IMG/VR virus record: IMGVR_UViG_3300031521_000011
Span: 104,245-168,244 of that record
DNA from: a virus
Length of the DNA: 64,000 nucleotides
Direction: 5' to 3' (one strand)
In this document: piece after piece, positions 1 to 64,000 of the stretch
Layout of the letters: each line of letters opens with the position of its first letter
How positions within the stretch are numbered: the first letter of the stretch is position 1
Position numbers and translations under genes: made by a program
Notes under the pieces: model-generated
Seen by the model: the letters and a program-made list of their open reading frames with translations, nothing else
Told to the model about the DNA's origin: nothing
Database searches by the model: none

Positions 1-1
1 T

Positions 2-2434
2 ATGCAGGTACTCAAAAATGGCGCTGATAAGAATCCAAATGGAACTCTTGGATTTATAACGAATTTATATAATAATACCGAAGGCAGCACGGACGCAGAA
101 AAACTGAGCAATCTTACAGTAAGGGCAAACCGAACCATGCAGGAAGTCATGGGAAATCAAACCTTCCAATCAGCATATTCCGGATTGTTCAATTATAATG
201 ATGCCAGTGGTAAGTTTGAGCTTGACCAGAGTGCATATGATAGGTTTACTAGCGGGAATATGTCATATGCCGACATAATGGGTGAATCATCAAAGAAGAT
301 GACTGCATGGAGCGCGGATGGAAAGCATACCGGATTCCAGTGGCAGCAAATGGCTAACGATACCTTTATGGATCTTACGGATGTACAGAAAGGAAAACTT
401 CAAGGAACATTCTTTTCCACTGTTGGCCGTGATACGATGTTTGGTGAGACTGACCAATCTACAATCATGGCAGGCCTTGGCATAGGCTCAACTGACGCTG
501 ATAGGAAATTGTTCACTCAACTTTACGGTACCCTTGGATCTAAAGGCAATATTTATCAGAATGAGATGTCTCAAGAGGGATTCAATCAGACTATGCAGGC
601 GAAAATAGATTCTGAATCTGAAGGTCTGTGGCAGTCAATCAAAAAAGTCTTTAACACCATGTCTGATAAAATCGGAGATGCGGTTGAGCCTATGCGCAAA
701 AGCATGGAAGAGGCTGGTGTTACATGGAAAGATATTTGGAACGGAACGCATCCAACAAATCGCGTACAGTTTCAGGATCCATTAAATTTCACTGACTCAG
801 GCGCTACCGGATCAGCAGAATCGATATCCAAGTCGATGAATGCATATATCTCAGACTATCAAAAGTATGGTGGTACGACTAAGGATCTCGAATTGCTTGA
901 CCCTAAAGGACAACTCAGTGTGACTGGCGGAGGCGTTGATCAATATGGATCAAAGATGACCGGTATCATGAAAATAGAAGATATCGACTATCTTAATAAC
1001 GTCATGAACTCGAAAGCTAAAAGTACCTTCGAGCAGCATGGTGCCCTTATCCCAGCGCTTACTGTTGATGATATTGCCGCCTCAATGAATTTAACTTTCA
1101 ATGAAGGGGACGACAAGCAGTCAATAACTCAAGAGGCGATGCTCCGTAAATATTCAAAAATGATACAACAGCTTCAGGGCGGAAAGGCCAGTGGCCTCAA
1201 TGACTATGAGATCGTTGCAGGTAATCAGGCCCTTTCCACTATGTCGGATGCGCTTAAATGGATGGGCGTTGATGTGGCGCCTGTTAATAATCTAGGATAC
1301 TCTAAAGAAATGCTTGCAACACTCCAAAATCAATATGGTGGAAAGACCACAGATTACTATGGAGCCCTTAAAACACAAGCGGAGAAGTCTGCTAAATTAG
1401 ATCTTACGAATAATGGATCAGATGCTACACGAAATGCAATAAATAGCCTAACGGCCGATGTAGCTGCGACAGGAGTAGCTCAAAGTAAAGCTGAATCTGA
1501 TATTATGGCGGCCATGTCTGGATATTCAGATGCTGATTCGATTGCTGCCAGGGATCAGATTTCTAAACTTATGGACTCTATTCGCTCCGGAGATTTGGCT
1601 CCTGAAGATGCCAGAGCTCAATTTAATGCATTAAAATCATCAGGAAAAGCCAGTAGTCTTTATAGTGAAGTGTCAGACAAGTTCAACTTAGTAGCAGACA
1701 AAGCTATGGCAAAATCTTCAGGTGAAGCAATTCTCAAGACACGTAGTGAGGATAGTAGCAGGATTCTCGGGGCAATTAAAGCAGGAGGAAGTGTTGCCAG
1801 CCTCATTGGTGGAGATGCTGCATATAATAAATTACTGAGTGGTGCTACAGTTTCAACAGATAGAAACCTTGGTGATATAGCAAAGGATACTACTCAGGGT
1901 TGGTGGATGCTTGGTGGAGGTCTTGGCTATATTGCTGGAGCAATCTTCAATTCAAACACAAAGAAGACCAAAAAACTAAATGAACTGAGTCAAGAGCAGC
2001 TTTCTGCTCTCACCGATAAGGACATGAGTGGACTTGGCGGGGAAGATCTTATCGAAAATCTAAGGAGCGGTCTTCGTAATCAATTTATTGGCAATACTGT
2101 TAATCCCACAGCATGGCTACAGGACGATAAAATCAAGGCCCTACTACCAAACGCAAATGAGTTATTGAATATTGCTAACGGCGATGGTAATAAAGCCTGG
2201 TCCACCTCAGAAATAGATTCACTCGTTTCAAAAATAATGGAAGATATCTCTGCTGGCGGCGCCGGCAAAGCAGAAGACGAAAAGCAAAAAGTAGACAGTG
2301 GATCTGTAAAATCCCAAGATGATGCAATGGTTACTCTTGGACAAGAGCATCAGAAGGCACTGAGCAAATACATGGATACAGTACGTCAAGAGTTCACTGA
2401 CATACAGGGACAGATAAGCATACTTTCAAAATAA
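2..2434 (+). CDS. Tape-measure-like tail protein, C-terminal part (5' truncated by window)
   Basis: Long Ala/Gly/Ser/Asp-rich helical ORF with one hydrophobic patch (WWMLGGGLGYIAGAIF), directly upstream of tail lysin/baseplate genes; assigned by composition and position. Confidence 0.55.
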   Translation: MQVLKNGADKNPNGTLGFITNLYNNTEGSTDAEKLSNLTVRANRTMQEVMGNQTFQSAYSGLFNYNDASGKFELDQSAYDRFTSGNMSYADIMGESSKKMTAWSADGKHTGFQWQQMANDTFMDLTDVQKGKLQGTFFSTVGRDTMFGETDQSTIMAGLGIGSTDADRKLFTQLYGTLGSKGNIYQNEMSQEGFNQTMQAKIDSESEGLWQSIKKVFNTMSDKIGDAVEPMRKSMEEAGVTWKDIWNGTHPTNRVQFQDPLNFTDSGATGSAESISKSMNAYISDYQKYGGTTKDLELLDPKGQLSVTGGGVDQYGSKMTGIMKIEDIDYLNNVMNSKAKSTFEQHGALIPALTVDDIAASMNLTFNEGDDKQSITQEAMLRKYSKMIQQLQGGKASGLNDYEIVAGNQALSTMSDALKWMGVDVAPVNNLGYSKEMLATLQNQYGGKTTDYYGALKTQAEKSAKLDLTNNGSDATRNAINSLTADVAATGVAQSKAESDIMAAMSGYSDADSIAARDQISKLMDSIRSGDLAPEDARAQFNALKSSGKASSLYSEVSDKFNLVADKAMAKSSGEAILKTRSEDSSRILGAIKAGGSVASLIGGDAAYNKLLSGATVSTDRNLGDIAKDTTQGWWMLGGGLGYIAGAIFNSNTKKTKKLNELSQEQLSALTDKDMSGLGGEDLIENLRSGLRNQFIGNTVNPTAWLQDDKIKALLPNANELLNIANGDGNKAWSTSEIDSLVSKIMEDISAGGAGKAEDEKQKVDSGSVKSQDDAMVTLGQEHQKALSKYMDTVRQEFTDIQGQISILSK

Positions 2435-2450
2435 GCCGAGGTGATATAAT

Positions 2451-2783
2451 ATGACACCGGAAAGAATAATGGTCAGTCTCGCTAAATTATCAGCAGAATC
2501 CGAATCTTACAATGATGAGATACAGGGTCTGCTGAATTCAGCATACGCAAATACTAATCGGAATACTATTTCAGATCCAGTTTCCGGAGCAAAGGTGTTG
2601 TCGGAAGAGTACATCTTTACAGTATCAAATCAGGATTTCCTAAACAATATTGATAGAATAGAGTATCTGCAGTCGAAAGTACTGGAAAACTGTGCCACAG
2701 TGAAGCAGCTAATTGCTTCACTGTCAGTAACACAGTTTACGCCGGTTCAGGCTGCCGCACTATATACTTCAATCGGCGCATAG
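2451..2783 (+). CDS. Hypothetical protein, tail module
   Basis: RBS GAGGTG before ATG; tightly packed in operon. Confidence 0.6.
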   Translation: MTPERIMVSLAKLSAESESYNDEIQGLLNSAYANTNRNTISDPVSGAKVLSEEYIFTVSNQDFLNNIDRIEYLQSKVLENCATVKQLIASLSVTQFTPVQAAALYTSIGA

Positions 2784-2797
2784 CATGGAGGTATGAC

Positions 2798-4720
2798 ATG
2801 ATTTCCTATACAACGGATGTTGATGGAGCTAAATTAGAAGCCAGAATCGTAAACGGAGAACTTATAATCGTGCAAATGCTCGGATCGGTTGAAACTCCAT
2901 TCACGAACCCAAATGCATATGCAATGATAACACCTATACCAGGATGTTCGACCTTGACATGGGGTGATTTTGCAAGCCCGGCATGTATCAAGGGATGTCT
3001 CAAGACACCCGTTTCCACAAACGCCGGCATTCGGGCCAATATAACAATATTGGCTCAATCGATTGAGGCTCTCGGTAAGAAGTTGGGAGCTACTCCAGTT
3101 ATTGTTCTTGGGTGGATTACTACTGCTCATTCAAAGCACATATCATCTGATAGCGCCCAGCTGAATGATCACTTTAATGGTCTGGCTGCGGATGTGAGAT
3201 TTCTTGATTCAACCGGTAAAGATGTTGATATTAGGATGTTTTATGGTGCAGCCGTAACAATAGGTCACTACGACACCTCATCTATAGTGCCAAGTGAACC
3301 AGGTACTTTCGTAAGGCCATTCTCGGCAATACTAATTCAGTCATCATTTGTGCATTTGTCAATAAGCAGCACGGCATCAAGTCAAGCTCCAGTTGCACCT
3401 CAATACAAAGGGAGCTTTGCATCCGATTGGGCTGAAGCCATTAACGGTAAATTACTCTCCGTACCATCTGGAGTGGCAATCCCGACTTCTACAAATGCTA
3501 ATGTCTCGAAGTTGGATACCCTTGGTAGATTTGGAACATTGGGTGATATTTCAAAATATCTCAAGGTAGATGCTGCAACGTTGTATTATATGAATTTCGG
3601 ACATGCTTGCCCCATAGATACTGATCCAGCTACAGTGTCTGCAGTGCCTCTAACATCTGTTTATTATCCGAATACACCAGCCAATGCGTTCTTGCTTGGT
3701 GCAGAGACTCACCAGGCTCTTGCAGCAAACAGTGATACTATAAAGGGTGGAATTATCGCAGAGTATGCTGCTTCAAAAAGCGCCATGATGGTCATAAGTA
3801 GTGATATGGATAAATATGTTGCAGATGGCATGACATTGGCACAAGCAGCAAATGCAGAGGCTATAGCTGAAGTTTCTTCATTGAAAGGAACAGATGATAG
3901 CTATAAATCCGCAAGGACATATGTTCGCACACATGCACTGAAGTCTGTACCATATGAGCGTGCCTGTTTGGTTGTGACTACCCAAACAAAAACTACATAC
4001 ATAGATTTTGTGCTTAATCCAAACTCGCTCAATATTGGATACTCCAATGTCGTTACCCCACAAAAGACTAGCGCTGGTTGGTTTCTGTCAAGACAAGGAG
4101 GAAATCTTATCAGCATCTCATTTACCGGAAATCTATTTGATGCAGTGAATATTGAAGAAAAGCATCTATTCTTAGAGGCGTACAAGCAAAATTGTGTTGA
4201 CCAGAAAACAATGAGCGACGAGTATGTAAACGAATCTATTGTATATCTGTATATCGAAGGCGTGAAGTATACAGGATATGTTAGTTCCATAAATCTAGTG
4301 AAATCTACACAGCAGCAGGTTACCTATTCCTATTCTCTTTCCTTTATCGGTGTAGATGACACATATATGCAGTATAAAATGAAAAATGGAGATTCTACTT
4401 CTAGTGATTCTTACTTTACTGGGGATAAGAATACAGATGATGATACTGATCCGTCGCCATCTGGACATTCCACGGGGGATGTAATTATCAATCCGCCTCC
4501 GCCGTCCCATAATCCAGATCCTGTAGTTAAATTCAAAACAGCCAAGGTTACAGCTTCTTCGCTAAATGTGAGATCTGGTCCCGGGACGAATTATAAAGTC
4601 GTAAGTAGCAAGCGCAAAAATGACTCAATAACCATATACGGCACAAAAAAGCCGTGGCTTAAGATTGACAAAACAAAGAATTTGTGGCTACATGGTTCCT
4701 ATACGACTTATAAATTCTGA
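2798..4720 (+). CDS. Tail-associated protein: peptidase M15-like domain, central tail-initiator-like region, C-terminal SH3b
   Basis: NDHFNGLAADV...FVHLSI resembles M15 Zn motifs; AKVTASSLNVRSGPGTNYKVV is a typical SH3b start; Pro-rich linker. Confidence 0.7.
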   Translation: MISYTTDVDGAKLEARIVNGELIIVQMLGSVETPFTNPNAYAMITPIPGCSTLTWGDFASPACIKGCLKTPVSTNAGIRANITILAQSIEALGKKLGATPVIVLGWITTAHSKHISSDSAQLNDHFNGLAADVRFLDSTGKDVDIRMFYGAAVTIGHYDTSSIVPSEPGTFVRPFSAILIQSSFVHLSISSTASSQAPVAPQYKGSFASDWAEAINGKLLSVPSGVAIPTSTNANVSKLDTLGRFGTLGDISKYLKVDAATLYYMNFGHACPIDTDPATVSAVPLTSVYYPNTPANAFLLGAETHQALAANSDTIKGGIIAEYAASKSAMMVISSDMDKYVADGMTLAQAANAEAIAEVSSLKGTDDSYKSARTYVRTHALKSVPYERACLVVTTQTKTTYIDFVLNPNSLNIGYSNVVTPQKTSAGWFLSRQGGNLISISFTGNLFDAVNIEEKHLFLEAYKQNCVDQKTMSDEYVNESIVYLYIEGVKYTGYVSSINLVKSTQQQVTYSYSLSFIGVDDTYMQYKMKNGDSTSSDSYFTGDKNTDDDTDPSPSGHSTGDVIINPPPPSHNPDPVVKFKTAKVTASSLNVRSGPGTNYKVVSSKRKNDSITIYGTKKPWLKIDKTKNLWLHGSYTTYKF

Positions 4721-4728
4721 TAGGAGAT

Positions 4729-7700
4729 TTGTCAATGAGAACCATCGAGGCAATTCCTGGATACTTAATCTTCTTTGACGATATTAGGGTGGACCAGTTC
4801 GTTAAAAGCTTCAGTGTGAATTTATCTACTGATGGCGCAATGGGACAGGCCAGTTTTGATATGCTCTATTTGCCAGATCTAGCGTCGCAAGATTTTCGCG
4901 GTGTGGATGATGAGCTTTATAAAGTAATTGACACCATAGACAATATGACAAATGCGAAGGTGTTTATTAAAAATATCTTTTCAAACAAATATATGCAAGT
5001 ATTTGACGGCAATATAAAGGGAAAGTCAGTAACTCGGTCACCGAATGGAAACACATTGGTGTATAGCGCCATTGACTACATGGGGTGGCTTAATCGTACA
5101 ATCGTTCCACTCCAAATACCAGTGGCGCAGAGAAAATTCAACCTGGATACTCTGCGTTGGAACGCAAATGGTGTGGACATCAATAAGGTGTGGTTGATGT
5201 CTAATGATGCAACTCTTGGATTTAAGGGCAAGAATGTTAAGCAGATGATGGCGATTATCTCCAATCAGGCTCTTGCCAGCAACAAACTTTATTCACAAGA
5301 CGGAAGTGTTGCGGTATGGGATAATGCCATTGGCCGTATTGATATAATGGGTGATATTGATGCGCGTTGGCGCAATCCTGGCATTTTGGATTTCGTTATT
5401 AATCCACAACTTCAGAGCGTTCAGTCTTTCTATGTTTTTGCCAACGACCTGGTAAGCAAATTAATGTTTGAATTCTATCAGGATCGAGATGGAAAAATTC
5501 GCATCAAGCCTCCATTCTGGAATCAGCCAGTAATGAAAAGCCATATCATAGATGCCTCCATGATATTTGAAATATCTGAAAGATGTGATTGGACTCAGGG
5601 CAAAACCAGGGTCATTACCACCGGTGGAATTGAGGACATATATACTACAACAGGAAATGTTGCCGCTCAAACAATCGTTACTCCAATCAATGTGTATGTT
5701 GGCGGAGGTTTTGGTGGTAAGGCATACACTATGTCTAATGTATTTCAGGAAAATCTGTTTTCAACAGATGGTGGTACTAAGGTTATAGATGGCGGTGGAG
5801 ATTCTGTTTTCAAGAGTGTCAAGGAAAGCTTTTCATCATTAACCCTTGGTGCGCGAGCTCATGTTCAAAGGCTTGCGCTCTATAGTCGCGGAAAAATATT
5901 GAGCAGCGCTAAAATCGTTGATAATGGATATGCTGCCATCAAGAATAGCCCAACCGCAGGTCAGACAAAAAAATGGTCTGACATAAATAGTATATGGTTC
6001 TCAGATGGCGGAGTCGATACTGGAGCCAATGGACAATATTCAAAGAATATTGTCGATACATTTAACTCCATGAAGTTAATTTCGTATATAGCTGGACAAA
6101 CCGGGCCTTATGACTCAGTCGATACAACTCCATCCGGATATGATGTTGAAATTATTCCAGCCTCCGGAGACTTTACTAGCAATGGTGCGACTACACAGCA
6201 GATCGTTCAATATATTAGAAATAAGACTAATGGATTTGAGTCCATTAGTCTACCTCGTGTTGATGGAAAGAATCCGTGGTCCACCAAAGAGGCATTTGTG
6301 ACGGATTTTGTTTCACAGTATATAATTGAGGCTATAGCGGAAAAAATGACACCGGGACTCGTTATCGCCCAGGCTCTCGTATCCACCATGACCTTAACGA
6401 GTATCGATGTAACGGGTGGTCTTAAGATTATGGGAGACAGCAAGGTTGGTAGTCAACCAGAGAGAAAGCTTATCGATGGCGATATGAACTTTGCTTTCCT
6501 ATATTATATAGTAGAAAATAAAACCGGGGATACTGGCGATACTGGCGATACTGGCAATACTGGCGATACCGGAAATACAACCCCAAACAACACCAATAAA
6601 GATGTATTCACAAGCGACGGTAGCCCGAGTTCCGCCGGAGCAATGCTTGGAGCTATAATAAAATCAAGAGTTGGTGGCGGATATGTATATGCGACAGGAT
6701 ATAATGCAGTCAAGGGTAGAGCTGGAACAATTTGTACTGAATCAGTTATCCAGACGGCTGCACATAATCATCCCGTGGCATTTGCTGAAGTAATAAAGAA
6801 AGGAAAATGGAAAGGCAAGACGATCTTAGAGGTTGCTAGACAGTGGCTTGGATATGAAACATGGGATTGTTCTGGCTTGGTTACATGGGCTTGCGTACAG
6901 ATTGGTATACCCAGATCACTCGTTGGGAATTGCAATGCCATATTCCACGTAAATGGAAAGCATCCTGGTGTTTTAAAAATAATGAAGAATGCCGGTATGG
7001 GTGGGCGTATTTCAAATACTGAGCCCGTACAGGTGGGAGACTTACTGTTCTGTCTTAGTTCTAGTAGTGAATCTCACCACATTGGTATGGTTTCAGATAT
7101 ACAAGGATCCGTTAAATATGTTACTGAGGCATCCAGTACTACGTCCGGAGTTGTTCATGGTCCAATGAAGTCTACAAAATGGAGGGTATGGGCCAGATGG
7201 GACTTTACCCATACTGCAATGCGTGGCGATGCTGGAAGAGCGTATGCCCCCCCAACCAGGCTTGAAATTCCCGCGCTTACAAAGGGCGGTAAAACTGGTA
7301 CTGGCAATTCGACAGATATAGGTGATACTGGAGATACTGGAGATACAACTCCTGATGAAGAAGATGTTAGCAATGTTGCCAATCTCAGTCAATTATTGAA
7401 GTGTTCACAAGAAGAACTTCGATATGGCGCTAACGTACTTGAGGTATCTCAGCCGCTTATTCGGTTCAGTACAATGAATGCTACAGCAGTCAGTGTACAG
7501 GGAGCAGATAGTAAATCCATGAGTGCGCTTGCTGCGTATAGTAGGTTTATGTATTTTTTATCAAATTCAATGACGAGAACTGCATCAGTTAGTATGATTG
7601 GTGCTCCATGGTTGCGCCCTGGGTTTAATGCCTGGGTGGATCCAACTCATACTGATAAAATCTATTACATAAATACTGTTTCTCATAGTGGAAACCCACA

Positions 7701-8961
7701 CAGCGGAGTGACAACATCACTCGGCTTAGTAATGGGCAGAACGAGAAATGATTTCGTTAGCGATAATGCCGATGTGTTTGGGCGTTTGTCTAAGGATAAA
7801 ACCGACATTGTATTTGTTAATGAAATTTCTAAAACCGCATCAGAATTCGGCCCTGTTATAGACTCGGCTGCTGCATTCGAGTCTGTAAGGAAAAATCTGG
7901 TATCATTTCACAAGGGTGATTCTGCTGTTATAAAGGCGGATAGATGCTCAATCGCATCTTTATACATCAATGATAATAATGACTCGACTATCGATAACCA
8001 GAACACCAATGGTTACGTTGCCGATATAAGAGGAGTATCTGGAACATTGGAATCTGGAGATTATTACATTCCGGACTTTACGTCATTAAAGAGGGGCAAC
8101 TCGGGTGCGTCCGTGAAGTGGGTGCAAGAGGTTCTATCGAAAACAGGATATGATATTGGAACCATTGATGGGGTGTTCGATGAGCAGTTAGAGAAGGCAG
8201 TAAAAAGTTTCCAGAAAACATTCTCCGTAGGCACATATACTGGAATCGTTGATACAAAAACAAAAAATGCCCTACTTGGACAGTTGGCTACATACGCTAT
8301 GCTCGCATTTCCTGAACTTGGAAATGTTTATAATGTTTTCTCTAAAGACTTAAAACTTGGCGATTATCTTATTGCCGTAACAACTCTGTGCAGAATAATC
8401 AATAGGTATTTCTATAATCTATGGGGCGGCGCCAGTGAAGAAGACTCTAGTTGGCCAGATCCAGATCCCAAATACCCAAGTGCGAGACTGCCATTACCAA
8501 TGCCTGATGTACCAAATCCTAATGGCCCACCAAATTCAAAGACAGGCGAAGTACCAAGTGTTTTTGATGCTATAGTAGGAGATACCTTGAGTCATTATAT
8601 TCAAGATTTCTTCCTAAATATTCCAATAACAGGGAAACTTGATTATAAAACAAGGGCCGCTATGTTGGTGGCTATATGTTATATTGGAAATCTCGATATA
8701 AGCCGCAGGATATCAAATGAAACCGTAGATCCCAATGTGGCACCTGAGAAGATATCGGTTCCTACCGGCGCAAAGGTTACGGCAGCATACCTCGGCGGCA
8801 TGCATTCCCTGGATGATATCCAGAAGACATTGACGGCAATCTATAAGCAATCAGGCATGGGTAAGGTTATTAAGGATCGAGGTACCATTATTCGCGCCGG
8901 TTTAAGCCTCTGCAAGAAGAATGCATACAAGTATTACATCATGTCATTGAAGGGAGGATAA
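4729..8961 (+). CDS. Baseplate hub / tail-associated lysin with NlpC/P60 and peptidoglycan-binding domains
   Basis: FEFYQDRDGKIRIKPP and GAPWLRPG hub-like motifs; WDCSGLVTWA...HHIGMV NlpC/P60; LKRGNSGASVKWVQ...IDGVFD...AVKSFQ PG_binding_1; GDT linkers. Confidence 0.8.
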   Translation: MSMRTIEAIPGYLIFFDDIRVDQFVKSFSVNLSTDGAMGQASFDMLYLPDLASQDFRGVDDELYKVIDTIDNMTNAKVFIKNIFSNKYMQVFDGNIKGKSVTRSPNGNTLVYSAIDYMGWLNRTIVPLQIPVAQRKFNLDTLRWNANGVDINKVWLMSNDATLGFKGKNVKQMMAIISNQALASNKLYSQDGSVAVWDNAIGRIDIMGDIDARWRNPGILDFVINPQLQSVQSFYVFANDLVSKLMFEFYQDRDGKIRIKPPFWNQPVMKSHIIDASMIFEISERCDWTQGKTRVITTGGIEDIYTTTGNVAAQTIVTPINVYVGGGFGGKAYTMSNVFQENLFSTDGGTKVIDGGGDSVFKSVKESFSSLTLGARAHVQRLALYSRGKILSSAKIVDNGYAAIKNSPTAGQTKKWSDINSIWFSDGGVDTGANGQYSKNIVDTFNSMKLISYIAGQTGPYDSVDTTPSGYDVEIIPASGDFTSNGATTQQIVQYIRNKTNGFESISLPRVDGKNPWSTKEAFVTDFVSQYIIEAIAEKMTPGLVIAQALVSTMTLTSIDVTGGLKIMGDSKVGSQPERKLIDGDMNFAFLYYIVENKTGDTGDTGDTGNTGDTGNTTPNNTNKDVFTSDGSPSSAGAMLGAIIKSRVGGGYVYATGYNAVKGRAGTICTESVIQTAAHNHPVAFAEVIKKGKWKGKTILEVARQWLGYETWDCSGLVTWACVQIGIPRSLVGNCNAIFHVNGKHPGVLKIMKNAGMGGRISNTEPVQVGDLLFCLSSSSESHHIGMVSDIQGSVKYVTEASSTTSGVVHGPMKSTKWRVWARWDFTHTAMRGDAGRAYAPPTRLEIPALTKGGKTGTGNSTDIGDTGDTGDTTPDEEDVSNVANLSQLLKCSQEELRYGANVLEVSQPLIRFSTMNATAVSVQGADSKSMSALAAYSRFMYFLSNSMTRTASVSMIGAPWLRPGFNAWVDPTHTDKIYYINTVSHSGNPHSGVTTSLGLVMGRTRNDFVSDNADVFGRLSKDKTDIVFVNEISKTASEFGPVIDSAAAFESVRKNLVSFHKGDSAVIKADRCSIASLYINDNNDSTIDNQNTNGYVADIRGVSGTLESGDYYIPDFTSLKRGNSGASVKWVQEVLSKTGYDIGTIDGVFDEQLEKAVKSFQKTFSVGTYTGIVDTKTKNALLGQLATYAMLAFPELGNVYNVFSKDLKLGDYLIAVTTLCRIINRYFYNLWGGASEEDSSWPDPDPKYPSARLPLPMPDVPNPNGPPNSKTGEVPSVFDAIVGDTLSHYIQDFFLNIPITGKLDYKTRAAMLVAICYIGNLDISRRISNETVDPNVAPEKISVPTGAKVTAAYLGGMHSLDDIQKTLTAIYKQSGMGKVIKDRGTIIRAGLSLCKKNAYKYYIMSLKGG
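6526..6578 (+). repeat. Tandem 9-bp (G/A)ATACTGGC repeats encoding a GDT/GNT linker
   Basis: gatactggc gatactggc gatactggc aatactggc gataccgga; shorter copy at ~7321-7347. Confidence 0.8.
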
Positions 8962-8965
8962 ATTA

Positions 8966-9880
8966 TTGGGTATATATAATAAGCAACAATTTGAGAATAC
9001 CCAAAGGATTCGGAATATTGAAGGAACAACATTTGTTGATCTGGAGATTTGTCGGGTTGAGGAAATTGATTCTGAAGCTATGACACTTACCGTATCTCGT
9101 CTCTCTAACAGCACGATGCTTCGCAATATACGATTCTGTACTCCAATGAGATACCTGGATAACGGAATATTTATCATGCCCGAGGTAGGTACATTATGTG
9201 TATTGGCAACAACACGCCGGCAAGAGCTGTTTGTCATCAGTTTTTTATCGTACTCCACTCTAAAGGATACAGGTGAGGTCCTTGAACCCGGCGAGATAAT
9301 GCTTCAGTCAGTCGGAGAGGGATTCATCAAACTTGATGGATCGGGGAGAGTCGTCATTTCCTCCAGTTCTGGTAGCTTCATTCGATTCGATAAAGATGTC
9401 ATAGTCGAGGATAGCCTTGCTTTGACATCCAGAACAGCCGCGCGTGAAATACTCAGCGGCAGCATCGATGGCGTCATCCAGGACATTGAAAAATATTACA
9501 ATGCCAGCGTCTCGAGCGATGTCAGCCTGGACCAACTCGTTGGAAAAATTCTCTCCGGATATGATGTTGATGTGGATGTACCCACCCCGGTGCTCATTAT
9601 TAAGAAGGGAAATGTGCTAAAGGATAATGGGGATCCGGACAGTTTGACGTCTCCGGCGCTGCCGGCTCCCGTAAATGCATGCTGGTCTTTGGAGGTTTTC
9701 AATACAAGCACAGGAATTAGTGCATGTAAATTAATGATTGGCGTAGATGGCTCTATCCAATTGGTCGCAAATCGAGTATTATTGAAGTGTAATGAAATGG
9801 ACCTTACGGAAGTTGTGGCTATGAAGCCGGATTTCTCTAAGTGGGATTCTTACGACGATACTTATGAGGGCACCCATTAA
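8966..9880 (+). CDS. Baseplate spike (gpV/Gp5-like N-terminal OB-fold) protein
   Basis: GIFIMPEVGTLCVLA and LEPGEIMLQS...FIKLDGSGRVVI patterns; position after hub. Confidence 0.6.
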   Translation: MGIYNKQQFENTQRIRNIEGTTFVDLEICRVEEIDSEAMTLTVSRLSNSTMLRNIRFCTPMRYLDNGIFIMPEVGTLCVLATTRRQELFVISFLSYSTLKDTGEVLEPGEIMLQSVGEGFIKLDGSGRVVISSSSGSFIRFDKDVIVEDSLALTSRTAAREILSGSIDGVIQDIEKYYNASVSSDVSLDQLVGKILSGYDVDVDVPTPVLIIKKGNVLKDNGDPDSLTSPALPAPVNACWSLEVFNTSTGISACKLMIGVDGSIQLVANRVLLKCNEMDLTEVVAMKPDFSKWDSYDDTYEGTH

Positions 9881-9892
9881 GGAGGATTAGCT

Positions 9893-10735
9893 ATGCACTA
9901 CAAAGAATATGAGATCGAAAAATTGGCATTGGCCAAAAAAAAATACGACACAGATAAGGAAAAGGATCTAATAAAGAGATACAAGGATACTAAGGATCCT
10001 TTTCTTTTTACTAAAATTCTCTATGAATTCAAGCCTGTAATAGACACGGCCATTCGCAAGTCTGGAAATCAGGATGTTGGGGATTCTGCTGCAGTTAGAG
10101 GCCGGGCATATGAGGCCGTGAAGAGCGCGGTTGAGAGTTATAATCCCAATATGAACCGCAAGCCAAGCAGTCACATTCATGATACGATCTACTATGCCCT
10201 TAAGAAGGCTGGATATCGTGCACAGAACGAAGCTCGTATGGGCGAGCAGGACACAATTGACAGTGGGTATATAAACATCGCAGAAAATGTTCTGAAAAGA
10301 GAACACACTCCGATCAATACTGTCTCAATTTTAAATGAAGTCACGAAAATGAAGGGCAGCAAGGGCTTAAAGAAGATTACCACAGACCAGATCGAGAGAG
10401 TAAAGGGCATGCAGCGCCGCAGCCTATCTGGGGGAAGAATTGTCTCTGGAGAAGGAGAAGATATTCGGCTTGAGGATATTTTCAACACCGGTGGAACACG
10501 CACTACGGATATCGTCGAGGATGAATACGACAAGGACATTGTGCAGGGATTCCTTGCCAGACTCTCTCCTACAGAACGCGGTGTTGTCAAAGATAGACAT
10601 GGCCTTGGGCCAAATACTCAGCCTGAGATGTCATGGAACTATGTTGCGCTGAATAATAATCTGTCAAGTTCCTACATGGCGAAGAGGGTCTATGCAGATG
10701 CAATTCGCAAACTTAAAGATATGAGGCGTACATAA
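9893..10735 (+). CDS. Phage sigma-70-family factor (divergent)
   Basis: Region 2-like (YEAVKSAVESYNPN...SSHIHDTI) and region 4 HTH (LARLSPTERGVVKDRHGL...ADAIRKLK). Confidence 0.7.
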   Translation: MHYKEYEIEKLALAKKKYDTDKEKDLIKRYKDTKDPFLFTKILYEFKPVIDTAIRKSGNQDVGDSAAVRGRAYEAVKSAVESYNPNMNRKPSSHIHDTIYYALKKAGYRAQNEARMGEQDTIDSGYINIAENVLKREHTPINTVSILNEVTKMKGSKGLKKITTDQIERVKGMQRRSLSGGRIVSGEGEDIRLEDIFNTGGTRTTDIVEDEYDKDIVQGFLARLSPTERGVVKDRHGLGPNTQPEMSWNYVALNNNLSSSYMAKRVYADAIRKLKDMRRT

Positions 10736-11518
10736 ATGAGTTATCCAGGTTTGGAGGCCGGGGAAGTAGCCCCAAATTCTGTCGTTTTTAATATTGCAAG
10801 CACGCTGAATAATCAGAATATTCAGTCGGCTTTGTCTTTACTAAATACATGGAATCCTTCAGACATGGCAAAGCAGAGAGCCGTATTGGCAAGCTACATT
10901 GCATCAATTGATACTGAGCTCCAGGGTAAAAAGGAAATCTTACTGCGAATGATATATGTACAACATTTGGAGAAAGATTCGTTTGGGACAGTTAATCAGT
11001 GGGTGCCGGCTATCTTGCCGCAACTCCAGCAGCAATTTGCCAAAGTAGCATCAAATGCTGAGGAGCAGAGATTGCAGCTCGTTCAGATGGGTATGAATAT
11101 ATCACCTGGAAAGACTCCAGATCAATCAGTGACCACATCTACACTCCAGGCGAGGGAAGTTCTAAATCGCTACACCTTTACTATGAATTACTACAAGGAA
11201 TTTTCTGTATTCATAACAGACTGCGCCAGTATTATGAAAGAGGTAAACACCCAACGGGAGTCAAATAGTGCGATTCTGTCCAAGATCAATAAATTAACAG
11301 CGTCCACAGCGCAAGCGATAAAAAATATTTTAGATAATCGCTCCAAAGTGGACAATAAATTAGCTATAATATCTATGTGCAATGCGATTATCTCAAGACT
11401 AAGTGTAGACGGCAAAACAACGCAGTGGCTATGTGAAAAAAGTTTGGATGAAGCGAAGGTGTGGCTCGATGGCGCAAACATTAAAGTTGATTCATTCCTG
11501 TCCCCATATGCAGGCTAA
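10736..11518 (+). CDS. Hypothetical helical virion-module protein
   Basis: Abuts previous stop (TAAATG); 260-aa ORF. Confidence 0.6.
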   Translation: MSYPGLEAGEVAPNSVVFNIASTLNNQNIQSALSLLNTWNPSDMAKQRAVLASYIASIDTELQGKKEILLRMIYVQHLEKDSFGTVNQWVPAILPQLQQQFAKVASNAEEQRLQLVQMGMNISPGKTPDQSVTTSTLQAREVLNRYTFTMNYYKEFSVFITDCASIMKEVNTQRESNSAILSKINKLTASTAQAIKNILDNRSKVDNKLAIISMCNAIISRLSVDGKTTQWLCEKSLDEAKVWLDGANIKVDSFLSPYAG

Positions 11519-12197
11519 GACTACAGATACATGGGTGGAGAAGCTTGTGACCAGGGGAAATTTGGAATATGACATAATTGACAGCAGGAGGGTTTCTAAA
11601 ATCCTCTTGGTATGTCAGAATCCAATACCCAGCACGATTCATATATATGAGAGCGGACCCGACTTTATGCTTTACACGCACAACAAGATACGCTGGATTG
11701 GAAATGATAAGCCGACGGAATCAAGCCAGTATAGTATCATATATATTGTTCAGGACGTTTCTAACCAGCAGTATAATATAGATAACTGTCCTGTATGTGG
11801 CGGCAATGGGTGGTATGCAGGGATCATAGATGAGGTTACTGGCAAGTTTGAAATTGTTTCAGGAATTGATAAACTGACTCAAGATGTAATTAAGTTTATC
11901 CTTACAGTCCAAAAGGGAAACTATGGAACAACGCTTAAGTCTATCATAGGAAAAAATATGTCTAATGAAAGTGCGCTGCGAGAGCAAATTACATCTACCA
12001 TCTCCATAATGGAGCAACAATACAAAGAGACTCAGGCAAGCGCCATCATGGAAGGCATGGAGGTTTCAGACAGCGAACTTCTTGATTATATTTATGTCTC
12101 GGAGCTGGAAATCGACAGTGAAGCGGCATCGGTGTATATAACAATACATGCATATAGCGTGTCTCGAGAGAGCGCAAAAGTAACGTTAAAGGTATGA
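11508..12197 (+). CDS. Baseplate wedge protein (gp25/gpW-like C-terminal domain)
   Basis: CPVCGGNG then VSGIDKLTQDVIKFILT..GNYGTTLKSIIG; directly upstream of baseplate J; start chosen at ATG 11508. Confidence 0.65.
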   Translation: MQAKTTDTWVEKLVTRGNLEYDIIDSRRVSKILLVCQNPIPSTIHIYESGPDFMLYTHNKIRWIGNDKPTESSQYSIIYIVQDVSNQQYNIDNCPVCGGNGWYAGIIDEVTGKFEIVSGIDKLTQDVIKFILTVQKGNYGTTLKSIIGKNMSNESALREQITSTISIMEQQYKETQASAIMEGMEVSDSELLDYIYVSELEIDSEAASVYITIHAYSVSRESAKVTLKV

Positions 12198-12208
12198 GGT
12201 GATAGATC

Positions 12209-13987
12209 ATGGCAGATGTTTCGTTGAGAATTACCGATGTCATTGAGATGATGGCAGGTTATATGAGAAGTAGGGTCAGGGCTGAGTATCCCGATATTGA
12301 TGTATCGGATGGCAGTCCATTCGACGATATCTTCATAGCTCCTATGAAAGAAATCTTTTCCCCATTTGTGACTATCGTTAATGAGATTGAAATTCGTAAC
12401 GATACTCCGAATGCTGCCGCATTGCCAAAGGCGATGCTTGATGAGCTTGGACAAGGAAGTTACTTTATGGTGCGCAGGGCCGGATCAAAGGCCACCGGTG
12501 AGGTAATATTTTCTTTCAAATCCATATCAGACACTCTCAACCTGATAATCCCAAAGGGGGTTATGCTCAGCACGAATGATGGATACTCCTATCAGGTATT
12601 TACTAGATTAGAGCTCTCACCGTTAGAGCTGTATGCGATGTATAACACCACAACCTTTATGTATGATATTCCCGTGCCAGTCGAAGCTCTCGATTTTGGC
12701 GAAGAATACAACGTAAATGCATACAGAGTTACCACCGTCGACACTGTATTTAGCACAAGTCTTGCTTATGTTAAAAACATATCTCCAATGACCGGAGGAG
12801 CTTCAGAGGAATCCAATGAAGAATATTGGGATAGAATCAAATCCTTTTATATCTCCAGGCAACTTGGTACGATCCCGGGGTATAAACAGTTCATTTTTGA
12901 AAACTTCCCAGAGATTGATGAGATATATGTATCCGGCCTCGGTGATAAGTATATGACCAGAGACACTATTGAATATACAGATGATGGCGTAAATAAGACC
13001 GTGACTGCTGGCGGTAAAATTGATATATATTTAAGGGGTGGTTCCTATAGCTCAGTAAAGAGTCAGGGCATAGCTAGAAACCTGAATCTACTGATTCAGG
13101 GAGCTATATATAGTACCATCGATATTACAGGAATTTCCGTATACAGGCTTGCTGATGGACCTGGACATCCAAAAGGGCGCACCGTAACTGAGTTCAGTCC
13201 GGGGACCGGACTTTCAACGCAGGCGCTTGTTGTTGTTGCAAGCACAGGCATATCTGTAGGAGATACTCTATGTGTTAGCTATTCCTATAGTCTTGATGGC
13301 GGCACTACCACGCTTACATCAACAGAAACATTTCCAATAAAGCTGTTAACGATACCGCTCTCTTGTCCTTTTGAGGATATTATATCGATTCGTAATCTGA
13401 CCCAGAATTACTACGTTGACATCTCCAACAATGCAAACTACAACATTACCACTATCAGTGATTTAGATTATGAGAATACTTCCAAGGAAGAAAAGACCAT
13501 CACGATAACTGATGCCGGCAGGCATAATGGGGATGTTATGGAGGTTGTCTATTCCTACAACCAGACAATAAACGTTCTAAATAACTTCTTCAACATAGAA
13601 GAGAATAGGATCGTAACAACAGACATTCTGCTCAAAGAAGCGCTTATTAAGTATATTAACATCTCCATGGTAATACACATGGGACCCGATTATACATATA
13701 CCTCTGACATTGCCACAAGCCTCAGAAACTCAGCAGAGCAATATTTTGGACAATTGACCATGGGGCAATCTGTACAAGAGCCTGACTTGATCAACGCACT
13801 ATATACCAATGAAAATGTTGGCGGAGCGATCGCCTACATCAACTTCCCATTGCAGGCTATGTATGTGGCAGTAGATCCTGATGCAGAGATTAGCTATAGT
13901 GCCAGGGTAGGCACATCACCAATAATCATTACGACTGAAGAAAGACAGTACGCACTGCTGAATAAAGTCGAAATTGAGGTTGTGTAA
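12209..13987 (+). CDS. Baseplate J-like protein
   Basis: RRAGSKATGEVIF, IPKGVML, VEALDFGEEYNV, TGGASEESNEEYWDRI, GGKIDIYL are typical baseplate J motifs. Confidence 0.88.
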   Translation: MADVSLRITDVIEMMAGYMRSRVRAEYPDIDVSDGSPFDDIFIAPMKEIFSPFVTIVNEIEIRNDTPNAAALPKAMLDELGQGSYFMVRRAGSKATGEVIFSFKSISDTLNLIIPKGVMLSTNDGYSYQVFTRLELSPLELYAMYNTTTFMYDIPVPVEALDFGEEYNVNAYRVTTVDTVFSTSLAYVKNISPMTGGASEESNEEYWDRIKSFYISRQLGTIPGYKQFIFENFPEIDEIYVSGLGDKYMTRDTIEYTDDGVNKTVTAGGKIDIYLRGGSYSSVKSQGIARNLNLLIQGAIYSTIDITGISVYRLADGPGHPKGRTVTEFSPGTGLSTQALVVVASTGISVGDTLCVSYSYSLDGGTTTLTSTETFPIKLLTIPLSCPFEDIISIRNLTQNYYVDISNNANYNITTISDLDYENTSKEEKTITITDAGRHNGDVMEVVYSYNQTINVLNNFFNIEENRIVTTDILLKEALIKYINISMVIHMGPDYTYTSDIATSLRNSAEQYFGQLTMGQSVQEPDLINALYTNENVGGAIAYINFPLQAMYVAVDPDAEISYSARVGTSPIIITTEERQYALLNKVEIEVV

Positions 13988-13988
13988 T

Positions 13989-15545
13989 ATGGACATAAAG
14001 GCGGTTTCAGATCAGTTATCCAATTTCTACAAAGACTATAGTGGAAATCCAGAAACCATGAATAGGTTTTTTGAGATATTCGCCGGAGCTGTAGATGTTG
14101 GATGCTCCTATATGAAGGGTATCAAGAGGAACAGTATACTGAGCACCATCGAGACATATCGCAAGGTGCCTTATTTCGCTATGAATATCTCTTCGATATC
14201 CTATTCTCTAACCAGCCTTTTAGCGAATCCATACACGGAAAAAGGTTTAGGATTAACTCGGTCTACATTATCCTCGAGGATTGAGCATTGGAATGCGACA
14301 GCAACAGTAGATCAAAAAGTAACGATATTAGATCAGGCATGGCTATACTGCACATTAAGGTTAGATCTTGAAGATGACGTTCAGGATGAGGGCCAGAAAA
14401 TATATGGATCTGACGGCGTAATTATTGATTTAAAGGTGGAAACCGTTGGTGGGATCGTTCTGCATCCTGAAAAGGACTATGTTCTCAGGGACCATAGATT
14501 CTATTTACTGAATGATATCGGAAAAATAGATGATGCTAAAGACATGATTGTACTTAAGGATATTTTGATTGACTACAATATTTCATATAATAGGCTTGGC
14601 CTGTTTCTCAATGCCCCGTATCAAAATATAATTTCAAAGCCTGAATACACAGCAATCAATAAGGTATTTTTGCAAGCTGCGCTGAAGGGTTCTACAATTA
14701 AAAATATCAAGGAAGCGATTGCTGCAGCGTTCGGTTGGAAATCCGCGCAGGTATACGACATGGAATCTAACCTTACTGCCGTGCAGCAGGCATACTGGAC
14801 ATCTGGGGCTTACAGTCCGTATCACTTCATTATCAGCATGCCGGTTGAGTATTATTCAGATAGCGCAAAAATTGCAATGCTGGACTTCTATCTGTCGGTA
14901 ATTACGCCGGCATATACAAAGCATGTCATCCAGTGGTCGGATTTGGCGTTTGAGACTATGGGCATTGCGGAAACTCAATCATTCAAGTTGACGCATCCGC
15001 CAGTCAATGATACTATGATACTTAGAGATGCAGTAGTTCCAAAAGCGTATGCTTTGGTGGAAAAAATAGAAACTGTAATATATCAGGAATTATCTGGATT
15101 TGACTCCAATGTCATTATCGGTGTTGATGGAGCCGTTCAGTCAGATCAAGATGAGCCGGTGCATGTCCTTCTTGAAGGGGAGACGACCGATCCGGGTCCT
15201 GGTATTATCGAAGCGGGAGAGTGGACAGATACGGTTGGGGTTAACCTAATCACTTTTCCTCAGATACCTCTCTTGGTTTCATGTACGGTAAATGGTACCA
15301 TCGCAAGCATAAAATTCAAGAATATATGTGTTGGAATTGCCTACTACCAAATCTTAAAAAATGGTATTGAGACAGGCAGAGTAACCCCAGATATCCCTGG
15401 ATCAGGTGAACAACTTGAGTATCAAGAGTCTCCAGGTCATGGAACATTCAGATATTCCATTAGGGCGGCGTGGATACCATTCCCAACAAGGCCTACCGAT
15501 GTACAATATTCGCTTGAGTGCCCAAAAACAACACTTACATTATAA
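13989..15545 (+). CDS. Baseplate wedge (gpI-like) protein with C-terminal Ig/Fn3-like domain
   Basis: KGSTIKNIKEAI...ITPAYTK pattern after J; YQILKNG...FRYSIRA tail. Confidence 0.55.
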   Translation: MDIKAVSDQLSNFYKDYSGNPETMNRFFEIFAGAVDVGCSYMKGIKRNSILSTIETYRKVPYFAMNISSISYSLTSLLANPYTEKGLGLTRSTLSSRIEHWNATATVDQKVTILDQAWLYCTLRLDLEDDVQDEGQKIYGSDGVIIDLKVETVGGIVLHPEKDYVLRDHRFYLLNDIGKIDDAKDMIVLKDILIDYNISYNRLGLFLNAPYQNIISKPEYTAINKVFLQAALKGSTIKNIKEAIAAAFGWKSAQVYDMESNLTAVQQAYWTSGAYSPYHFIISMPVEYYSDSAKIAMLDFYLSVITPAYTKHVIQWSDLAFETMGIAETQSFKLTHPPVNDTMILRDAVVPKAYALVEKIETVIYQELSGFDSNVIIGVDGAVQSDQDEPVHVLLEGETTDPGPGIIEAGEWTDTVGVNLITFPQIPLLVSCTVNGTIASIKFKNICVGIAYYQILKNGIETGRVTPDIPGSGEQLEYQESPGHGTFRYSIRAAWIPFPTRPTDVQYSLECPKTTLTL

Positions 15546-15557
15546 GGAGAAAGATGT

Positions 15558-16064
15558 ATGAATACTTTTGAAGAAACATTCCCGATGAGGGGCAGCGTAT
15601 CAAAAATTCTAAGGGATAGAGACTGGAACGTTGTTGAGCAACATATTGAGCATAACGTTATTCTCAATATTGGAAAAAACTTTATCCTGAAAGTTTTGAC
15701 GGGAGAAATGGCTGGTAGGTTTATCGCAACGATGGAGGTCGGCACCGGCGGTGTTGATCCAGCTCATCCATTTGTTGCCCTTGAAGCAAACTCCACCAAT
15801 ATCGGATTAGCCATTCCAATAGCTGGCGGTAAAGGAGAAAAGTCCATCGATTCCTTTACCTATAATGGTACATCTCCGGAGCAATCAGTAACATTTCGCG
15901 CTGTGTTTCTCAGTTCCACTGTGGATGCAACCGTATCGGAAGTTATTTTGAAATTCAATTCTGCAGGCAGCACGCCAGCAGCGCGACATACATTCCCCTC
16001 CATGTACATGGAGGATATTTCAGGATATTCACTCGAGATTTCATGGACATTAACATTTGCATAA
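15558..16064 (+). CDS. Tail-fibre attachment / baseplate protein
   Basis: HNVILNIGK..MEVGTGG..VTFRAVF..ISWTLTF resembles myovirus fibre N-terminal family. Confidence 0.6.
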   Translation: MNTFEETFPMRGSVSKILRDRDWNVVEQHIEHNVILNIGKNFILKVLTGEMAGRFIATMEVGTGGVDPAHPFVALEANSTNIGLAIPIAGGKGEKSIDSFTYNGTSPEQSVTFRAVFLSSTVDATVSEVILKFNSAGSTPAARHTFPSMYMEDISGYSLEISWTLTFA

Positions 16065-16082
16065 TGTATCTACAGGGAGGAC

Positions 16083-17513
16083 TTGACGATGTCAGCTATA
16101 ATTGATGTAAAATATAAGGCACAAATCACCAGCCTTACTTTCAACAGTAAGCTGGATGCGCTATACGGTGCATCCGGTATCGTGGAAGGTATGGCTGTTA
16201 CTCCCGATACTGGATTAAGAGTCGTAATTGGCGCCGGCCACTATATTATCGGTGGAGTTTCCTTATATGAAAATGGGACGATTAGTCCTGGAAACCCATT
16301 TCTTTTGGCGAGTTCACCGCCACTCGTTACGACGGTATATTACGTCATTGCTACTTATGACCATCTGCTCTCCACTGTAGAATATGCTATAACAACCAAT
16401 GCTGGCCTACTTGGCAATCCTAAAATAATCAAACTGGCTACTGTGACGTTGGCGCCCGGCGCTGCCTCTGTGACCAGCGGGAACATCGTCAAAGGATACG
16501 TCTTACTGAGAATTAAGGAACTGTCAGATCGCATGTACAATAAGCTGGATGCCATCGCTGCGAGTGATGACACATCAAGCGATACGGCGCTGACGAAATT
16601 GGTGTCCGATGCTCAGATGAAAAAATTGACCACCCTATCTCCGCATCCGGTATTCGCGGCATATTCCCAGGTAGATGATGGTACCGGTATCACGTTCTAT
16701 ACGGATATCAATGTAAATACGAACGGACATGTTATTGGCGGGCACCGGAAAACAATCACAAAGCTGGATATTACAAATCTAGGCATTCCAGGTAGTAATA
16801 CCACATATGCCGGATTTACTGACGACTCCACTAATGCTACCAGAAGCAAACTAGTCAGTGATCTTGAGATGAAGAATCTGGCTGACTTAATGAATGACGC
16901 GCTCACCTCAGTTCCGATAGCTTCAGCCAGCGACGTTGGCGGTGTGAAAATAGCTGCGCCTATGGCAATTGCCAATGGTATATTGAGCTTGGCCGGCTAT
17001 AGCTCAGCAACAAAGGTTGTAGATAGCGCCACTGGCCACAAGCATTTGCTGGCAGAGTCAGACATTACCAATCTGGTTAACGACCTATCGGCGAAAGCAA
17101 CAACCGCCTATGTTGACCAGAAGGTCGGTGAAATCTCCAGCGGCCTGGTATGGAAAGATCCAGTCACAAACTACGCCAACATTGCTACGACATACCCATC
17201 ACCTCAGGATGGATGGGTTGTTTCCGTAACAAGCACGGGTAACACCTATAGGTACAGCGGAACGACTTCGACATGGGTGTTATTTAACCTGGTAAGCATC
17301 CCACTTTCCTCCGCCACGGTAGATGGATTGATGGCGAAAGCACACTATACCGCGATGACCGAACTGATCAGTGGATTGAATTTGAACGCAGCCCGATTCC
17401 ATAAACACAGCTGGGATCAGCTTACATCGGTTCCAACGACATTTACACCGGCAGCCCATGGACATTCTGATCCTGACACGGCTGGCAGGTTGGTATATGC
17501 TGTTTATGCGTAA
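16083..17513 (+). CDS. Tail fibre protein
   Basis: GIVEGMAVTP N-terminus; ASASDVGGVK, SATVDGLMAK, HKHSWDQLT..AAHGH fibre motifs. Confidence 0.75.
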   Translation: MTMSAIIDVKYKAQITSLTFNSKLDALYGASGIVEGMAVTPDTGLRVVIGAGHYIIGGVSLYENGTISPGNPFLLASSPPLVTTVYYVIATYDHLLSTVEYAITTNAGLLGNPKIIKLATVTLAPGAASVTSGNIVKGYVLLRIKELSDRMYNKLDAIAASDDTSSDTALTKLVSDAQMKKLTTLSPHPVFAAYSQVDDGTGITFYTDINVNTNGHVIGGHRKTITKLDITNLGIPGSNTTYAGFTDDSTNATRSKLVSDLEMKNLADLMNDALTSVPIASASDVGGVKIAAPMAIANGILSLAGYSSATKVVDSATGHKHLLAESDITNLVNDLSAKATTAYVDQKVGEISSGLVWKDPVTNYANIATTYPSPQDGWVVSVTSTGNTYRYSGTTSTWVLFNLVSIPLSSATVDGLMAKAHYTAMTELISGLNLNAARFHKHSWDQLTSVPTTFTPAAHGHSDPDTAGRLVYAVYA

Positions 17514-17531
17514 ATCTGGAGAGGTATAGGT

Positions 17532-20480
<2,949 letters not shown>

Positions 20481-20517
20481 TATATCGAATATCAAAGAAT
20501 TAAATGGGGAGGAAATA

Positions 20518-21099
20518 ATGAAATCTGAATGGGAACAAGCAACAGATTGGGAAAGGGAATGGCACGGAAACTGTGTCAACTCATACCAAGAGGAGACTAA
20601 ACAGATTGAATACGCAAAACGAATGGGTCTGGTTATCGAAGGTAGAGATGGAAGATACCCTATTATCGATTTCCATGACAAATCTGTTATCGACGTTGGA
20701 GGTGGACCATATTCATTGCTACTCAAGGGAATCAATCTGCATGGAACCGTGCTTGATCCTTGTAAATACCCTCAATGGGTATACCAAAGATATGCGGCGG
20801 CCGGAATCCATATCATCGAGATGAAGGCTGAGGACTACTGCAATCCACGCTATGACATTGGGCTTCTGTATAACTGTCTGCAGCATACAGAAAATCCAAA
20901 GAAGATCATTGAAAATATGAAAAAGATGTGCGACTTGATTTATATCCATGAATGGCTAGATACACCAATATCGGATGGCCACATACAGACAATCCGGGAA
21001 GCGGATCTTAATGAGTGGTTAGAAGGAATTGGAATGATTGGATATGAACGCTGGAGCGACACTGTTGTAACGCCGTACTACTACGGATTGTTTATATAG
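20518..21099 (+). CDS. Class I SAM-dependent methyltransferase
   Basis: SVIDVGGGP motif I; YDIGLLYNCLQH; RBS GGAGG before ATG 20518. Confidence 0.75.
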   Translation: MKSEWEQATDWEREWHGNCVNSYQEETKQIEYAKRMGLVIEGRDGRYPIIDFHDKSVIDVGGGPYSLLLKGINLHGTVLDPCKYPQWVYQRYAAAGIHIIEMKAEDYCNPRYDIGLLYNCLQHTENPKKIIENMKKMCDLIYIHEWLDTPISDGHIQTIREADLNEWLEGIGMIGYERWSDTVVTPYYYGLFI

Positions 21100-21117
21100 A
21101 AAGAAGGAGTAAGCAGA

Positions 21118-22233
21118 ATGGAGAAACCAACAATTCATGTTATAGGGATGCCGCATATTCAAACCTCAAAAGCATATTGCAGAGATGCTTATGGAATGAA
21201 GATACTTCATTTTTGCCAAATGATGCATAAAGAAGGATACAAAATCATGCTTTATGCCAGTGAGGATAATGAGACGCCTGCCGAATTATTCACATGCATC
21301 ACTAAAGCTCAGCAAGCCAAGCTGGGTTTTGAAGGCCCTGAAGACTATCTGAACATACAGTTCGATGTCACCAAGCCTATCTGGCAGATATTTCAGTCCA
21401 GAGTGACTTATTTTCTGAATAAAAATGTAAGTCCCGGAGACATCATTGGTACATTCTCTGGGCTTTGCGACAAATCCATTGCTGACGCCTTTCCGCAATG
21501 CTATTTTGTAGAACTCGGGATCGGGTATTCTGGCGTATTTTCTGGCTTCCGCATCTTTGAATCTTATGCCTGGATGCATACGATTTACGGAGCATCCACC
21601 GGAAACGCATCTGCAACAGACGGCAAATTCTACGATACTGTGATCCCGAATTATTTTAATCCCGATGATTTTCCATTTAAAAGCGAAAAGGAAGATTATT
21701 TCCTATTCGTCGGGAGAATGATCTATCGGAAAGGAATTGTCATCATCAACGACATGGCTAAGCGTATGCCAAATACTAAATTTATCTTTGCAGGACAAGG
21801 CGCCGTTCAGTATAAAAACAAAATAGGTTGTAGCGATGGAACTGTTCTTGAGGGGGATAACCTGGAGTATATCGGAACTATCAATATAGAGCAGCGTGGT
21901 AAGCTGATGAGCGGAGCAAAAGCTCTCATTGTGCCTACTATTTACATCGGACCTTTTGAGGGCGTTCATGCAGAGGCTATGTTTTGCGGAACGCCCGTAA
22001 TAACCACGAACTTTGGTTGCTTTACAGAGACGAATATCGATGGTGTTACTGGATACCGATGCTCTACGATCAAACAATTCGTTGAAGCTGCAAGCAAGGT
22101 ATCATCCCTCGATCCTATGAAGATACGGGCTCATGCCCTGTCAAAATTTTCTATGGATAGTGTTGCTCCTCAATATACGAAATATTTTGAGCAAATTCAG
22201 GGTTTAGCTAACGGCGGATTCTATGAAATGTAG
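21118..22233 (+). CDS. Glycosyltransferase family 4 (GT-B fold)
   Basis: FLFVGRMIYRKG and PTIYIGPFEGVHAEAMFCGTPVIT motifs. Confidence 0.9.
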   Translation: MEKPTIHVIGMPHIQTSKAYCRDAYGMKILHFCQMMHKEGYKIMLYASEDNETPAELFTCITKAQQAKLGFEGPEDYLNIQFDVTKPIWQIFQSRVTYFLNKNVSPGDIIGTFSGLCDKSIADAFPQCYFVELGIGYSGVFSGFRIFESYAWMHTIYGASTGNASATDGKFYDTVIPNYFNPDDFPFKSEKEDYFLFVGRMIYRKGIVIINDMAKRMPNTKFIFAGQGAVQYKNKIGCSDGTVLEGDNLEYIGTINIEQRGKLMSGAKALIVPTIYIGPFEGVHAEAMFCGTPVITTNFGCFTETNIDGVTGYRCSTIKQFVEAASKVSSLDPMKIRAHALSKFSMDSVAPQYTKYFEQIQGLANGGFYEM

Positions 22234-22289
22234 TTGAAAACTGGCGCACTGAAAGATTATTAGGTATACTTAGATTCGGGGTGATAATT

Positions 22290-23864
22290 ATGGCTTTCGT
22301 AACGGCTGGCGTTAAAATCTACGCCACCAACTATAATAGAGTAAAGGGCAGAATAGCAGCTGAGTTAGCTCGGCGTGGATTGACATCCACATTGAGAAGC
22401 AATGTTACCGCTGGAATAAAGATGCTGGCAACTGATATGTCTAGCCTTCAAACCAATATTAATAAGATTGCCACGCACTATTCTTCGCTTATGGCGGCTG
22501 GTACTAAAATCAGAGCTTCTGACTATAATAACCTGGATGACCAAGTGCAGGCGCATGTCAACTTTGATATTTATTCGCTGGTCGCCACGGATTGCGCCTC
22601 AAGCTGTACCGGTGGATGCTATACCGCCTGCTCAGCAAGCTGTAAAAATACGTGTACCGGTAACTGCTCAACGTCCTGTAGCGGAGCGTGTGGTGTTGTC
22701 TGCACCGCTTCATGTGGTGGCTGTGGCGCAGGCTGTTGGAGTACCTGCGCGGCGGGATGCGCTGGCTGTAGCGGCACCTGCAATGGATGCACTGGACAAT
22801 GCTCATCAACATGCAAAACGGCATGCGCCGGCTGTGGAACGAGTTGCGTGACGGCATGCAGCACCGGATGCAATGGATGCACCGGGCACTGTAATGGATG
22901 CACTGGTCAATGTTCCGCCAAATGCGCTACTGTATGCGCAAGCTGCTCTGGACAGTGTAGCAGCGCATGCGCCGGTGGATGTCATGGATGCTCAGGACAG
23001 TGCGATACAGACTGCACAGGGGCCTGTACCGGGCGTTGTCTTACCGTATGCGGTGTATGTGCCTCTAGCTGCTCAAGCGCTTGTAAGGGCTGCAGTGGGT
23101 GTTCTACGTCATGCGGATCTAACTGCTCGACGAACTGTGGTACAGATTGTGCTGGTGGATGCAATACCAACTGCACTGGCTCATGTACTTCGACCTGTTC
23201 TATAGCGTGCTATAGTGTTTGCGGGGGCTGCTCTAACGGATGCGCCAGCTGTACTGGAGGATGTCAGGGTGCCTGTAAGGGATGCGATACGACGTGTAGC
23301 ACAGGATGCAGTGGGGCCTGTAAGGGGTCATGCAACAACGGCTGCACTGGTTGTGATACAGTATGTACAGGCGGCTGTAAGGGATGCAGTGCATGTGGAA
23401 ATGGAAGCTGCTCTCAATCATGCGGAATCGCGTGTTCGTCCTGCAAGGGTGCATGCACTGGTTGCTCAACCGGATGTTCTACAAGTTGTAATGCCGCATG
23501 CACTACTGGTTGCGGAAGTACCTGTGATAATAACTGCGCCAGTGATTGTGAAGGTGGATGCACCGGTACCTGTAATGGCTGTTCTACCACATGCACCGGC
23601 GGATGTTCAACCGCCTGTACGGCTTGTGGTGGAAATTGCGATAATAACTGCGCCAGTAATTGCGAGGGTGGATGCACCGGTGGATGCACGGCATGCAATA
23701 CTACATGCAGCAGTGGGTGTAAGGCAACCTGTAAAGATGCATGCGGCGGATGTGCGGCCGCATGCCTGGGTGGCTGCACTGGATGCGCCGCATTATGTAC
23801 AGGTGGCTGCACTGGATGCAGCTCCAACTGTATGGGTTCATGCAAAACGGGTGCTACTACCTGA
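22290..23864 (+). CDS. Giant CXXX-repeat Cys-rich protein, putative rSAM substrate (524 aa, 111 Cys)
   Basis: 101-aa Cys-free N-terminus, then 423 aa of CxxxC/CxxC repeats (hand count 111 Cys, no Pro); adjacent rSAM/SPASM. Confidence 0.88.
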   Translation: MAFVTAGVKIYATNYNRVKGRIAAELARRGLTSTLRSNVTAGIKMLATDMSSLQTNINKIATHYSSLMAAGTKIRASDYNNLDDQVQAHVNFDIYSLVATDCASSCTGGCYTACSASCKNTCTGNCSTSCSGACGVVCTASCGGCGAGCWSTCAAGCAGCSGTCNGCTGQCSSTCKTACAGCGTSCVTACSTGCNGCTGHCNGCTGQCSAKCATVCASCSGQCSSACAGGCHGCSGQCDTDCTGACTGRCLTVCGVCASSCSSACKGCSGCSTSCGSNCSTNCGTDCAGGCNTNCTGSCTSTCSIACYSVCGGCSNGCASCTGGCQGACKGCDTTCSTGCSGACKGSCNNGCTGCDTVCTGGCKGCSACGNGSCSQSCGIACSSCKGACTGCSTGCSTSCNAACTTGCGSTCDNNCASDCEGGCTGTCNGCSTTCTGGCSTACTACGGNCDNNCASNCEGGCTGGCTACNTTCSSGCKATCKDACGGCAAACLGGCTGCAALCTGGCTGCSSNCMGSCKTGATT

Positions 23865-23887
23865 TCTGAATGGTCCGAACACACTAC

Positions 23888-23924
23888 AATATCTGCCCGA
23901 ATCAGTTCGAGCAGATATTTTTTT
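23888..23924 (+). terminator. Rho-independent terminator after the Cys-rich gene
   Basis: AATATCTGC-c-CGAA-tcag-TTCG-a-GCAGATATT followed by T run. Confidence 0.7.
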
Positions 23925-23925
23925 C

Positions 23926-23954
23926 TTGTCAACCTATCTGTCCTGAGGTATAAT
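23926..23954 (+). promoter_or_regulatory. sigmaA/sigma70-type promoter for the rSAM maturase
   Basis: TTGTCA-17 nt-TATAAT, 31 nt upstream of ATG 23986. Confidence 0.7.
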
Positions 23955-23985
23955 ACGACCAGAATCAAAAAATAGCGAGGTAACT

Positions 23986-26328
23986 ATGTTAAGGAAGCAA
24001 GGATATCGCTCACAGTATCAGGACCTTTTCGTTCGCATGTATCCAGAACTGTGCGAAACTGGACATCAAATACTTGCAACTAAAACAATTACATTCGTGC
24101 TTACAGAGGCTTGTCCTCTGAGGTGTTCGTACTGTGTTACAGCGGGAACAATGCTTCTTGATGGAAATTTTCAGGAAGTGCCTATTGAGAAAGTTAAAAT
24201 TGGAGATACAATCATGGGATTCGATGAAAATAATCCAATGAATAGAAAGCAGAGAAAAGTATTTCCATCTAAAGTTACAGCAATATTTGAAAGGGATGCT
24301 GAAGTTATTCGCATTTCCTTTGATAATGGGGAAAGCTTAGAAATCACAGAAGAGCATCCGCTACTTACAGATAGAGGCTGGAAACTTGCTGGTAAAGTAT
24401 CCTGTGCAAATCTCGTAAAAAGCTTAACACCCAATATAAAAAATACCATACCAGTAGACATTGATAGTCTTTCATACAAGACTGGGTATGTAGTTGCCTC
24501 TTGGAAGGGCGATGGTAGTGTCAAAAGATATACACGGACAGTTGGAAATACAGAAGGTCTTGATATGTTCAAAATTCGCCTTGCGGTGAAAGATGATGAA
24601 ATAATAGACCGCACGGAAAGATTTAGCAGAAATATAGGTATTGAATTTTATAGAAAACTATATCTAGTCTCTAAAAAATATAATATGAAAAAAGAAGCTT
24701 TGTTTGCTAATACTCGAAAAGTCTATAATCAGCTAAATAATTTGTTCACAGAAAATATTGGTAGAAATGAATCTGTGGAGTATGCAAGTGGATTTTTAGC
24801 TGGAATTTATGATACAGAGGGTAGTATAAGCCCTAAGGGAATTATACGCATCTCACAACTAGAGGGTGAAGTACTGAACGAGATACAACGTTGCCTGTCT
24901 ATTCTGAAAATACCATTCGTAAACGAGGTATTTTCAGGTAGGGGTGCACACAATATTCGTATTATCGAACCCTCTTGTGAGCATACTCGAACACTCAATG
25001 CGCTACGCTTTATTAGGCAAGTACGTCCTTCTGTTGCGCGAAAAGGTGTAAGCGTTTTCTATAATAGATCCTTACTTCTTGAGACTCGCATAGTCAAAAT
25101 AGAAAAGGTAGGTAATAGAAAAGTATACAATGTTGAAACCGACTCCCATACCTACATTGCAAACTATATGGCAGTTCATAATTGCTATCAGTGCAATAAA
25201 GATCACTCAGCCATCATGAGTAAGGAAGTGGCTGATAAAGCCATCGATACAATCCTATCCAATGAGGCTATGCATGGATATATGGACTCAAATCAATCCC
25301 CATCCGTCATCCTTGACTTTATTGGCGGTGAGCCTCTGCTGGAGGCAGAGCTCATGGATTATATCGTCCAACAGTTCAGGAAGAAAGCCTACCTTCTCAA
25401 TCATCCATGGGCCAAGTACCATATGATAAGCATCTCATCCAACGGAATCCCGATTATATCGAATCCGAAGGCTGTAGAGTTTATTAAGAAATACAAAAAT
25501 AAATTGAGTCTCACCATCACAATCGATGGCAACAAGGAGCTCCATGATGCCTGCCGGGTGTATCCTTCAGGGGCTGGCTCCTATGACGACGTTCGCAAGG
25601 CCATAGACATTGCTCGGCAGTATGTCACAATGACAAACACCAAGGTGACTCTGGCACCTGAAAACGTACAGTACCTGACTGAGTCAGTCACCCACCTGTT
25701 TGATCTTGGGTTCACAGATGTGCACGCAAATTGCGTATTTGAAAACGTTTGGAAGATTGAAAATGCCCAGGAGCTATATCGACAGATGATAAAGCTTGCA
25801 GACATTATGATTGATGGAAAACTCTATGAAAAGTATGAGTGTTCCTTGTTCGATGACTTTATTGGTCACCCCATGCTCGATAGCGATACACAAAATTGGT
25901 GCGGAGGCTCAGGTCAAATGTTGGCTATTGGCACAGATGGCCGATTATTCCCATGTATTCGCTTTATGAAGTATAGCTATAGTAATCAAATTCGTGAAGA
26001 ATACGAGGTTGGCGACGTTGATCGTGGCATCGACAGGAAAGAAGATAATAAGTATCTGCAGATTCTTGGAACAATCACGCGCCAGGCTCAATCTACAGAT
26101 GAGTGCTTGACCTGCCCGGTAGCCAGCGGATGCTCCTGGTGCACAGGTTACAACTACGATTACTTCGGCACGCCGAATCACCGGGCTACATTCATCTGCT
26201 GGCCGCATAAGGCGAGGGTGTTGGCCAACCATTACTACTGGTCAAAGCTGGCTGAAGCTGGTATCATAGATACCGTTCCTGTTCTTCATTTAACTGATGA
26301 AGATATTAAGATAGTCAGGGGCGAATGA
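23986..26328 (+). CDS. Radical SAM/SPASM peptide maturase, CXXX-repeat target family, intein-containing
   Basis: After intein removal TEACPLRCSY|CYQ = CxxxCxxC; DFIGGEPLL; ITIDGNKELHDACR; SPASM WCGG...FPCIRF...CLTCPVASGCSWC...FIC. Confidence 0.92.
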   Translation: MLRKQGYRSQYQDLFVRMYPELCETGHQILATKTITFVLTEACPLRCSYCVTAGTMLLDGNFQEVPIEKVKIGDTIMGFDENNPMNRKQRKVFPSKVTAIFERDAEVIRISFDNGESLEITEEHPLLTDRGWKLAGKVSCANLVKSLTPNIKNTIPVDIDSLSYKTGYVVASWKGDGSVKRYTRTVGNTEGLDMFKIRLAVKDDEIIDRTERFSRNIGIEFYRKLYLVSKKYNMKKEALFANTRKVYNQLNNLFTENIGRNESVEYASGFLAGIYDTEGSISPKGIIRISQLEGEVLNEIQRCLSILKIPFVNEVFSGRGAHNIRIIEPSCEHTRTLNALRFIRQVRPSVARKGVSVFYNRSLLLETRIVKIEKVGNRKVYNVETDSHTYIANYMAVHNCYQCNKDHSAIMSKEVADKAIDTILSNEAMHGYMDSNQSPSVILDFIGGEPLLEAELMDYIVQQFRKKAYLLNHPWAKYHMISISSNGIPIISNPKAVEFIKKYKNKLSLTITIDGNKELHDACRVYPSGAGSYDDVRKAIDIARQYVTMTNTKVTLAPENVQYLTESVTHLFDLGFTDVHANCVFENVWKIENAQELYRQMIKLADIMIDGKLYEKYECSLFDDFIGHPMLDSDTQNWCGGSGQMLAIGTDGRLFPCIRFMKYSYSNQIREEYEVGDVDRGIDRKEDNKYLQILGTITRQAQSTDECLTCPVASGCSWCTGYNYDYFGTPNHRATFICWPHKARVLANHYYWSKLAEAGIIDTVPVLHLTDEDIKIVRGE
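24133..25182 (+). mobile_element. Intein with LAGLIDADG homing endonuclease (350 aa)
   Basis: Block A CVTAGT, block B TEEHPLLT, YVVASWKGDGS and FLAGIYDTEGS endonuclease motifs, VYNVET...YIANYMAVHN|C; more AT-rich than flanks. Confidence 0.95.
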
Positions 26329-27152
26329 GAATGAAATATAAACCGTTTTTTGGCGTTACAGAAAAGATTGATGACGATATTGCGGATATAAAGAAGGAAT
26401 CTGCAAAGATTCGTGAACCCGAAATTGGATGTTCAGTAGGCTGCTTTGGCTGTGGAACTACATGTATTGGAGCATGCTTTGCTGCATGCGTCGGTGCATG
26501 CATAGGTAACTGCGCTGGTAGCTCCATGGGGAATATGAAGCCCCCTGTCGTATGTAATCAGCCAAAATGCATGAGCTGCAGCAGCGAAGAGGTATTAATG
26601 TCATTTCCTGTTACGGAGGATTTGAGCTTATATCTTGAAAAACTCCTTACCGAGAGGATATCGCTGCAAGAGATTATTATATCGGTAGGGAATGACCCAA
26701 CCATCGAGAATGACGAAAAATTTCAAGAACTTATGCAGCAATATAAAGATGCATTCGTGGCGTGGGACTACTGCTACATAATGCTGGCAAAGGAATATGT
26801 TCCTGCAGAATATATGGGCGGTATTTCATTTTCATTCAACGAAAAAACATTCGTATATAAAGGAGAGGTAAAAAACATGAGCAATGCAAAAGTACTCACA
26901 GAAGCCATCGAGTCAGAGGAAAAGGATACCCTTCAGAACAGCTGGTACGACAGAGAGGCACTCCATGAGCTGATCAAGGAAGGCTCCACATCCATCGAAG
27001 TAATGAGGGAATTCAAGGAAGCCAACCGTATCTATCAAAAGACATGGAACGATCTGCTGAAGAAGTATTTCCCCAGCGTGGATACATCAACCAACGGCAC
27101 GGCATCGTGGACTTGCGACTTCGAGGCCAACACGGTCACGGTCACCATGTAG
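26325..27152 (+). CDS. Short Cys-rich precursor fused to two CXXX-repeat modification-system helper-like domains
   Basis: GCSVGCFGCGTTCIGACFAACVGACIGNC, then two ~90-aa related domains ending ISFSFNEKTF and WTCDFEANTVTV; in-frame internal RBS+ATG at 26877. Confidence 0.7.
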   Translation: MRMKYKPFFGVTEKIDDDIADIKKESAKIREPEIGCSVGCFGCGTTCIGACFAACVGACIGNCAGSSMGNMKPPVVCNQPKCMSCSSEEVLMSFPVTEDLSLYLEKLLTERISLQEIIISVGNDPTIENDEKFQELMQQYKDAFVAWDYCYIMLAKEYVPAEYMGGISFSFNEKTFVYKGEVKNMSNAKVLTEAIESEEKDTLQNSWYDREALHELIKEGSTSIEVMREFKEANRIYQKTWNDLLKKYFPSVDTSTNGTASWTCDFEANTVTVTM

Positions 27153-27165
27153 GGAGGTTCTGATA

Positions 27166-27597
27166 ATGAAAATATCTCTAAAGAATCTCCAGAGCCTATA
27201 TCTAGCTCATCAGAATCTTCTCAGTTTCGAGTTGAGTGGCCGGTTTGGATATATGGCTGCCATAAATCTACAGGTTCTGGAACCGGCCTGGGAGGAATAT
27301 GTCAAGCGCAGACAAATCCTCGAAATGTCCTACGCTCATAAAGAAGATGGGCAAATTATGCGCGACTTAACCGGCGGTATCATCTTTGATGATGAAGAAA
27401 AATACCAATCAGAACTGGATAAACTCCAGCGCACAATCTCTAATGTCCCCCTATATGTATTCGAGAGAGAAGATGTTGTAGAACATGGAAGAATACTGGG
27501 GGCCATCATGTACAACCTTCTACCCGTCATGCCGGATCTGGCGTGGCCAATTGTGCCCGTAATGGCAGAAAGCGAGGATGCATCATGTCAGCAGTAA
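27166..27597 (+). CDS. DUF1617-like phage protein
   Basis: LSGRFGYMAAINLQVL...RRQILEMSYAHKEDG pattern; common position between fibres and lysin. Confidence 0.45.
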   Translation: MKISLKNLQSLYLAHQNLLSFELSGRFGYMAAINLQVLEPAWEEYVKRRQILEMSYAHKEDGQIMRDLTGGIIFDDEEKYQSELDKLQRTISNVPLYVFEREDVVEHGRILGAIMYNLLPVMPDLAWPIVPVMAESEDASCQQ

Positions 27598-28484
27598 TTG
27601 GGAGAAAGCCAAAGGTAGCTCTGACCAGGGGGCATGACCCCAGCACGCCCGGGAAGCGCTCGTTCGATGGAAAGCTCAGGGAGTGGGCCTTCAACGATGA
27701 CATGGCCGCGCGCCTTAATAAGCATCTGCTGTTCAATGGGATCGACGTCCTATTGACGATCCCTACCGGAGGAGCGGATGCGCTGCCGGACATCAACACC
27801 CACAATGGATATCTTAACCGCAAGGCGCGTATCGCCAAGATCAACGCCTGGAAGCCGGATCTGGAGATCGAGTTCCACGCCAATGCCTGTGGTACCAACT
27901 GGAATAGCGGCCGTGGGCAAATCCTCTATATCGCAGCGTCAAAGAGGGGAACGGACTCCGAAAAATTCATCAATGTGCTTCGCAAATACATGCGCTCTGT
28001 GGCCGGCACTGGCTCTATCACGCCGGATCGTGGATTCGGCTATAAGAACTTTGATATCGTGAATGGCGTCAAAGCTCCATGCTGCCTGATCGAGCATGCT
28101 TTCATGACGAATCACGAAGACGTTGCATTGCTATTGAGTGATGTGCAGCGCGATAAATGGGCCGAGGCAGAGGCCCGGGCCGTCTGCGAGTGGTTCGCTA
28201 TTCCGTTTAAAAACTACAAAAATGTTGTTACGCCGCCAAAGCCGCCAAAGCCACCGGTTCCGAAAATGCCCACCCTCAAGCGCGGCATGGTGAATAATGA
28301 TGATGTTCGTAAGCTGCAGAATGCCATCAATAAGTTCATCGCAGACAAAAAGAATTGGCTTGATGTGGATGGAGACTTCGGAGAACTGACAGAACAGGCC
28401 CTTATAGCTGTCCAGAAGGCATTACTGCCCTCTTCCCCCTTGGGAGTTGCCGATCAAGCAACCTGGGACAAGCTACTGGCATAA
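27585..28484 (+). CDS. Endolysin: N-acetylmuramoyl-L-alanine amidase (Amidase_3) + PG-binding domain
   Basis: LTRGHD..REW..EFHANA..CLIEHAFMTN; PTLKRG..DVDGDFGELTEQA. Confidence 0.92.
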   Translation: MSAVIGRKPKVALTRGHDPSTPGKRSFDGKLREWAFNDDMAARLNKHLLFNGIDVLLTIPTGGADALPDINTHNGYLNRKARIAKINAWKPDLEIEFHANACGTNWNSGRGQILYIAASKRGTDSEKFINVLRKYMRSVAGTGSITPDRGFGYKNFDIVNGVKAPCCLIEHAFMTNHEDVALLLSDVQRDKWAEAEARAVCEWFAIPFKNYKNVVTPPKPPKPPVPKMPTLKRGMVNNDDVRKLQNAINKFIADKKNWLDVDGDFGELTEQALIAVQKALLPSSPLGVADQATWDKLLA

Positions 28485-28499
28485 CATGAGCCCAGCATC

Positions 28500-28525
28500 A
28501 GAGAGCGCGTCATGCGCTCTCTTTT
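28500..28525 (+). terminator. Rho-independent terminator
   Basis: AGAGAGCGC-gtcat-GCGCTCTCT-TTT. Confidence 0.7.
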
Positions 28526-28619
28526 GCTATGATAAACTTTTGTATCGCTCTGGCATCTGACCACCATATGTGGTATCATTTTTATTGAACTAAAAAAAGG
28601 AATATGGAGGTGCCTAACC

Positions 28620-29123
28620 ATGGCTGAGACACCTAAAGGCGTATGCCCGGCCCATGAATATTTCGAGAAAAATATAACCGATGGGCTCAACAATATATTA
28701 AGGGTTGTTGAAGAAATGAAGTCTGATCAACGATCTGAGATAGACAGTATCAAGAACAGGCTTGACCGGGTTGAGACAACGCAGAGGGATTCAGCAATTG
28801 TTAATGAACGTATAAAAATCATTTCAGAAGAAAATGGAAGAAAATACGATCAAATACAAACAACCCTCAGTAGTGTCGTCGATAAATTGGATAAGACATG
28901 CACTGCGGTTGCCAGGACTCAAGGCGCCGAAGAAGCAAGAAAGCAGATGACAAGTCAATCTGCTAGTCAAAAAAAAAATTCGGAAACCGCCCCATCGTCG
29001 AGCGCAAAGCCGGATTCTAATATTAGTCGGGCACTTCTTATCTCAGTTATCGCACTGGCTATCGTAATTTTAGTCTTGATTGGTGTGAAGATTGAGGATA
29101 TAATAAAGATCGTAAAGCCATAG
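28620..29123 (+). CDS. Coiled-coil protein with C-terminal TM helix (holin/lysis accessory-like)
   Basis: ALLISVIALAIVILVLIGV TM; next to endolysin. Confidence 0.5.
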   Translation: MAETPKGVCPAHEYFEKNITDGLNNILRVVEEMKSDQRSEIDSIKNRLDRVETTQRDSAIVNERIKIISEENGRKYDQIQTTLSSVVDKLDKTCTAVARTQGAEEARKQMTSQSASQKKNSETAPSSSAKPDSNISRALLISVIALAIVILVLIGVKIEDIIKIVKP

Positions 29124-29146
29124 CGCTTACAGTAGGAGGTACAATC

Positions 29147-29635
29147 ATGTTCTTTCATAACATTGGAACTTTTATAGCAACTAACTGGACACTGCTTCTG
29201 GCGCTTGTCCTGGTTGTTGCCCTCTTGGCCGTACTCTTGATCGGCAAAAAGAACAAACTCGTGCTGCAGTTCATGCTGTTGGCTGAAAAGAAAGCTGACG
29301 ACTATTGCCTGCGCACAGGGGAGGATAAAATCTCATTTGTAGCAGATTTTGTCCTATCTCAGCTTAGAAGGCTGCCATTCGGAAACATACTCGCCATATT
29401 TATACCTCGAACTGCGGTTATTAAAGCCGTCGACTATCTATTATATCAGGCATATGACTATGTTGATGACGGAAAATTTGATGATAGCTGGACCCCTGAA
29501 GAGGAAGAGAAGCTGAAACAAGAATTATTGGACAATTATAATGAATCAAAATCCCAGTTGCCTGAATCAGTTACTGCTGTAGTTTCGGACACTGCGCCAC
29601 CCGCCGGCGAGGAAAGCATTGCTCCTGGAGAGTAG
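29147..29635 (+). CDS. Putative holin (single N-terminal TM, LL-H-like)
   Basis: NWTLLLALVLVVALLAVLLI then AEK..TGEDK; end of lysis cassette. Confidence 0.6.
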   Translation: MFFHNIGTFIATNWTLLLALVLVVALLAVLLIGKKNKLVLQFMLLAEKKADDYCLRTGEDKISFVADFVLSQLRRLPFGNILAIFIPRTAVIKAVDYLLYQAYDYVDDGKFDDSWTPEEEEKLKQELLDNYNESKSQLPESVTAVVSDTAPPAGEESIAPGE

Positions 29636-29653
29636 TGCAAAAGAGAGAAGAGA

Positions 29654-29685
29654 AGGGCGGGGATTTCTCCCCGCCCTATTTCTTT
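29654..29685. terminator. Terminator at the convergence of the + and - operons
   Basis: AGGGCGGGGA-tttc-TCCCCGCCCT with pyrimidine tails on both strands. Confidence 0.75.
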
Positions 29686-29885
29686 GTATTGGTGGCTATG
29701 ACTCCTGATAACATAACACCGCCATCTTCCATAAGTTCATACACCTCGACTCCGCCCGCTTTCACTTTGAATTCGATAGAGCACCAACTGCAAAAGAACC
29801 TATTATGTCCGCAGTCACCGACAGAATTAGGTAAGTTACATATTGGGCATATTTCTTTTTTCGGAGCGGAGTCGGGGTGATTCAT
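29676..29885 (-). CDS. Small Zn-ribbon protein
   Basis: CPIC...CSWC. Confidence 0.55.
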   Translation of the reverse strand: MNHPDSAPKKEICPICNLPNSVGDCGHNRFFCSWCSIEFKVKAGGVEVYELMEDGGVMLSGVIATNTKK

Positions 29886-29897
29886 ATTGCGCCCTCC

Positions 29898-31874
29898 TTA
29901 TTTCTTAGCAAAGGCGCTAAAGATATTTTGCTGTGCATCATTACGGGCTTCGGTTTTCACACGCTCAGCATTACCGAAGAATTCCTTAAGAATTGCCACC
30001 TGGGCAGAATGTTGATCAATCTGATTTTCCAGTTTTATAGTATCACGACTCTTACGCCGTGCCCGGGCCGCCATGCCGCCAACAACCTTCACTCGACTCT
30101 TTTCAAATTCTTCCCTGGCTGTATAGAATCGATTCGTAGCCTGCTGCGCAAAGAACTTCACATGCTCGTCCAGTACATCAATCACTTCAGTCACCTTCCT
30201 TGCTGCCTCCAGCATAAATTCTGGAAGATAACCAATTTCTTTCTCGTAATCGACATTTCGAGCTCCACGGCCAATCCTCTGAACGAGTGTGATTTCAGAG
30301 TTGCCAGCGCTGCCAATGACGACGCCACTGATTGATGGGATATTCACGCCGGCATCAAAAATTGTGCTACCAATGAGGATTTTGAACTTGCCCTTCCTGA
30401 ATTCTTTAATGGCCATCACCCGGGCGGCGTCAGCCGTTTCACCGTAGATATATCGCACATCATCTTCAGGAATACCTTGCTCTACAAACATATTCTTCAA
30501 GATGAACCCATGCTCAATGCGGGTAATCAAAACCAGGACAAATCTGCCATCATTTACCATTCTCAAAGTATGCTCTACAATCAATTCATTGCGAAGTTGA
30601 TTATTTACAATCCACTCCGTATAGGCTTCCGCATACTCAATACTGGTATCTTTTTCATTGTATAATCCGTGGTTAAAGGGGATGTACTTAATATCCAGTT
30701 CGCATAGGCGGCCTTTATCAATTTGCTCACCTGCCGATGTGGTAAAGATTGCCGGACCGGATTGTGCATTGATTTTTAATGAAGCGCCGTCGGTGCGCTT
30801 TGGAGTAGCTGAAAAAGTAAAACGAAGAGGAGCAAGGCACTTATCCAGCACATGATCCCATGTTGGAGTGCCTACTGCCTGACATTCATCTACGAGCAAT
30901 AACTTACACACATTCTCCAGCCATTCTTTCATTTGCTTTTTAGTTCTTGGATCTTTGAGTCGTGCATCAATGCTTTGTATTGTAGCAACTATTATCCTAG
31001 AGTTCAAGGGTGGAATGTTTTTAGCTGTCATTTCAGGTTTAAGTTTCGTTTTTCCAAAGACTCCATCCTTGATTTGATCTACATCCTCCGGATTCACACC
31101 CACCAAGAAATCTAAGAAAGCGTCTCTGGCGTCGTCCAGGAGCGCCTTTTTGTTGGCCAAAAAAAGTACCGGAACGCCAAATGCGCCAACGATCTTAACC
31201 ATCAGTATAGCTGTCTTTCCAAATCCGGTGGGAGCCTTTAGTATTCCTCGAAGATTTTCAACAGAGAGTCGCACTGCCTCATCTTGATCCGGGTCCGCCA
31301 CGATGCCAGCCTTGTTGTTTTCATTCCACTTCCATGGAAACTGCCGGGGAGGAAGCGCCTCATATGAAGTAGATACCGTATATGGCATATGCATCTCATC
31401 CAGCTTGGCCTTTACCAAATAAAGAAGACCTGATGGAAAAGTATGCTTTGTTTTATTGTACATTTCCACGTAGCCATCCCAATTGCCATTTGCGTAAGCT
31501 TTCTGATTCACAGCTGCTTTGAAGAAGTACCTGCATGCCTCATTGATGGGATTGTTGATCTTCGCAAACGTCTCTTCCGATGTATCAATTGTGCTATCGA
31601 GAATCTCGCAATTAATGGCAATGGGGCGGTTTGCTTTATATTCCTGTTCCCATTTTATGAACTCCTGACTGTACAGAAATTCTGCTCCAGACTTCTTTTG
31701 GTTGGCGATCCTTAAATTTTCAAAAAGGGTTATCTGCGCTTCTGGTATCCACCACCTGGGTGGATCATATCTCGCCCCGGGAACATGCTGCATGATGTCA
31801 ATCAATACATCGTTCTCAGTGATATTCTGCGCGCGGAGGGATACTTCTCCATGATAATGATGCACGCCGATCAT
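29898..31874 (-). CDS. Superfamily 2 DNA helicase (UvsW/A18-like)
   Basis: APTGFGKT, VDECQ, SATP, DAGVNIP, QRIGRGAR. Confidence 0.92.
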   Translation of the reverse strand: MIGVHHYHGEVSLRAQNITENDVLIDIMQHVPGARYDPPRWWIPEAQITLFENLRIANQKKSGAEFLYSQEFIKWEQEYKANRPIAINCEILDSTIDTSEETFAKINNPINEACRYFFKAAVNQKAYANGNWDGYVEMYNKTKHTFPSGLLYLVKAKLDEMHMPYTVSTSYEALPPRQFPWKWNENNKAGIVADPDQDEAVRLSVENLRGILKAPTGFGKTAILMVKIVGAFGVPVLFLANKKALLDDARDAFLDFLVGVNPEDVDQIKDGVFGKTKLKPEMTAKNIPPLNSRIIVATIQSIDARLKDPRTKKQMKEWLENVCKLLLVDECQAVGTPTWDHVLDKCLAPLRFTFSATPKRTDGASLKINAQSGPAIFTTSAGEQIDKGRLCELDIKYIPFNHGLYNEKDTSIEYAEAYTEWIVNNQLRNELIVEHTLRMVNDGRFVLVLITRIEHGFILKNMFVEQGIPEDDVRYIYGETADAARVMAIKEFRKGKFKILIGSTIFDAGVNIPSISGVVIGSAGNSEITLVQRIGRGARNVDYEKEIGYLPEFMLEAARKVTEVIDVLDEHVKFFAQQATNRFYTAREEFEKSRVKVVGGMAARARRKSRDTIKLENQIDQHSAQVAILKEFFGNAERVKTEARNDAQQNIFSAFAKK

Positions 31875-31907
31875 TTATATTCACCTTTCTTCCCACAAAT
31901 ATGAAAA

Positions 31908-31932
31908 CAGGCCAAGCGCAATGCTTGGCCTG
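31908..31932 (-). terminator. Rho-independent terminator
   Basis: CAGGCCAAGC stem, followed by TTTT on the - strand. Confidence 0.65.
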
Positions 31933-31949
31933 AGGGTTAGGCCTACGGA

Positions 31950-32141
31950 CTATTCCTGCGAATCATTGATGGGCAGGATGCTCTGAGGTGTTACCGTTAT
32001 GACGATTCCGGTGCCGAGGTTGCTTTTCGCTTGCTCGACAATCATCGTGCCGGCTACCACCACAGCAGTCAATGCCGCGCATTTGACAACAGGGTTGGCC
32101 CATACCTTTTTACAAAATATTTTGAATTTTTCGCCAGCCAT
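31950..32141 (-). CDS. Small hydrophobic/membrane peptide
   Basis: SD AGAGGAG; NPVVKCAALTAVVVAG. Confidence 0.6.
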   Translation of the reverse strand: MAGEKFKIFCKKVWANPVVKCAALTAVVVAGTMIVEQAKSNLGTGIVITVTPQSILPINDSQE

Positions 32142-32172
32142 AATGATCACTCCTCTGACTTTTATTGACCCG

Positions 32173-32202
32173 ATTGTAGCACAGTCAGAGGAGTGATGTC
32201 AA
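32173..32202 (-). promoter_or_regulatory. sigmaA-type promoter overlapping a 15-bp inverted repeat
   Basis: - strand TTGACA-18 nt-TACAAT with extended TG; IR arms 32146-32160 and 32183-32197. Confidence 0.6.
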
Positions 32203-32264
32203 CAGACTTATTTCAGTATGTGTACTCCAAAAAGAAAAGGAAGGCGGGGTTTCCCCCGCCGATT

Positions 32265-32402
32265 TTAGATATCGAGATTGCATCCGGTTTCCTTCAGACC
32301 TTTATAGAGCCCGAACGCCAGGGTTTCGCATAATGCGATCCCTGCCAGCACCAATGATGCCTTTATGATTGGATTCTTCAATAGGCTTGATAAGAAATTC
32401 AT
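32265..32402 (-). CDS. Small hydrophobic peptide (45 aa, not in ORF track)
   Basis: AGGAGG SD; MNFLSSLLKNPIIKASLVLAGIALCETLAFGLYKGLKETGCNLDI; terminator at ~32242-32260. Confidence 0.65.
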   Translation of the reverse strand: MNFLSSLLKNPIIKASLVLAGIALCETLAFGLYKGLKETGCNLDI

Positions 32403-32411
32403 GTTTACCTC

Positions 32412-33008
32412 CTACTTCTTGTCTGCTGTGAAAATGGATCTATACTGATCATTCAGAATCGAAGTTACAGCCTTTAAGCCAATGATTCCAGTAATGATTG
32501 CAGCCTGCTTCAGCGTGTTGCTTGACAGGGCATTCTTCACTTTAATGGCTATCTGGTTGGTCTTCTTATTACGATTTCTGATATAATCCAGGTGTGGATT
32601 TTGACTTACCGGCTTGCCTGCCGGCTTTGTGACTGCGAGTTCCTTCTCGGCCTCAGCAAAGGCTTTCTTTCGGATATCAGAGAACCTATTGTTGGTCCGC
32701 TCGAACTCTCCTTTTGTGCTTGTATCTGTGGTTGTTTTATAGTAATTGGATCCAAATCCGGAGGACGGTGCAGAGGATGCTGCCGAGGTACCTCCGAATC
32801 CCCCGGAAGATGTTGATGACTTTGCCGCTGCAGGGATTGCTGCCTCGAACTTCTTGACGTCGTTGGCCATAGGGGTTACATCCTTGATTCGCTTCGTAAA
32901 GCCTTCACCGAGGTCTTTCTTTGCAGCCTCTACGACAATGGGATCGGGAGCGTAGTAATCTCTGATAACCAGACTATTGAGGGCATCAACCTCATTAAAT
33001 TCTTCCAT
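32412..33008 (-). CDS. Hypothetical protein with C-terminal hydrophobic segment
   Basis: Ser/Gly-rich middle; LKQAAIITGIIGLKAV tail. Confidence 0.6.
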   Translation of the reverse strand: MEEFNEVDALNSLVIRDYYAPDPIVVEAAKKDLGEGFTKRIKDVTPMANDVKKFEAAIPAAAKSSTSSGGFGGTSAASSAPSSGFGSNYYKTTTDTSTKGEFERTNNRFSDIRKKAFAEAEKELAVTKPAGKPVSQNPHLDYIRNRNKKTNQIAIKVKNALSSNTLKQAAIITGIIGLKAVTSILNDQYRSIFTADKK

Positions 33009-33018
33009 ACTCCCTTCC

Positions 33019-33699
33019 TCACTTCTTGATTATTTCGACGTCCTGGATTTTTCCCTGTATTCCCAGGATTCCCTCCTTTATCGTCTGTGCTCCAAGTATC
33101 ACACCAGTGATACCGATCCCGGCTACAAGAGCCCCTCCAACCGTCTTAAGAATCGCCTCGCCCTTACCCATCTTTCTTCCTCCTATTATCATAACTGATT
33201 TTACACTTTTGAATCTACGATACTCGTCGGGCGTTATCATCTCAACCGCATCATAGGCAGTAAGATATGGCTTTACGATCTTATAGAGCTTATCCGTGAC
33301 CTGATCTACCGGCAATACCTTGTCATCGATGCGAATTTCGATGATAGATGTGAGCCTTGTATTGTCAAAAATCGAGGATAAGAACTCTATTTCATCGCTA
33401 TCGAAAAAAATAGATTCCCTCTTTTCATCAAATCGTCTTTGAACCCTGGCTTTCCGATGTGGCTCAAATTCACCAACTCTTTTGTCAAACTCCACACAGT
33501 TTAAATCTTCAGCGCATTCCAAACTGTATTTTAAATCGAATACTGATTCACTTGCCGTAGCCCACACATCGCGAAATAACAAAGAAATCCTTGGGTGGAT
33601 GTACATTGCTATATCGTAATTTTCACTATCTTCCCTCTGCACAGGCACTGCATACGTGAAGTCTATCAGTATCCTCTCCGCAAAATATGGAACTATCAC
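33019..33699 (-). CDS. Hypothetical protein; last 50 aa have their own RBS/ATG (33171) and resemble the neighbouring peptides
   Basis: AGGAGGAAGAAAG-ATG in frame; GGALVAGIGITGVILGA. Confidence 0.6.
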   Translation of the reverse strand: MIVPYFAERILIDFTYAVPVQREDSENYDIAMYIHPRISLLFRDVWATASESVFDLKYSLECAEDLNCVEFDKRVGEFEPHRKARVQRRFDEKRESIFFDSDEIEFLSSIFDNTRLTSIIEIRIDDKVLPVDQVTDKLYKIVKPYLTAYDAVEMITPDEYRRFKSVKSVMIIGGRKMGKGEAILKTVGGALVAGIGITGVILGAQTIKEGILGIQGKIQDVEIIKK

Positions 33700-33756
33700 A
33701 CCACTCCTACCCCTTTCCTATGCCAAACAAAGGGGCGGATTAATCCGCCCCACTGC

Positions 33757-33933
33757 TCATTTTTTTGTGATTTTATATTTGCCAAGCCTGGCCATACGCA
33801 TGACCTCTTCGCCCTCTACCTGGGCGGATTTTCGCGAAAAATCCATTAGGAGCGTCGCTCCCACGAATGTAATGCCTATCAGGAAAACATTACCTACGTG
33901 TTTACCGACTTGCTTGAGAACATCGTTAAACAT
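33757..33933 (-). CDS. Small hydrophobic peptide (58 aa, not in ORF track)
   Basis: AAGGAGG SD; MFNDVLKQVGKHVGNVFLIGITFVGATLLMDF...; terminator GGGGCGGA-TTAA-TCCGCCCC at ~33732-33751. Confidence 0.65.
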   Translation of the reverse strand: MFNDVLKQVGKHVGNVFLIGITFVGATLLMDFSRKSAQVEGEEVMRMARLGKYKITKK

Positions 33934-33955
33934 TGTCTGAATCCCTCCTTTGTAC

Positions 33956-33973
33956 TTTTATTACTTATACCAA
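33956..33973 (-). promoter_or_regulatory. Repeated promoter-like motif TTGGTATAAGWWATAAAA (also 34255-34272, 40930-40947)
   Basis: Three near-identical copies, each just upstream of the SD of a small peptide gene. Confidence 0.6.
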
Positions 33974-34041
33974 TTTTTTTGGTATTTAAGGTACAAAAAA
34001 GAAAAGGAAGGGGAGGGGCCGAAGCCCCTCCCCGTTTGTGA

Positions 34042-34233
34042 TTACTCAGCTGCCGGAACTGCCGGAACTATGGGCTGGTCTTCCTCGACCACGGGAACCA
34101 AGTTGACCCTGTCTTCAACGACAAGGAGGGCGGTTGCACCAACCGCCACTACACCAGCGCCGATAGCTACGCCCGTTGTGAGTTTGCGGTGTCTCTTGAT
34201 GGCCAGCAGAATCTTGGCGAAAAAGTTTTCCAT
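34042..34233 (-). CDS. Small hydrophobic peptide
   Basis: GGAGG SD; GVAIGAGVVAVGATALLVV; terminator at ~34010-34033. Confidence 0.65.
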   Translation of the reverse strand: MENFFAKILLAIKRHRKLTTGVAIGAGVVAVGATALLVVEDRVNLVPVVEEDQPIVPAVPAAE

Positions 34234-34303
34234 GTGTCAATACCTCCAGGTTTATTTTATATCTTATACCAACGATATGGAAATATATGAAATTATTGAT
34301 GCC

Positions 34304-37300
34304 TCAGAATAACGTCGATAATGAGGCTGCGGAACTGGGTTTTTCTACTTTGGTGATTTCGCTGGAGCTTCCGTCGTTGACAAAGTCCTTGATATAGAAC
34401 CTGTAAAAATTAACTCTAGGATGCTCATTCCCGTTATTCTCCTTTATCAGGTCATCATTCTTAAGCTGAATCACCTTCCTGACTGGCGGCGGGGTATTGA
34501 ATGCGAGCTGCACCCATTTCGTTACGTTGCGTGGGTAGATTCTTTCACCGGTCATATGTTCCTCTATGAAGCACTTGAGGTGAATCAGATTGATATCAAA
34601 CCAACCTTCTTTCTCGTTGTACTCTATGGGTTCCTGGTACTTATGGTTAAGTGGCATAGTATATGACCTGTCCTTGTAAGAAATCCTGCCAATAAATTCA
34701 TAGGCTATCTGTGTTACCACAAATTTCATGATGCCTTCTGGGGTTGAATCGTCTGCAGTCCTTCTCGCACCCACTATGATTGTGTCGTGATACTCTGTCA
34801 AAGCGGCCTCGTATGGACCATTGATTTCATCATATTTCATATTCGGATCACTGACTTTACCAGTAATGAAAGCATCTACGAACCGGGCAACGGTCAGTAG
34901 AGGATTAATCAACTGAGAGGCTCTGGGTGAATTTGTTTTGATTTTGTCGACTTTGCTGTCAAAAATATCATGCAGCAGTTTAAAATGAGTCAAGGCCGAA
35001 ATGCAGCACCGGCTGGTGAGATTGCGCATGATATCCATTCGTTCGCTGACATATGTCTTAGGGTCTTCCATCGATATGCCATCATCTGGCTTTATGCGAT
35101 AGCTCTTGACCTCAATGCACCTGTCTCCGATGATGTCCTCAATACCCAAAATGTTTAGGATAATCTTCGGCCCATACGGACAGAATGATTCTGTGAGATT
35201 GAGTTCAGTGTTGAACCGATAGACCAATCCGGCCTTTGTGTATCCGCCTTTAAGAACGGAGGCCATAACCGAATCCGCCGCCTTGGTTCGAGATGTAAGA
35301 TTCTCCATTTCATCCAGAATCATTGTGCCGCCTTCAACGGCAATTAGGCGGAATAGGCTGGCGTCAGTGATATTGATGGCGTGCTTTGCATCGAAAGCGA
35401 GTAGATACAGAACAGTGCCCAGTGTGGATTTTCCAGAACCCTTTTCACCATTAAGGTACAGATATGGGTATTCCATGAAAAGGTCATAGAAGTACGTCCC
35501 ATAGATATACAAAGCCAGCAGTTTATAGGTGAGCGTATCTTTGGAGAAATAGAATTTCCGAACCCAGCTCTCGATTTCCCTGATGATATTGCCGGGATCA
35601 AGCTGGTCATTCGTAAGCCCCTTATTCTTCCATTGATCCACCACAGATTGCCACAAGCTACACTCATGGGAGTCCATGATTGGCGCTGGCACTTCTTCAC
35701 GAAGCTCATACTTGTTATCCACCAGCAGCATACATTGAGGGTCTTTCCGTTTCAGGAGGTCGAGCCGAATTTCTATTCCATCATTACGAAGCAGGTATGG
35801 GATTCGCCGACACACATCTCCGTCACGCATTTCGCGTGTGAAGTACATGTAGGCATCGCCATTCCTCGTGTTGAAATATTGAGATATCTTCATCTTAGGG
35901 ATGTACTCCAGGTTTCCAATGACAGCGTCATTTTGCATGTCATTTAGTTCTTTTAGAATATTGTCAAAGACGTCATTGCTGAACTTTCTCTTCAGCTTAT
36001 CCACAAGGTTATTCGTATCAGTCCCCTTTGATCGGAAGAGATATCCAGCCAGCAGTTTCAGAACCTCGGTTTTATGGGTTGTGAATGCATACACCTCTAT
36101 CAATTCATCAAATGTATGCTTATCAAGATCCTTATTGAAGAACCTATCAATCTCCTCACCGAGGTAATAATGGAACGGCTTTATTTTGTTTTTACACCGA
36201 CTCAGTATTTGATTCGGATTTTGTTCCTCGATGCGTTCCTTGCCATTCTCATCCACCAGGAAAAACTCCATCTTCCCGATTACTTCCAGATTCCTATCAC
36301 GGTCCTTGATCTCGAAGTTGAGTATCTTGTGGCGATTTTTTACAGACCAGTTATTCACGCCGTCTCTGACGATGTGGAAGTTCTCCGTTAGAACAAACGG
36401 AGCTATCTTCATTAATTCGGTTACCGGCTTCGCATCGGAATTGTCGCGGTAATAGTCGTCAATGTCGTTGAAGACTTCACCAAAGTCCAACTTTCGGACA
36501 TCTTTATGTGGAAACCTTTCCTGTATCATCCTGTAGTATTTCCGGCCAGAATCGTCATTGTCGGTGGCCACAAAAATCTGAGCATCAACCTTCTCTAAAC
36601 CATCAAGCTGATTCTCTCCCTCTTCACGGACCATGCCGCCAAGCCAGATGACATTCTCCCAGCCGTTCTCAAATATAGACTCTGCATCGTTCTCACCCTC
36701 AACGACAACCGTTGATTTCTTGAAGGAATAGCCCGGAGCATAACCCAGAACTTTTGCGCCGGTAGAGTAACCCGGGGTGGGGGTTGTCTCGTTTGGCATA
36801 CAAGCGCCGAATGGATTCTTGATATTGAACCTCATTACATCGCCGGTGGACGGATGGAAATACGGATACACGTAGGACCCCTGCGGGAACCATACCTTTG
36901 CTTCCTTAATTTCATCCTTTGTATACCCATCTTTTTCCAAGATGTTGATGAGGCCCATATAGTCCACAGAAAACATAACCCTGAATTTAATCAGGGTTTC
37001 CTGCTTATGTTTTCTGACCTTGAGCTGATACTCAAGGGGTGTGTATTTTCGGTCTCGTCCCTTCACCTCTACTTTATACAGCTCCTCCATCGTCAGAAGC
37101 TTATTGTGATAGAAATCGACAGCCCTCATCCGCATATCTTGGATTCGGATACTATGCTCTGCTGCCTTGATCTCCTCTTCCGTACCAACCACAGGATATG
37201 GTATACCACTCCATTTTTCGAGATCGCGGATGATTTCATGACGAGTCTTGCGCAGTTTTTCACGCCCATAATTGATGTATGACGTGATGTGTGTGCCATG

Positions 37301-37507
37301 CCATCCGCATCCACCGGAAAAACAATTAACGTTATTAAGATTACCAACTGTTGCGCAGTCACTATGCCCGCACATTGGGCACGGCTCAAGTCTATATCCG
37401 TTCCCAACAGGCACAACTTTAATGCCGCCATACATAACATTGTAAAAATCCTCGACGGAGCCATTGATTTTACCGGCGACGATATCATACCAGCCTAGTC
37501 TGTCCAC
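34304..37507 (-). CDS. DNA primase-helicase (Zn finger + TOPRIM + P-loop)
   Basis: CPMCGH..C..NCF; VVVEGENDA; ATDNDDSG; NGEKGSGKST; ILDEME. Confidence 0.88.
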   Translation of the reverse strand: MDRLGWYDIVAGKINGSVEDFYNVMYGGIKVVPVGNGYRLEPCPMCGHSDCATVGNLNNVNCFSGGCGWHGTHITSYINYGREKLRKTRHEIIRDLEKWSGIPYPVVGTEEEIKAAEHSIRIQDMRMRAVDFYHNKLLTMEELYKVEVKGRDRKYTPLEYQLKVRKHKQETLIKFRVMFSVDYMGLINILEKDGYTKDEIKEAKVWFPQGSYVYPYFHPSTGDVMRFNIKNPFGACMPNETTPTPGYSTGAKVLGYAPGYSFKKSTVVVEGENDAESIFENGWENVIWLGGMVREEGENQLDGLEKVDAQIFVATDNDDSGRKYYRMIQERFPHKDVRKLDFGEVFNDIDDYYRDNSDAKPVTELMKIAPFVLTENFHIVRDGVNNWSVKNRHKILNFEIKDRDRNLEVIGKMEFFLVDENGKERIEEQNPNQILSRCKNKIKPFHYYLGEEIDRFFNKDLDKHTFDELIEVYAFTTHKTEVLKLLAGYLFRSKGTDTNNLVDKLKRKFSNDVFDNILKELNDMQNDAVIGNLEYIPKMKISQYFNTRNGDAYMYFTREMRDGDVCRRIPYLLRNDGIEIRLDLLKRKDPQCMLLVDNKYELREEVPAPIMDSHECSLWQSVVDQWKNKGLTNDQLDPGNIIREIESWVRKFYFSKDTLTYKLLALYIYGTYFYDLFMEYPYLYLNGEKGSGKSTLGTVLYLLAFDAKHAINITDASLFRLIAVEGGTMILDEMENLTSRTKAADSVMASVLKGGYTKAGLVYRFNTELNLTESFCPYGPKIILNILGIEDIIGDRCIEVKSYRIKPDDGISMEDPKTYVSERMDIMRNLTSRCCISALTHFKLLHDIFDSKVDKIKTNSPRASQLINPLLTVARFVDAFITGKVSDPNMKYDEINGPYEAALTEYHDTIIVGARRTADDSTPEGIMKFVVTQIAYEFIGRISYKDRSYTMPLNHKYQEPIEYNEKEGWFDINLIHLKCFIEEHMTGERIYPRNVTKWVQLAFNTPPPVRKVIQLKNDDLIKENNGNEHPRVNFYRFYIKDFVNDGSSSEITKVEKPSSAASLSTLF

Positions 37508-37640
37508 CGTACCCCTTCTTTCCTCGTTTGGCGAGTGTTCCTATTGTAGCACCTTTTTTAGGTAAAATAAATACAAACTCCTCCTCATTATGAGTAGGGT
37601 TTTATCCCTTATTCAGCTCGCCCCTGACATTTTTTTCCTG

Positions 37641-38492
37641 CTAAAAGACGATGGTATATGGCTGAACGATTAAGCCAAGGGCTACAGAAATATCTCCGTT
37701 GGTCCACCCTGTAGTTGGATCATACATCTTCATCGTCACAGATCCTGGATTATCCGGATCCGTGACAGTATTATAATGCATGGAGACAAAATCGCTTTGA
37801 CCCTCGAATGCAGCCATCAACTCATACAGATAAAAGCTTTGCAATAGTATCGGTTCCTTGTCGTTAAGGGAAGGATTCATGATATTCTTTGCTGGCAGTA
37901 TTAACTTTATAGCGAATGATCGTTCTTTTTCCTTTGCTTCTTTGGTCATATTGTAGAATTTGAATTCCAGACTCATATTGGATATGTCTGGAATTATTGC
38001 CACAAATTTCCGCATTTTCTCCGCCCAGCTATTTTTGAAGATTAAATCCATCTGATCAATGAACTCCTTACGGTTAAAGACAAACATCTGGTCCTTCCAG
38101 TCCATAAAAAATCCATGGAACATATGGATATTGAGTCGTTCCGGCTGGGTGAAGGTTACGGTATCCCAAAGATCATCTTCATATCTGTAAAAAATATGAG
38201 TTAATCCGCCGGCAGCTTTCTCCCTGGAGATTACTTGCAGCAGAACATCTTCAGATTGCGTGATGCTTTCACCCTTCAGCTCGAAGAGTACCGTGCCGCC
38301 CGGCTGCCGGTCCGGTATCCTGACCCGTATAAAGAAGTGGCCGTTGGTGGCATAGGCCCATTGGCCTGCGAATACGACCCCACAAAGGTCGTATTCGTCT
38401 GTATTCTTGAAAAATCCGTATCCCTTCACCCGGCGCTGAATATCGCTGATAAAACTAAGATGCCTGACGACATCAGACTTTGCATTGAACAT
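37641..38492 (-). CDS. Divergent beta-clamp (DnaN)-like protein
   Basis: LCGVVF...AYATNGHF resembles DnaN LxGV...ATDGHRL; ILLQSFYLYELMAAF resembles FNxxYLxxxL. Confidence 0.45.
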   Translation of the reverse strand: MFNAKSDVVRHLSFISDIQRRVKGYGFFKNTDEYDLCGVVFAGQWAYATNGHFFIRVRIPDRQPGGTVLFELKGESITQSEDVLLQVISREKAAGGLTHIFYRYEDDLWDTVTFTQPERLNIHMFHGFFMDWKDQMFVFNRKEFIDQMDLIFKNSWAEKMRKFVAIIPDISNMSLEFKFYNMTKEAKEKERSFAIKLILPAKNIMNPSLNDKEPILLQSFYLYELMAAFEGQSDFVSMHYNTVTDPDNPGSVTMKMYDPTTGWTNGDISVALGLIVQPYTIVF

Positions 38493-38761
38493 TACATTCC
38501 CTCCGTCAATTTTATTTGGGCAGCATTATAGATTTCATTCTCGTAGGCATATGCGAATTTATTTGCATCCAAGTATTTGATGATTTCGTCAATGCTGACA
38601 TCATCCTTTTTCATTTCATAGAGAATATCGTAGCATTTTGCTATAATATCCCCTACGATTTCACTATAGAGGAGACGGACATTGACAATAACACCATGCT
38701 TTCTTATAAGTCTGGACATGGTTTCTGTTACGATTTTCTCGAAATCCTGAGTGCGTATCAA
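38492..38761 (-). CDS. Hypothetical protein
   Basis: Coupled to neighbours; SD AGGAG. Confidence 0.55.
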   Translation of the reverse strand: MIRTQDFEKIVTETMSRLIRKHGVIVNVRLLYSEIVGDIIAKCYDILYEMKKDDVSIDEIIKYLDANKFAYAYENEIYNAAQIKLTEGM

Positions 38762-39054
38762 TGTATCCGTCTCCTTTCTTCAAATAAAGATATTTGCGAT
38801 GAGTTAACAATCCGACCATCCTCATCTCGCTGATACGTGAACCTATATGAGTCCAATGTGGACTCTATATTACTGGGGGAGACCTCCTCCATCAGTATTG
38901 CGCATTCATAGTCGGACGCTTCAAAGTCTAATCCCTTGCTGTAGATATAGGAGCATACCAGTATCTGGGCACACTCCATCACCACGCTTACCTTCGGTAT
39001 CCTGCCTTCCAGTTCCCAAGCCTCTCGATATGCAGACACCAATATCTCATCCAC
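38758..39054 (-). CDS. Hypothetical protein with QISLF clamp-binding-like motif
   Basis: Overlapping start/stop with neighbours; C-terminal SQISLFEE. Confidence 0.55.
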   Translation of the reverse strand: MDEILVSAYREAWELEGRIPKVSVVMECAQILVCSYIYSKGLDFEASDYECAILMEEVSPSNIESTLDSYRFTYQRDEDGRIVNSSQISLFEERRRIH

Positions 39055-39712
39055 TCTTGGACAACTCCATTCGATCTACGCTTAATATGTTGCTGTATGG
39101 CATTTCTATCAGCAGGGTCTGTGCTGCATTATCCACATATTCCTCTGTAAAAACATTCATCTTAATTCCATCGATGGCCACCGTCTTACACTCGAATCTC
39201 AGATAACATAATTTATGGTAATCAAGGACATCCTGTATAGAGCACTCCATTGCGCCACCCATGGAGGAATACATCTCCGTCAGCATTTCCTCGTATTCGA
39301 TGATAAATTCATGAACGTCTTCAGCTTCAGTTTCGCCTTTAGACAGCGCTTCCTCGAAGCATACAATAATGGCCTCCATATCCTCTCCAAGCTCAGACAT
39401 TGCAATATTATGTATTATTTCCTCAAACTTTCCATAGACATCGCAATCCATTTCCTCGAGAGATGGCGGTTTGAGATCCTGAACATCGTCAAGGATACCT
39501 TTCTGTCTCCACAGTGTCTCATAAGACATAATGGTTTCCCTCTCGAACCAATCGTTGACCCCGCCCCGGCCCAGCTTCCATCCCGGATACGCCATCTGTT
39601 GCAGATCCCAAATACATTCTGGATCCAGTGCATCAAACAGCGCATCCGGTACGAGAGACCACCTTCTTGCGGGTTCGTCAGAACCCGTATTTGCATAATA
39701 GTCTCCGCTCAT
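39047..39712 (-). CDS. Acidic hypothetical protein
   Basis: Operon packing. Confidence 0.6.
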   Translation of the reverse strand: MSGDYYANTGSDEPARRWSLVPDALFDALDPECIWDLQQMAYPGWKLGRGGVNDWFERETIMSYETLWRQKGILDDVQDLKPPSLEEMDCDVYGKFEEIIHNIAMSELGEDMEAIIVCFEEALSKGETEAEDVHEFIIEYEEMLTEMYSSMGGAMECSIQDVLDYHKLCYLRFECKTVAIDGIKMNVFTEEYVDNAAQTLLIEMPYSNILSVDRMELSKSG

Positions 39713-40672
39713 TTACCTTACATCCCCCTTGTTCTTTATCCTAAGTGGACCAAGAGCGATCTGAACGAGCGGATAGGAGTCATCCTCCTTCTTACCAACT
39801 AGGAGTATTGGCTTCTCCGGGTCATCATTAATGAACATGTCGATGTAGTTAAATCCTTTCATTGCCCCTAACACATTGATGAAGACAGAGCAATCCAAAT
39901 GGATTGGATGAAAATCGTGATCAAGCGGCAGGACAAATGGAATCTGAACCTTATGCCTGTCTTCATAATGCATCGACTCATACAGCTCTTCATCACTCTC
40001 TGGCATAAACCCAGCCGGCGAGATATGCATCAGGAACTCGATACCCTGGAAGAACCTGGACTTGGCGTTGACGAATGTGATTCCGTTTTTCTCCTCAACG
40101 ATTCCGCACTGATACACCTTTTCACTTTTCAGGTGCTCTGCAGATAGATCACTATACTTATCGAGGAGAAACACCCGGCTGCGGTCACTTGGATGATAGA
40201 ACCCCATCTGTTCGTGCTCTGGAATGTACTTTGCGATCAGCAATGCCATGCGTGGAGAGGGCTTTACTGTTGCCCTTACGATTATACGGACCTTTGATCT
40301 CTCCAGGTTCGTCTGGAATGCATCTGTAATTGAATTGTAGACGTTACCAACCGGTATTCTTATGACCTGGTTGTATTCCACTTTAGCCATTCTGGCCCTG
40401 AGCTCATCGGCTGACAGAGGGAACTTGTTCGTTCTCCACATATCATCTTCGATCACAAGAAAAGGTTCCTCATTCTTATAAGAGAACCTGCCGAACTCAC
40501 TCCACCGAGCGATGAAGGACTCTCCCACAGCCCACGCCTCATCGGTAACACGAGTCCCATCTGAAAATAAGTTGAATAGAATTCCCCAATTCCTTGGATT
40601 GCCCTTATTGCAATCAACTGCCAGAGGTGCAAACTCCCCAATGACTTTAATGGTATTCTCAGTATAATCCAT
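39713..40672 (-). CDS. Second divergent beta-clamp-like protein
   Basis: C-terminus IHLDCSVFINVLGAM..IDMFINDDPEKPILL..QIALGPLR parallels the DnaN C-terminus (..SPxLI..xLMPxR). Confidence 0.4.
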   Translation of the reverse strand: MDYTENTIKVIGEFAPLAVDCNKGNPRNWGILFNLFSDGTRVTDEAWAVGESFIARWSEFGRFSYKNEEPFLVIEDDMWRTNKFPLSADELRARMAKVEYNQVIRIPVGNVYNSITDAFQTNLERSKVRIIVRATVKPSPRMALLIAKYIPEHEQMGFYHPSDRSRVFLLDKYSDLSAEHLKSEKVYQCGIVEEKNGITFVNAKSRFFQGIEFLMHISPAGFMPESDEELYESMHYEDRHKVQIPFVLPLDHDFHPIHLDCSVFINVLGAMKGFNYIDMFINDDPEKPILLVGKKEDDSYPLVQIALGPLRIKNKGDVR

Positions 40673-40726
40673 ATTCTGTCTCCTTTCAGCGCAAAAAAGA
40701 ACGGCGCCTAAGGCGCCGTTAAAGTT

Positions 40727-40909
40727 TTATTGAAGGTCCGCCGGTGGCGTGCTGTTGCCGATTTCCCGGGCTGTCTTAGATAACCCTGTGGTTGCTATTG
40801 TTGAGATGACAAGGCCACCGATAGTGAGCAGCGCGCCAAACAAGCCTATGCCGGTATTCTTCGCAAGACTCTCACTGTTGTTAAATAGTTTTTCCAAAAA
40901 ATGATCCAT
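40727..40909 (-). CDS. Small hydrophobic peptide
   Basis: AAGGAGG SD, shared promoter motif, terminator ~40700-40720; GIGLFGALLTIGGLVI. Confidence 0.65.
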   Translation of the reverse strand: MDHFLEKLFNNSESLAKNTGIGLFGALLTIGGLVISTIATTGLSKTAREIGNSTPPADLQ

Positions 40910-41058
40910 AATTTTCCCTCCTTGAATTGTTTTATTACTTATACCAAAAATAGAGTGAAAAAAAAGAGGCCCGTTAGGGCCTCATTCTGTTGCACATCTT
41001 CTCGAAGGCAAAGAAAGCAAATGCAAGGAATCTTTTCATAAACAATGTAAGCAGTGAT

Positions 41059-41577
41059 TCATCTTTTGGCACGTTGCTCAACCTCCCCAAACAAGTCTTG
41101 ATTCTTATCTGAGGAGATGAATTCAATGTTTCCAATACTGACATCGAAGGTTTTCATGGCCAGCCTTACCGCCCACAATTCTTCCACCGTGAGCTCCAGG
41201 CGCTCTTCACCTTTAATGGTGTGCCATGGAACAACATAAACTTCTTGAGATGACTGCTCCTCTTCCAGGCTGTTTAGCCTATGGTCCGCAGTTTTTATTT
41301 TGAAGGCGACTCTGGCGACTTTTGCCTCAAGAATAGATACAATTCTCTGCTCAAGCAAATCAATCTCATCATCGATTCTTGAAATCTCATCAATGATTTC
41401 CCGCATAAGCTGAAGCCCTCTGCCATAGTCTTCATGACTCTGCTGATCAGAAAAGAAGACTTTGCCTTTAAAATTGCGTGCTACATATTCCTGACGCTGC
41501 ATCCTAAGCCTATTTTTCTCTATGATAGCGTTTTTGACTTCGTCAATGAATTTAGGAATGCGATAGGTATCACTCAT
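41059..41577 (-). CDS. Coiled-coil hypothetical protein with C-terminal NQDLF
   Basis: AGGAGG SD. Confidence 0.6.
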   Translation of the reverse strand: MSDTYRIPKFIDEVKNAIIEKNRLRMQRQEYVARNFKGKVFFSDQQSHEDYGRGLQLMREIIDEISRIDDEIDLLEQRIVSILEAKVARVAFKIKTADHRLNSLEEEQSSQEVYVVPWHTIKGEERLELTVEELWAVRLAMKTFDVSIGNIEFISSDKNQDLFGEVEQRAKR

Positions 41578-41600
41578 TTAGCGCCTCCTGGAGGGGTCAG

Positions 41601-41912
41601 TTAAACTGACCCCTTTGGATTATCGTAGATGGAGCCTTTTGGCTCCTCTTTGGCCTGTACTTCAGGATCCAAAATGCATTCATCGCAAGGGAATACATAG
41701 TATCCATTTTCAGACTTGACCTTGGCGGCCATAATGCACCGGTTGTTGCCGCACAACATATGAGGACAGTCGAGCGGCGGACCGAATTTCTCACAGTCAA
41801 ACAGTAGTCCATTACTTCCAGTATACCTCATTGGCGTTGCTGGACATATTTCCATCTTCTCCCTGTTACATCCCGGGCACTTCACGCGTCTTTTGCCTTT
41901 GATTGTCTCCAT
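41601..41912 (-). CDS. Cys-rich Zn-binding protein
   Basis: CPGC..C..C..C..CxxxxC..CDEC. Confidence 0.55.
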   Translation of the reverse strand: METIKGKRRVKCPGCNREKMEICPATPMRYTGSNGLLFDCEKFGPPLDCPHMLCGNNRCIMAAKVKSENGYYVFPCDECILDPEVQAKEEPKGSIYDNPKGSV

Positions 41913-41915
41913 AGT

Positions 41916-42623
41916 TCAGCCTCCATTTTTCGTTGTTGCGATTTTACTGACACCATTTTCAATCTTGATCTCGATGCGCTTATCGGCGCTTTGAGCCATG
42001 TAGTATGAGTGGGTGACCATGATGATCTGCCGGTCAAGCTGCCTGGAAATCGCCTTAATGAATTCCGAGAAGGCAACGATGAAATCCTCGCTGACATGCT
42101 TGCCCGGTTCATCCAATATGATTGGTCCGTTGATTGGCGGGTCCACAGCCTCTATCATGGCTATCCTGAGGGCCATACTCACGATATCCACGACTCCGCC
42201 GCCTCTTGAGTCTTGCGGTCTGTTCCTTATCTCCTGCCCGTTCTCGATGTTGACGATGTAAATTTCTGCCTCGGGCCGCCTTCTGGTGTCAGTTTGAAAT
42301 GCTTTCTTTTCATCATCTCCCCGGCGGATATCCTTCAGGTCAACTTCGAGGCGGAAATCCGGTCCCATAATAAATTGCAGGGCAGATGTGCCGATGGATT
42401 CGATCTGCTTACAACTCTGGCGCCTCTGATAGTCGCTTGTCTTCTGCAGTAGAATATTGGTTTGCCGAAGAACATCTGAATACTCAATTTGAGCCTGTAA
42501 TTCGATTTGCTTCTCTGCCAAATCGTTTTCTATCGTGCTCTTCAGGCTCTTCTTGATTTCATAGTTGGTTCTGGCTTTGTAAAGGGCATCTCCCAATGCC
42601 TGCATCTGAGTACTGGAAAACAT
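41916..42623 (-). CDS. sbcC: SbcC/Rad50-like ATPase, C-terminal half
   Basis: DSRGGG signature, IILDEPGKH Walker B/D-loop, MVTH; start at ATG 42623 after AAGGAG. Confidence 0.85.
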   Translation of the reverse strand: MFSSTQMQALGDALYKARTNYEIKKSLKSTIENDLAEKQIELQAQIEYSDVLRQTNILLQKTSDYQRRQSCKQIESIGTSALQFIMGPDFRLEVDLKDIRRGDDEKKAFQTDTRRRPEAEIYIVNIENGQEIRNRPQDSRGGGVVDIVSMALRIAMIEAVDPPINGPIILDEPGKHVSEDFIVAFSEFIKAISRQLDRQIIMVTHSYYMAQSADKRIEIKIENGVSKIATTKNGG

Positions 42624-42672
42624 TGGCGTCACTCCTTTGTGGCGGGGGATTCGCTCCCCCGCCAGCCTATAA

Positions 42673-42912
42673 TTACTTCGGAATTTTTGCGAGGAGTTCA
42701 TTGTATGCCTTGGTGATCTCCTCTTCCTTGTTCAACAGCCACTGTGCGGCCTGGTCGGGCTCAACACCCAGAGCCTTCAGCTCTTCATTGAGCGAGTCGA
42801 CAGAGCGGGTAAGCTCTGTCAGAGTTGCTTGCGCTGCCGTTAACTTGTCTTTGCCGTCCTGTACTGCCCTCTTCAGCCTCAGTAGATCGGATTCACTGAC
42901 GTTCATTGCCAT
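42673..42912 (-). CDS. Small coiled-coil protein (probable middle piece of split SbcC)
   Basis: Pure heptad pattern with LKALGVEPD turn; directly upstream of the C-terminal half. Confidence 0.6.
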   Translation of the reverse strand: MAMNVSESDLLRLKRAVQDGKDKLTAAQATLTELTRSVDSLNEELKALGVEPDQAAQWLLNKEEEITKAYNELLAKIPK

Positions 42913-42916
42913 GATT

Positions 42917-45900
42917 CTATTCCTCCTTCACAGATATTATTAAATCGCTATACTCCAATGACTGCATGCCTTGAACGTTTACCCAGAATTGCTCACTTAT
43001 GAGCATCTGAGTATTGTCTATGCAAATGAAAACTGGTATGTCTCCGTGACAGCCGGCGGTGCGCACGATACTCATTATAAGCTTGGTATCTTCCTCTACA
43101 TTCTTCAGCTTAATGTAGATGCGCTTTGAGAACCGGTCTTCCATATACTCCAGCTTCTCAACAATGATGTTGGGTGGGTCGTCATCACGATACCCTACAA
43201 AGCCGGATACGCACACGATTGCATCGTCAACCAGATACTGCTTGAACTTTGCATACTCCCTTGGAAAGATGACCAGTGGGATGTTGCCAAGCTCGTCCTC
43301 AAGATTGGCGAACCCCATCAGTTCCTTGTTCTTTTTAGTTGAAGTCTCACGGATGCTGTTTAGGATTCCAACCACCTTTACCTTCCGGCCCGGCGCAGCG
43401 CCGAATGTTCCGGTGGGAACTCCGTCATCACCGAGCTCTTCAGCAAACTCCGTACTGGAGATGTTGCTGACCTTGCGGATGTATGCCTTCACCACATCGA
43501 GGGGGTGTCCGGTCACATAAACCCCCATAGAACCTCTCTCAGCCTTCAGGAGTGCCTTCTTGGGCAACTCCAGTATATCTGGCAGTACATCGGTAGCTTC
43601 GATCACAGGCTCAAATAGGCGCGTCTGGATCGCTTTAAAGGTGGTCTTCTCATATAATTTCTTAGCTCCTCCAAGAATGTCGTACATCATACTGAGAAGC
43701 TGTGATCTCTTCACACCAAACTCATCAAATGCCCCACACCGGATTAGCCCCTCCACTACGTCTGAACTTATGTCTTTGCCGGTGCACCGATAAACGAAGT
43801 CTGTGAAGTTGCGGAATGGTGCACGCTTCCGCTCTTCCATGATTTGCCTCACCGGATTGATGCCAACACCTTTGGCGGCGACCAATGAGAATCGTATCTT
43901 CCCACTTTTAAGAGGAAGAAACTCCAGGCCGCCTTCATTGATTGATGGCGGAAGCAACTCGATACCAAGGTCATTTTCGCAGTGTGCGATATATATTGGC
44001 ATCTTATCGGCTTTTCCTGAGTTCATTGTCAGCAGTGCCGCCATGAACTCAGAAGGATAGTGTAACTTTAGCCAGCTTGTCCACGCTGCTACATAGGCAT
44101 AGGACGCCGCATGGGATTTGTTGAATGAATACTCACCGAACTTCTCGATGTCGTTATAGAATTCATTGAGACTCCGCTCATCATACCCAAGCGATAGCGC
44201 CCCGGGGATTGCAACGTATTTTCCGCTGGCTTCTCTGCCATGGATGAAGTACTGACGATGGTCATCGATTATCTTTTGAATTTTCTTGCCAGTTCCTTTA
44301 CGGATCTCATCAGCGGCAGACATTGGATATCCAGCGAGAATTTGCACTGCAAACATAACCTGTTCCTGATAAACAATAACACCGTAGGTTTCCTTTAAGA
44401 TTTCCCTTAAAGCCTCAAAGCGAAGTTTGATATGCTCCGGATCTCGCTTCCCGGCGATATACTGTGGGATGTAATCCATCGGGCCTGGACGGTATAGGGA
44501 TATAAGGGCTGTGACTTCCTCAACGTTTTGTGGTTGCATCTCCTTGGCGGTTGCAGTCATACCAGCGCCTTCGAGCTGGAATATACCCTGCGTCCTACCT
44601 TGAGCAATCAATTTATAGGAATCTGGATCGTCGACCATCTTCATCAGGTCGTCGTTCGAGATATGAACACCGTAATTTAATGCGATGTTCTTGATAGTGT
44701 TGGATACGACAGTGAGTGTCTTTAGTCCGAGCAAGTCAGCCTTCAGAAGCCCGAGGGTCTCAAGCGTATTCATGTCGTACTGAGCAACAATGCCATCCTT
44801 TGTTTTCCATACCGGAACATAATCCGTTGTTGGACCTGGCGTGATCAGTATGCCGGCAGCATGCGTGCTTGCGTTGGAAGGCAATCCTTCGATAGCCATG
44901 GCGACGTCCAGCAATTCTTTCCTCTCAGGGTCCGTATCATACCACCGTCTTAGGTCTGGCGACAAATCCAATGCTTTGGCGATTGTCATCTTAAGTTCCT
45001 TCGGAATTGCCTTAGAAACTTCATCACCAACACGATATGCGAGTCCAAGAGCCCTTGCTGATGCCCTTACAGCATTCCTTGCAGCGTAGGTACCGAATGT
45101 AATAATTTGAGAAATGTGATCGCGCCCGTACCTGCGAACCATGTACTCAATAAGCTGTTGCCGTAGGTCATCCTGAATGTCCCAATCAATATCAGGCGGA
45201 GAGAACCGGTCAGGATTCAGGAAGCGCTCAAAGATCAGATTGTATCTTATTGGGTCAACGTGCGTGATATATAGGGAATACGAGAGTAGCGAGCCGGCCC
45301 CGGAGCCACGCCCGGGGGATGGTATTGCTCCTAGAGTTGCGGCAAAGCTGACATAATCCCAGACGATCAGGAAATAATTCACGTATCCCATCCTGGAAAC
45401 AATACCAAGTTCATATTCCAGGCGATTCTTATAAAACTCCTCCCTCTCATGGTAGTCTGCAAACCTTTGCGGCAAACCTTTATATGCCAGATGCCTCAGA
45501 AACTCCTCTGAATCCTTGAACCCAAATGGAGGTTTGAAGTCCGGCAGAAGGAACTTGCCTGTCTGAAGCTCTACGTTGCAGCGCTCAGCAATAACATTAG
45601 TGTTTTCAATAGCGCTCTCCGGTAAGCAACTATCCCACATTTCCTTCGGTGACTTGAGGTAAAGGTCATTGGTACCGTAAACCTTTCTGTGTTTACTGGA
45701 GATGGCTGTTTTTGCGCCGATAGCCATGAGCGCATCGTGATACCGGGCACCTTCAGGCTCAATATAATGGACGTCATTTGTGGCCACCATGGGGATGCCG
45801 GTTTCCTCGGATAACTGAATCAGTAGCTTATTGAGCTCATACTGCTCAGGAATCTTGTTGTCCTGCAGCTCGATGTATACATTATCCCGACCAAAAATGT

Positions 45901-46423
45901 CGATGTATACATCGAGCTTTGACTTTGCCGCCTCAAGTCCATGAGCCATGATATCGCGGGGAACGTCTCCAGCCAAGCATGCCGTCAGCGCAATTAGTCC
46001 CTCACTATACTTGCGAAGGATACTGAAGTCCGTTCTTGGAGAGTAATAGAAGCCATTAAGGGAAGCATCGCTGATGATTTTCATTAGGTTTTGATAGCCG
46101 GTCATGTTTTTTGCCAACAGAACAAGATGCCGATTGTGCCTATCGTTGTCTGAAGCACCATCTTCATCGGCTGCCTTGCCCGGCCGGAAGGATTGTCCCT
46201 CTGGGCAGATGTAAGCCTCGCAGCCAAGAATTGGCTTTATACCTGCCTTCTTAGCTGCGAGGTAGAACTCTACCAGAGAGAACATGTTGCCGTGATCTGT
46301 AGATGCGATGGCGGTCATTCCAAACTCTTTTGCTTTTTTAACAAGATCATTAATCTTGCACATAGCATCGCCAATGCTATATTTAGTATGAACGTGGAGG
46401 TGAGAGAATTGATTGCTCCCCAT
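42917..46423 (-). CDS. dnaE: DNA polymerase III alpha subunit (family C)
   Basis: HLHVHTKYS PHP, GRGSGAGS, PPDIDWD, STHAAG, KADLLGL, FNKSHA, OB-fold; QTRLF clamp motif. Confidence 0.97.
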   Translation of the reverse strand: MGSNQFSHLHVHTKYSIGDAMCKINDLVKKAKEFGMTAIASTDHGNMFSLVEFYLAAKKAGIKPILGCEAYICPEGQSFRPGKAADEDGASDNDRHNRHLVLLAKNMTGYQNLMKIISDASLNGFYYSPRTDFSILRKYSEGLIALTACLAGDVPRDIMAHGLEAAKSKLDVYIDIFGRDNVYIELQDNKIPEQYELNKLLIQLSEETGIPMVATNDVHYIEPEGARYHDALMAIGAKTAISSKHRKVYGTNDLYLKSPKEMWDSCLPESAIENTNVIAERCNVELQTGKFLLPDFKPPFGFKDSEEFLRHLAYKGLPQRFADYHEREEFYKNRLEYELGIVSRMGYVNYFLIVWDYVSFAATLGAIPSPGRGSGAGSLLSYSLYITHVDPIRYNLIFERFLNPDRFSPPDIDWDIQDDLRQQLIEYMVRRYGRDHISQIITFGTYAARNAVRASARALGLAYRVGDEVSKAIPKELKMTIAKALDLSPDLRRWYDTDPERKELLDVAMAIEGLPSNASTHAAGILITPGPTTDYVPVWKTKDGIVAQYDMNTLETLGLLKADLLGLKTLTVVSNTIKNIALNYGVHISNDDLMKMVDDPDSYKLIAQGRTQGIFQLEGAGMTATAKEMQPQNVEEVTALISLYRPGPMDYIPQYIAGKRDPEHIKLRFEALREILKETYGVIVYQEQVMFAVQILAGYPMSAADEIRKGTGKKIQKIIDDHRQYFIHGREASGKYVAIPGALSLGYDERSLNEFYNDIEKFGEYSFNKSHAASYAYVAAWTSWLKLHYPSEFMAALLTMNSGKADKMPIYIAHCENDLGIELLPPSINEGGLEFLPLKSGKIRFSLVAAKGVGINPVRQIMEERKRAPFRNFTDFVYRCTGKDISSDVVEGLIRCGAFDEFGVKRSQLLSMMYDILGGAKKLYEKTTFKAIQTRLFEPVIEATDVLPDILELPKKALLKAERGSMGVYVTGHPLDVVKAYIRKVSNISSTEFAEELGDDGVPTGTFGAAPGRKVKVVGILNSIRETSTKKNKELMGFANLEDELGNIPLVIFPREYAKFKQYLVDDAIVCVSGFVGYRDDDPPNIIVEKLEYMEDRFSKRIYIKLKNVEEDTKLIMSIVRTAGCHGDIPVFICIDNTQMLISEQFWVNVQGMQSLEYSDLIISVKEE

Positions 46424-46438
46424 TCAGGAACCATCCCC

Positions 46439-47755
46439 TTACACTAGATTTTGCTTGATACGCTCGAGGTCATCCTTACCGATTTCACCGAAGCACACCG
46501 GGCACTTGCCGGCGGCAGCCACTGCATCCTGGTATCCACTTACACTTTCGTCAAAGGCATACTGTATGTTCTTGATAGTATTCGATGTGGTGCGCTGCCT
46601 CAGCTCCGTATTGATGAGCCTTGTTTGAATATCGAATACCTTCCCATGCCCCCTGACAATTGTCTGCAGATTATCAAATAGCAGTGAAGCCTCACCCATT
46701 CCATTGTAAGTATCGACAACAGTCTGATTTGTGTCAACCTTTTTCTTAGCCTCGGATAGGGCGCTTGTTTTATTTCTTATATTTCCATAGATTGCCAGTT
46801 TCTGCATAAGTTCATCAAGCTGGACAAGGAGTGTACCACAATCCTTGTATTTTTCTAGGGTAATATTTGCTGCATTCAGCCTACCCTGCTCATTTTCCCT
46901 TTTATTATAGACAGACAGGACGGCCTTGTAATTCATGAGTATGTCGGCCAGCTTGCTTACGTCGTCAGCCATGGTGTCAAATACCTGATAGGATTTGATG
47001 CGAGCTTCCTGGGCAGCCTGCTCTTGAGTTGCCTTCTGCCACCGGCTATCAAGAGCAAATACTGTCGTGAAATCATCGAATTCAAGTTCTAGCGCACTCA
47101 TCGCCAGCTTGACTTCACTGAGTACTTGCCCAATCGCATCAAGCCCGTCATACGCCTTTAACGACTCTTCCAGCTTGATGATATCCTTATCAAGGTCCGT
47201 CGTCTTGATTTTGTTGACTCTGACGTCGGAGTTCACATCCTTAATGGCGGCATCCAGGATTCCCGTGTGGGCTACAGCGCCAATCATATCAGCTCTGGTT
47301 CCGGAGCTCTCCTGCAGCATGAAGGGCCCGTCTAGCTGATCAGCCATGTTGAGTGAAACCACAGAGGAACCTATATTCACCTGTATCATCCCGTGGGCGA
47401 CCAGCACTTCCTCCGGCGGATTTACACCAAAAGATTCAAAATGCTGAGTCCTGCCATCAGGGTATGTGATGTCATATGCATTTGGCGACGTGACACCTCT
47501 GGTGCGGGTGATGATTGTTCCATCGCTGAACTCAGCGATTACGATACACTTGGTAGCGCCGTTGCGGATGTATTCGGTGCCGGACGGCTTGTTGTACAGC
47601 ACCCACTTGATAGCACGCACGATAGCGCTTTTGCCATTATCTGTGGGGCCAACGATGGCGTTCATAAAGTCATCAAAAAGGACCGTCGTCGATTCGTGGC
47701 TTTGGAAATTGATCAGAGCCAGTTTGACCAGGCGCTTGGGTTGGAATTTCCTCAT
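46439..47755 (-). CDS. sbcC: SbcC/Rad50-like ATPase, N-terminal half ending in Zn hook
   Basis: INFQSH, GPTDNGKS Walker A, coiled coil, terminal CPVC. Confidence 0.85.
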   Translation of the reverse strand: MRKFQPKRLVKLALINFQSHESTTVLFDDFMNAIVGPTDNGKSAIVRAIKWVLYNKPSGTEYIRNGATKCIVIAEFSDGTIITRTRGVTSPNAYDITYPDGRTQHFESFGVNPPEEVLVAHGMIQVNIGSSVVSLNMADQLDGPFMLQESSGTRADMIGAVAHTGILDAAIKDVNSDVRVNKIKTTDLDKDIIKLEESLKAYDGLDAIGQVLSEVKLAMSALELEFDDFTTVFALDSRWQKATQEQAAQEARIKSYQVFDTMADDVSKLADILMNYKAVLSVYNKRENEQGRLNAANITLEKYKDCGTLLVQLDELMQKLAIYGNIRNKTSALSEAKKKVDTNQTVVDTYNGMGEASLLFDNLQTIVRGHGKVFDIQTRLINTELRQRTTSNTIKNIQYAFDESVSGYQDAVAAAGKCPVCFGEIGKDDLERIKQNLV

Positions 47756-48023
47756 AATTACCTACCTCCTCACGATATTTTTTCTCAAATTCAATGAGAG
47801 TCTTAATTTGGGCATCTATGTGTTTGCGAGCAGCGTCTGAATAGCGGTAAGAATATCCAATTATACATCCGCCAATAGCAATTTGAGTGTCACCATAAAG
47901 GAACTCATATGAATAGCAGTTATTCGGACACACTTGCTGTTCTTCGCATACACCGAAATTCTCAGTATACACCGAGACCTTCATGTCGGCACCACATATC
48001 GGGCATGGGTGACCATCATTCAT
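47673..48023 (-). CDS. Zn-ribbon hypothetical protein
   Basis: CPICG...CPNNC; overlaps the sbcC-N start. Confidence 0.45.
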   Translation of the reverse strand: MNDGHPCPICGADMKVSVYTENFGVCEEQQVCPNNCYSYEFLYGDTQIAIGGCIIGYSYRYSDAARKHIDAQIKTLIEFEKKYREEVGNYEEIPTQAPGQTGSDQFPKPRIDDGPF

Positions 48024-48751
48024 TTTTTAGAATCCTCCTTCACTTTGATAGCCCTGTGTACTATGTCGAAAATCGGCTCATCATTCATATTTCCGACAGA
48101 TTGTTCTTTCTGGCTTTCGTAGGAATAGTCACATCCGAACATCACATCTCCGATAGCGCTGATATATAACACATCAACATTAACTTCCTGATCAGTGAAG
48201 GTGTTCATGGAATACTGGTCTTGCGCCATAGAATCACCGAGTCCCCACTCGATTGCATTGCCTTCCTCGATGAGGTGCTCTCCCTCTATATTGACTTTAT
48301 CGTACGGCCTATAAAACACCAGCGCTTTATATTTTGATTGCGCAACCATGTCGCACTGCTCATGAAATGGATCCTCAGAAACAGCAAGACCACAGTAAGC
48401 GTCTTCAAGTGTTCTAATCATCACCATATGCCCATAGAGACTAATGAGAGAATCTACCATTTCTTCACTGTACACTTTGGCATTTGTGACGATGTAAAAT
48501 CCATCCACATCAATTTTTCTATAAATGATGCGATCCACAAAATACTTGATAACATTGGATGCAAGGCTAGGTTCTCCGCCAGTAAATGCGATGCTGGAAA
48601 ATGTAACCTGGTCCAGTATACTGTCGATCATTTCAAATCCCATATCGCGAGGCTCTGCTGGACCACGCAGGCAATGCCGACATTCCATATTGCAGCGCCG
48701 GGTCACTTCCACAACCAGGTTGCTACAGAGTGTTCTGCGATCCCTAGTCAT
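48020..48751 (-). CDS. Stand-alone radical SAM protein
   Basis: VEVTRRCNMECRHC; AFTGGEP; IVTNA. Confidence 0.85.
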   Translation of the reverse strand: MTRDRRTLCSNLVVEVTRRCNMECRHCLRGPAEPRDMGFEMIDSILDQVTFSSIAFTGGEPSLASNVIKYFVDRIIYRKIDVDGFYIVTNAKVYSEEMVDSLISLYGHMVMIRTLEDAYCGLAVSEDPFHEQCDMVAQSKYKALVFYRPYDKVNIEGEHLIEEGNAIEWGLGDSMAQDQYSMNTFTDQEVNVDVLYISAIGDVMFGCDYSYESQKEQSVGNMNDEPIFDIVHRAIKVKEDSKK

Positions 48752-48982
48752 TTACTTGAATCTCTCCCTTCTAACCCCATGTTCGATACCTTTTTCATAC
48801 CAACGCTTGTAGATATCACCAACTTCGCCGAGGCAGTTTTTACACTGCCATTTCTTGTCGTATGGTTTTTGCGGAGTGATGTCCGTCACGAACTCATGAT
48901 ATTTGCAGGAATCAAGCTTTCTATGGTTTGCCTGAACCTGTTCCCATATTTTTCTACTATCCACGTTCACCATTTGTCCCAT
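48752..48982 (-). CDS. Small Zn-binding phage protein
   Basis: SCKYHEF...WQCKNC. Confidence 0.55.
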   Translation of the reverse strand: MGQMVNVDSRKIWEQVQANHRKLDSCKYHEFVTDITPQKPYDKKWQCKNCLGEVGDIYKRWYEKGIEHGVRRERFK

Positions 48983-49209
48983 TCATCCTCCCGGCCAGCG
49001 TTATATATTCGTTCACAGTGAATTTCCATCCATTTACAGGTCCATATTGGAGATGTTTTGTTTGGCCACTCCAGTTTTCCTTTTCCCGTACCGAACGCAT
49101 AGCAATCAATGCATTTCGGTACGGGCGGATTTTTTAAACTGCAGTCATCGCAGCTTCTTTTTTTGAAGATAGGGCATTCGTCATTGCATAACCTTTGCCT
49201 CAGATCCAT
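48967..49209 (-). CDS. Small Cys-rich protein
   Basis: Several CxxC pairs; SD GAGG. Confidence 0.5.
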   Translation of the reverse strand: MDLRQRLCNDECPIFKKRSCDDCSLKNPPVPKCIDCYAFGTGKGKLEWPNKTSPIWTCKWMEIHCERIYNAGREDEWDKW

Positions 49210-49241
49210 CGTAATACCTCACTACACGCTCCAGGAGCGCC

Positions 49242-50240
49242 TCAGATACGCTCCATTGCCCCTAGTATGCTTATTATGCTGAAGTCTATCCCTGCTGTAG
49301 CGTCGTTCGCCTGAGCGCATCCAGCGATCTTAGCGTCTATAGCATCACTAAAGTGCAAAAGCGTGTCCTCCAGCGTCTTTGGCCGCGGCACTCCCCAAAT
49401 ACCATGATGGGATAGAACGCTCTGCTGAAGGTCACGAAGCTGCTCGGCATCCAAGCCGTCAGCACCAAGGCTGTCGTTGATGTCGTCAGAGAAGCTGATA
49501 AAGGTGAATCTATGGTCCATCAGCACGTTTTTGCGATAGATACCTGTCTTGAACTCATATTCTTTAGTCTTGCAGATATCATGAAGGATTGCTTTGGCGC
49601 GCAGCCGGCTGGGGTTGATGACGGATGATGCGTCAGTGCAGCCGATCAGCGCAGAGTCGCAGTAGCAGTAATTCTGAATTATGCAATCAATCATTGTCAG
49701 CACGCCAAAGGTATGTACGAACAGGCCGCCCTGCTTGTTCTGATGATGTTTACTGGCAGCTACGCAGGTTGTGAAGTCTTTCCAGCGTTCTCTCTCTTCT
49801 GCGCTTTGATAGACTTCTCCACCATCCTGGTAGCCTATCGCCGCTCGTACAAAGCGCTGGTACGGCTGATCCAATGCGGCAACAATCCTGCCAAAACACT
49901 CCCACATGCTTTCAGGTATGTCGTATTTTGCGATGTATAGCGACATATCCTCTTTCATCGGATCCAGAACTTCAAAACCCTCAGGATTAATTTGTCTCTT
50001 TCCTTGATACTCACCCACCGCCCCGATGACGCGAATGAGATCGCCTTGCTTGAGTTTCTCATTGCGCTCTTCGACCTTTTTCCATACAGGAAACTCTATG
50101 ACAGCATCCGAGTCGCCAAGTAGGATTGTGAGGTACTGGGTGCTATTCGCCCCATATGACCTAAGAGACTTGCTTTGAATAACTCCATTAACATCACAGT
50201 AGGAGTTCAGTGGTGCATCGAATATTTCACTTATTCGCAT
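49242..50240 (-). CDS. OB-fold + HD-domain nuclease (YhaM/Cbf1-like 3'-5' exoribonuclease)
   Basis: AASKHHQ..GGLFVHT, ILHDICK, SHHG, LHFSDAIDAK; start ATG 50240 after GGAGG. Confidence 0.8.
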   Translation of the reverse strand: MRISEIFDAPLNSYCDVNGVIQSKSLRSYGANSTQYLTILLGDSDAVIEFPVWKKVEERNEKLKQGDLIRVIGAVGEYQGKRQINPEGFEVLDPMKEDMSLYIAKYDIPESMWECFGRIVAALDQPYQRFVRAAIGYQDGGEVYQSAEERERWKDFTTCVAASKHHQNKQGGLFVHTFGVLTMIDCIIQNYCYCDSALIGCTDASSVINPSRLRAKAILHDICKTKEYEFKTGIYRKNVLMDHRFTFISFSDDINDSLGADGLDAEQLRDLQQSVLSHHGIWGVPRPKTLEDTLLHFSDAIDAKIAGCAQANDATAGIDFSIISILGAMERI

Positions 50241-50263
50241 ATGTATCCTCCAAAAAATAGAAT

Positions 50264-50294
50264 TTGCCGGGTACGATAGGTTCGTACCCGGCAA
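50264..50294 (-). terminator. Rho-independent terminator
   Basis: 13-bp stem TTGCCGGGTACGA / TCGTACCCGGCAA with a T-rich tail on the - strand. Confidence 0.65.
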
Positions 50295-50299
50295 TGTTA

Positions 50300-51352
50300 T
50301 CAGGCTGCGAGCTTCAATTCAAGTATTGTTCCGGCGAATCTTTCCATGTCCAGTCTGGTTTCGTAGGGATATGCCTGGGCGGCTGCCGTAATGGCCGAGA
50401 TTATGCCATACTTGGATGTATCGGGATTCATGGCATATTTTTCCATTATTTTATTTCTGATACCTTCGGTGAAATTGTTGTTTTTCTTCTCGATGAGGTT
50501 GATGAGAATGCCTGTGGGGTTCACAAGAATCTCATTGCGGCTATCAGCAAACAGCTGAACCTGGCGGCCGCCTTCAGCCAGAGCTATCTGGGTGGCTGCT
50601 TTGAATTCCGCCATCAGATCAGCAGGGTCGCCGAGATGGCGCTTATTGAAGAGAGGCTTGCCGCCAATAGGACGGAAGCAACCATTCCGGCACCACTGGT
50701 CATGAACGATAAGCTCCAGGCGAGCATTGAAGTTTCCGGTTTCGCCGTTGGCGCAGTGCAGCCCGGCGAAGAAGATGTTCGGCTTGCCGTCCGGAGTTTG
50801 GCCAGCATCAAGATATATCTTATCAAGCAGCAGGCGGGCATTGAACATATCTTCACTGAAGCTGTAATCATCAATCAGATAGCTCGTGCCGGCGATGGCT
50901 TCATTGAAGGCTGGGACAACATCCTTATTGTCCATAATGCCATACTTGCTCGAAAGGAAAGCCCGGGCCACCTGGTTGTCTCCTTCAGTGCGCGCGCGAA
51001 TCAACACCTCACTATTGCCGCCCTCGTTCATATACTGCTCTTTCCAGTAATCGAAATGGGGCTGCAGAAGCTCAACAGGGCACTTCTTGGCATACTGGGC
51101 CGGTATGCCAACCTTTGACATGAGCTGGGTGAAGGAATGGGGCGTTGTATCCATTACCCTCTTGCCGGTGAGGTCCACGATTTCAATGGCGCCCGTTATG
51201 CCATTATTGGATAACTGGAGGCCGCTGATATCTGTTTTGAAGTCATACTTGCCAGCGTCATCGGCGGCGACTCTCTCAATCACCTTGTCGAACTTCTCCT
51301 GCTTGGCTGCCCTCTCCCCTGGGGTCATTGCATTGATGTTTTTGATATTCAT
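50300..51352 (-). CDS. DUF932/DUF945-family protein
   Basis: ARAFLSSKY..MDN, NGETG, WCRNG. Confidence 0.7.
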   Translation of the reverse strand: MNIKNINAMTPGERAAKQEKFDKVIERVAADDAGKYDFKTDISGLQLSNNGITGAIEIVDLTGKRVMDTTPHSFTQLMSKVGIPAQYAKKCPVELLQPHFDYWKEQYMNEGGNSEVLIRARTEGDNQVARAFLSSKYGIMDNKDVVPAFNEAIAGTSYLIDDYSFSEDMFNARLLLDKIYLDAGQTPDGKPNIFFAGLHCANGETGNFNARLELIVHDQWCRNGCFRPIGGKPLFNKRHLGDPADLMAEFKAATQIALAEGGRQVQLFADSRNEILVNPTGILINLIEKKNNNFTEGIRNKIMEKYAMNPDTSKYGIISAITAAAQAYPYETRLDMERFAGTILELKLAA

Positions 51353-51723
51353 CTGAGAATTCTCCTCCTGATTTCGATTTTTTCTTTAATTTCCTTGGTG
51401 TAAGGTACAACCTTGAAGTTTACGCCGGGATAGATGATTGCCAAGATCCTGAATGTGGCCACAACATCCTGAGGACCATCAAGAATAAGGGGACCATACT
51501 TCGGAATCATCAGTGGATCGCTGGTGGCCATGACCACAATTAAAGACATGGCATGGATATCCACCTGCTCTTTACTGGCAACAATGTACTGGCCGTCACC
51601 CTTCTTGAAGACATAAGCCATGCCCTCCTTTTCCACAAGGTCATTGATAAGGGTGGCAAGCTTCTCTGACGGCTTTGACTCAGTAGAGTCCGTCGCGCCG
51701 GTATCTGTGTTCTCGCTGCTCAT
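51349..51723 (-). CDS. Hypothetical protein
   Basis: GGAGG SD before ATG 51723. Confidence 0.55.
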   Translation of the reverse strand: MSSENTDTGATDSTESKPSEKLATLINDLVEKEGMAYVFKKGDGQYIVASKEQVDIHAMSLIVVMATSDPLMIPKYGPLILDGPQDVVATFRILAIIYPGVNFKVVPYTKEIKEKIEIRRRILR

Positions 51724-52003
51724 CTGTTTCCTCCGTTCCGCCTTCAATCTGAAGGCGCCTTATCAGATCGTCTATCTCAATGCGATTCATATGAGACGGA
51801 TGCCAGTCATGGACCTGGTCGCTATCGTAACCAACTAAGCCGCCAAGCATGTAGACGTACTGCACTTGTTTTCTGGTTGCCGGCTTAAGGAACCAAAGAT
51901 CGGGATCCAGCTTGTCTGGATCAATCTTTAACCCATCTGCCTTAAGCTTTTGAATAGATGGTGCGAGGTCCTTTCTGTTGAGCTTCTCAAGGTCTGAAAT
52001 CAA
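51680..52003 (-). CDS. Hypothetical protein
   Basis: AAGGAGG SD before TTG; PATRKQ motif. Confidence 0.5.
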   Translation of the reverse strand: MISDLEKLNRKDLAPSIQKLKADGLKIDPDKLDPDLWFLKPATRKQVQYVYMLGGLVGYDSDQVHDWHPSHMNRIEIDDLIRRLQIEGGTEETDEQREHRYRRDGLY

Positions 52004-52028
52004 CTATGTATTCCCTCCTTAATAAAAT

Positions 52029-52050
52029 AAGCTGCAGTATACTGCAGCTT
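52029..52050 (-). terminator. 22-bp perfect palindrome, probable terminator after the Leu tRNAs
   Basis: AAGCTGCAGTA|TACTGCAGCTT followed by ATTTTATT on the - strand. Confidence 0.55.
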
Positions 52051-52057
52051 TAATTTT

Positions 52058-52133
52058 TGGTGCGGGTGGTGGGACTCGAACCCACGGATAGCCGCTTTTG
52101 AGGCGGCCGCGTCTGCCGTTGCGCCACACCCGC
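52058..52133 (-). tRNA. tRNA-Leu(CAA), short variable arm
   Basis: GCCGC-CT CAA AA-GCGGC; Leu-type D arm; TTCGA; ACCA; 76 nt. Confidence 0.85.
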
Positions 52134-52134
52134 A

Positions 52135-52221
52135 TGGTAGGGGATGCGGGATTTGAACCCGCACGACCTCTCAGTCAGTGGATTTTAAGTCCCCTGCGTC
52201 TGCCAATTTCGCCAATCCCCC
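52135..52221 (-). tRNA. tRNA-Leu(TAA)
   Basis: CT TAA AA loop, long V arm, ACCA. Confidence 0.92.
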
Positions 52222-52225
52222 TTAT

Positions 52226-52708
52226 CTACTTCAAATACCTTTGCTTGCACTTCAGTTTAGGATATTGTTCAAATAAATCCCAAATGGGAATCCTATTTGA
52301 TAGCAATGCTTTATCAATCTCACTCTTTGTGCAAACCGCGATCTCAATTGTACTACCTGTTGGCACATCATGTCCGGAGGATATGAACTTAATACCTTCT
52401 TCGCTGACGTATAATCGAGTACTGCCCAAATGATGACCGTCCATAACTCGGTTAGCCATGTCATTAATGCAGCCGCAAACCAGATACCCAGTATCTCCGG
52501 TATAATCACAGTTTAAGGCCCGCATAATATACCTGGTGCCCTTCTTTTTATCTGCTCGATATATCATCTGTTCAAGCACTGGGGTAATTGGATTTTCCCA
52601 AGCCCTCTTTCCTTGAGACCATTCAGCGAAATTAATTTCAGAATCAAATTCGGCAATCAATTTTTCCATATCATTCTCCTTTATCCTCATAGCAGGTACC
52701 ACCACCAT
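52226..52708 (-). CDS. Hypothetical protein (start uncertain, probably ATG 52669)
   Basis: AAGGAG SD before MEKLIAEF. Confidence 0.5.
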   Translation of the reverse strand: MVVVPAMRIKENDMEKLIAEFDSEINFAEWSQGKRAWENPITPVLEQMIYRADKKKGTRYIMRALNCDYTGDTGYLVCGCINDMANRVMDGHHLGSTRLYVSEEGIKFISSGHDVPTGSTIEIAVCTKSEIDKALLSNRIPIWDLFEQYPKLKCKQRYLK

Positions 52709-52891
52709 TCCTCTTCAAACCACTTATTCACAAGTTCCTTGTCAGCCTTATCTTGCTTCACCAATTCTTTTAGAAATGCGATACCTTCCTCTTCACTTAC
52801 CTCTACACCGAAGAGCGTCCAGGGTCGTGGATTCTCGACTATTTTAGGATTGTCATTTTCCATTCATTGCCTCCTAAAAACAAACAATTAT

Positions 52892-52969
52892 AGGACCCGG
52901 AGGAATTCGGACCCTCGACTTCCTGCCCCGTACGTTAGGCTGGCACTCTATCCACTGAGCTACGGGCCC
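52892..52969 (-). ncRNA. tRNA-like RNA, Arg-type D arm, enlarged anticodon loop
   Basis: GGGCCCG TAGCTCAGTGGATAGAGT..CCAGCC-10 nt-GGCAGG..GAGGG TCCGAAT TCCTC CGGGTCC. Confidence 0.6.
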
Positions 52970-52982
52970 GAGGGGAGCCCGA

Positions 52983-53948
52983 TTACTCGGGCGCCTTTGT
53001 GTTTGAATTTGATAATTTAACCAACGCCTGAAGATTGTCTGTATGACAAAGTATTCTTGACTTATCCTCATGGCTAAGATTTTTTCTGGTAAGTGCATCC
53101 GAACATAGGCAGGCGATGGCGAACAGGATTGATTGCCTGGTATCCTCATCCTCAACAATTGGTATGATCTTGCTTTGCTTCTGGATAGTGGGTGCCATAT
53201 TCGCTTTGAGAACATTTATGGTGTTCATGATATCGGGTACCGATTCAAGCATGAGCTCCTTGTAGAATCCCTCATAGTCATAGGTGATCTTATCCAGCGG
53301 CTTAGATTCGATATCCTCCACATACTTGGTAAGCAGTTCGTAGCTCATCCTGTATGCATGGAAGCTGTGAGCAGTGTGAGTATAGCTACCAACTGGATAT
53401 CCCATCTCTTCCGCCACCCGGCGCTGCAGGGCAATGAATCCGACTGCATTCATGTAGGTGGCCCTGACGGCATCGTTGCTTCTCATCATTACCTGCATAT
53501 TCAGCCTTCCATCCCTATAAAGGAATTGGATGCTCTGCAGGCAGGCCGGATCTTTGTTTATGGAGTCAACTGCAAAATCCCTGATGCCCATTACCGCGCG
53601 CCGGGTATCCGCATTGCGCCTGAGTTCACTGTAAAGCCATGGGAGCTGTTTTTCAAAGCGGTTATGATAGGTATACTCCCAGCAGAGGCCGTCGCCAATC
53701 TTGAAATCCAGCACGCCATCCACAATTTCCATTGTGTACTGCTGCAGCTCCCGGTGACCTCCCGGGAACAGCCTGCTGATGAATGGCTCTGCCGTGGCAT
53801 TCTCCACAAACATTGTCATTCCGATTTCCTTGATATCCGTATTATAGTCGGGACACGGATAAATTGGACCCTCCCTCTCCAGTACCACGAGCGCTTTGTG
53901 GTATGCCTCAGGTAGATTTGGCGCTTCGACGAAGTGATGTCTGTACAT
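52983..53948 (-). CDS. thyA: Thymidylate synthase (archaeal-type ThyA / dUMP hydroxymethylase-like)
   Basis: YTYHNRF, DTRRAV, DPACLQ, MRSNDA..YMN, SFHAY. Confidence 0.82.
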   Translation of the reverse strand: MYRHHFVEAPNLPEAYHKALVVLEREGPIYPCPDYNTDIKEIGMTMFVENATAEPFISRLFPGGHRELQQYTMEIVDGVLDFKIGDGLCWEYTYHNRFEKQLPWLYSELRRNADTRRAVMGIRDFAVDSINKDPACLQSIQFLYRDGRLNMQVMMRSNDAVRATYMNAVGFIALQRRVAEEMGYPVGSYTHTAHSFHAYRMSYELLTKYVEDIESKPLDKITYDYEGFYKELMLESVPDIMNTINVLKANMAPTIQKQSKIIPIVEDEDTRQSILFAIACLCSDALTRKNLSHEDKSRILCHTDNLQALVKLSNSNTKAPE

Positions 53949-53969
53949 TAGATCGCTCCTTTCTTATTT

Positions 53970-54120
53970 TAAATAGGGTATACGGTAGTCTGGCTCTCAA
54001 CGGGGTTCGGACCCGTACTCAACGACAATGCGTCAGTCCTTCCAATTGGGCTATGAGATAAATTGAGTCTCTGTTCTTGATGCAGAAACCACAATCCCAG
54101 ACTACCGTATACCCTATTTA
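53970..54120 (-). ncRNA. 151-nt element: 24-bp perfect terminal inverted repeat enclosing a degenerate tRNA
   Basis: TAAATAGGGTATACGGTAGTCTGG (53970-53993) / reverse complement (54097-54120); inside are D-like and T-like arms and GCCA. Confidence 0.6.
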
Positions 54121-54128
54121 TTTTTAAA

Positions 54129-54217
54129 TGGCGGAAGTAGTAGGACTCGAACCCACAGGCCCTTTCGGGCTCACCGGTTTTCAAGACCGGCTCCTTAACC
54201 AATTCGGACATACTTCC
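54129..54217 (-). tRNA. tRNA-Ser(TGA)
   Basis: CCGGT CT TGA AA ACCGG, long V arm, GCCA. Confidence 0.95.
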
Positions 54218-54228
54218 AAAAAGCAAAA

Positions 54229-54316
54229 TGGTGCGCCGGGAAGGATTTGAACCTCCGTACCCCGAAGGGAGCAGGTTTACAGCCTGCCGCCATTGACCAG
54301 ACTCGGCCACCGACGC
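54229..54316 (-). tRNA. tRNA-Tyr(GTA)
   Basis: GCAGG CT GTA AA CCTGC, ACCA. Confidence 0.95.
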
Positions 54317-54319
54317 ATA

Positions 54320-54405
54320 TGGTGCGAGAGATGGGACTTGAACCCACACGGCCTTTCGGTCACCAGCCCCTCAAACTGGCGCGGCTGCCATTACGCCACC
54401 CTCGC
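54320..54405 (-). tRNA. tRNA-Leu(GAG)
   Basis: CCAGT TT GAG GG GCTGG, long V arm. Confidence 0.93.
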
Positions 54406-54409
54406 AAAC

Positions 54410-54486
54410 TGGCGGCTCCAGGGAGACTCGAACTCCCGACCTCTGCCGTGACAGGGCAGCGCGATAACCAACTTCGCTATGGAGTC
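54410..54486 (-). tRNA. tRNA-Asp(GTC)
   Basis: CTGCC CT GTC AC GGCAG, GCCA. Confidence 0.93.
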
Positions 54487-54489
54487 AAA

Positions 54490-54738
54490 TTACTGATTGG
54501 GTTTTCGTGACCACTTAAAGATACCTTCAAAGTTTAAATAGATGAAGAAGAGGATTCCAACGCCCTGTGCCCAGTTCCGGGTTGCGACGTCAAAAGCTAT
54601 TGTACATGCATTTGCGATTAAAAACAAGTAGAAGCCCTTTGAATTTTTTCTGTTGATGAAAATTGAACCTGCGATGCTGAAAATGGTGGAAACCCATAGT
54701 GCTACCTGGAGAATGTCTTGTGTTGTCATTTCTTCCAT
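54490..54738 (-). CDS. PnuC-like small membrane protein
   Basis: Three TM segments; RKNSKGFYLFLIAN..WAQ..LNFEGIFKW. Confidence 0.55.
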   Translation of the reverse strand: MEEMTTQDILQVALWVSTIFSIAGSIFINRKNSKGFYLFLIANACTIAFDVATRNWAQGVGILFFIYLNFEGIFKWSRKPNQ

Positions 54739-54908
54739 CCTACCCCACTTTTTCTATTCTTTTTTCTTTTTATATTGACAATAATACAGGCTCCAAGAAG
54801 AGCAGCAATTAGCGCAACAATAACACCAATATCAATGATGACCAAGAATAAGAGTTGATCCACAATTTTAACCAAATGCATCTTTTTACCTCCTATTTGA
54901 TTTTAGAA

Positions 54909-55004
54909 TGCACCCAGCTGCCGGGCTCGAACCGACATACTCCCGTATCCACGATGATCAGTCATGAGTCGTTGGAGTTCTAGGCCAATTGATTTAAACT
55001 GGGA
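54909..55004 (-). ncRNA. Degenerate tRNA-like RNA with expanded anticodon region
   Basis: CCCAGTT/AGCTGGG acceptor; GTCGG TTCGAGC CCGGC T arm. Confidence 0.45.
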
Positions 55005-55009
55005 TAAAT

Positions 55010-55085
55010 TGGAGCTCCGGATAGGAATCGAACCTACAACCTCCTGATTACAAATCAGGCGCTCTGCCAGTTGAGCTACCGGAGC
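55010..55085 (-). tRNA. tRNA-Thr(TGT)
   Basis: CCTGA TT TGT AA TCAGG, TCCA. Confidence 0.95.
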
Positions 55086-55086
55086 A

Positions 55087-55315
55087 TGGTACCGGGTGTT
55101 GTCGCACATCCGGCAAATCGCCTTTTCTATATACGAGCCGGCCGGCTGCATACACAGAAGGGCTGCATCACCATACTTACTGCATTAGCCGGCCGGCCTA
55201 CAGGTTTTCTGGATCGCGGTTGCCCTGTTGGTGCCACCCGAGTAGACGCCGAGCCACTCTTTCCGATGGTATTTTCTTACCACCACCCCTACGCTTGGGC
55301 TAGGATGACATGTAA
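55087..55315 (-). ncRNA. Candidate ~230-nt structured RNA ending in ACCA
   Basis: 11-bp GCCGGCCGGCT stem (55137-55147 / 55187-55197) and other hairpins; fills the gap between two tRNAs. Confidence 0.35.
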
Positions 55316-55392
55316 TGGTGCTACCTGATGGGATCGAACCAACGACCTCTCGCGTATCAGGCGAGCGCTCTAACCAGCTGAGCTACAGTAGC
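55316..55392 (-). tRNA. tRNA-Ile(GAT)
   Basis: CTCGC CT GAT AC GCGAG; one acceptor and one T-stem mismatch. Confidence 0.85.
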
Positions 55393-55397
55393 ATATT

Positions 55398-55464
55398 TGG
55401 CGAGGCATGCTTGGGGAGAAAGCACACCCCGCCGGCGCTTGGGAAAGAGGAGAATACTGCCTCA
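55398..55464 (-). ncRNA. CCA-ending tRNA-minihelix-like RNA with pyrimidine-rich loops
   Basis: GAGGCA..TGCTT-TCTCCCC-AAGCA-TGCCTC-G-CCA. Confidence 0.4.
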
Positions 55465-55474
55465 CAGAGGAGGC

Positions 55475-55552
55475 TGGTGGATCTTCTCCGATTCGGACGG
55501 AGGACCTATCGGTTATGAGCCGACTGCTCTGACCAGGCTGAGCTAAAGATCC
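55475..55552 (-). tRNA. tRNA-Ile2(CAT, lysidine type)
   Basis: GGATCTTTAGCTCAG..GG CT CAT AA CC..; body resembles Firmicute Ile2 rather than Met. Confidence 0.85.
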
Positions 55553-55891
55553 ATGTTGTAAATGCATTGTGGCTCGAATCGTGCTCTTATTGTACACTGT
55601 TCGAGGAATGTATTCAAGATAGAAATAGAGTCTGTCAATAACATTGCAAACTTTTCCTTCAAGGTGCTCTTCATCAATGGTCGTAGGTTAAAACCATCAA
55701 TTTACTTTTTCACCCTGCTCTATACCTCGCCATATGTACGAGATATAATGCGTTCGCAAGAGGCCATCGACAGAACTCTATAACCCGGTCTGTTCCCGGA
55801 GCCAGAGATATTTTGCAGCACGTTTCGGCAGTACAAGTACCGGTGCGCGGGAGTCTGCGTCCTTTTAGCAAACGCAGAGTCTCTACCCAAC

Positions 55892-55966
55892 TGGAGCGGG
55901 TGATGGGACTCGAACCCACACAACCAGCTTGGAGGGCTGGTCTTCTAGCCGTTGAATTACGCCCGC
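55892..55966 (-). tRNA. tRNA-Gly(TCC)
   Basis: GCGGGCG acceptor, CCAGC CC TCC AA GCTGG (C33), TCCA. Confidence 0.88.
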
Positions 55967-55969
55967 GTG

Positions 55970-56662
55970 TTACTGTTTAATATACTCAAGATAGCTCTTC
56001 GAGTCAATACCCCTTGGCCCTTTTGTTCCACGGGTACCTACCGGGCAGCCGGGATATTTTGCATCGCACTCTCGGCAGACATCTTTCTCACCACGAGGAT
56101 AAGAATCACGCAGTGGTATCGTCCTTCCGCAGTCCGAGCATTCCACAACAAGCCCCATAGGTTCGTCGTCATCATCCAGGTCGCAATCCATTTCCTCCGC
56201 AGCCATCGTGTATGGGCAGACGTTACTGTTTTCGTTCATAGGCCTCTCGTCAACTATTTCCTTTAACCGCCTGAGTTCACATTTGTCCTGATCTCCCAGG
56301 CAGCCCAGGCAGCGCATGGCTGATGCCTCTAGCAATTCTTTCACCAAAGGCTTCGATATAACCATATTCTGTCCCTTGTTTTCGATATAGTTTACGCCTG
56401 GAACGAACATCTGAATTTCAACCTTTTGACTATCCTTCATCATTTGAGCGGCAAATCCCTTTTGATTCTCCTCCATGCGTTTCAGGATTGCCTCAAGAAC
56501 TATGGAAACATTCGCCTCTGCAGACACCAGGAGATCGTGTTCCGATTCAGGAACAATTCGATTTTTCCATTGCTGAATAATATCATGAGCTTGGCCCATA
56601 AAGCCGACCATGAATAGGAAATTATTACGATCTTGCCGATTTAAATAGGATTTCAATTTCAT
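55970..56662 (-). CDS. Conserved-looking phage protein with C-terminal Cys motifs
   Basis: CLGC..C..CPY, CSDC..CREC; SD GGGGAG. Confidence 0.6.
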   Translation of the reverse strand: MKLKSYLNRQDRNNFLFMVGFMGQAHDIIQQWKNRIVPESEHDLLVSAEANVSIVLEAILKRMEENQKGFAAQMMKDSQKVEIQMFVPGVNYIENKGQNMVISKPLVKELLEASAMRCLGCLGDQDKCELRRLKEIVDERPMNENSNVCPYTMAAEEMDCDLDDDDEPMGLVVECSDCGRTIPLRDSYPRGEKDVCRECDAKYPGCPVGTRGTKGPRGIDSKSYLEYIKQ

Positions 56663-56687
56663 GTCAGAATCACTCCCCTTGTTGTTT

Positions 56688-56720
56688 AAAAATCCCCGGG
56701 CGCAGCAGACGCCCGGGGAT
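56688..56720 (-). terminator. Rho-independent terminator
   Basis: ATCCCCGGGCG-loop-CGCCCGGGGAT-TTTT. Confidence 0.75.
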
Positions 56721-56807
56721 ATGCATTACACACTTAGTTTTTAAAAAATCATAAGGTCCGGCATATTCGCACAGCAGCTCCCTTGCCGGGCCATAAATTG
56801 AGTGTAC

Positions 56808-56984
56808 TTACCCATACGAAGATGGCGGCTGAGCAACCAGAGCTTGGCGCAACAGCGGCCGAACGTCGTAGTACTCGACTTGTGTTCGAGCATTATATTG
56901 AAGGACATGCTCGCCGCCCTTGCTGCGCAATACAAAGGCGCCAGGATTAAAAAGATGTTCGGTAATTAATAACCAATAGAACAA
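56808..56984 (-). CDS. Small protein (58 aa, TTG start, not in ORF track)
   Basis: AAAGGAGG SD, then MFYWLLITEHLFNPGAFVLRSKGG... Confidence 0.5.
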   Translation of the reverse strand: MFYWLLITEHLFNPGAFVLRSKGGEHVLQYNARTQVEYYDVRPLLRQALVAQPPSSYG

Positions 56985-57003
56985 CTCTGACGCCTCCTTT
57001 AAG

Positions 57004-57342
57004 TTATATCCTTGTAATTCGATCTACCAGTGACGGGTCCGGTATCTTATAGAGTGGGGTTTCGGGGATAATCTTGATCGAGATCATCTTCATTATTTCC
57101 TGGGCGAGAGCTATCTTGAGTTGTTCTTGCCCGTTCCCACGCCAGCCATTTCCATTATCCTCAAACCACTGCAGCGCGGCCTTGTTCATCATGGCCTGCA
57201 ATGTCGATTCGGAGAAGTGGTGAGCGATATAATCCTTCGCCACGGTGGCCACAGATTCCTTCGTCCATTCCTCGATATCTGCTTTCGTGATACCAAGCTC
57301 GTTGGCCATGTAGTTCTTGAACATTGTGTATCTCTCTGACAT
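57004..57342 (-). CDS. Hypothetical protein
   Basis: AAGGAG SD. Confidence 0.6.
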   Translation of the reverse strand: MSERYTMFKNYMANELGITKADIEEWTKESVATVAKDYIAHHFSESTLQAMMNKAALQWFEDNGNGWRGNGQEQLKIALAQEIMKMISIKIIPETPLYKIPDPSLVDRITRI

Positions 57343-57356
57343 CTCTGACGGCTCCT

Positions 57357-57602
57357 TTACTGTTTAGATTCTTTTTCCAGCTCTTCAGCATTCTCCATCA
57401 TGTAGGTACTGACATCTATATATCCTTTAACGGTTTGCTCTTCGGCAAAGCCTCTGAACTTTACTCTTGCTGGAAATGCACTGACTGCGATACCGTCTTT
57501 CACCTGAATAACAATGGCCCATCCAAATGTATGGAGGATCATATTTATCCACCACAGCATCCCGCATTCCTTGAATTCCTGCCATGTCTTTTCCTTTATC
57601 AT
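57357..57602 (-). CDS. Conserved-looking small phage protein
   Basis: WQEFKECGMLWWINMILHTFGWAI..FRGF. Confidence 0.65.
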   Translation of the reverse strand: MIKEKTWQEFKECGMLWWINMILHTFGWAIVIQVKDGIAVSAFPARVKFRGFAEEQTVKGYIDVSTYMMENAEELEKESKQ

Positions 57603-58204
57603 CGCTTTTCCTCCCTCATATTTGTTTCGAGATATGGAATTGTTGGGATGTATTCCTCGGTATACTCACTATATTGGGTCATATTGATTGCATGGCCATC
57701 GGATTCAATGAATCCAAATATGCCATACAGATTATCTAACATAACTCTGTACACGAGCATATTGGGGCTATAAAGTTTACTCTTGAAGATGATCATATCG
57801 GATCCGCTGTAAAATTTGTGTAGCGCTGCGGCCACGGCGGCGGAGCGGCTGATACCAGCCCAGCAATGAATGAGGATATAATCGACGTCATTCGTCTTGA
57901 TGTGCTTATCTACAAACTCAATGATACGCCGGGCCATCAGGCAATTAAAGAGAACGTAGTTGAGGTGGAGGCCTTCTGTTCGGCCTGTCCTCTCACATCT
58001 TTCGACCATCTCCTGGTCGACGTCGCTGAAGAGCTCGGTGATGACATCTACACAGACGTCATTTGGTGTAAATATGAATCCATTTCCTATATCGGGTTCC
58101 TGGATGGAGATGAGGGCATATTTCTTCCCGGCAAATTCCGGGAACTGCTCCGGATGCGTGTAGAAGCATTTTGCCTGAATAAAACCGAATACTGCTGTTT
58201 GCAT
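57599..58204 (-). CDS. Cys-dependent (CX5R) phosphatase, PTP/DSP-like
   Basis: ILIHCWAGISRSAAVA; PNMLVY. Confidence 0.85.
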   Translation of the reverse strand: MQTAVFGFIQAKCFYTHPEQFPEFAGKKYALISIQEPDIGNGFIFTPNDVCVDVITELFSDVDQEMVERCERTGRTEGLHLNYVLFNCLMARRIIEFVDKHIKTNDVDYILIHCWAGISRSAAVAAALHKFYSGSDMIIFKSKLYSPNMLVYRVMLDNLYGIFGFIESDGHAINMTQYSEYTEEYIPTIPYLETNMREEKR

Positions 58205-58344
58205 AATACCTCACCAGAATAAATTTCCACCATCATCGGGAGGATCGAATTTGATGTTATATCTGTCGTCCAGACCTCTCCACCATTTAGCAATCTTCTT
58301 AAGCAAGTTAATGATTTTCTTCATGGCTACCTCCTTCGTAAATA

Positions 58345-58425
58345 TGTCAGGGGAATGCGGTGTCGAACCGCTTATCACCTCCCAGGGATGCATACTCCTG
58401 GGCGCTTTCCGTCAGCTACTCCCCT
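58345..58425 (-). ncRNA. tRNA-like RNA, 6-bp anticodon stem with 10-nt loop
   Basis: AGGGGAG/TTCCCCT; CCCAGG-AGTATGCATC-CCTGGG; GCGG TTCGACA CCGC. Confidence 0.55.
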
Positions 58426-58618
58426 ATGTGAGCCGACCTATTGTCGGCAGTCACTGCGTTATGACATGACCCATGCGATTGATCGCAGCCAACCCGTAGC
58501 TACGGCCCATGTCTGCCGTCCGCACCTTCTCCGAACTTCTTGCGGTGTTTGCCGTTCACATATCGTCCTGCGTTTATATTTGCATCTCTGCATCGACGCA
58601 AGCTCGGTTGGCAAAGAG

Positions 58619-58696
58619 TGGTGGAGGGAGTGGAGATCGAATCCGCGACTTCCCGGGTTTCTGGCCCGGTTGCTCTACCAGCTGAGCTATCCCTCT
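58619..58696 (-). ncRNA. Non-canonical tRNA (AGA loop, C33, short V arm, A1-C72 mismatch)
   Basis: GCTCAGCTGGTAGAGC; CCGGG CCAGAAA CCCGG; TTCGA; ACCA. Confidence 0.6.
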
Positions 58697-58865
58697 ACGA
58701 AAGCCGGTCTTTCCCGGCAGCATAGCTAACATCCTTAACGTACTTCCTGCTCATGCATAGCGGCATTACGAGCAATCAACCGCGTGTACGCCTGCGGGGC
58801 CTCCTTTATGTGCCTTCGTAAGCCATTCCAGATCTTTGATACTACAGCGATCGGCACCGGAATTG

Positions 58866-58939
58866 TGGTGGAAGGTGCAAGAACACGAACTTGCTTCTAC
58901 GAATATTATCCGTATGTCTTCCCGCTAAACGACCCCTCC
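58866..58939 (-). ncRNA. Non-canonical tRNA (AAT loop, 8-nt T loop)
   Basis: TACGG ATAATAT TCGTA; GCAAG TTCGTGTT CTTGC; ACCA. Confidence 0.5.
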
Positions 58940-59212
58940 ACGATGAATACCAACACATACGACATCTATCTTATCTGTCTCTGGATTATAGGGTTTTAGG
59001 AAACATTTCTTTGGCCAGCCTTGCTCACCCCTTTCTATCCTATAGTCATATATGTCTCCACCTCCGGATACTGGACAACTGAACCAATTTTCGCAATACC
59101 CGCCTCCATCATTCTTTGTTGCATTCGGGCATTCAATGCATGAGGTAACTATTTGAGGTGGCCTTCTCGTGATTTGTTCAGGGCAATACTTCGGCTTTCT
59201 GTCCATGAGCAC
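58925..59212 (-). CDS. Small Cys-rich protein
   Basis: SCIECP..YC..WPKKC; SD AGAGG. Confidence 0.45.
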   Translation of the reverse strand: MLMDRKPKYCPEQITRRPPQIVTSCIECPNATKNDGGGYCENWFSCPVSGGGDIYDYRIERGEQGWPKKCFLKPYNPETDKIDVVCVGIHRGGVV

Positions 59213-59220
59213 TTACCTCT

Positions 59221-59493
59221 CTATATAATTTCCGGGAAACAAGGTGGAAGAGCCACGGTCTTTTTAACAACGATTGTTGTTTGCTTGCTGCCAGACTCAT
59301 AACGACGCCATTCTTCACCCACTCTAGTAGTTTCAACTAGATCAGATACCGAAGATACGAACAGCAGGTCCGTGGATTCCTGGATCATCCTACACAGCAG
59401 GTCTTTCATGCTCTGGTCTAACTCTGTGTTCGGGGGCATCGATGCTATACTTCTGCTTATAGCCAATTCATTCTGATCAATTTTGATTTTCAT
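59221..59493 (-). CDS. Hypothetical protein
   Basis: GGAGGTG SD. Confidence 0.6.
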   Translation of the reverse strand: MKIKIDQNELAISRSIASMPPNTELDQSMKDLLCRMIQESTDLLFVSSVSDLVETTRVGEEWRRYESGSKQTTIVVKKTVALPPCFPEII

Positions 59494-59516
59494 GTATTCA
59501 CCTCCCTCTTATAGTT

Positions 59517-59735
59517 TTAAAGCACACGTGAATCTTTGGATTTTTTCTTAAGGCGGATAATTGTATACATATTACCTGCAACAGGTTTTCCGCCAGGCTC
59601 TCCATCCATAACGAACAAATCACGCCAAGAGCTGAATTCTATCTCATCTGCTTCTTGAGTAAGCTCACACACCATATTCTTGCAGTGTTGGAGTCTTTCC
59701 TGATTTTCCTTTTCACTGAGTTCGCCTTCAGGCAT
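59517..59735 (-). CDS. Hypothetical protein
   Basis: AGGAGG SD. Confidence 0.6.
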   Translation of the reverse strand: MPEGELSEKENQERLQHCKNMVCELTQEADEIEFSSWRDLFVMDGEPGGKPVAGNMYTIIRLKKKSKDSRVL

Positions 59736-59771
59736 ATCAAATTCCTCCTTATAATTTTAAAGGTTGATGCA

Positions 59772-59886
59772 GTGGAGTGGCCGGACTTGAACCGGCGACC
59801 TCCGGGGTGATGGGTGCCGCGCGTGCACACCCACCGGCCCGGTGCTCTAACCATCACAAGGACTTCCAATACTGAGCTACACTCCT
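59772..59886 (-). ncRNA. tRNA-like RNA with D-loop insertion and greatly extended anticodon hairpin
   Basis: GGAGTG TAGCTCAG..GGTTAGAGC; CCGGG..GGTGGGTG-loop-CACCCATC..CCCGG; GCCGG TTCAAGT CCGGC. Confidence 0.6.
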
Positions 59887-59894
59887 CCACACTA

Positions 59895-59965
59895 GGGCGG
59901 TAGATGGAATTGAACCACCGACTCGGCTTTCGCGGCCCGCTCTACCAAACTGAGCTATACCACCC
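59895..59965 (-). ncRNA. tRNA-like RNA with truncated anticodon arm, G-1:C73
   Basis: Canonical acceptor/D/T arms; anticodon arm reduced to GGC-CGCGAAA-GCC. Confidence 0.6.
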
Positions 59966-59975
59966 ATAAAAGGAT

Positions 59976-60048
59976 TGGGCGAGAGAGGGCCTCGAACCCT
60001 CGACTGACGGCTATACCGTTTGCTCTACCAACTGAGCTATCTCGCCCA
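59976..60048 (-). ncRNA. tRNA-like RNA with truncated anticodon arm, G-1:C73
   Basis: GGCGAGA/TCTCGCC; ACGG-TATAG-CCGT; GAGGG TTCGAGG CCCTC. Confidence 0.6.
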
Positions 60049-60221
60049 TGCGCTCCTGCCGTCAACTCACATAAGTGCGTGTCGGCAGGAGCCATTGCCG
60101 CTGTTTCCCGGCTGCCAGGCCCGGCTACTGGGATTAAAGGTCATACCAGCCACGGAGCCATTGAGCAGGTTACTTTCTCTTTGACCGCCTTCCAAAGAAC
60201 CTTGCATAAAGAATGTCAGAC

Positions 60222-60295
60222 TGGAGCCGAGGGATGGAATCGAACCACCAACCTTCAGTTACGCGCCGCTGCTCTACCATTGAGCTACCGTTTGG
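60222..60295 (-). ncRNA. Degenerate tRNA-like RNA (D and T arms intact)
   Basis: GCTCAATGGTAGAGC; GGTGG TTCGATT CCATC; TCCA. Confidence 0.5.
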
Positions 60296-60305
60296 AGCTT
60301 TACGC

Positions 60306-60374
60306 ACCGCACGAGCGGGACTCGAACCCGCAACCGACGGTTTCACTGACGCTCTACCATTGAGCTACCCAAGC
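60306..60374 (-). ncRNA. Degenerate tRNA-like RNA (D and T arms intact)
   Basis: GCTCAATGGTAGAGC; GCGGG TTCGAGT CCCGC. Confidence 0.5.
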
Positions 60375-60378
60375 ATGT

Positions 60379-60402
60379 GCCGGTCTATTTCCCGGCTGCC
60401 AG
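60379..60402 (-). repeat. Dispersed hairpin motif CTGGCAGCCGGGAAA(YA)GACCGGC (also 55785-55805, 58703-58722, 60097-60118)
   Basis: Four related copies, all within the tRNA region. Confidence 0.65.
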
Positions 60403-60410
60403 TAACCTAT

Positions 60411-60734
60411 CTATCTCCACCCCTGACCATTCTTTCCCTGTATTCCTGGGCTTTCGCCTGATTCGGTCTGGTGGAAATAGAAATTAGCATCGGATGGAAG
60501 CATGAATTCGATCATGCAAAAGTTAGCAACGTCGAGCAAGAATTCTAAATTACCAGTTTCCCTGAACTTGGCCAAATACTTATCAATGCTTTTATCAGCG
60601 CTAAACGGCTTGTCCTGCCCGTAATTATCAGCTAACTTTCCGTATTTATAGAATGAAAACTGCATCCTATTCTTTCGTAATTGGTCAAACTCTTCAGAAT
60701 ATTCTGTAGATAAAATTCGTTCAGTCTCCGTCAT
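60411..60734 (-). CDS. Conserved-looking phage protein (possibly MazG/all-alpha NTP-PPase-like)
   Basis: RMQFSFYKYG..ETGNLEFLLDVANFCMIEF. Confidence 0.5.
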   Translation of the reverse strand: MTETERILSTEYSEEFDQLRKNRMQFSFYKYGKLADNYGQDKPFSADKSIDKYLAKFRETGNLEFLLDVANFCMIEFMLPSDANFYFHQTESGESPGIQGKNGQGWR

Positions 60735-60752
60735 GTTCTGCCTCCACGTAAA

Positions 60753-61055
60753 CTATTTGACGATCATCCAATCCAGGCCGAAGATATCCTCGGCCGTGAA
60801 TAGAACTCCTGGATGCCACTTGCCGTCCGATGTGAACATTGCAAGATATGGTTGGCTATCCAGCGGCGTATCTTCGCCGATATGCTTTGCTGTTCTGTCG
60901 TTTACTTTGGGACCCGGCTCCTGACGACTATGTGGCGGAAGTTGAAGCGCCGGCATCACGACTATGAATTTCATTCTGGCATCCCATCCAGATCGAGCGA
61001 GTTTGTGGCCATCCTTCAGGAATGCAATGGCCACTTCGAGACCGAATCCTTCCAT
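60753..61055 (-). CDS. DUF2829 / Tad2-like nucleotide-sponge protein
   Basis: AIAFLKDGHKLARSGW..PYLAM..EDIFGLDWMIV; start ATG 61055 after AGGAGG. Confidence 0.72.
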   Translation of the reverse strand: MEGFGLEVAIAFLKDGHKLARSGWDARMKFIVVMPALQLPPHSRQEPGPKVNDRTAKHIGEDTPLDSQPYLAMFTSDGKWHPGVLFTAEDIFGLDWMIVK

Positions 61056-61212
61056 GCTTAGACCTCCTTCACTGTGTGTCATGTTTGACATTGCTTTGTC
61101 ATGTTGATAGTATTAACTTGCTGACGAAGGTGAATTTTGACTTCGTCAGCCTTCAATACGTCGTTTCGAGTCACTACCCCATTATAGTACATAGGAGGGG
61201 CGATATTCAAGT

Positions 61213-61926
61213 ATGAATAAATCTATTGAGACACCAGATGGCATTATAGTCACTAATATCAGTAGAGCCAATTCCATAGAGGAGTATTATAAGAATCCAA
61301 ACAAATGCCGACACTGTGGATCTGTTATTAGGGTGAAAGAGAACCGAAAGGTATCAGAAGCCAGGAGAAAGGTGTTTTGTGGTTATTCATGCTCTGCATC
61401 TTACAACAATACATCGTCTCCAAAGAGGAAAGCGAAGAAATCTGGCAAATGTCTTGAATGCGGTATTGTCATCACGTACACACAAGCGCCAAATGGTAAG
61501 TACAATCGACCAAAATATTGTGCTAAATGCTGCCATAAAGTAGGGCTTAGAAACAGATATAGCTCTCAAAATTACAAATGCATCACTACGAATGAAACCA
61601 CTAAAGGTGATATGCGCCTTGCGCTGAAACACGGAAGCCTATTCAAACCTTACATCGTAAAGAATGCCTCTAAGGCTTATCGCGATGCTGGGAAGCCTAA
61701 TATGTGCCTCATTTGCGGATATCCGCGCATTGAAGTTTGTCATATTCAATCCGTTGCGTCTTTTTCAGACACAACTCCGATTTCCGTGATAAATAATCCA
61801 GATAATTTAGTTGGCCTCTGTCCAAACCATCACAAGGAATACGACAGAGGCCAACTCACACTACCTATAGCTGTAGAATATTCAGTGGTAGATATGGCAG
61901 ATGTGAATCAGCCTGGGGCACAGTGA
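61213..61926 (+). CDS. HNH endonuclease with Zn-finger repeats, antisense to surroundings
   Basis: CLICG..EVCHI..NLVGLCPNHHKEYDRG; N-terminal CxxC...FCGYSC; AGGAGG SD. Confidence 0.85.
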   Translation: MNKSIETPDGIIVTNISRANSIEEYYKNPNKCRHCGSVIRVKENRKVSEARRKVFCGYSCSASYNNTSSPKRKAKKSGKCLECGIVITYTQAPNGKYNRPKYCAKCCHKVGLRNRYSSQNYKCITTNETTKGDMRLALKHGSLFKPYIVKNASKAYRDAGKPNMCLICGYPRIEVCHIQSVASFSDTTPISVINNPDNLVGLCPNHHKEYDRGQLTLPIAVEYSVVDMADVNQPGAQ

Positions 61927-62421
61927 TTTGGATGGCCTCATCTTCAGCAAGAAAGCCTCGAGGCTTTTGTGATAATAAGGAGTATTTTGGGTGGCTGTGG
62001 GGAAATCATATACCCATAATGAACCATCCTCATTGAATTTGGCTGCAACAGTATGGAATACCATTCCTCCGAAGTGGAATGTGATAATGCTAACCAGTGG
62101 AATTTGACTTTCCACGGTATGCAGAACGCGATATCCACGGTGTTTAAAGTAATCATCAATACCGGTAGGGCTAACTCCAATTACAATGGGCTCTCCCTGC
62201 TTTTCGTAATACTCCACCAGCTGCCTAAAGTCTGAGAAGTATACACTTCCAATTACTTGTTCGGCGTTCCATGTTGCCGTCACGCCACACCCGCGATCTG
62301 AGATGTTAAGTCCAACTGGAGATTTTTTACCGAAGAAACCAAGGAAAGCATCAATACCGATATAAAAGCTTCCAAATGGAATTGAACTGATACTTGGGTC
62401 GTTCTGAAATAGTAATTTCAT
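61882..62421 (-). CDS. Hypothetical protein
   Basis: GGAGG SD before ATG 62421 (the longer ORF call runs through tRNA-Pro). Confidence 0.55.
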   Translation of the reverse strand: MKLLFQNDPSISSIPFGSFYIGIDAFLGFFGKKSPVGLNISDRGCGVTATWNAEQVIGSVYFSDFRQLVEYYEKQGEPIVIGVSPTGIDDYFKHRGYRVLHTVESQIPLVSIITFHFGGMVFHTVAAKFNEDGSLWVYDFPTATQNTPYYHKSLEAFLLKMRPSKSLCPRLIHICHIYH

Positions 62422-62443
62422 TTCTTCCTCCAGATAAAGGATA

Positions 62444-62520
62444 TGGTCGGGATGATAGGATTTGAACCTACGGCCCCGCGCTCCCAAAGTGCGTGCGCTA
62501 CCAGACTGCGCTACATCCCG
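62444..62520 (-). tRNA. tRNA-Pro(TGG)
   Basis: CGGGATG acceptor, TT TGG GA loop, ACCA. Confidence 0.93.
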
Positions 62521-62740
62521 ACGGCCCACATTGCTGTGGGCAATGGTTTAGGATTGTTTCTCGAAATTATCAATGGCTTCTTGAGCGGTTTTCATGCTCT
62601 TCAAGCACTCCTGGGGATAGCGCTTCCCGTAAAGCTCAATGAGTTTTCTTACCTGAGCGTCCGTGGCTGGAATATTATCCGTATCCACGCCGTACTTTTC
62701 CATAGACATGATTAATCACCTCATTGATATTATAGCACAA

Positions 62741-63103
62741 TTATGCATAGGGAGTAGTATTTTCACGGATCACCTTTTCCATCTGTCGCTTGATTTCAAT
62801 TTTTTCCCTAAGAGCCGCCTCATACATCTCTTTCCTTGCAGGACATGGCTCACAGAGAAATTTGTAGTATGGATCAATGGCCAGGAAATCTAAGTACAGC
62901 TTCAGAAGAACATAATCAGATGTCCCCTTTGTCGGGTCAAGCTTCTTACAGAATGTATTAAATAACCTCTCTACATCAAGACCGACCAGTTCAAGGTTTT
63001 TTTGCATTTCTGTTATGGCAGCTGTCTCCTTAAGGATTGATTCGGCGCGCCGGCTAAGATCTATAGTCATGAGCATCTCTGGCATATTAATCACCTCCAT
63101 CAA
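62741..63103 (-). CDS. Coiled-coil hypothetical protein
   Basis: Directly downstream of sbcD; start probably ATG 63085. Confidence 0.5.
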   Translation of the reverse strand: MMEVINMPEMLMTIDLSRRAESILKETAAITEMQKNLELVGLDVERLFNTFCKKLDPTKGTSDYVLLKLYLDFLAIDPYYKFLCEPCPARKEMYEAALREKIEIKRQMEKVIRENTTPYA

Positions 63104-63992
63104 TGTTCCCGCCCACTGCTATGTGGGCCTTCTCGATGCGCCGCCGGGCTTCATTTACCACAGCCGTGCTCATGCGGATATCGCCATGCTGCTTGTTCTC
63201 CTCATCTGCAATTAACTGCATGATCTCGAGAATGTCTGTGGTTTTGACCTCGAAATCTGAGATAGATTGAGCAAACACAGCCATCTGCTCTTGCTGCTCT
63301 TTCTCCTTCTCCAGCTGCTCCCTATCCAGCACTTCGTCGGCCGGCTTGGCGCATTTCAATGGAATCAGCCGGATATCGAAGTCGCCCGGGCCGTTGACAA
63401 TGACCAGCGCTACCCGTACATCACGATTGATCTCACCAACTGCTGCAGACACGCGGCCTAGAGCCCCGGGGTTACAGAATAGCTTATTGTTACGCTTAAT
63501 GACACCGAATCCCTCATGCTCATGGCCGGCCAGTACGATATCAGCCTTGGTATCGAGTATGTCATCAATCATCGTGTGAGGGATCGTCTCAAGGCGCTTC
63601 TTGGCGGACAGGTACCCATGCACGATATGAATTTTAACACTCCCCATTGGATTGTTGGGGGAATAATCCTCAGTGCGCCCGCCTTTATCAAGACCGTAGT
63701 AGCTATCACATCCGCTGATACCGACGGTAAAATCATTATCATTGAAGTCGTCGCAGTTTGCGAATTCAACCCAATTATCATCGCCGAGCGGATTATACAG
63801 CCCAGAGCTCATCAGCACGCCAAGCATGGTCCGGCCCACGGTCTCCGGATTGAATCCAAAGATATCATGATTACCGATAACTCCATACAGAGGAACGTCC
63901 CATGCCTTGATGATTCGGAAGATGTCAATTACCACAGAGGGGCTGGGATCGGGACGGTTGAAGATATCCCCACCGCACAGTATGGCGGACAC
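63087..63992 (-). CDS. sbcD: SbcD/Mre11-like metallophosphoesterase nuclease (5' truncated by window)
   Basis: GGDIF, GNHD, VHG, GHEH, NPGAL motifs. Confidence 0.9.
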   Translation of the reverse strand: MSAILCGGDIFNRPDPSPSVVIDIFRIIKAWDVPLYGVIGNHDIFGFNPETVGRTMLGVLMSSGLYNPLGDDNWVEFANCDDFNDNDFTVGISGCDSYYGLDKGGRTEDYSPNNPMGSVKIHIVHGYLSAKKRLETIPHTMIDDILDTKADIVLAGHEHEGFGVIKRNNKLFCNPGALGRVSAAVGEINRDVRVALVIVNGPGDFDIRLIPLKCAKPADEVLDREQLEKEKEQQEQMAVFAQSISDFEVKTTDILEIMQLIADEENKQHGDIRMSTAVVNEARRRIEKAHIAVGGNIDGGD

Positions 63993-64000
63993 CTTGTTCG

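Follow-up and report, generated by a model that had tools for sequence, protein, structure and literature searches.

We report a three-gene cassette in the genome of an uncultured phage (168 kb; IMG/VR virus record IMGVR_UViG_3300031521_000011), which codes for a radical-SAM (rSAM)/SPASM maturase, a cysteine-ladder protein as its putative substrate, and a helper fusion. We interpret it as a late-expressed phage version of the CXXX-repeat rSAM maturation system, whose stapled product would belong to a tail-fibre-associated part of the virion, and we place the probability of this reading at about 50%. The identity of the three genes as a CXXX-repeat rSAM/SPASM system holds, and their content, the family of the enzyme, the anatomy of its intein, the co-occurrence of enzyme and ladder, and the linkage to tail modules are all directly observed. 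Positions refer to the window, the whole stretch of 64,000 nucleotides that was analysed (104,245 to 168,244 of the record).

The three ORFs are intact and tightly coupled, and lie at the end of the tail-fibre genes on the strand that they share with the tail and lysis genes (the late strand). The features of the cassette and its surroundings are as follows:

12209-13987, + strand: Baseplate_J gene, upstream context
17532-20480, + strand: tail fibre with collagen repeats and a phage tail-collar domain (Pfam Collar, 5.3e-21; Collagen, 5.6e-32)
20392-21099, + strand: methyltransferase-like ORF (phrog_3603)
21118-22233, + strand: GT4 glycosyltransferase, directly before ORF1
22290-23864, + strand: ORF1, Cys-ladder protein (524 aa from ATG 22290; 527 aa from GTG 22281)
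22290-22592, + strand: ORF1 adaptor domain, about 100 residues, three-helix (alignment A4, AF2 model)
22593-23843, + strand: CXXX/CXX ladder of ORF1, 417 residues, Cys105 to Cys521
23926-23954, + strand: sigma-70-like promoter match (TTGTCA, 17 nt, TATAAT; 11/12), a match to consensus only
23986-26328, + strand: ORF2, rSAM/SPASM maturase precursor (780 aa; predicted 430 aa after splicing)
24133-25182, + strand: intein with LAGLIDADG endonuclease (ORF2 residues 50-399, 350 residues)
26325-27152, + strand: ORF3, 275 aa, a mini-ladder and then two helper domains, its start overlapping the ORF2 stop (ATGA)
26430-26513, + strand: ORF3 mini-ladder, hydrophobic, 8 Cys (residues 36-63)
ORF3 residues 88-182 and 181-275, + strand: tandem helper domains, remote relatives of TIGR04116
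27166-27597, + strand: 143-aa ORF between cassette and endolysin (phrog_1401, E 1.6e-6)
27543-28484, + strand: endolysin, Amidase_3 and PG_binding_1, a lysis gene
28500-28522 and 29654-29677: terminator-like hairpins of the lysis region
28620-29635, + strand: two holin-like ORFs with strongly hydrophobic segments

The first-pass annotation of this DNA had described these three ORFs and their genomic context, and we recovered both at the same coordinates and on the same strand. Its claim that a leader peptidase and an exporter are absent also holds, as a domain survey detected no peptidase and no transporter or exporter within about 10 kb of the cassette. Metal-handling genes were likewise not found near the cassette, nor was a strong terminator between the collagen fibre gene and the cassette. 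The 143-aa ORF downstream of ORF3 shows no detectable relative in other cassettes, leaving its membership uncertain, while the upstream methyltransferase and glycosyltransferase were dropped as parts of the system because neither was found beside other cassettes. A nucleotide search of GenBank phages with positions 20000-29000 gave no match.

ORF1 likely starts at ATG 22290, behind the ribosome-binding site GGGGTGA, in agreement with the start chosen in the first-pass annotation, and the 524-aa product bears out the protein-sized target proposed there. Numbered from GTG 22281, its 111 Cys fall between residues 105 and 521, and the 110 intervals between them span four residues in 84 cases, three in 25 and five in one, thereby displaying the tandem Cys-Xaa-Xaa-Xaa register that characterizes TIGR04114 and TIGR04117. 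The ladder is composed of 27% Cys, 19% Gly, 14% Ser and 13% Thr, with Ala, Asn and Lys among the remaining residues, neither Pro nor Phe, and almost no further aromatics; its 417 residues include 11 Asp/Glu, with Asp104 lying just outside. At the DNA level we found a single repeat (114 bp, 1.8 copies, 74% identity). Thus, the periodicity is kept at the level of the protein and does not stem from recent slippage, and the persistence of the Cys register over this length with almost no DNA repeats implies selection. Residues 52-178 are matched by phrog_6085 (E 6.7e-15), and the curated ladder models score below their cut-offs, namely TIGR04117 with 19.2 bits (cut-off 50) and TIGR04114 with 13.3-14.2 bits on fragments of ORF1 (cut-off 20), values that composition filters may have depressed. 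No signal peptide was detected on ORF1. Its ladder is the second largest among the 115 ladder proteins that we sampled, the largest being a protein of 650 aa with 145 Cys from a MAG (L135).

The N-terminal adaptor of ORF1 was modelled by AF2 as three helices with a mean pLDDT of 71.7. In relatives it is always paired with a ladder, on either its N- or its C-terminal side (C-terminal in 14 of the 115), and a search with the adaptor profile recovered nothing other than PF27846 ladder proteins, about 200-240 aa long. The model found no structural match in the PDB and nothing informative in BFVD, where the best rows are uncharacterised gut-phage proteins; a tblastn search of phages with the N-terminal part of ORF1 was also negative. 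An exhaustive phmmer search of 1.84 billion representatives with residues 1-112 returned a single match (P0004, E 2.6e-4). Judged by its sequence, the ORF1 adaptor has diverged from the rest of its family.

The ORF2 precursor scores 403.6 bits against TIGR04115, above the cut-off of 350; the N-extein aligns with positions 1-23 of the model and the C-extein with 14-359 (395.4 bits). Consistent with the definition of that family, a CXXX-repeat target gene is adjacent, ORF1 lying 121 bp upstream, and the sigma-70-like match sits in this gap. Further domain matches are to Radical_SAM, Fer4_12, LAGLIDADG_3, Intein_splicing and Hint. The C-terminal SPASM domain bears the seven Cys for two auxiliary clusters, which are invariant in alignment A1 (C240, C258, C308, C311, C317, C320 and C339, in the numbering of P0002:400-780). 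The solved structure closest to ORF2 is that of the SCIFF maturase CteB (5WGG, E 5.4e-17), and only about 35 residues precede the enzyme core. Models of characterised families score below their cut-offs: PapB (NF047865) with 173.5 bits (E 6.5e-51; cut-off 340), the SCIFF maturase with 85.8 (cut-off 425), and QhpD with 81.3 (cut-off 453). Every one of these characterised relatives makes Cys thioethers, although the reaction of ORF2 may differ from thioether formation.

The CX3CX2C motif, which ligates the radical-SAM [4Fe-4S] cluster, is divided in the precursor as C43-PLR-C47-SY, intein, C400, such that the insertion separates C43-x3-C47-x2 from the third cluster Cys, which is also the +1 residue. 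Since the site is interrupted in this manner, the enzyme cannot bind the cluster unless the intein is spliced out. The insert displays all the sequence hallmarks of a class 1 intein with a LAGLIDADG homing endonuclease: an initial C50 (CVTAGT), block B T121-E-E-H124, a VHN terminus ending in H398-N399 followed by C400, and two intact endonuclease motifs, KGDGS and YDTEGS. The Pfam LAGLIDADG_3 model scores above its cut-off (28.7 bits versus 22.5) and Intein_splicing below (30.7 versus 35.8). The closest relative (L013) carries an intein at the same site, with 55% identity over the whole precursor and open frames. Placed within a cluster-binding motif, the intein would offer a natural post-translational switch on the activity of the enzyme.

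The mini-ladder of ORF3 has Cys at positions 36, 40, 43, 47, 51, 55, 59 and 63. Both helper domains that follow group with the helpers of 10 other cassettes, which are proteins of about 100 aa, and a profile of this group aligns over 86 columns with a true TIGR04116 member (itself scoring 104.6 bits) at 93.2% probability and E 3e-7 in hhalign. Scored directly against TIGR04116, ORF3 attains 17.1 bits and its residues 181-275 attain 18.6, both below the cut-off of 50. The second domain was modelled with a pLDDT of 88.7 and a beta-alpha-alpha-beta-beta order of elements, and the C-terminal W-x-x-D-F hairpin motif is present. Comparison of the helper model with the PDB (Foldseek, VIA wide) returned only generic helical hairpins, the best Z of 6.7 covering the hairpin only, and a complex prediction for the two helper domains with the ORF1 adaptor, run without controls, scored 0.00, a value that counts neither in favour of binding nor against it.

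We found relatives of the enzyme encoded on 356 contigs of IMG/VR. Among the 80 loci that we fetched, nearly all with enough flank have a Cys-ladder ORF on the same strand, no more than about 3 kb away, and the same pairing recurs in many prophage-type loci of Clostridia genomes. Ladder cassettes of the adaptor type are also present in sequenced isolates, as candidate prophages, for example in Neglectibacter timonensis SN17 (L121), Vallitalea maricola AN17-2 (L093) and Desulfocucumis palustris NAW-5 (L096). The 80 large neighbours of 18 distinct viral cassettes most commonly belong to PHROGs of the baseplate wedge (7 members), tail fibre, tail collar fibre, tail protein, and endolysin/amidase, and six loci (L003, L005, L008, L021, L059 and L092) have fibre-like genes both before and after the cassette. 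The first-pass annotation had linked the cassette to tail modules on the strength of this one genome; the survey of homologs across the 18 cassettes, with fibre genes on both sides in at least six lineages, bears that linkage out. L092 encodes a ladder in fusion with two ALK_LTK_GRD domains (PF12810, E 6.9e-99), while in another protein (P0005) adaptor and ladder are fused to an N-terminal module common to 2889 proteins, whose variable C-termini include PF12810, PF19789, FN3 and Kelch. A PHROG scan of the prophage locus with this type of module (L173) found almost no annotated families, and it is position and modular architecture only that suggest a tail-fibre nature for it.

Taken together, these observations lead us to propose the following scheme. 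ORF2 would be made as a precursor, and splicing would join C43-x3-C47-x2 to C400 to yield an active enzyme of 430 residues. As ORF2 appears to be devoid of an N-terminal recognition domain, substrate handling is most likely the task of ORF3, with its two TIGR04116-like domains and its own small ladder. The predicted substrate is ORF1, a three-helix adaptor followed by a ladder of 417 residues that has no hydrophobic core and would have to rely on cross-links or bound metal to hold a fold. Most probably, the enzyme turns many of its Cys thiols into intramolecular thioether bridges with nearby residues and so produces a stapled, protease-resistant rod, whose likeliest place is in the virion, in association with the tail fibres. 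Hence, we posit that these phages probably modify a particle protein enzymatically. In its most specific form, the proposal is that many phages of anaerobes build a tail part from a coreless polypeptide into which an rSAM enzyme introduces as many as about 100 staples per chain, by a chemistry other than that of PapB, for example by bonding Cys sulfur to a carbon in the backbone or a side chain of Gly, Ser, Thr or Asn. Such a protein would be the first in a virion to be cross-linked by a radical-SAM enzyme, and its thioether ladder would be a new material. In this form we hold the proposal only tentatively, as it is rather less likely to be right than wrong.

The slot between tail-fibre and lysis genes is also a classic one for accessory cargo (morons), such that position alone is weak evidence for a part of the virion. 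The matured ladder could instead be cargo of this kind, made late and then either freed when the cell lyses or retained inside it, with the locus reflecting merely the usual site of cargo; in one variant, it could be a RiPP-like product of very large size, directed at competitors, the host envelope or the environment. In line with this, cellular versions of the system encode short targets of 60-120 aa, and in a Bacteroidota-type locus (L004) the target bears a Tat signal and is adjoined by tatA/tatC-like genes, which points to an ancestral product that was exported and not structural. The adaptor, too, accompanies only ladders and does so on either side, like a leader or follower sequence, and this distribution, including its C-terminal placement in some proteins, is more in keeping with an element recognised by the maturase than with a domain that docks on the virion. 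Nevertheless, ORF1 has neither a signal peptide nor a protease or exporter at its disposal, the embedding between fibre genes goes beyond mere location at the end of a module, and the fusions join ladders to modular domains of the fibre type. Moreover, 524 residues lie far above the sizes of known RiPPs, none of which, to our knowledge, approaches this length. We therefore regard the cargo explanation as unlikely, albeit one that deserves to be taken seriously.

The Cys-rich composition of the ladder, with no Pro or Phe, raises a different prospect, namely a giant metallothionein-like scaffold binding metal or iron-sulfur clusters, in which most Cys stay free and the rSAM enzyme oxidises, epimerises or otherwise tailors a few residues. 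The Tat signal of L004 would suit the export of a folded, possibly cofactor-loaded protein, and Asp/Glu are too few for PapB chemistry. However, metallothioneins, themselves Cys-rich, mostly contain CXC and CXXC motifs, from which the regular four-residue register departs, and no metal-handling genes are nearby; the pairing with a SPASM maturase, strict throughout the family, also argues against such a scaffold, since all characterised relatives of that maturase use up Cys thiols, and we consider the scaffold improbable. Finally, the cassette could be inactive baggage, either because the intein no longer splices, without which the enzyme cannot bind its cluster, or because the ladder is a functionless runaway expansion of repeats. 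The subthreshold Intein_splicing score would accord with a loss of splicing, but the splice-junction residues and both LAGLIDADG motifs are intact and the intein-bearing gene is conserved with open frames in L013; similarly, a Cys register held in nearly repeat-free DNA and three intact, coupled ORFs run counter to decay. We deem this outcome very improbable.

If the preferred reading of a stapled, tail-fibre-associated ladder is true, RiPP-type radical chemistry makes a structural protein of a virus particle and not only small secreted peptides. This would amount to a new class of post-translational modification in phage assembly, and could explain how, in anaerobic habitats, some phage fibres withstand proteases and a reducing milieu. 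It would also furnish the first biological role and a tractable substrate for the TIGR04115 family, while the apparent processing of more than 100 sites per chain without Asp/Glu acceptors would be of interest to peptide-stapling biocatalysis.

Among known systems, the nearest is the CXXX-repeat system itself (TIGR04115 maturase, TIGR04114/TIGR04117 targets and TIGR04116 helper), which is known from its bioinformatic definition in NCBIfam/TIGRFAMs; our literature search found no experimental study of it and no publication on its occurrence in phages. The first-pass annotation had given the numbers TIGR04114, TIGR04115 and TIGR04116 correctly and had called the trio complete. The maturase, above its cut-off, sustains that description, whereas target and helper fall below those of TIGR04114/TIGR04117 and TIGR04116; as far as sequence comparison can tell, the completeness of the trio is one of function-level analogy and remote homology and not of formal membership in all three families. 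The phage cassette shares with the known system the maturase, the four-residue Cys register, the adjacent same-strand genes, and a helper with the beta-alpha-alpha-beta-beta layout and W-x-x-D-F hairpin motif of TIGR04116 proteins. It differs in that cellular targets have tens of residues and a short leader or Tat signal, whereas the phage target has 524 aa, 111 Cys and an adaptor of about 100 residues; in addition, the phage helper consists of two copies joined to a mini-ladder, an intein interrupts the enzyme, and the setting is that of tail and lysis genes.

The best-scoring characterised rSAM/SPASM relative of ORF2 is PapB, which acts on PapA (freyrasin) in the ranthipeptide system of Paenibacillus polymyxa. 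Its substrate resembles ORF1 in having repeated Cys with three-residue spacers (CX3D) that receive thioethers. PapB requires Asp/Glu or a C-terminal carboxylate as acceptor, and the leader docks on its own RRE (PMC12373016). Unlike this arrangement, the i+4 residue in ORF1 is usually Cys, the ladder does not conform to the Cys-X3-Asp/Glu acceptor motif, and ORF2 appears to have no room for an RRE. Given the carboxylate requirement and the presence of only 11 acidic residues against 111 Cys, PapB-type chemistry cannot explain most of the Cys. CteB and QhpD are, like ORF2, SPASM rSAM enzymes, and form Cys thioethers on substrates that have a handful of Cys and not more than 100 as in ORF1. The target of QhpD is the gamma subunit of quinohemoprotein amine dehydrogenase, which is part of a protein and not a released peptide; QhpD thus offers a precedent for a protein-sized rSAM substrate.

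The trio recognised in the first-pass annotation, a 111-Cys protein followed by a radical-SAM (rSAM) enzyme and a helper, is real and far beyond chance, and is a phage form of the catalogued CXXX-repeat rSAM system with a protein-sized target. The window that holds it covers the final 64 kb, bases 104245-168244, of an IMG/VR virus record that is 168,244 bp long and rated complete. Late genes, including those for large structural proteins, extend on its + strand from the window start to ~29.7 kb.

Features of the late block around the cassette (window coordinates)
12209-13987, +: Baseplate_J protein
17532-20480, +: fibre protein of 982 residues (tail-collar domain, long collagen repeats)
20392-22233, +: methyltransferase-like ORF and GT4 glycosyltransferase
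22290-23864, +: ORF1, Cys-ladder protein
23986-26328, +: ORF2, rSAM/SPASM maturase precursor
26325-27152, +: ORF3, helper fusion
between cassette and endolysin, +: 143-residue ORF
27543-28484, +: Amidase_3/PG_binding_1 endolysin
28500-28522: terminator-like hairpin 3' of the endolysin
28620-29635, +: two ORFs with strongly hydrophobic segments
29654-29677: terminator-like hairpin at the end of the late block

The interval from fibre to cassette holds no hairpin matching the strength of these two. As listed, the endolysin shares 55 nt (27543-27597) with the 143-residue ORF; its start is more likely the ATG at 27585, 42 nt further downstream.

ORF1 probably begins, as initially annotated, at the ATG at 22290, which is preceded by the ribosome-binding site GGGGTGA. 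All 111 Cys fall within residues 105-521, at intervals of 4 (84), 3 (25) or 5 (1), and this 417-residue ladder is composed of Cys, Gly, Ser, Thr, Ala and Asn, with neither Pro nor Phe and a total of 11 Asp/Glu. As the DNA contains just a single weak 114-bp duplication, the Cys register is evidently maintained at the protein level. A genome-wide search recovered no other large ladder. Fourteen tRNA genes (Leu x3, Val, Ser x2, Tyr x2, Asp, Thr, Ile, Met, Gly and Pro) lie on the - strand at 52058-62520, none of them for Cys, although ORF1 needs 111 such residues.

ORF2 scores 403.6 bits against TIGR04115, the CXXX-repeat maturase family (cut-off 350); the runners-up, PapB (173.5 bits), CcpM, the SCIFF maturase and QhpD, all fall well under their own cut-offs. 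The genome search aligned its N-extein to model positions 1-23 and its C-extein to 14-359. The sequence order C43-PLR-C47-SY, C50-VTAGT..., ...AVHN399, C400 thus places a 350-residue intein inside the CX3CX2C motif, with the +1 Cys serving as third ligand of the cluster. Block B of the intein reads T-E-E-H, and two LAGLIDADG motifs are present; in Pfam, LAGLIDADG_3 scores above and Intein_splicing slightly below cut-off. The same intein occupies the identical site in the nearest relative (locus L013; 55% identity over the entire precursor). Judged by sequence inspection, a putative GIY-YIG-type homing-endonuclease-like ORF (L013:4719-5273) lies there between the intein-bearing gene and the helper; hence, the locus would carry two kinds of selfish elements. 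Across the relatives, the SPASM domain keeps seven invariant Cys, and the nearest solved structure is CteB (5WGG). Only ~35 residues precede the core, too few to accommodate a recognition domain. Another radical-SAM protein, a small one (48020-48751, - strand, 243 aa; Pfam Radical_SAM E 2.1e-7), encoded among early/replication-side genes, is unrelated to the cassette; a further 272-aa ORF (genome 38254-39072) bears a C-x3-C-x2-C pattern, as a pattern only.

ORF3, whose start overlaps the rSAM stop (ATGA), combines an 8-Cys ladder (residues 36-63; inter-Cys residues Ile, Val, Phe and Ala) with two domains (88-182 and 181-275), each matching ~100-residue helpers of ten other cassettes; in locus L021 their counterparts are separate genes. 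Direct TIGR04116 scores are 17-19 bits, under the 50-bit cut-off. The helper-family profile aligns full-length (93% probability, E 3e-7) with the genuine TIGR04116 protein of the Bacteroidota-type locus L004, itself scoring 104.6 bits. The AF2 model is a confident beta-alpha-alpha-beta-beta fold (pLDDT 88.7), with no informative neighbour in the PDB.

A profile built from four enzymes recovered relatives on 356 IMG/VR contigs, the best 80 of which, with the window and loci retrieved earlier, form 24 clusters at 80% identity. Nearly every locus with sufficient flank has a ladder ORF (11-92 Cys) on the same strand within ~3 kb. The proposed linkage of such cassettes to tail modules proved reproducible: among 80 proteins (the three closest large genes per side of 18 distinct cassettes), the most frequent PHROG families were baseplate wedge (7), tail fibre, tail collar fibre, tail protein and endolysin/amidase, and fibre-like genes flank the cassette on both sides in six loci (L003, L005, L008, L021, L059 and L092). 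In three lineages, the gene directly 5' of the ladder gene ends in a common domain (N-D-Y-A-E-Y ... G-R-V-R-V-R-V), probably a fibre C-terminal domain, as the L013 copy comes after collagen-like repeats.

Genes ending in this domain
L003:7283-8392
L008:1-1149
L013:56-700

In two low-GC IMG/VR phages (L006:9824-11200 and L007; 157 and 155 kb), the cassette rSAM gene has six in-frame TAG codons and stops at TAA; these phages probably reassign TAG, since open frames grow longer on its readthrough.

The best bacterial relatives of ORF2 (<=52% identity) are from Clostridia and other Bacillota, and farther ones from Bacteroidota and Ignavibacteria; these genomes encode adaptor-type proteins as well as short peptides (60-120 residues). 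The Bacteroidota-type cellular cassette of L004 (MT837480.1, 2222-6270) has a CXXX target bearing a twin-arginine signal (RREFF). The rSAM, a second SPASM-like protein and the TIGR04116 helper follow, and then two genes that on inspection resemble tatA and tatC, which hints that its product is exported folded via Tat.

Among 115 distinct ladder proteins, a ~100-residue adaptor precedes the ladder in 62 and follows it in 14, and 31 are ladder only. The largest sampled (L135:5177-7129, from a MAG labelled uncultured Tenericutes) is a 650-residue adaptor-ladder protein with 145 Cys; ORF1 ranks second. The adaptor has the motifs I-x-A-x-D-F-x-x-L-K-x-R-V-x-A-E-x-x-R-R and E-H-x-x-K (alignment A4); the ORF1 copy is divergent, yet matches phrog_6085 at E 6.7e-15. 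Its AF2 model (three predicted helices, pLDDT 71.7) has no match in the PDB, and its BFVD neighbours are uncharacterised gut-phage proteins. Against longer proteins, its profile matches solely PF27846-bearing ones of ~200-240 residues. That it accompanies the ladder on either side fits a role in recognition by the maturation machinery no less well than one in anchoring to the virion. Other ladders are fused to two ALK_LTK_GRD domains (L092), to an extra 175-residue N-terminal domain (L013) or, in protein P0005, to a 190-residue N-terminal module preceding adaptor and ladder. This module is common to 2889 proteins with differing C-termini (PF12810, PF19789, FN3 and Kelch), the layout of modular receptor-binding proteins; one gene with it is the final large late gene ahead of a prophage integrase.

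Our literature search found no paper on a phage Cys-ladder/CXXX-repeat rSAM system. To our knowledge, all characterised relatives of ORF2 make Cys thioethers, and a thioether is hence the default inference for this enzyme. That the ladder protein is part of the virion and stapled by thioethers is a reasonable hypothesis; alternatively, many ORF1 Cys may stay for other use, such as metal binding. If the ladder is indeed stapled, its chemistry would depart from that of PapB, whose acceptor must be a carboxylate located C-terminal to the Cys (PMC12373016): as the ORF1 ladder provides just 11 acidic residues per 111 Cys, the acceptor, if any, differs, and might be a carbon such as that of the backbone or side chain of Gly, Ser, Thr, Ala or Asn.

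Follow-up and report, generated by a model that had tools for sequence, protein, structure and literature searches.

What does a phage make with a 524-residue protein that consists mostly of regularly spaced cysteines and is encoded beside a radical SAM enzyme, at the end of the tail genes? Radical SAM enzymes that form thioethers are known for producing small peptide natural products. We analyzed the gene (P0001), its neighbors and its relatives in a 168,244-bp virus record of IMG/VR. The window, i.e. the whole stretch of DNA that was analyzed (64,000 nucleotides), is the final 64 kb of that record.

Architecture of P0001 and its cysteine ladder

The open reading frame at 22290–23864 of the plus strand encodes 524 amino acids followed by a stop codon, as determined by a script on the window. 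The features of the gene are listed below.

22290..23864, plus strand: P0001 gene (open reading frame and translation; phrog_6085 match; phmmer homologues P0004–P0006)
22290..22592, plus strand: N-terminal domain (N-domain), aa 1–101, free of Cys, with three related strand-helix units (shuffle test; AF2; family alignment A2)
22299–22343, 22407–22451 and 22491–22535, plus strand: N-domain motifs 1, 2 and 3 (aa 4–18, 40–54 and 68–82)
22593..23843, plus strand: uninterrupted Cys ladder, aa 102–518 (Cys count; AF2 pLDDT about 40)
23526..23733, plus strand: tandem duplication with a 114-nt unit in 1.8 copies, encoding both CDNNCASxCEGGCTG blocks (TRF; protein self-comparison)

P0001 has a two-part architecture, in which the N-domain is followed by the Cys ladder. 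Its start codon is likely the ATG at 22290, which was preferred over the GTG at 22281 because the homologues open with MA..G.. in register and GGGGTG is located 7 nt upstream. No signal peptide or hydrophobic stretch was seen in the P0001 sequence. Overlapping open reading frames in other frames (22365–23968) were considered as genes and rejected as by-products of the repetitive composition.

The 111 Cys residues of the protein run from aa 102 to aa 518. The initial annotation had counted 84 four-residue and 25 three-residue Cys units by hand. The script returned the same numbers and a single spacing of five that had been overlooked (84 CxxxC, 25 CxxC and 1 CxxxxC); the tandem Cys-Xaa-Xaa-Xaa pattern is thus exact in 84 of the 110 spacings, and 25 of the 110 are three residues long. 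The Cys-free N-terminus of 101 aa and the proline-free core of 423 aa were likewise confirmed, and Pro is absent from the whole protein. The core is composed mainly of C (111), G (82), T (59), S (57), A (43) and N (23). Cys accounts for 21% of the whole protein and 26% of the core, with small polar residues in between. Among the positions between Cys residues, + 1 is rich in S/T, + 2 is occupied by G/T/S, and + 3 by G/A/S; judged by this position composition, no acceptor residue between the ladder cysteines was conserved enough to name. The spacing count over the full protein detected no metallothionein-like CC or CxC motifs.

TRF identified 23526–23733 (74% matches) as the sole duplication at the DNA level. 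Self-comparison of the protein showed a 38-aa duplication (aa 405–442 and 443–480) and an older one of approximately 37 aa (aa 159–182 and 196–219). The previously described internal duplication, CDNNCASxCEGGCTG, was therefore recovered in two copies at aa 412 and aa 450, but it is not the only one at the protein level. No higher-order periodicity beyond these two local duplications was found by self-comparison. As duplications are so few, the Cys periodicity is kept at the protein level and does not reflect recent repeat expansion.

The N-domain and its protein family

The three motifs noted at the N-terminus are indeed related to each other, as the motif pairs gave local scores of 40, 45 and 33 against shuffle means of approximately 17 (z of 6.4, 8.3 and 4.0). 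Structure prediction by AF2 with family alignment A3 placed residues 10–100 at a pLDDT of 81–93, with helices at 12–28, 47–60 and 76–90, each preceded by an extended AGxKIxA(T/S)D segment. This model depended on the longer alignment A3, as an alignment of the N-domain only gave a pLDDT of just 62. No confident fold was predicted for the Cys ladder. The initial annotation had proposed structure prediction of the N-terminus, including a trimer. The monomer model is confident, whereas the homotrimer prediction from three N-domains with alignment A2 scored 0.01 against a mark of 0.42, a value that weighs neither way on oligomerization.

A likeness of the N-terminus to the attachment motifs of phage fiber proteins had also been suggested, and this was not supported by sequence or structural searches. 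Pfam gave no match at E ≤ 5 with aa 1–101 or its halves, the PHROGs scan of 81 N-domains matched no tail family, and the best hit in a PDB profile search had an E-value of 0.25. When the N-domain model was used as the query, Foldseek gave no match in PDB at E ≤ 0.001, the highest Z in the wide VIA-align search was 6.0 (Lon N-domain, BARA domain and others), which is in the noise range for helical models, and the BFVD search returned uncharacterized gut-phage proteins only. Comparison of alignment A2 with the neighboring fiber of locus L010 by hhalign gave a probability of 0.1. Two shape matches in the ESM-Atlas are regarded as leads only: one over 87 residues at 1.8 Å to a cluster rich in Flg_new repeats, and the other over 100 residues at 3.7 Å to a viral cluster with Peptidase_S74 in 91% of its members. 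The anatomy of the N-domain and its confidently predicted three-repeat model, which has no known relative, are new here.

As a side observation, the neighboring fiber of L010 has a superficially similar I-x-A-D-x-x-N-x-L-K motif.

P0001 matched phrog_6085, a family of unknown function, with an E-value of 9.9e-15 over aa 49–175. A phmmer search of 1.8 billion representative proteins with aa 1–112 identified P0004–P0006 (E-values of 1.8e-6 to 7.5e-4), which are 149–182 aa in length and consist of an N-domain as in P0001 and a short CXXX tail. A profile of homologues of this type detected at least 1,377 proteins of 81–338 aa sharing the N-domain and the CXXX tail. Members of the family (P0004–P0124, from uncultured gut phages) share with P0001 the N-domain, at 17–37% identity, the junction motif and the neighboring maturase. 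The best-conserved part is the junction motif, which is DCASSCTGGC in P0001 and DC(K/A)SSCTG(L/G)C across the family, and the ladder start is kept everywhere as C-x-[SA]-[SGA]-C-[TS]-G-[LTA]-C. In precomputed tables, some relatives carry the Pfam domain PF27846 (tSAM_targ_Cxxx_rpt). No close relatives of the P0001 gene were found in GenBank phages or, with a single-sequence query, in IMG/VR, and none of P0001 were found among proteins of 288–917 aa.

The number of repeats varies across homologues, as a comparison suggested at the outset revealed. Among the 121 family matches listed, the median member has 206 aa and 25 Cys, the maximum is 36 Cys, and the ladder starts near residue 107. Unlike these typical members, P0001 has 111 Cys in one run, approximately 4.4 times the median, and it is the longest unbroken ladder among the retrieved proteins that consist of the N-domain and a ladder only. 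The description of P0001 as giant is therefore apt within its own family but does not extend to a record, because runs of 142 and 157 Cys occur elsewhere, in proteins of 1,643 aa and 1,803 aa, respectively.

Longer relatives combine these parts with other domains. The N-domain and CXXX region are followed by a globular C-terminal domain of 190–500 aa in P0128, P0133, P0147, P0148, P0152 and P0154. A domain (Laminin_G_3 or another globular domain) is inserted inside the N-domain in P0157 and P0137, and extra domains precede the N-domain in P0126, P0127, P0146 and P0171. In P0171 and P0181, F5/8-type-C or Flg_new domains are located on the same chain as CXXX. Ladders are also found behind unrelated domains in proteins lacking the N-domain, namely P0177 (142 Cys), P0181 (157 Cys, Flg_new) and P0179. 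Some relatives are multidomain adhesin-like proteins of 1,600–1,900 aa. The additional domains at the N- and C-termini of these longer proteins matched no named PHROGs family. In a bacterial-type locus (L004), a twin-arginine (Tat) signal replaces the N-domain, and TatA/TatC are encoded in the operon.

These results support the view that the N-domain is a conserved folded domain, unlike a typical short leader. It looks like a retained domain rather than a disposable leader, because relatives insert lectin-like domains within it or add globular domains at the C-terminus; this evidence for a retained module is also new here. The N-domain is an interchangeable module, and the enzyme does not universally rely on it for recognition, since some long relatives and L004 have other domains or a Tat signal in its place. 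The initial annotation had considered the N-terminus unlike a RiPP leader, and the confident AF2 model, the large number of homologues, the domain insertions and the lack of a peptidase or exporter in the cassette all agree with this.

Maturase cassette and its genomic position

The genes and signals surrounding P0001 that are relevant to its maturation and expression are as follows.

17532–20480: collagen-like (GXY) fiber with a Collar domain, 982 aa, a neighboring tail gene
23888..23925, plus strand: terminator-like hairpin and U-run just 3′ of the P0001 stop codon (RNA fold − 16.9 kcal/mol, z − 2.5)
23926..23954, plus strand: sigma-70-like promoter match TTGTCA-17-TATAAT ahead of the maturase gene (11 of 12 matches, best of the region; a consensus match only)
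23986..26328, plus strand: radical SAM/SPASM maturase of the family with CXXX-repeat targets, 780 aa (TIGR04115), interrupted by an intein
24133–25182, plus strand: LAGLIDADG intein of approximately 350 aa, maturase aa 50–399 (Intein_splicing, LAGLIDADG_3 and Hint matches)
26325..27152, plus strand: companion protein P0003, 275 aa, with a weak TIGR04116 likeness of its C-terminal part

The extein part of the maturase scored 403.6 bits with TIGR04115 (cut-off 350) and 395.4 bits in the genome search. The second-best family was the PapB ranthipeptide maturase with 173.5 bits, below its cut-off of 340, and the scores with the SCIFF maturase model and TIGR04463 were 85.8 bits and 43.8 bits (cut-off 525 for the latter). 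The complete set of SPASM Cys motifs is readable in the sequence, and the intein sits within the CxxxCxxC motif. P0003 has its own hydrophobic CXXX run with 9 Cys (aa 35–66). Its C-terminus showed a weak similarity to TIGR04116 (E-values of 0.0015–0.0045, 17–19 bits, cut-off 50); the TIGR04116 protein of L004, with 104.6 bits, is a bona fide member.

The locus resembles the CXXX-repeat radical SAM system (TIGR04115/TIGR04116/TIGR04117, PF27846) in its maturase above the cut-off, its tandem CXXX target and its small companion. It differs in that the catalogued targets are peptides of approximately 100 aa, whereas P0001 has 524 aa and is encoded in a tail module, and in that P0001 has a folded phage-specific N-domain and not a short leader or Tat signal. 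P0001 scored 19.2 bits with the TIGR04117 target model, below the cut-off of 50, but this model describes paralogues of a single bacterial lineage, and P0001 stays within the system class despite the shortfall. The CXXX-repeat family was known already, as defined in databases (NCBIfam and Pfam) only. The system itself is not new; the window contributes the anatomy of the domains and an extreme of size.

The pairing of target and maturase was conserved in other phages. In 26 of the 27 IMG/VR loci with an N-domain and CXXX region, a radical SAM protein 36–40% identical to the maturase adjacent to P0001 was encoded within approximately 2.5 kb. The target proteins of these loci, found by the N-domain profile, had 200–245 aa and 21–35 Cys. 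TIGR04115 was the best family for all seven neighboring radical SAM proteins sampled, four being above the cut-off and three just below it. The cassette occurs with an intact N-domain in unrelated phages that differ widely in size and tail type.

P0001 is encoded at the end of the baseplate/fiber module, directly behind the fiber genes and in the same direction. Upstream of it are genes for a baseplate wedge protein, the collagen-like Collar fiber (982 aa), a methyltransferase-like protein and a GT4 glycosyltransferase, and the cassette is followed by an endolysin gene and then by genes for membrane proteins, which are candidate holins. Similar positions were observed in related loci. The gene order of L011 is TMP, Dit, Sipho_Gp37, a 650-aa protein, the CXXX protein, the radical SAM protein and holin, and in L003, L010 and L005 a fiber with a Peptidase_G2/S74-type chaperone C-terminus is encoded immediately upstream of the CXXX gene. 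No peptidase or exporter gene was present in the cassette in the window or in L005, L010, L011 and L012, no immunity gene was present in the cassette in the window or in the sampled loci, and no SAM synthetase gene was found in the phage.

The terminator-like hairpin and the promoter-like site lie between the substrate and maturase genes. The P0001 gene probably belongs to the structural transcript. The hairpin at 23888–23925 was absent from the list produced by a simple consensus scan.

Possible nature of the mature product

PapB links Cys to Asp in CX3D motifs. The maturase of this phage resembles PapB (freyrasin) and the ranthipeptide/SCIFF maturases (CteB and QhpD) in its radical SAM core and full SPASM domain. 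The substrate differs from that of PapB: the residue four positions on is another Cys, no acceptor is conserved, and the substrate is about ten times longer. A precedent for a protein-sized substrate is CrpA of Methanococcus voltae, a large Cys-rich protein on which the SPASM radical SAM enzyme CrpC puts ranthionine cross-links, and whose N-terminal domains help enzyme engagement (PMC13692751, 2026). In CrpA, the acceptor carbon was located by reductive desulfurization in deuterated medium. The CrpA/CrpC pair is archaeal and cellular, CrpC belongs to another radical SAM family (TIGR04463), and CrpA has a 17-residue repeat with CxxQ/D motifs. Because the maturase resembles the PapB, SCIFF and QhpD enzymes and CrpC cross-links CrpA, we infer by analogy that thioethers are formed in the ladder of P0001. 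No experiments on TIGR04115 enzymes or CXXX targets, and no studies on the CXXX system, TIGR04115, PF27846 or a phage with a ranthipeptide, were found in the literature, and no cultured relative or virion proteome was found.

In our best explanation, to which we give about an even chance, P0001 is an accessory fiber or fiber tip that is cross-linked by thioethers, retains its N-domain and is modified by the neighboring enzyme of the TIGR04115 class. P0001 would be a late phage protein, with a folded N-domain of approximately 100 aa and a run of 417 aa with 111 Cys, the latter serving as the substrate of the adjacent radical SAM/SPASM enzyme. After splicing, the maturase, aided by P0003, would most likely form non-reducible thioether bridges from many of the 111 thiols, and the bridged ladder would form a stiff stretch that resists proteases and reductants. 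Disulfides would not survive around an anaerobe, and thioethers would. The N-domain probably stays on the product as an assembly or docking module for the maturase complex or the virion, and the product would belong to the tail apparatus of a phage that infects an anaerobe. Gene order and the domain fusions suggest that P0001 is present in the phage particle. A narrower version is offered tentatively and is somewhat doubtful, namely that the ladder is a shaft or tip of a virion fiber stiffened by dozens of thioether staples and that the N-domain is an undescribed anchoring or assembly fold.

Several observations count against the proposal of a cross-linked fiber. The searches detected no homology between the N-domain and known virion protein families, and the wide conservation of the N-domain would fit a partner within the cassette (the maturase or helper) at least as well as a socket on the baseplate. 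Full modification would consume up to 111 SAM per chain in a phage lacking a SAM synthetase gene. In addition, no acceptor residue is conserved and the ladder has no AF2 fold.

The same features have to be weighed for other products. The N-domain could act as a large leader, docking the maturase or helper before being removed by cleavage, so that a cross-linked Cys polymer is freed at lysis and acts as a bacteriocin-like molecule, chelator or matrix material. The N-domain is always N-terminal to the ladder, as a leader would be, the junction is the most conserved stretch, the maturase comes from a superfamily of peptide maturases, and the cassette moves between unrelated phages with the N-domain intact; the role of the CrpA N-terminal domains in enzyme engagement (PMC13692751) also agrees with docking. 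We nevertheless consider a cleaved product of this RiPP type unlikely, as neither the window nor the sampled loci contain a protease, exporter or immunity gene in the cassette, and the globular domains inserted in the N-domain and the large C-terminal domains are unlike a leader and core. CXXX arrays also occur behind different domains without the N-domain (P0177, P0181 and P0179), and the bacterial form bears a Tat signal instead, so the N-domain is not generally needed for recognition.

If the thiols were instead left free, with the radical SAM enzyme modifying few sites or acting otherwise, P0001 could be a metal- or Fe-S-binding or redox-buffering polymer, located either on phage particles or inside infected cells. 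The high Cys content with CxxC and CxxxC spacings and small polar residues in between and the failure of AF2 to fold the ladder without ligands are consistent with this. The Tat pathway typically exports cofactor-loaded or folded proteins, and its use by the bacterial homologue also fits, but a Tat signal would suit a pre-cross-linked protein equally. Metallothionein-kind CC or CxC motifs are absent, and free thiols would not explain why a PapB-like SPASM enzyme of the thioether type is a near-obligate partner. Given this pairing, metal-binding, disulfide and redox-sink alternatives are less likely, and we regard the free-thiol polymer as quite unlikely. The slot between fiber genes and the lysis cassette also houses phage cargo genes (morons), and P0001 at this boundary could be a non-virion cargo with a host-directed or intracellular role. 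A terminator-like hairpin closes the P0001 gene, a separate promoter-like site precedes the maturase unit, and the link of P0001 to the virion consists of gene position and fusions only. However, in some relatives the gene takes the position of a receptor-binding protein behind TMP-Dit-Tal, others are fused or adjacent to fibers with chaperone domains or are themselves adhesin-like and 1,600–1,900 aa long, and the P0001 gene follows the fiber genes directly and in the same direction. A cargo role therefore appears very unlikely.

The proposed cross-linked fiber can be compared with the collagen-like (GXY) tail fibers, which also have a short-period repeat of small residues, a long middle part and a variable repeat number. 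The period in P0001 is four or three residues with Cys and not three with Gly, no evidence points to a triple helix in the ladder, and P0001 relies on an enzyme of its own.

With its long unbroken ladder and complete cassette, P0001 is a good test case. If more than 100 staples are in fact placed on a virion protein of 500 residues, RiPP-type chemistry would extend to structural virology. This would account for fibers of gut-anaerobe phages staying intact where disulfides cannot, and the fiber would be a genetically encoded, enzyme-cured rod of tunable length. P0001 would then represent a new structural protein polymer, a non-reducible counterpart of collagen-like and disulfide-ladder fibers that suits the phages of anaerobes.

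Intein in the maturase gene

The TIGR04115-family radical SAM/SPASM maturase is encoded immediately downstream of P0001, the 524-aa protein with the Cys ladder, and its gene contains an intein.

23986-26328 (+), maturase gene
24133-25182, LAGLIDADG intein of approximately 350 aa, inside the maturase gene

In the radical-SAM CxxxCxxC motif, the intein separates CPLRCSY from the third Cys. Because the motif is split ahead of this residue, the + 1 extein Cys is a cluster ligand. Thus, the maturase is unable to bind its cluster until the intein is spliced out.

Companion protein and Cys ladder

The next gene encodes P0003, a 275-aa companion protein (26325-27152), in which the weak similarity to the TIGR04116 accessory family was confined to the last ~ 50 residues. 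P0003 also carries a 9-Cys CXXX run of its own (aa 35-66), which is rich in F, I, and V, whereas the ladder of P0001 is polar. P0003 may combine a second substrate and the helper in a single polypeptide.

Many long ORFs, of up to 243 aa, were present across the Cys ladder (22365-23968, both strands) in the five remaining reading frames. These were rejected as genes because they are artefacts of composition, and they should be left out of the annotation.

CXXX loci in other records

Three consecutive CXXX proteins were found at 6446-10818 of L012, a 241-kb phage contig: a 442-aa protein with the N-domain, a 304-aa protein consisting only of the ladder, and a 605-aa protein that adds a C-terminal domain to the N-domain and ladder. 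All three genes precede a single TIGR04115 maturase (456 bits).

L027 is an IMG/VR contig of 168,232 bp, close in size to the genome containing the window. The features in L027 lie at 7995-8580 and 10438-11002: the N-domain+CXXX gene is apparently frame-broken, and ~ 2 kb downstream there is another Cys/Asn/Ser/Gly-rich ORF, together with the beginning of another radical SAM gene.

L004 (MT837480) is labelled 'Bacteriophage sp.', and its content appears bacterial.

2222-6270 of L004: Tat-signal CXXX protein, TIGR04115 maturase (630 bits), second SPASM protein, TIGR04116 protein, TatA, and TatC

Fibre and modification genes upstream

Three genes are arranged in the following order upstream of P0001.

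17532-22233: collagen-like Collar-domain fibre (982 aa, G-X-T rich), methyltransferase-like gene, and GT4 glycosyltransferase (phrog_3408)

The methyltransferase-like and glycosyltransferase genes may constitute a second post-translational modification system, acting on a fibre of the same module.

What the first reader, a model, noticed from the sequence alone, without database searches (positions are those of the whole stretch)
52892..60374. About ten tRNA-like RNAs that preserve the D/T elbow but remodel the anticodon arm: candidate decoy or processing array
Elements at 52892, 53991, 54909, 58345, 58619, 58866, 59772, 59895, 59976, 60222 and 60306 mostly keep paired T stems with TTCRA-like loops and AGCTCA..GGTAGAGC-type D arms. 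Their anticodon arms range from a 3-4-bp stub to a ~13-bp hairpin, often still base-paired. Random pseudogene decay would not be expected to spare the elbow so consistently. Inference: they act through shape rather than decoding, as decoys for tRNA-targeting defence toxins/anticodon nucleases, ligands for T-box/Rel/Ro-type elbow readers, or RNase P/Z punctuation marks that cut the polycistron.
Basis: partly seen in the sequence, partly recalled or inferred. Interest (0 to 1): 0.75.

Follow-up and report, generated by a model that had tools for sequence, protein, structure and literature searches.

The report
Non-decoding tRNA look-alikes, phage island
Among the dozen real tRNA genes of an uncultured 168-kb peat phage lie about ten tRNA-shaped genes that cannot read codons; they match the 'tRNA-like stable RNAs of unknown function' long annotated in phage T5, and are probably kept because host tRNA-cutting enzymes still recognise them.

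Summary
The observation largely holds. All eleven elements lie on the minus strand of a 10.5-kb tRNA island (52058-62520). Seven reach Rfam's tRNA threshold, one falls below it, and three (B, C, D) are seen only by inspection and folding. All keep a T arm and the D-loop GG. Nine lack a decoding anticodon arm. E and F have normal arm geometry. J is a decayed tRNA-Lys(CUU), intact in the closest relative, and may form one composite RNA with K.

Shape is under selection in at least one case. The syntenic counterpart of I in a relative about 30% diverged is also non-decoding. It keeps the D loop and T arm and has compensated acceptor changes.

The best-supported mechanism is inferred, not shown: RNase P/Z-type processing of long island transcripts. 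All five RNA-to-ORF junctions carry a non-canonical element, and four of those lack an encoded CCA.

The relative encodes Ro60 and eight Y-RNA-like genes, some with tRNA-like modules. This genome has neither Ro60 nor their shared end motifs.

The decoy idea is untested. Phage T5's annotated tRNA-like stable RNAs have the same architecture, so this is a new member of a known kind whose function remains unexplained. This scan has already noted tRNA-shaped RNAs in other phages' tRNA clusters.

The parts
52892..52969 (-). A: tRNA-like RNA with a 6-bp anticodon stem (one mismatch) and a 10-nt loop. No encoded CCA. Pair 3:70 is G-U.
   Evidence: Rfam 43.0 bits. Acceptor 7/7, D 4/4, T 5/5. MFE is a cloverleaf. 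Ends about 28 nt before the start codon at 52863.
53970..54120 (-). B: weak tRNA-like core (53993-54060) enclosed by a perfect 23-bp helix. Its 3' CCA lies inside the helix.
   Evidence: Fold z -3.85. One of only two perfect inverted repeats of 16 bp or more in the genome. No Rfam hit. Ends 21 nt before the thyA-like start at 53948.
54913..55003 (-). C: canonical T arm (54920-54936), 5-bp acceptor-like closure, long middle arm, no real D arm. The weakest member.
   Evidence: Read from the sequence. T-arm scan. Fold z -0.01. No Rfam hit. Ends 31 nt before the start codon at 54881.
58349..58424 (-). D: cloverleaf with a 3-bp D stem, 6-bp anticodon stem with 10-nt loop, 9-nt variable region and 4-bp T stem. 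No CCA.
   Evidence: MFE is a cloverleaf, z -2.08. Middle hairpin p 0.016. No Rfam hit. Ends 24 nt before the start codon at 58324.
58619..58696 (-). E: near-canonical tRNA with a 5-bp stem and 7-nt loop, but C at position 33. Class I body with a 'Ser' anticodon. Encoded CCA.
   Evidence: Rfam 39.6 bits. 76% identical over 62 nt to the relative's tRNA-Val. Middle hairpin p 0.008.
58866..58939 (-). F: near-canonical tRNA with a normal anticodon arm, 8-nt T loop, 3-nt variable region and encoded CCA. Overlaps the stop codon of the upstream ORF.
   Evidence: Rfam 23.4 bits, below threshold. Fold z -2.58. Middle hairpin p 0.013.
59772..59886 (-). G: tRNA-like RNA with about 17 extra nt in the D loop and an anticodon hairpin of about 16 bp. 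No CCA.
   Evidence: Rfam 38.9 bits. Fold z -2.05. Middle hairpin p 0.017. Ends 37 nt before the start codon at 59735.
59895..59964 (-). H: perfect acceptor, D and T arms, with a 3-bp anticodon stub and a 7-nt loop that has G at position 33. No CCA.
   Evidence: Rfam 42.3 bits. Arms 7/7, 4/4, 5/5. 79% identical over 53 nt to a non-decoding element in the relative, L029:2317-2389.
59977..60046 (-). I: perfect acceptor, D and T arms, with a 4-bp anticodon stem and a 5-nt loop. No CCA.
   Evidence: Rfam 49.4 bits. Fold z -4.94. Its syntenic counterpart L029:13964-14041 is also non-decoding.
60222..60294 (-). J: decayed tRNA-Lys(CUU). The 5' acceptor strand is lost, the anticodon stem is reduced to 3 bp, and positions 33 and 35 are changed. 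The 3' end still carries CCA.
   Evidence: Aligns with the relative's canonical tRNA-Lys(CUU) and its downstream spacer, 77%. Own acceptor pairs only 2/7. Rfam 29.9 bits, model positions 6-65 only.
60308..60374 (-). K: D arm identical to J's and a canonical T arm, but no anticodon hairpin and no acceptor of its own. Its 5' strand pairs 6/7 with J's 3' strand, so K and J may be one 153-nt composite RNA.
   Evidence: Rfam tRNA 32.8 bits. YrlA model 38.4 bits across the K-to-J junction, below the gathering score of 69. The MFE of K-J uses the K5'/J3' closure.
60048..60221 (-). Non-coding spacer between J and I that is conserved in the relative. It includes a hairpin and one copy of the island-specific hairpin motif.
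   Evidence: Alignment A2. The start codon of the only ORF here is absent in the relative.
52029..52050 (-). The only strong intrinsic terminator of the island, after the last tRNA.
   Evidence: Conserved in the relative L025.
52058..55966 (-). Ten of the eleven canonical tRNA genes in the island. The eleventh, tRNA-Pro, is at 62444-62520. All encode CCA.

Best explanation
These are tRNA-derived genes that no longer decode. They are still made, folded and cut like tRNAs.

The island is probably read as a few long transcripts that mix tRNAs, tRNA look-alikes and small ORFs. Host RNase P would cut at the 5' side of each look-alike. RNase Z would cut at the 3' side of those without CCA. Both enzymes read the acceptor stem, the T arm and the D/T elbow, and neither needs the anticodon arm (established knowledge).

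Selection would therefore hold exactly those parts while the anticodon arm shrinks, grows or is replaced. The cuts release neighbouring tRNAs and set the ends of the small-ORF mRNAs. B probably does the same job through its 23-bp helix, as an RNase III-type site.

The excised look-alikes would persist as stable tRNA-shaped RNAs, like T5 RNA1, RNA2 and RNA3. Any further trans-acting role is unknown.

Shown: the structures, their positions, their non-decoding state, conservation of one of them, and decay of another. Inferred: transcription, cleavage and stability.
For: 1. Non-decoding anticodon arms sit beside intact acceptor, T and D features in A, D, G, H and I.

2. I and its syntenic counterpart in a relative (about 69% nucleotide identity across syntenic genes) are both non-decoding. 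The D loop is identical at 8/8 and the T arm at 14/17. The acceptor carries 3 double compensatory changes. The anticodon arms cannot be aligned. H and L029:2317-2389 show the same pattern.

3. The anticodon-arm segments of D, E, F, G and I fold better than shuffles, p 0.008-0.046. This test does not depend on how the elements were found.

4. The phage's own promoter motif does not occur in the island, and there is one strong terminator at its end.

5. All five places where RNA genes give way to an ORF carry a non-canonical element 21-37 nt before the start codon: A, B, C, D and G. Drawing 5 of 5 from 11 non-canonical among 22 elements has hand-calculated p about 0.02.

6. All 11 canonical tRNAs of the island encode CCA. 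A, C, D and G do not, and B's CCA is buried in its helix. From established knowledge of Bacillus subtilis, RNase Z cuts CCA-less precursors and CCA blocks it. The phage's DnaE is closest to those of Clostridia.

7. T5's tRNA region is annotated with RNA1 and RNA2 ('tRNA-like stable RNA with unknown functions') and RNA3. These fold with an acceptor and T arm and an enlarged or altered anticodon arm. RNA3 lies between a tRNA and an ORF.
Against: E, F, H, I and K-J lie inside RNA arrays, where an extra cutting site is not obviously needed.

The junction statistic is post hoc and rests on five cases.

B, C and D are weak tRNA mimics, with no Rfam hit.

Sigma-70-like sites occur at chance frequency. 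A few could still be real internal promoters, at 56007, 55617 and 61210, which would shorten the transcripts.

In the relative, tRNA-like modules clearly serve a trans-acting Ro60 system. Processing alone may therefore not be the whole function.
Confidence: 0.4

Rival explanations
1. Trans-acting decoys or sponges. The processed tRNA-shaped RNAs would bind host defence proteins that target tRNA: anticodon nucleases, or toxins that modify the acceptor end. Having no cleavable or normal anticodon loop, they would titrate these proteins away from real tRNAs.
For: The island also carries a Tad2-like anti-Thoeris gene at 60753-61091, so it is an accessory and anti-defence region. H and J share an anticodon loop derived from tRNA-Lys(CUU) with positions 33 and 35 changed. 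tRNA-Lys is a known nuclease target, and phage tRNAs are known counter-measures (PMC10264068, PMC11464382, PMC11555353; abstracts). Shape is conserved without decoding.
Against: All published cases found here are functional decoding tRNAs that replace cleaved ones, not decoys. No tRNA repair genes or nuclease-related genes are present. The anticodon arms share no common design that would fit one target. There are no expression data.
Confidence: 0.17
2. Neutral relics. The island gains and loses tRNA genes quickly, and the elements are dead tRNAs on the way out. The elbow looks spared only because decayed copies are recognisable through their D and T arms.
For: J is a clear pseudogene of a tRNA that is intact in the relative. 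More distant relatives (L026, L030) have no tRNAs at all between the same flanking genes, so the island is young and fluid. An HNH endonuclease gene sits in the island. C and K have poor stems. One cloverleaf (55229-55315) has lost its loop consensus sequences. T5 carries an annotated tRNA pseudogene.
Against: I and its counterpart keep seven acceptor pairs through three double changes while both are already non-decoding. Five anticodon-arm segments are better hairpins than chance. G's long, fully paired insertion is not what decay produces. A, D, H and I have 7/7 acceptor pairs.
Confidence: 0.2
3. Y-RNA-like partners of a Ro60 protein. Since the phage encodes none, the Ro60 would be the host's. 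The elements would be homologous in role to the relative's Ro60 and Y-RNA system.
For: The relative L029 encodes Ro60 (TROVE 8e-29, Ro60 vWA 5e-11) preceded by eight tandem RNAs with shared ends and covarying stems. Three of these carry T-arm/hairpin/D-arm modules that match YrlA at 34-45 bits. The K-to-J junction matches YrlA at 38.4 bits and aligns with those modules. The relative's counterpart of I carries, in its anticodon-arm loop, a perfect copy of the short Ro60-recognition motif of Chen et al. 2014.
Against: The complete, circularly closed genome has no TROVE protein. The array's two shared end motifs occur only at chance level, with one one-mismatch copy of the 3' motif inside the island at 55449-55458. 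No island element carries the Ro60 motif in its arm. The YrlA score is far below 69 and is driven by generic tRNA arms. The host is unknown.
Confidence: 0.08
4. Some members are working tRNAs with unusual loops. E and F would be rare decoders, and A or D would be expanded-loop frameshift or suppressor tRNAs.
For: E and F have normal arm geometry, encoded CCA and discriminator A. ARAGORN calls A, E and I as tRNAs.
Against: E has C at position 33 and a class I body with a serine anticodon. F has an 8-nt T loop and scores 23 bits. A and D have 10-nt loops and I has 5 nt. The assigned anticodons all begin with A, which is rare in bacteria (established knowledge).
Confidence: 0.1

Closest known systems
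Phage T5 RNA1, RNA2 and RNA3 ('tRNA-like stable RNA with unknown functions', record NC_005859)
   Same: They lie inside a phage tRNA gene cluster on the tRNA strand. The cluster is interleaved with small ORFs, HNH endonuclease genes and a tRNA pseudogene. They have an acceptor stem and a canonical T arm with an enlarged or altered anticodon arm. RNA3 sits between a tRNA and an ORF.
   Different: There is no sequence homology. The T5 RNAs were detected as stable RNAs, whereas expression here is unknown. This island has more of them relative to real tRNAs (about 11 to 11). It also includes short-armed forms (H, I) and a helix-caged form (B).
YrlA-type Y RNAs bound by Ro60/Rsr (Rfam RF02553; Chen et al. 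2014, PMC4201824)
   Same: They are tRNA mimicry by non-decoding RNAs, also found in phages beside tRNA genes. M. smegmatis YrlA is cut by RNase P and receives CCA. The closest relative of this phage has such a system.
   Different: This genome has no Ro60 gene and no element carrying the Ro60-recognition motif. The arm order is that of a normal tRNA, not permuted, except at the K-to-J junction. The YrlA score of 38 bits is below the gathering score of 69.
Phage tRNAs that evade or replace targets of tRNA-cleaving defences (T5 tRNA-Lys against PARIS, tRNA-Tyr against a retron; PMC10264068, PMC11464382, PMC11555353)
   Same: They are phage tRNA-island genes with altered anticodon loops, in an anti-defence setting.
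   Different: Those are working, decoding tRNAs with point changes. Most elements here cannot decode at all.
tRNA punctuation and tRNA-like processing signals (mitochondrial transcripts, MALAT1 mascRNA, phage T4 stable RNAs in its tRNA cluster). This comparison comes from my own knowledge and was not checked here.
   Same: tRNA-shaped elements are used by RNase P and RNase Z to cut long transcripts. The excised piece may be stable.
   Different: Processing is not shown here. The systems and hosts differ.

Membership tests
Canonical decoding tRNA | 5-bp anticodon stem with a 7-nt loop, U at position 33 and a purine at 37 | tested here: not met
   A, B, C, D, G, H, I, J and K fail on geometry or on position 33. 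E has C at 33. Only F meets it.
Canonical decoding tRNA | 7-bp acceptor stem, D arm with GG, and T arm with the usual loop | tested here: met
   Met by A, D (3-bp D stem, 4-bp T stem), E, F (8-nt T loop), G, H and I. Not met by J (2/7), K (3/7) or C. Only 5/7 in B.
YrlA / Y RNA | Ro60 (TROVE) gene in the genome, usually within 4 kb on the same strand | tested here: not met
   No TROVE match at E<=1 in the complete genome. It is present in the relative L029.
YrlA / Y RNA | Score at or above the Rfam gathering threshold for RF02553 | tested here: not met
   38.4 and 31.3 bits against 69.
YrlA / Y RNA | Short Ro60-recognition motif near the 5' end, in a terminal stem | tested here: not met
   No copy lies in any island element. 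The relative's shared end motifs occur at chance level in the window.
T5-type tRNA-like stable RNAs | Encoded inside a phage tRNA cluster on the tRNA strand | tested here: met
T5-type tRNA-like stable RNAs | tRNA-like fold with an acceptor and T arm but a non-tRNA middle | tested here: met
   for the window. for T5 RNA1, RNA2 and RNA3.
T5-type tRNA-like stable RNAs | Accumulates as a stable processed RNA during infection | not testable with these tools
tRNA pseudogene | Orthologous to an intact tRNA and carrying disabling, uncompensated lesions | tested here: met
   Met for J only, which aligns with tRNA-Lys(CUU) of L029. Inconclusive for C and K. Contradicted for I, which shows compensated changes.
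Defence-evading phage tRNA | Still a decoding tRNA, with substitutions confined to the anticodon loop | tested here: not met
   Arm geometry is changed in nine of eleven elements.

The most novel reading that the evidence does not exclude
The look-alikes are an RNA-based anti-defence arsenal beside Tad2. They would be Ro60-independent tRNA mimics that act in trans, binding and neutralising host proteins that attack tRNAs. Phage tRNA islands would then be where such mimics arise from decaying tRNA genes. That would include the permuted modules of Y RNAs, born at junctions of tandem tRNAs like K-J.
Probability: 0.15. Interest if true: 0.8.

Novelty: new member of a known kind. Interest (0 to 1): 0.45.

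Why it matters
tRNA-like stable RNAs in phage tRNA clusters are still annotated 'unknown function' in the T5 record. This island packs about as many look-alikes as real tRNAs. It also has a relative that uses similar modules as Y RNAs for its own Ro60.

The pair of genomes therefore gives a concrete place to ask two questions. Are such RNAs only processing signals, or do they also act in trans? And how do tRNA genes turn into tRNA mimics?

There is a practical point too. Automatic annotation would report three false tRNAs here.

Tried and rejected

2. Relatives through four island or flanking proteins in IMG/VR gave none.

3. The thyA-like gene found 17 metagenome loci at up to 69% identity. 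They share only that gene and carry no tRNAs, so they are not relatives.

4. Three other contigs of the same phage are 100% identical across the island, so they give no microdiversity.

5. The middle of the relative's island was not recovered. The relative's contigs end inside tRNA genes. A full-library search with the phosphatase-like protein found no ortholog.

6. Pattern scans with the conserved spacer found nothing in viral or genome collections. The relative's Ro60 found no close viral relatives.

7. YrlA membership of K-J was rejected.

8. The phage genome has no RtcB, RNA ligase or CCA-adding enzyme.

9. PHROGs and Pfam gave no function for the small island ORFs.

10. Thermodynamics alone does not support K-J (z +0.45) or C (z -0.01).

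The coordinates of C, and the distances from D and C to their start codons, were counted by hand from the rulers.

Full report
**Setting.** The window is the last 64 kb of a 168,244-bp viral record. A second contig of the same phage bridges the record's two ends, so the genome is complete. ARAGORN and Rfam find 11 canonical tRNA genes on the minus strand between 52058 and 62520, and a twelfth far away in the genome. The phage has no close relative among cultured phages. Its DnaE is closest to those of Clostridia, at 44%.

**The observation.** All eleven listed elements are on the same strand as the tRNAs.
- The Rfam tRNA model scores seven of them at or above threshold: I 49.4, A 43.0, H 42.3, E 39.6, G 38.9, K 32.8 and J 29.9 bits.
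- F scores 23.4 bits, below threshold. B, C and D give no hit.
- Parsing each element arm by arm shows T stems paired at 4/4 to 5/5 (E at 4/5), usual T loops, GG in every D loop, and the standard D arm in seven.

Three corrections are needed. E and F have a normal 5-bp stem and 7-nt loop. J and K have no anticodon hairpin and no acceptor stem of their own. C is weak. ARAGORN mislabels A, E and I as tRNA-Val, tRNA-Ser and tRNA-Tyr.

Two tests avoid it.
- Hairpin test: the segment between the D and T arms folds better than shuffles in D, E, F, G and I (p 0.008-0.046). It does not in A, B and H, and not at all in J and K.
- Relative test: two Logan contigs from one sample are syntenic with the window at about 69% nucleotide identity (L025 and L029).

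In L029 the conserved spacer that follows tRNA-Lys(CUU) leads to an element at 13964-14041. This corresponds in position to I. It is also non-decoding, with a 7-bp stem closed by a small loop. Its D loop is identical to I's at 8/8 and its T arm at 14/17. Its acceptor differs by three double changes that keep pairing, and its anticodon arm cannot be aligned.

H resembles another non-decoding element, L029:2317-2389. That one has conserved loops, compensated stems and a short arm. So at least the I and H types are kept for their shape.

J is different. It is the positional and sequence ortholog of the relative's intact tRNA-Lys(CUU), but it has lost its 5' acceptor strand and two loop positions. 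It is a pseudogene.

K's 5' strand pairs 6/7 with J's 3' strand (hand-calculated chance about 0.013). The minimum-energy fold of the 153-nt K-J unit uses that closure. K and J may therefore be one composite RNA, though its stability is not above shuffles.

**Context that bears on mechanism.**
- The phage's own promoter motif, noted by earlier readers, is absent from the island.
- The only strong terminator is at the island's end, 52029-52050.
- Every place where RNA genes give way to an ORF is occupied by a non-canonical element 21-37 nt before the start codon: A, B, C, D and G. ORFs, in contrast, are followed by canonical tRNAs or by A, F or K.
- All 11 canonical tRNAs of the island encode CCA. 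A, C, D, G, H, I and K do not.

RNase P, RNase Z and the CCA enzyme read the acceptor, T arm and elbow, not the anticodon arm. In Bacillus, RNase Z acts on CCA-less precursors (both points are established knowledge). This fits a picture in which dead tRNA genes are retained as cutting sites, and their excised bodies persist as stable RNAs.

B's perfect 23-bp helix is one of only two such inverted repeats in the genome. It looks like an RNase III-type site doing the same job. None of this processing is shown.

**The Ro60 lead.** Rfam's YrlA model matches the K-to-J junction at 38.4 bits, against a threshold of 69. The relative L029 encodes a Ro60 protein (TROVE 8e-29, Ro60 vWA 5e-11). It is preceded by eight tandem RNAs with shared 5' and 3' motifs and covarying inner stems. 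Three of them carry T-arm/hairpin/D-arm modules, and these align with the K-J junction.

The relative's counterpart of I carries, in its arm loop, a perfect copy of the short motif that Chen et al. 2014 link to Ro60 recognition. The window's genome, however, has no TROVE protein. It lacks the array's motifs beyond chance, and no island element carries the Ro60 motif in its arm. The Ro60 system belongs to the relative, not to this phage.

More distant relatives (L026, L030) have no tRNAs at all between the same flanking genes. The island is therefore young and variable.

**Other ideas.** The island holds a Tad2-like anti-defence gene, and H and J share a tRNA-Lys-derived loop. This keeps the decoy idea alive. 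But the published phage counter-measures found here are working tRNAs, and the phage has no RNA repair genes. T-box and Rel readers need an anticodon.

**Comparison with the known.** In phage T5 the same Rfam search gives a similar tail of low scores. The T5 record annotates RNA1 and RNA2 as 'tRNA-like stable RNA with unknown functions' and RNA3 as a putative tRNA-like RNA. It also annotates a tRNA pseudogene, HNH genes and small ORFs, all inside the tRNA region. RNA1, RNA2 and RNA3 fold with an acceptor and T arm and enlarged or altered anticodon arms.

**Verdict.** This finding is a new member of that known kind, whose function remains unexplained. Earlier notes of this scan also describe tRNA-shaped RNAs in other phages' tRNA clusters, mostly beside Ro60.

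Noticed in passing
L029:14139-17045: The closest relative has eight tandem Y-RNA-like genes with shared 5' and 3' end motifs and covarying stems, directly upstream of a Ro60 (TROVE plus Ro60 vWA) gene, inside its tRNA island. Three of them carry permuted tRNA-like modules.
   Followed up: partly
L029:1655-2650: A gene-free, highly structured stretch of about 1 kb holds a chain of T arm, D arm, short anticodon arm, T arm and D arm, plus one more copy of the Y-array 5' motif at 2444. Rfam sees only one tRNA-like hit in it.
   Followed up: no
window 60379-60396, 60097-60112, 58703-58718, 55784-55800 (minus strand): A small hairpin with a conserved A-rich loop occurs four times in the whole genome, all in the island on the tRNA strand. 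Three copies lie 4-50 nt upstream of K, I and E. The relative has one at the matching place, with a compensatory stem change.
   Followed up: partly
window 55086-55315 and 55393-55474 (minus strand): The spacers between tRNA-Thr, tRNA-Ile and tRNA-Met hold more structured RNAs. One is a CCA-ended cloverleaf without D or T loop consensus (55229-55315, z -1.9). One is a 12-bp GC-rich helix. One is a 14-bp hairpin (z -4.3).
   Followed up: partly
window 60753-61091 (minus) and 61213-61926 (plus): A Tad2-like anti-Thoeris gene and an HNH endonuclease gene on the opposite strand lie inside the island. Both are conserved in the relative.
   Followed up: partly
window 49242-51352 (minus): Two adjacent 350-aa paralogs border the island. 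One has an OB fold plus an HD domain, resembling the 3' exoribonuclease YhaM by recall. They may trim the CCA-encoding tRNAs.
   Followed up: no
window 52983-53948 (minus): The thymidylate-synthase-like gene is 321 aa, whereas its relatives are about 253 aa. Its nearest relatives (69%) sit in unrelated, tRNA-free contexts, so it looks horizontally acquired.
   Followed up: partly
window 57599-58204 (minus): A dual-specificity-phosphatase-like protein lies just downstream of D. It has no close ortholog in a library of 1.8 billion representatives. Some enzymes of this fold act on RNA 5' ends (recall).
   Followed up: partly
L025:76-171: The relative has a third Leu-type class II tRNA gene with C at position 33, which ARAGORN does not call. 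The window has only two Leu genes at this spot.
   Followed up: no
window 63087-64000 and genome start: The SbcD-like gene is cut by the record's end. Contig L031 joins the end to the start of the record with about 100 bp of overlap, so the genome is circularly permuted or terminally repeated.
   Followed up: yes
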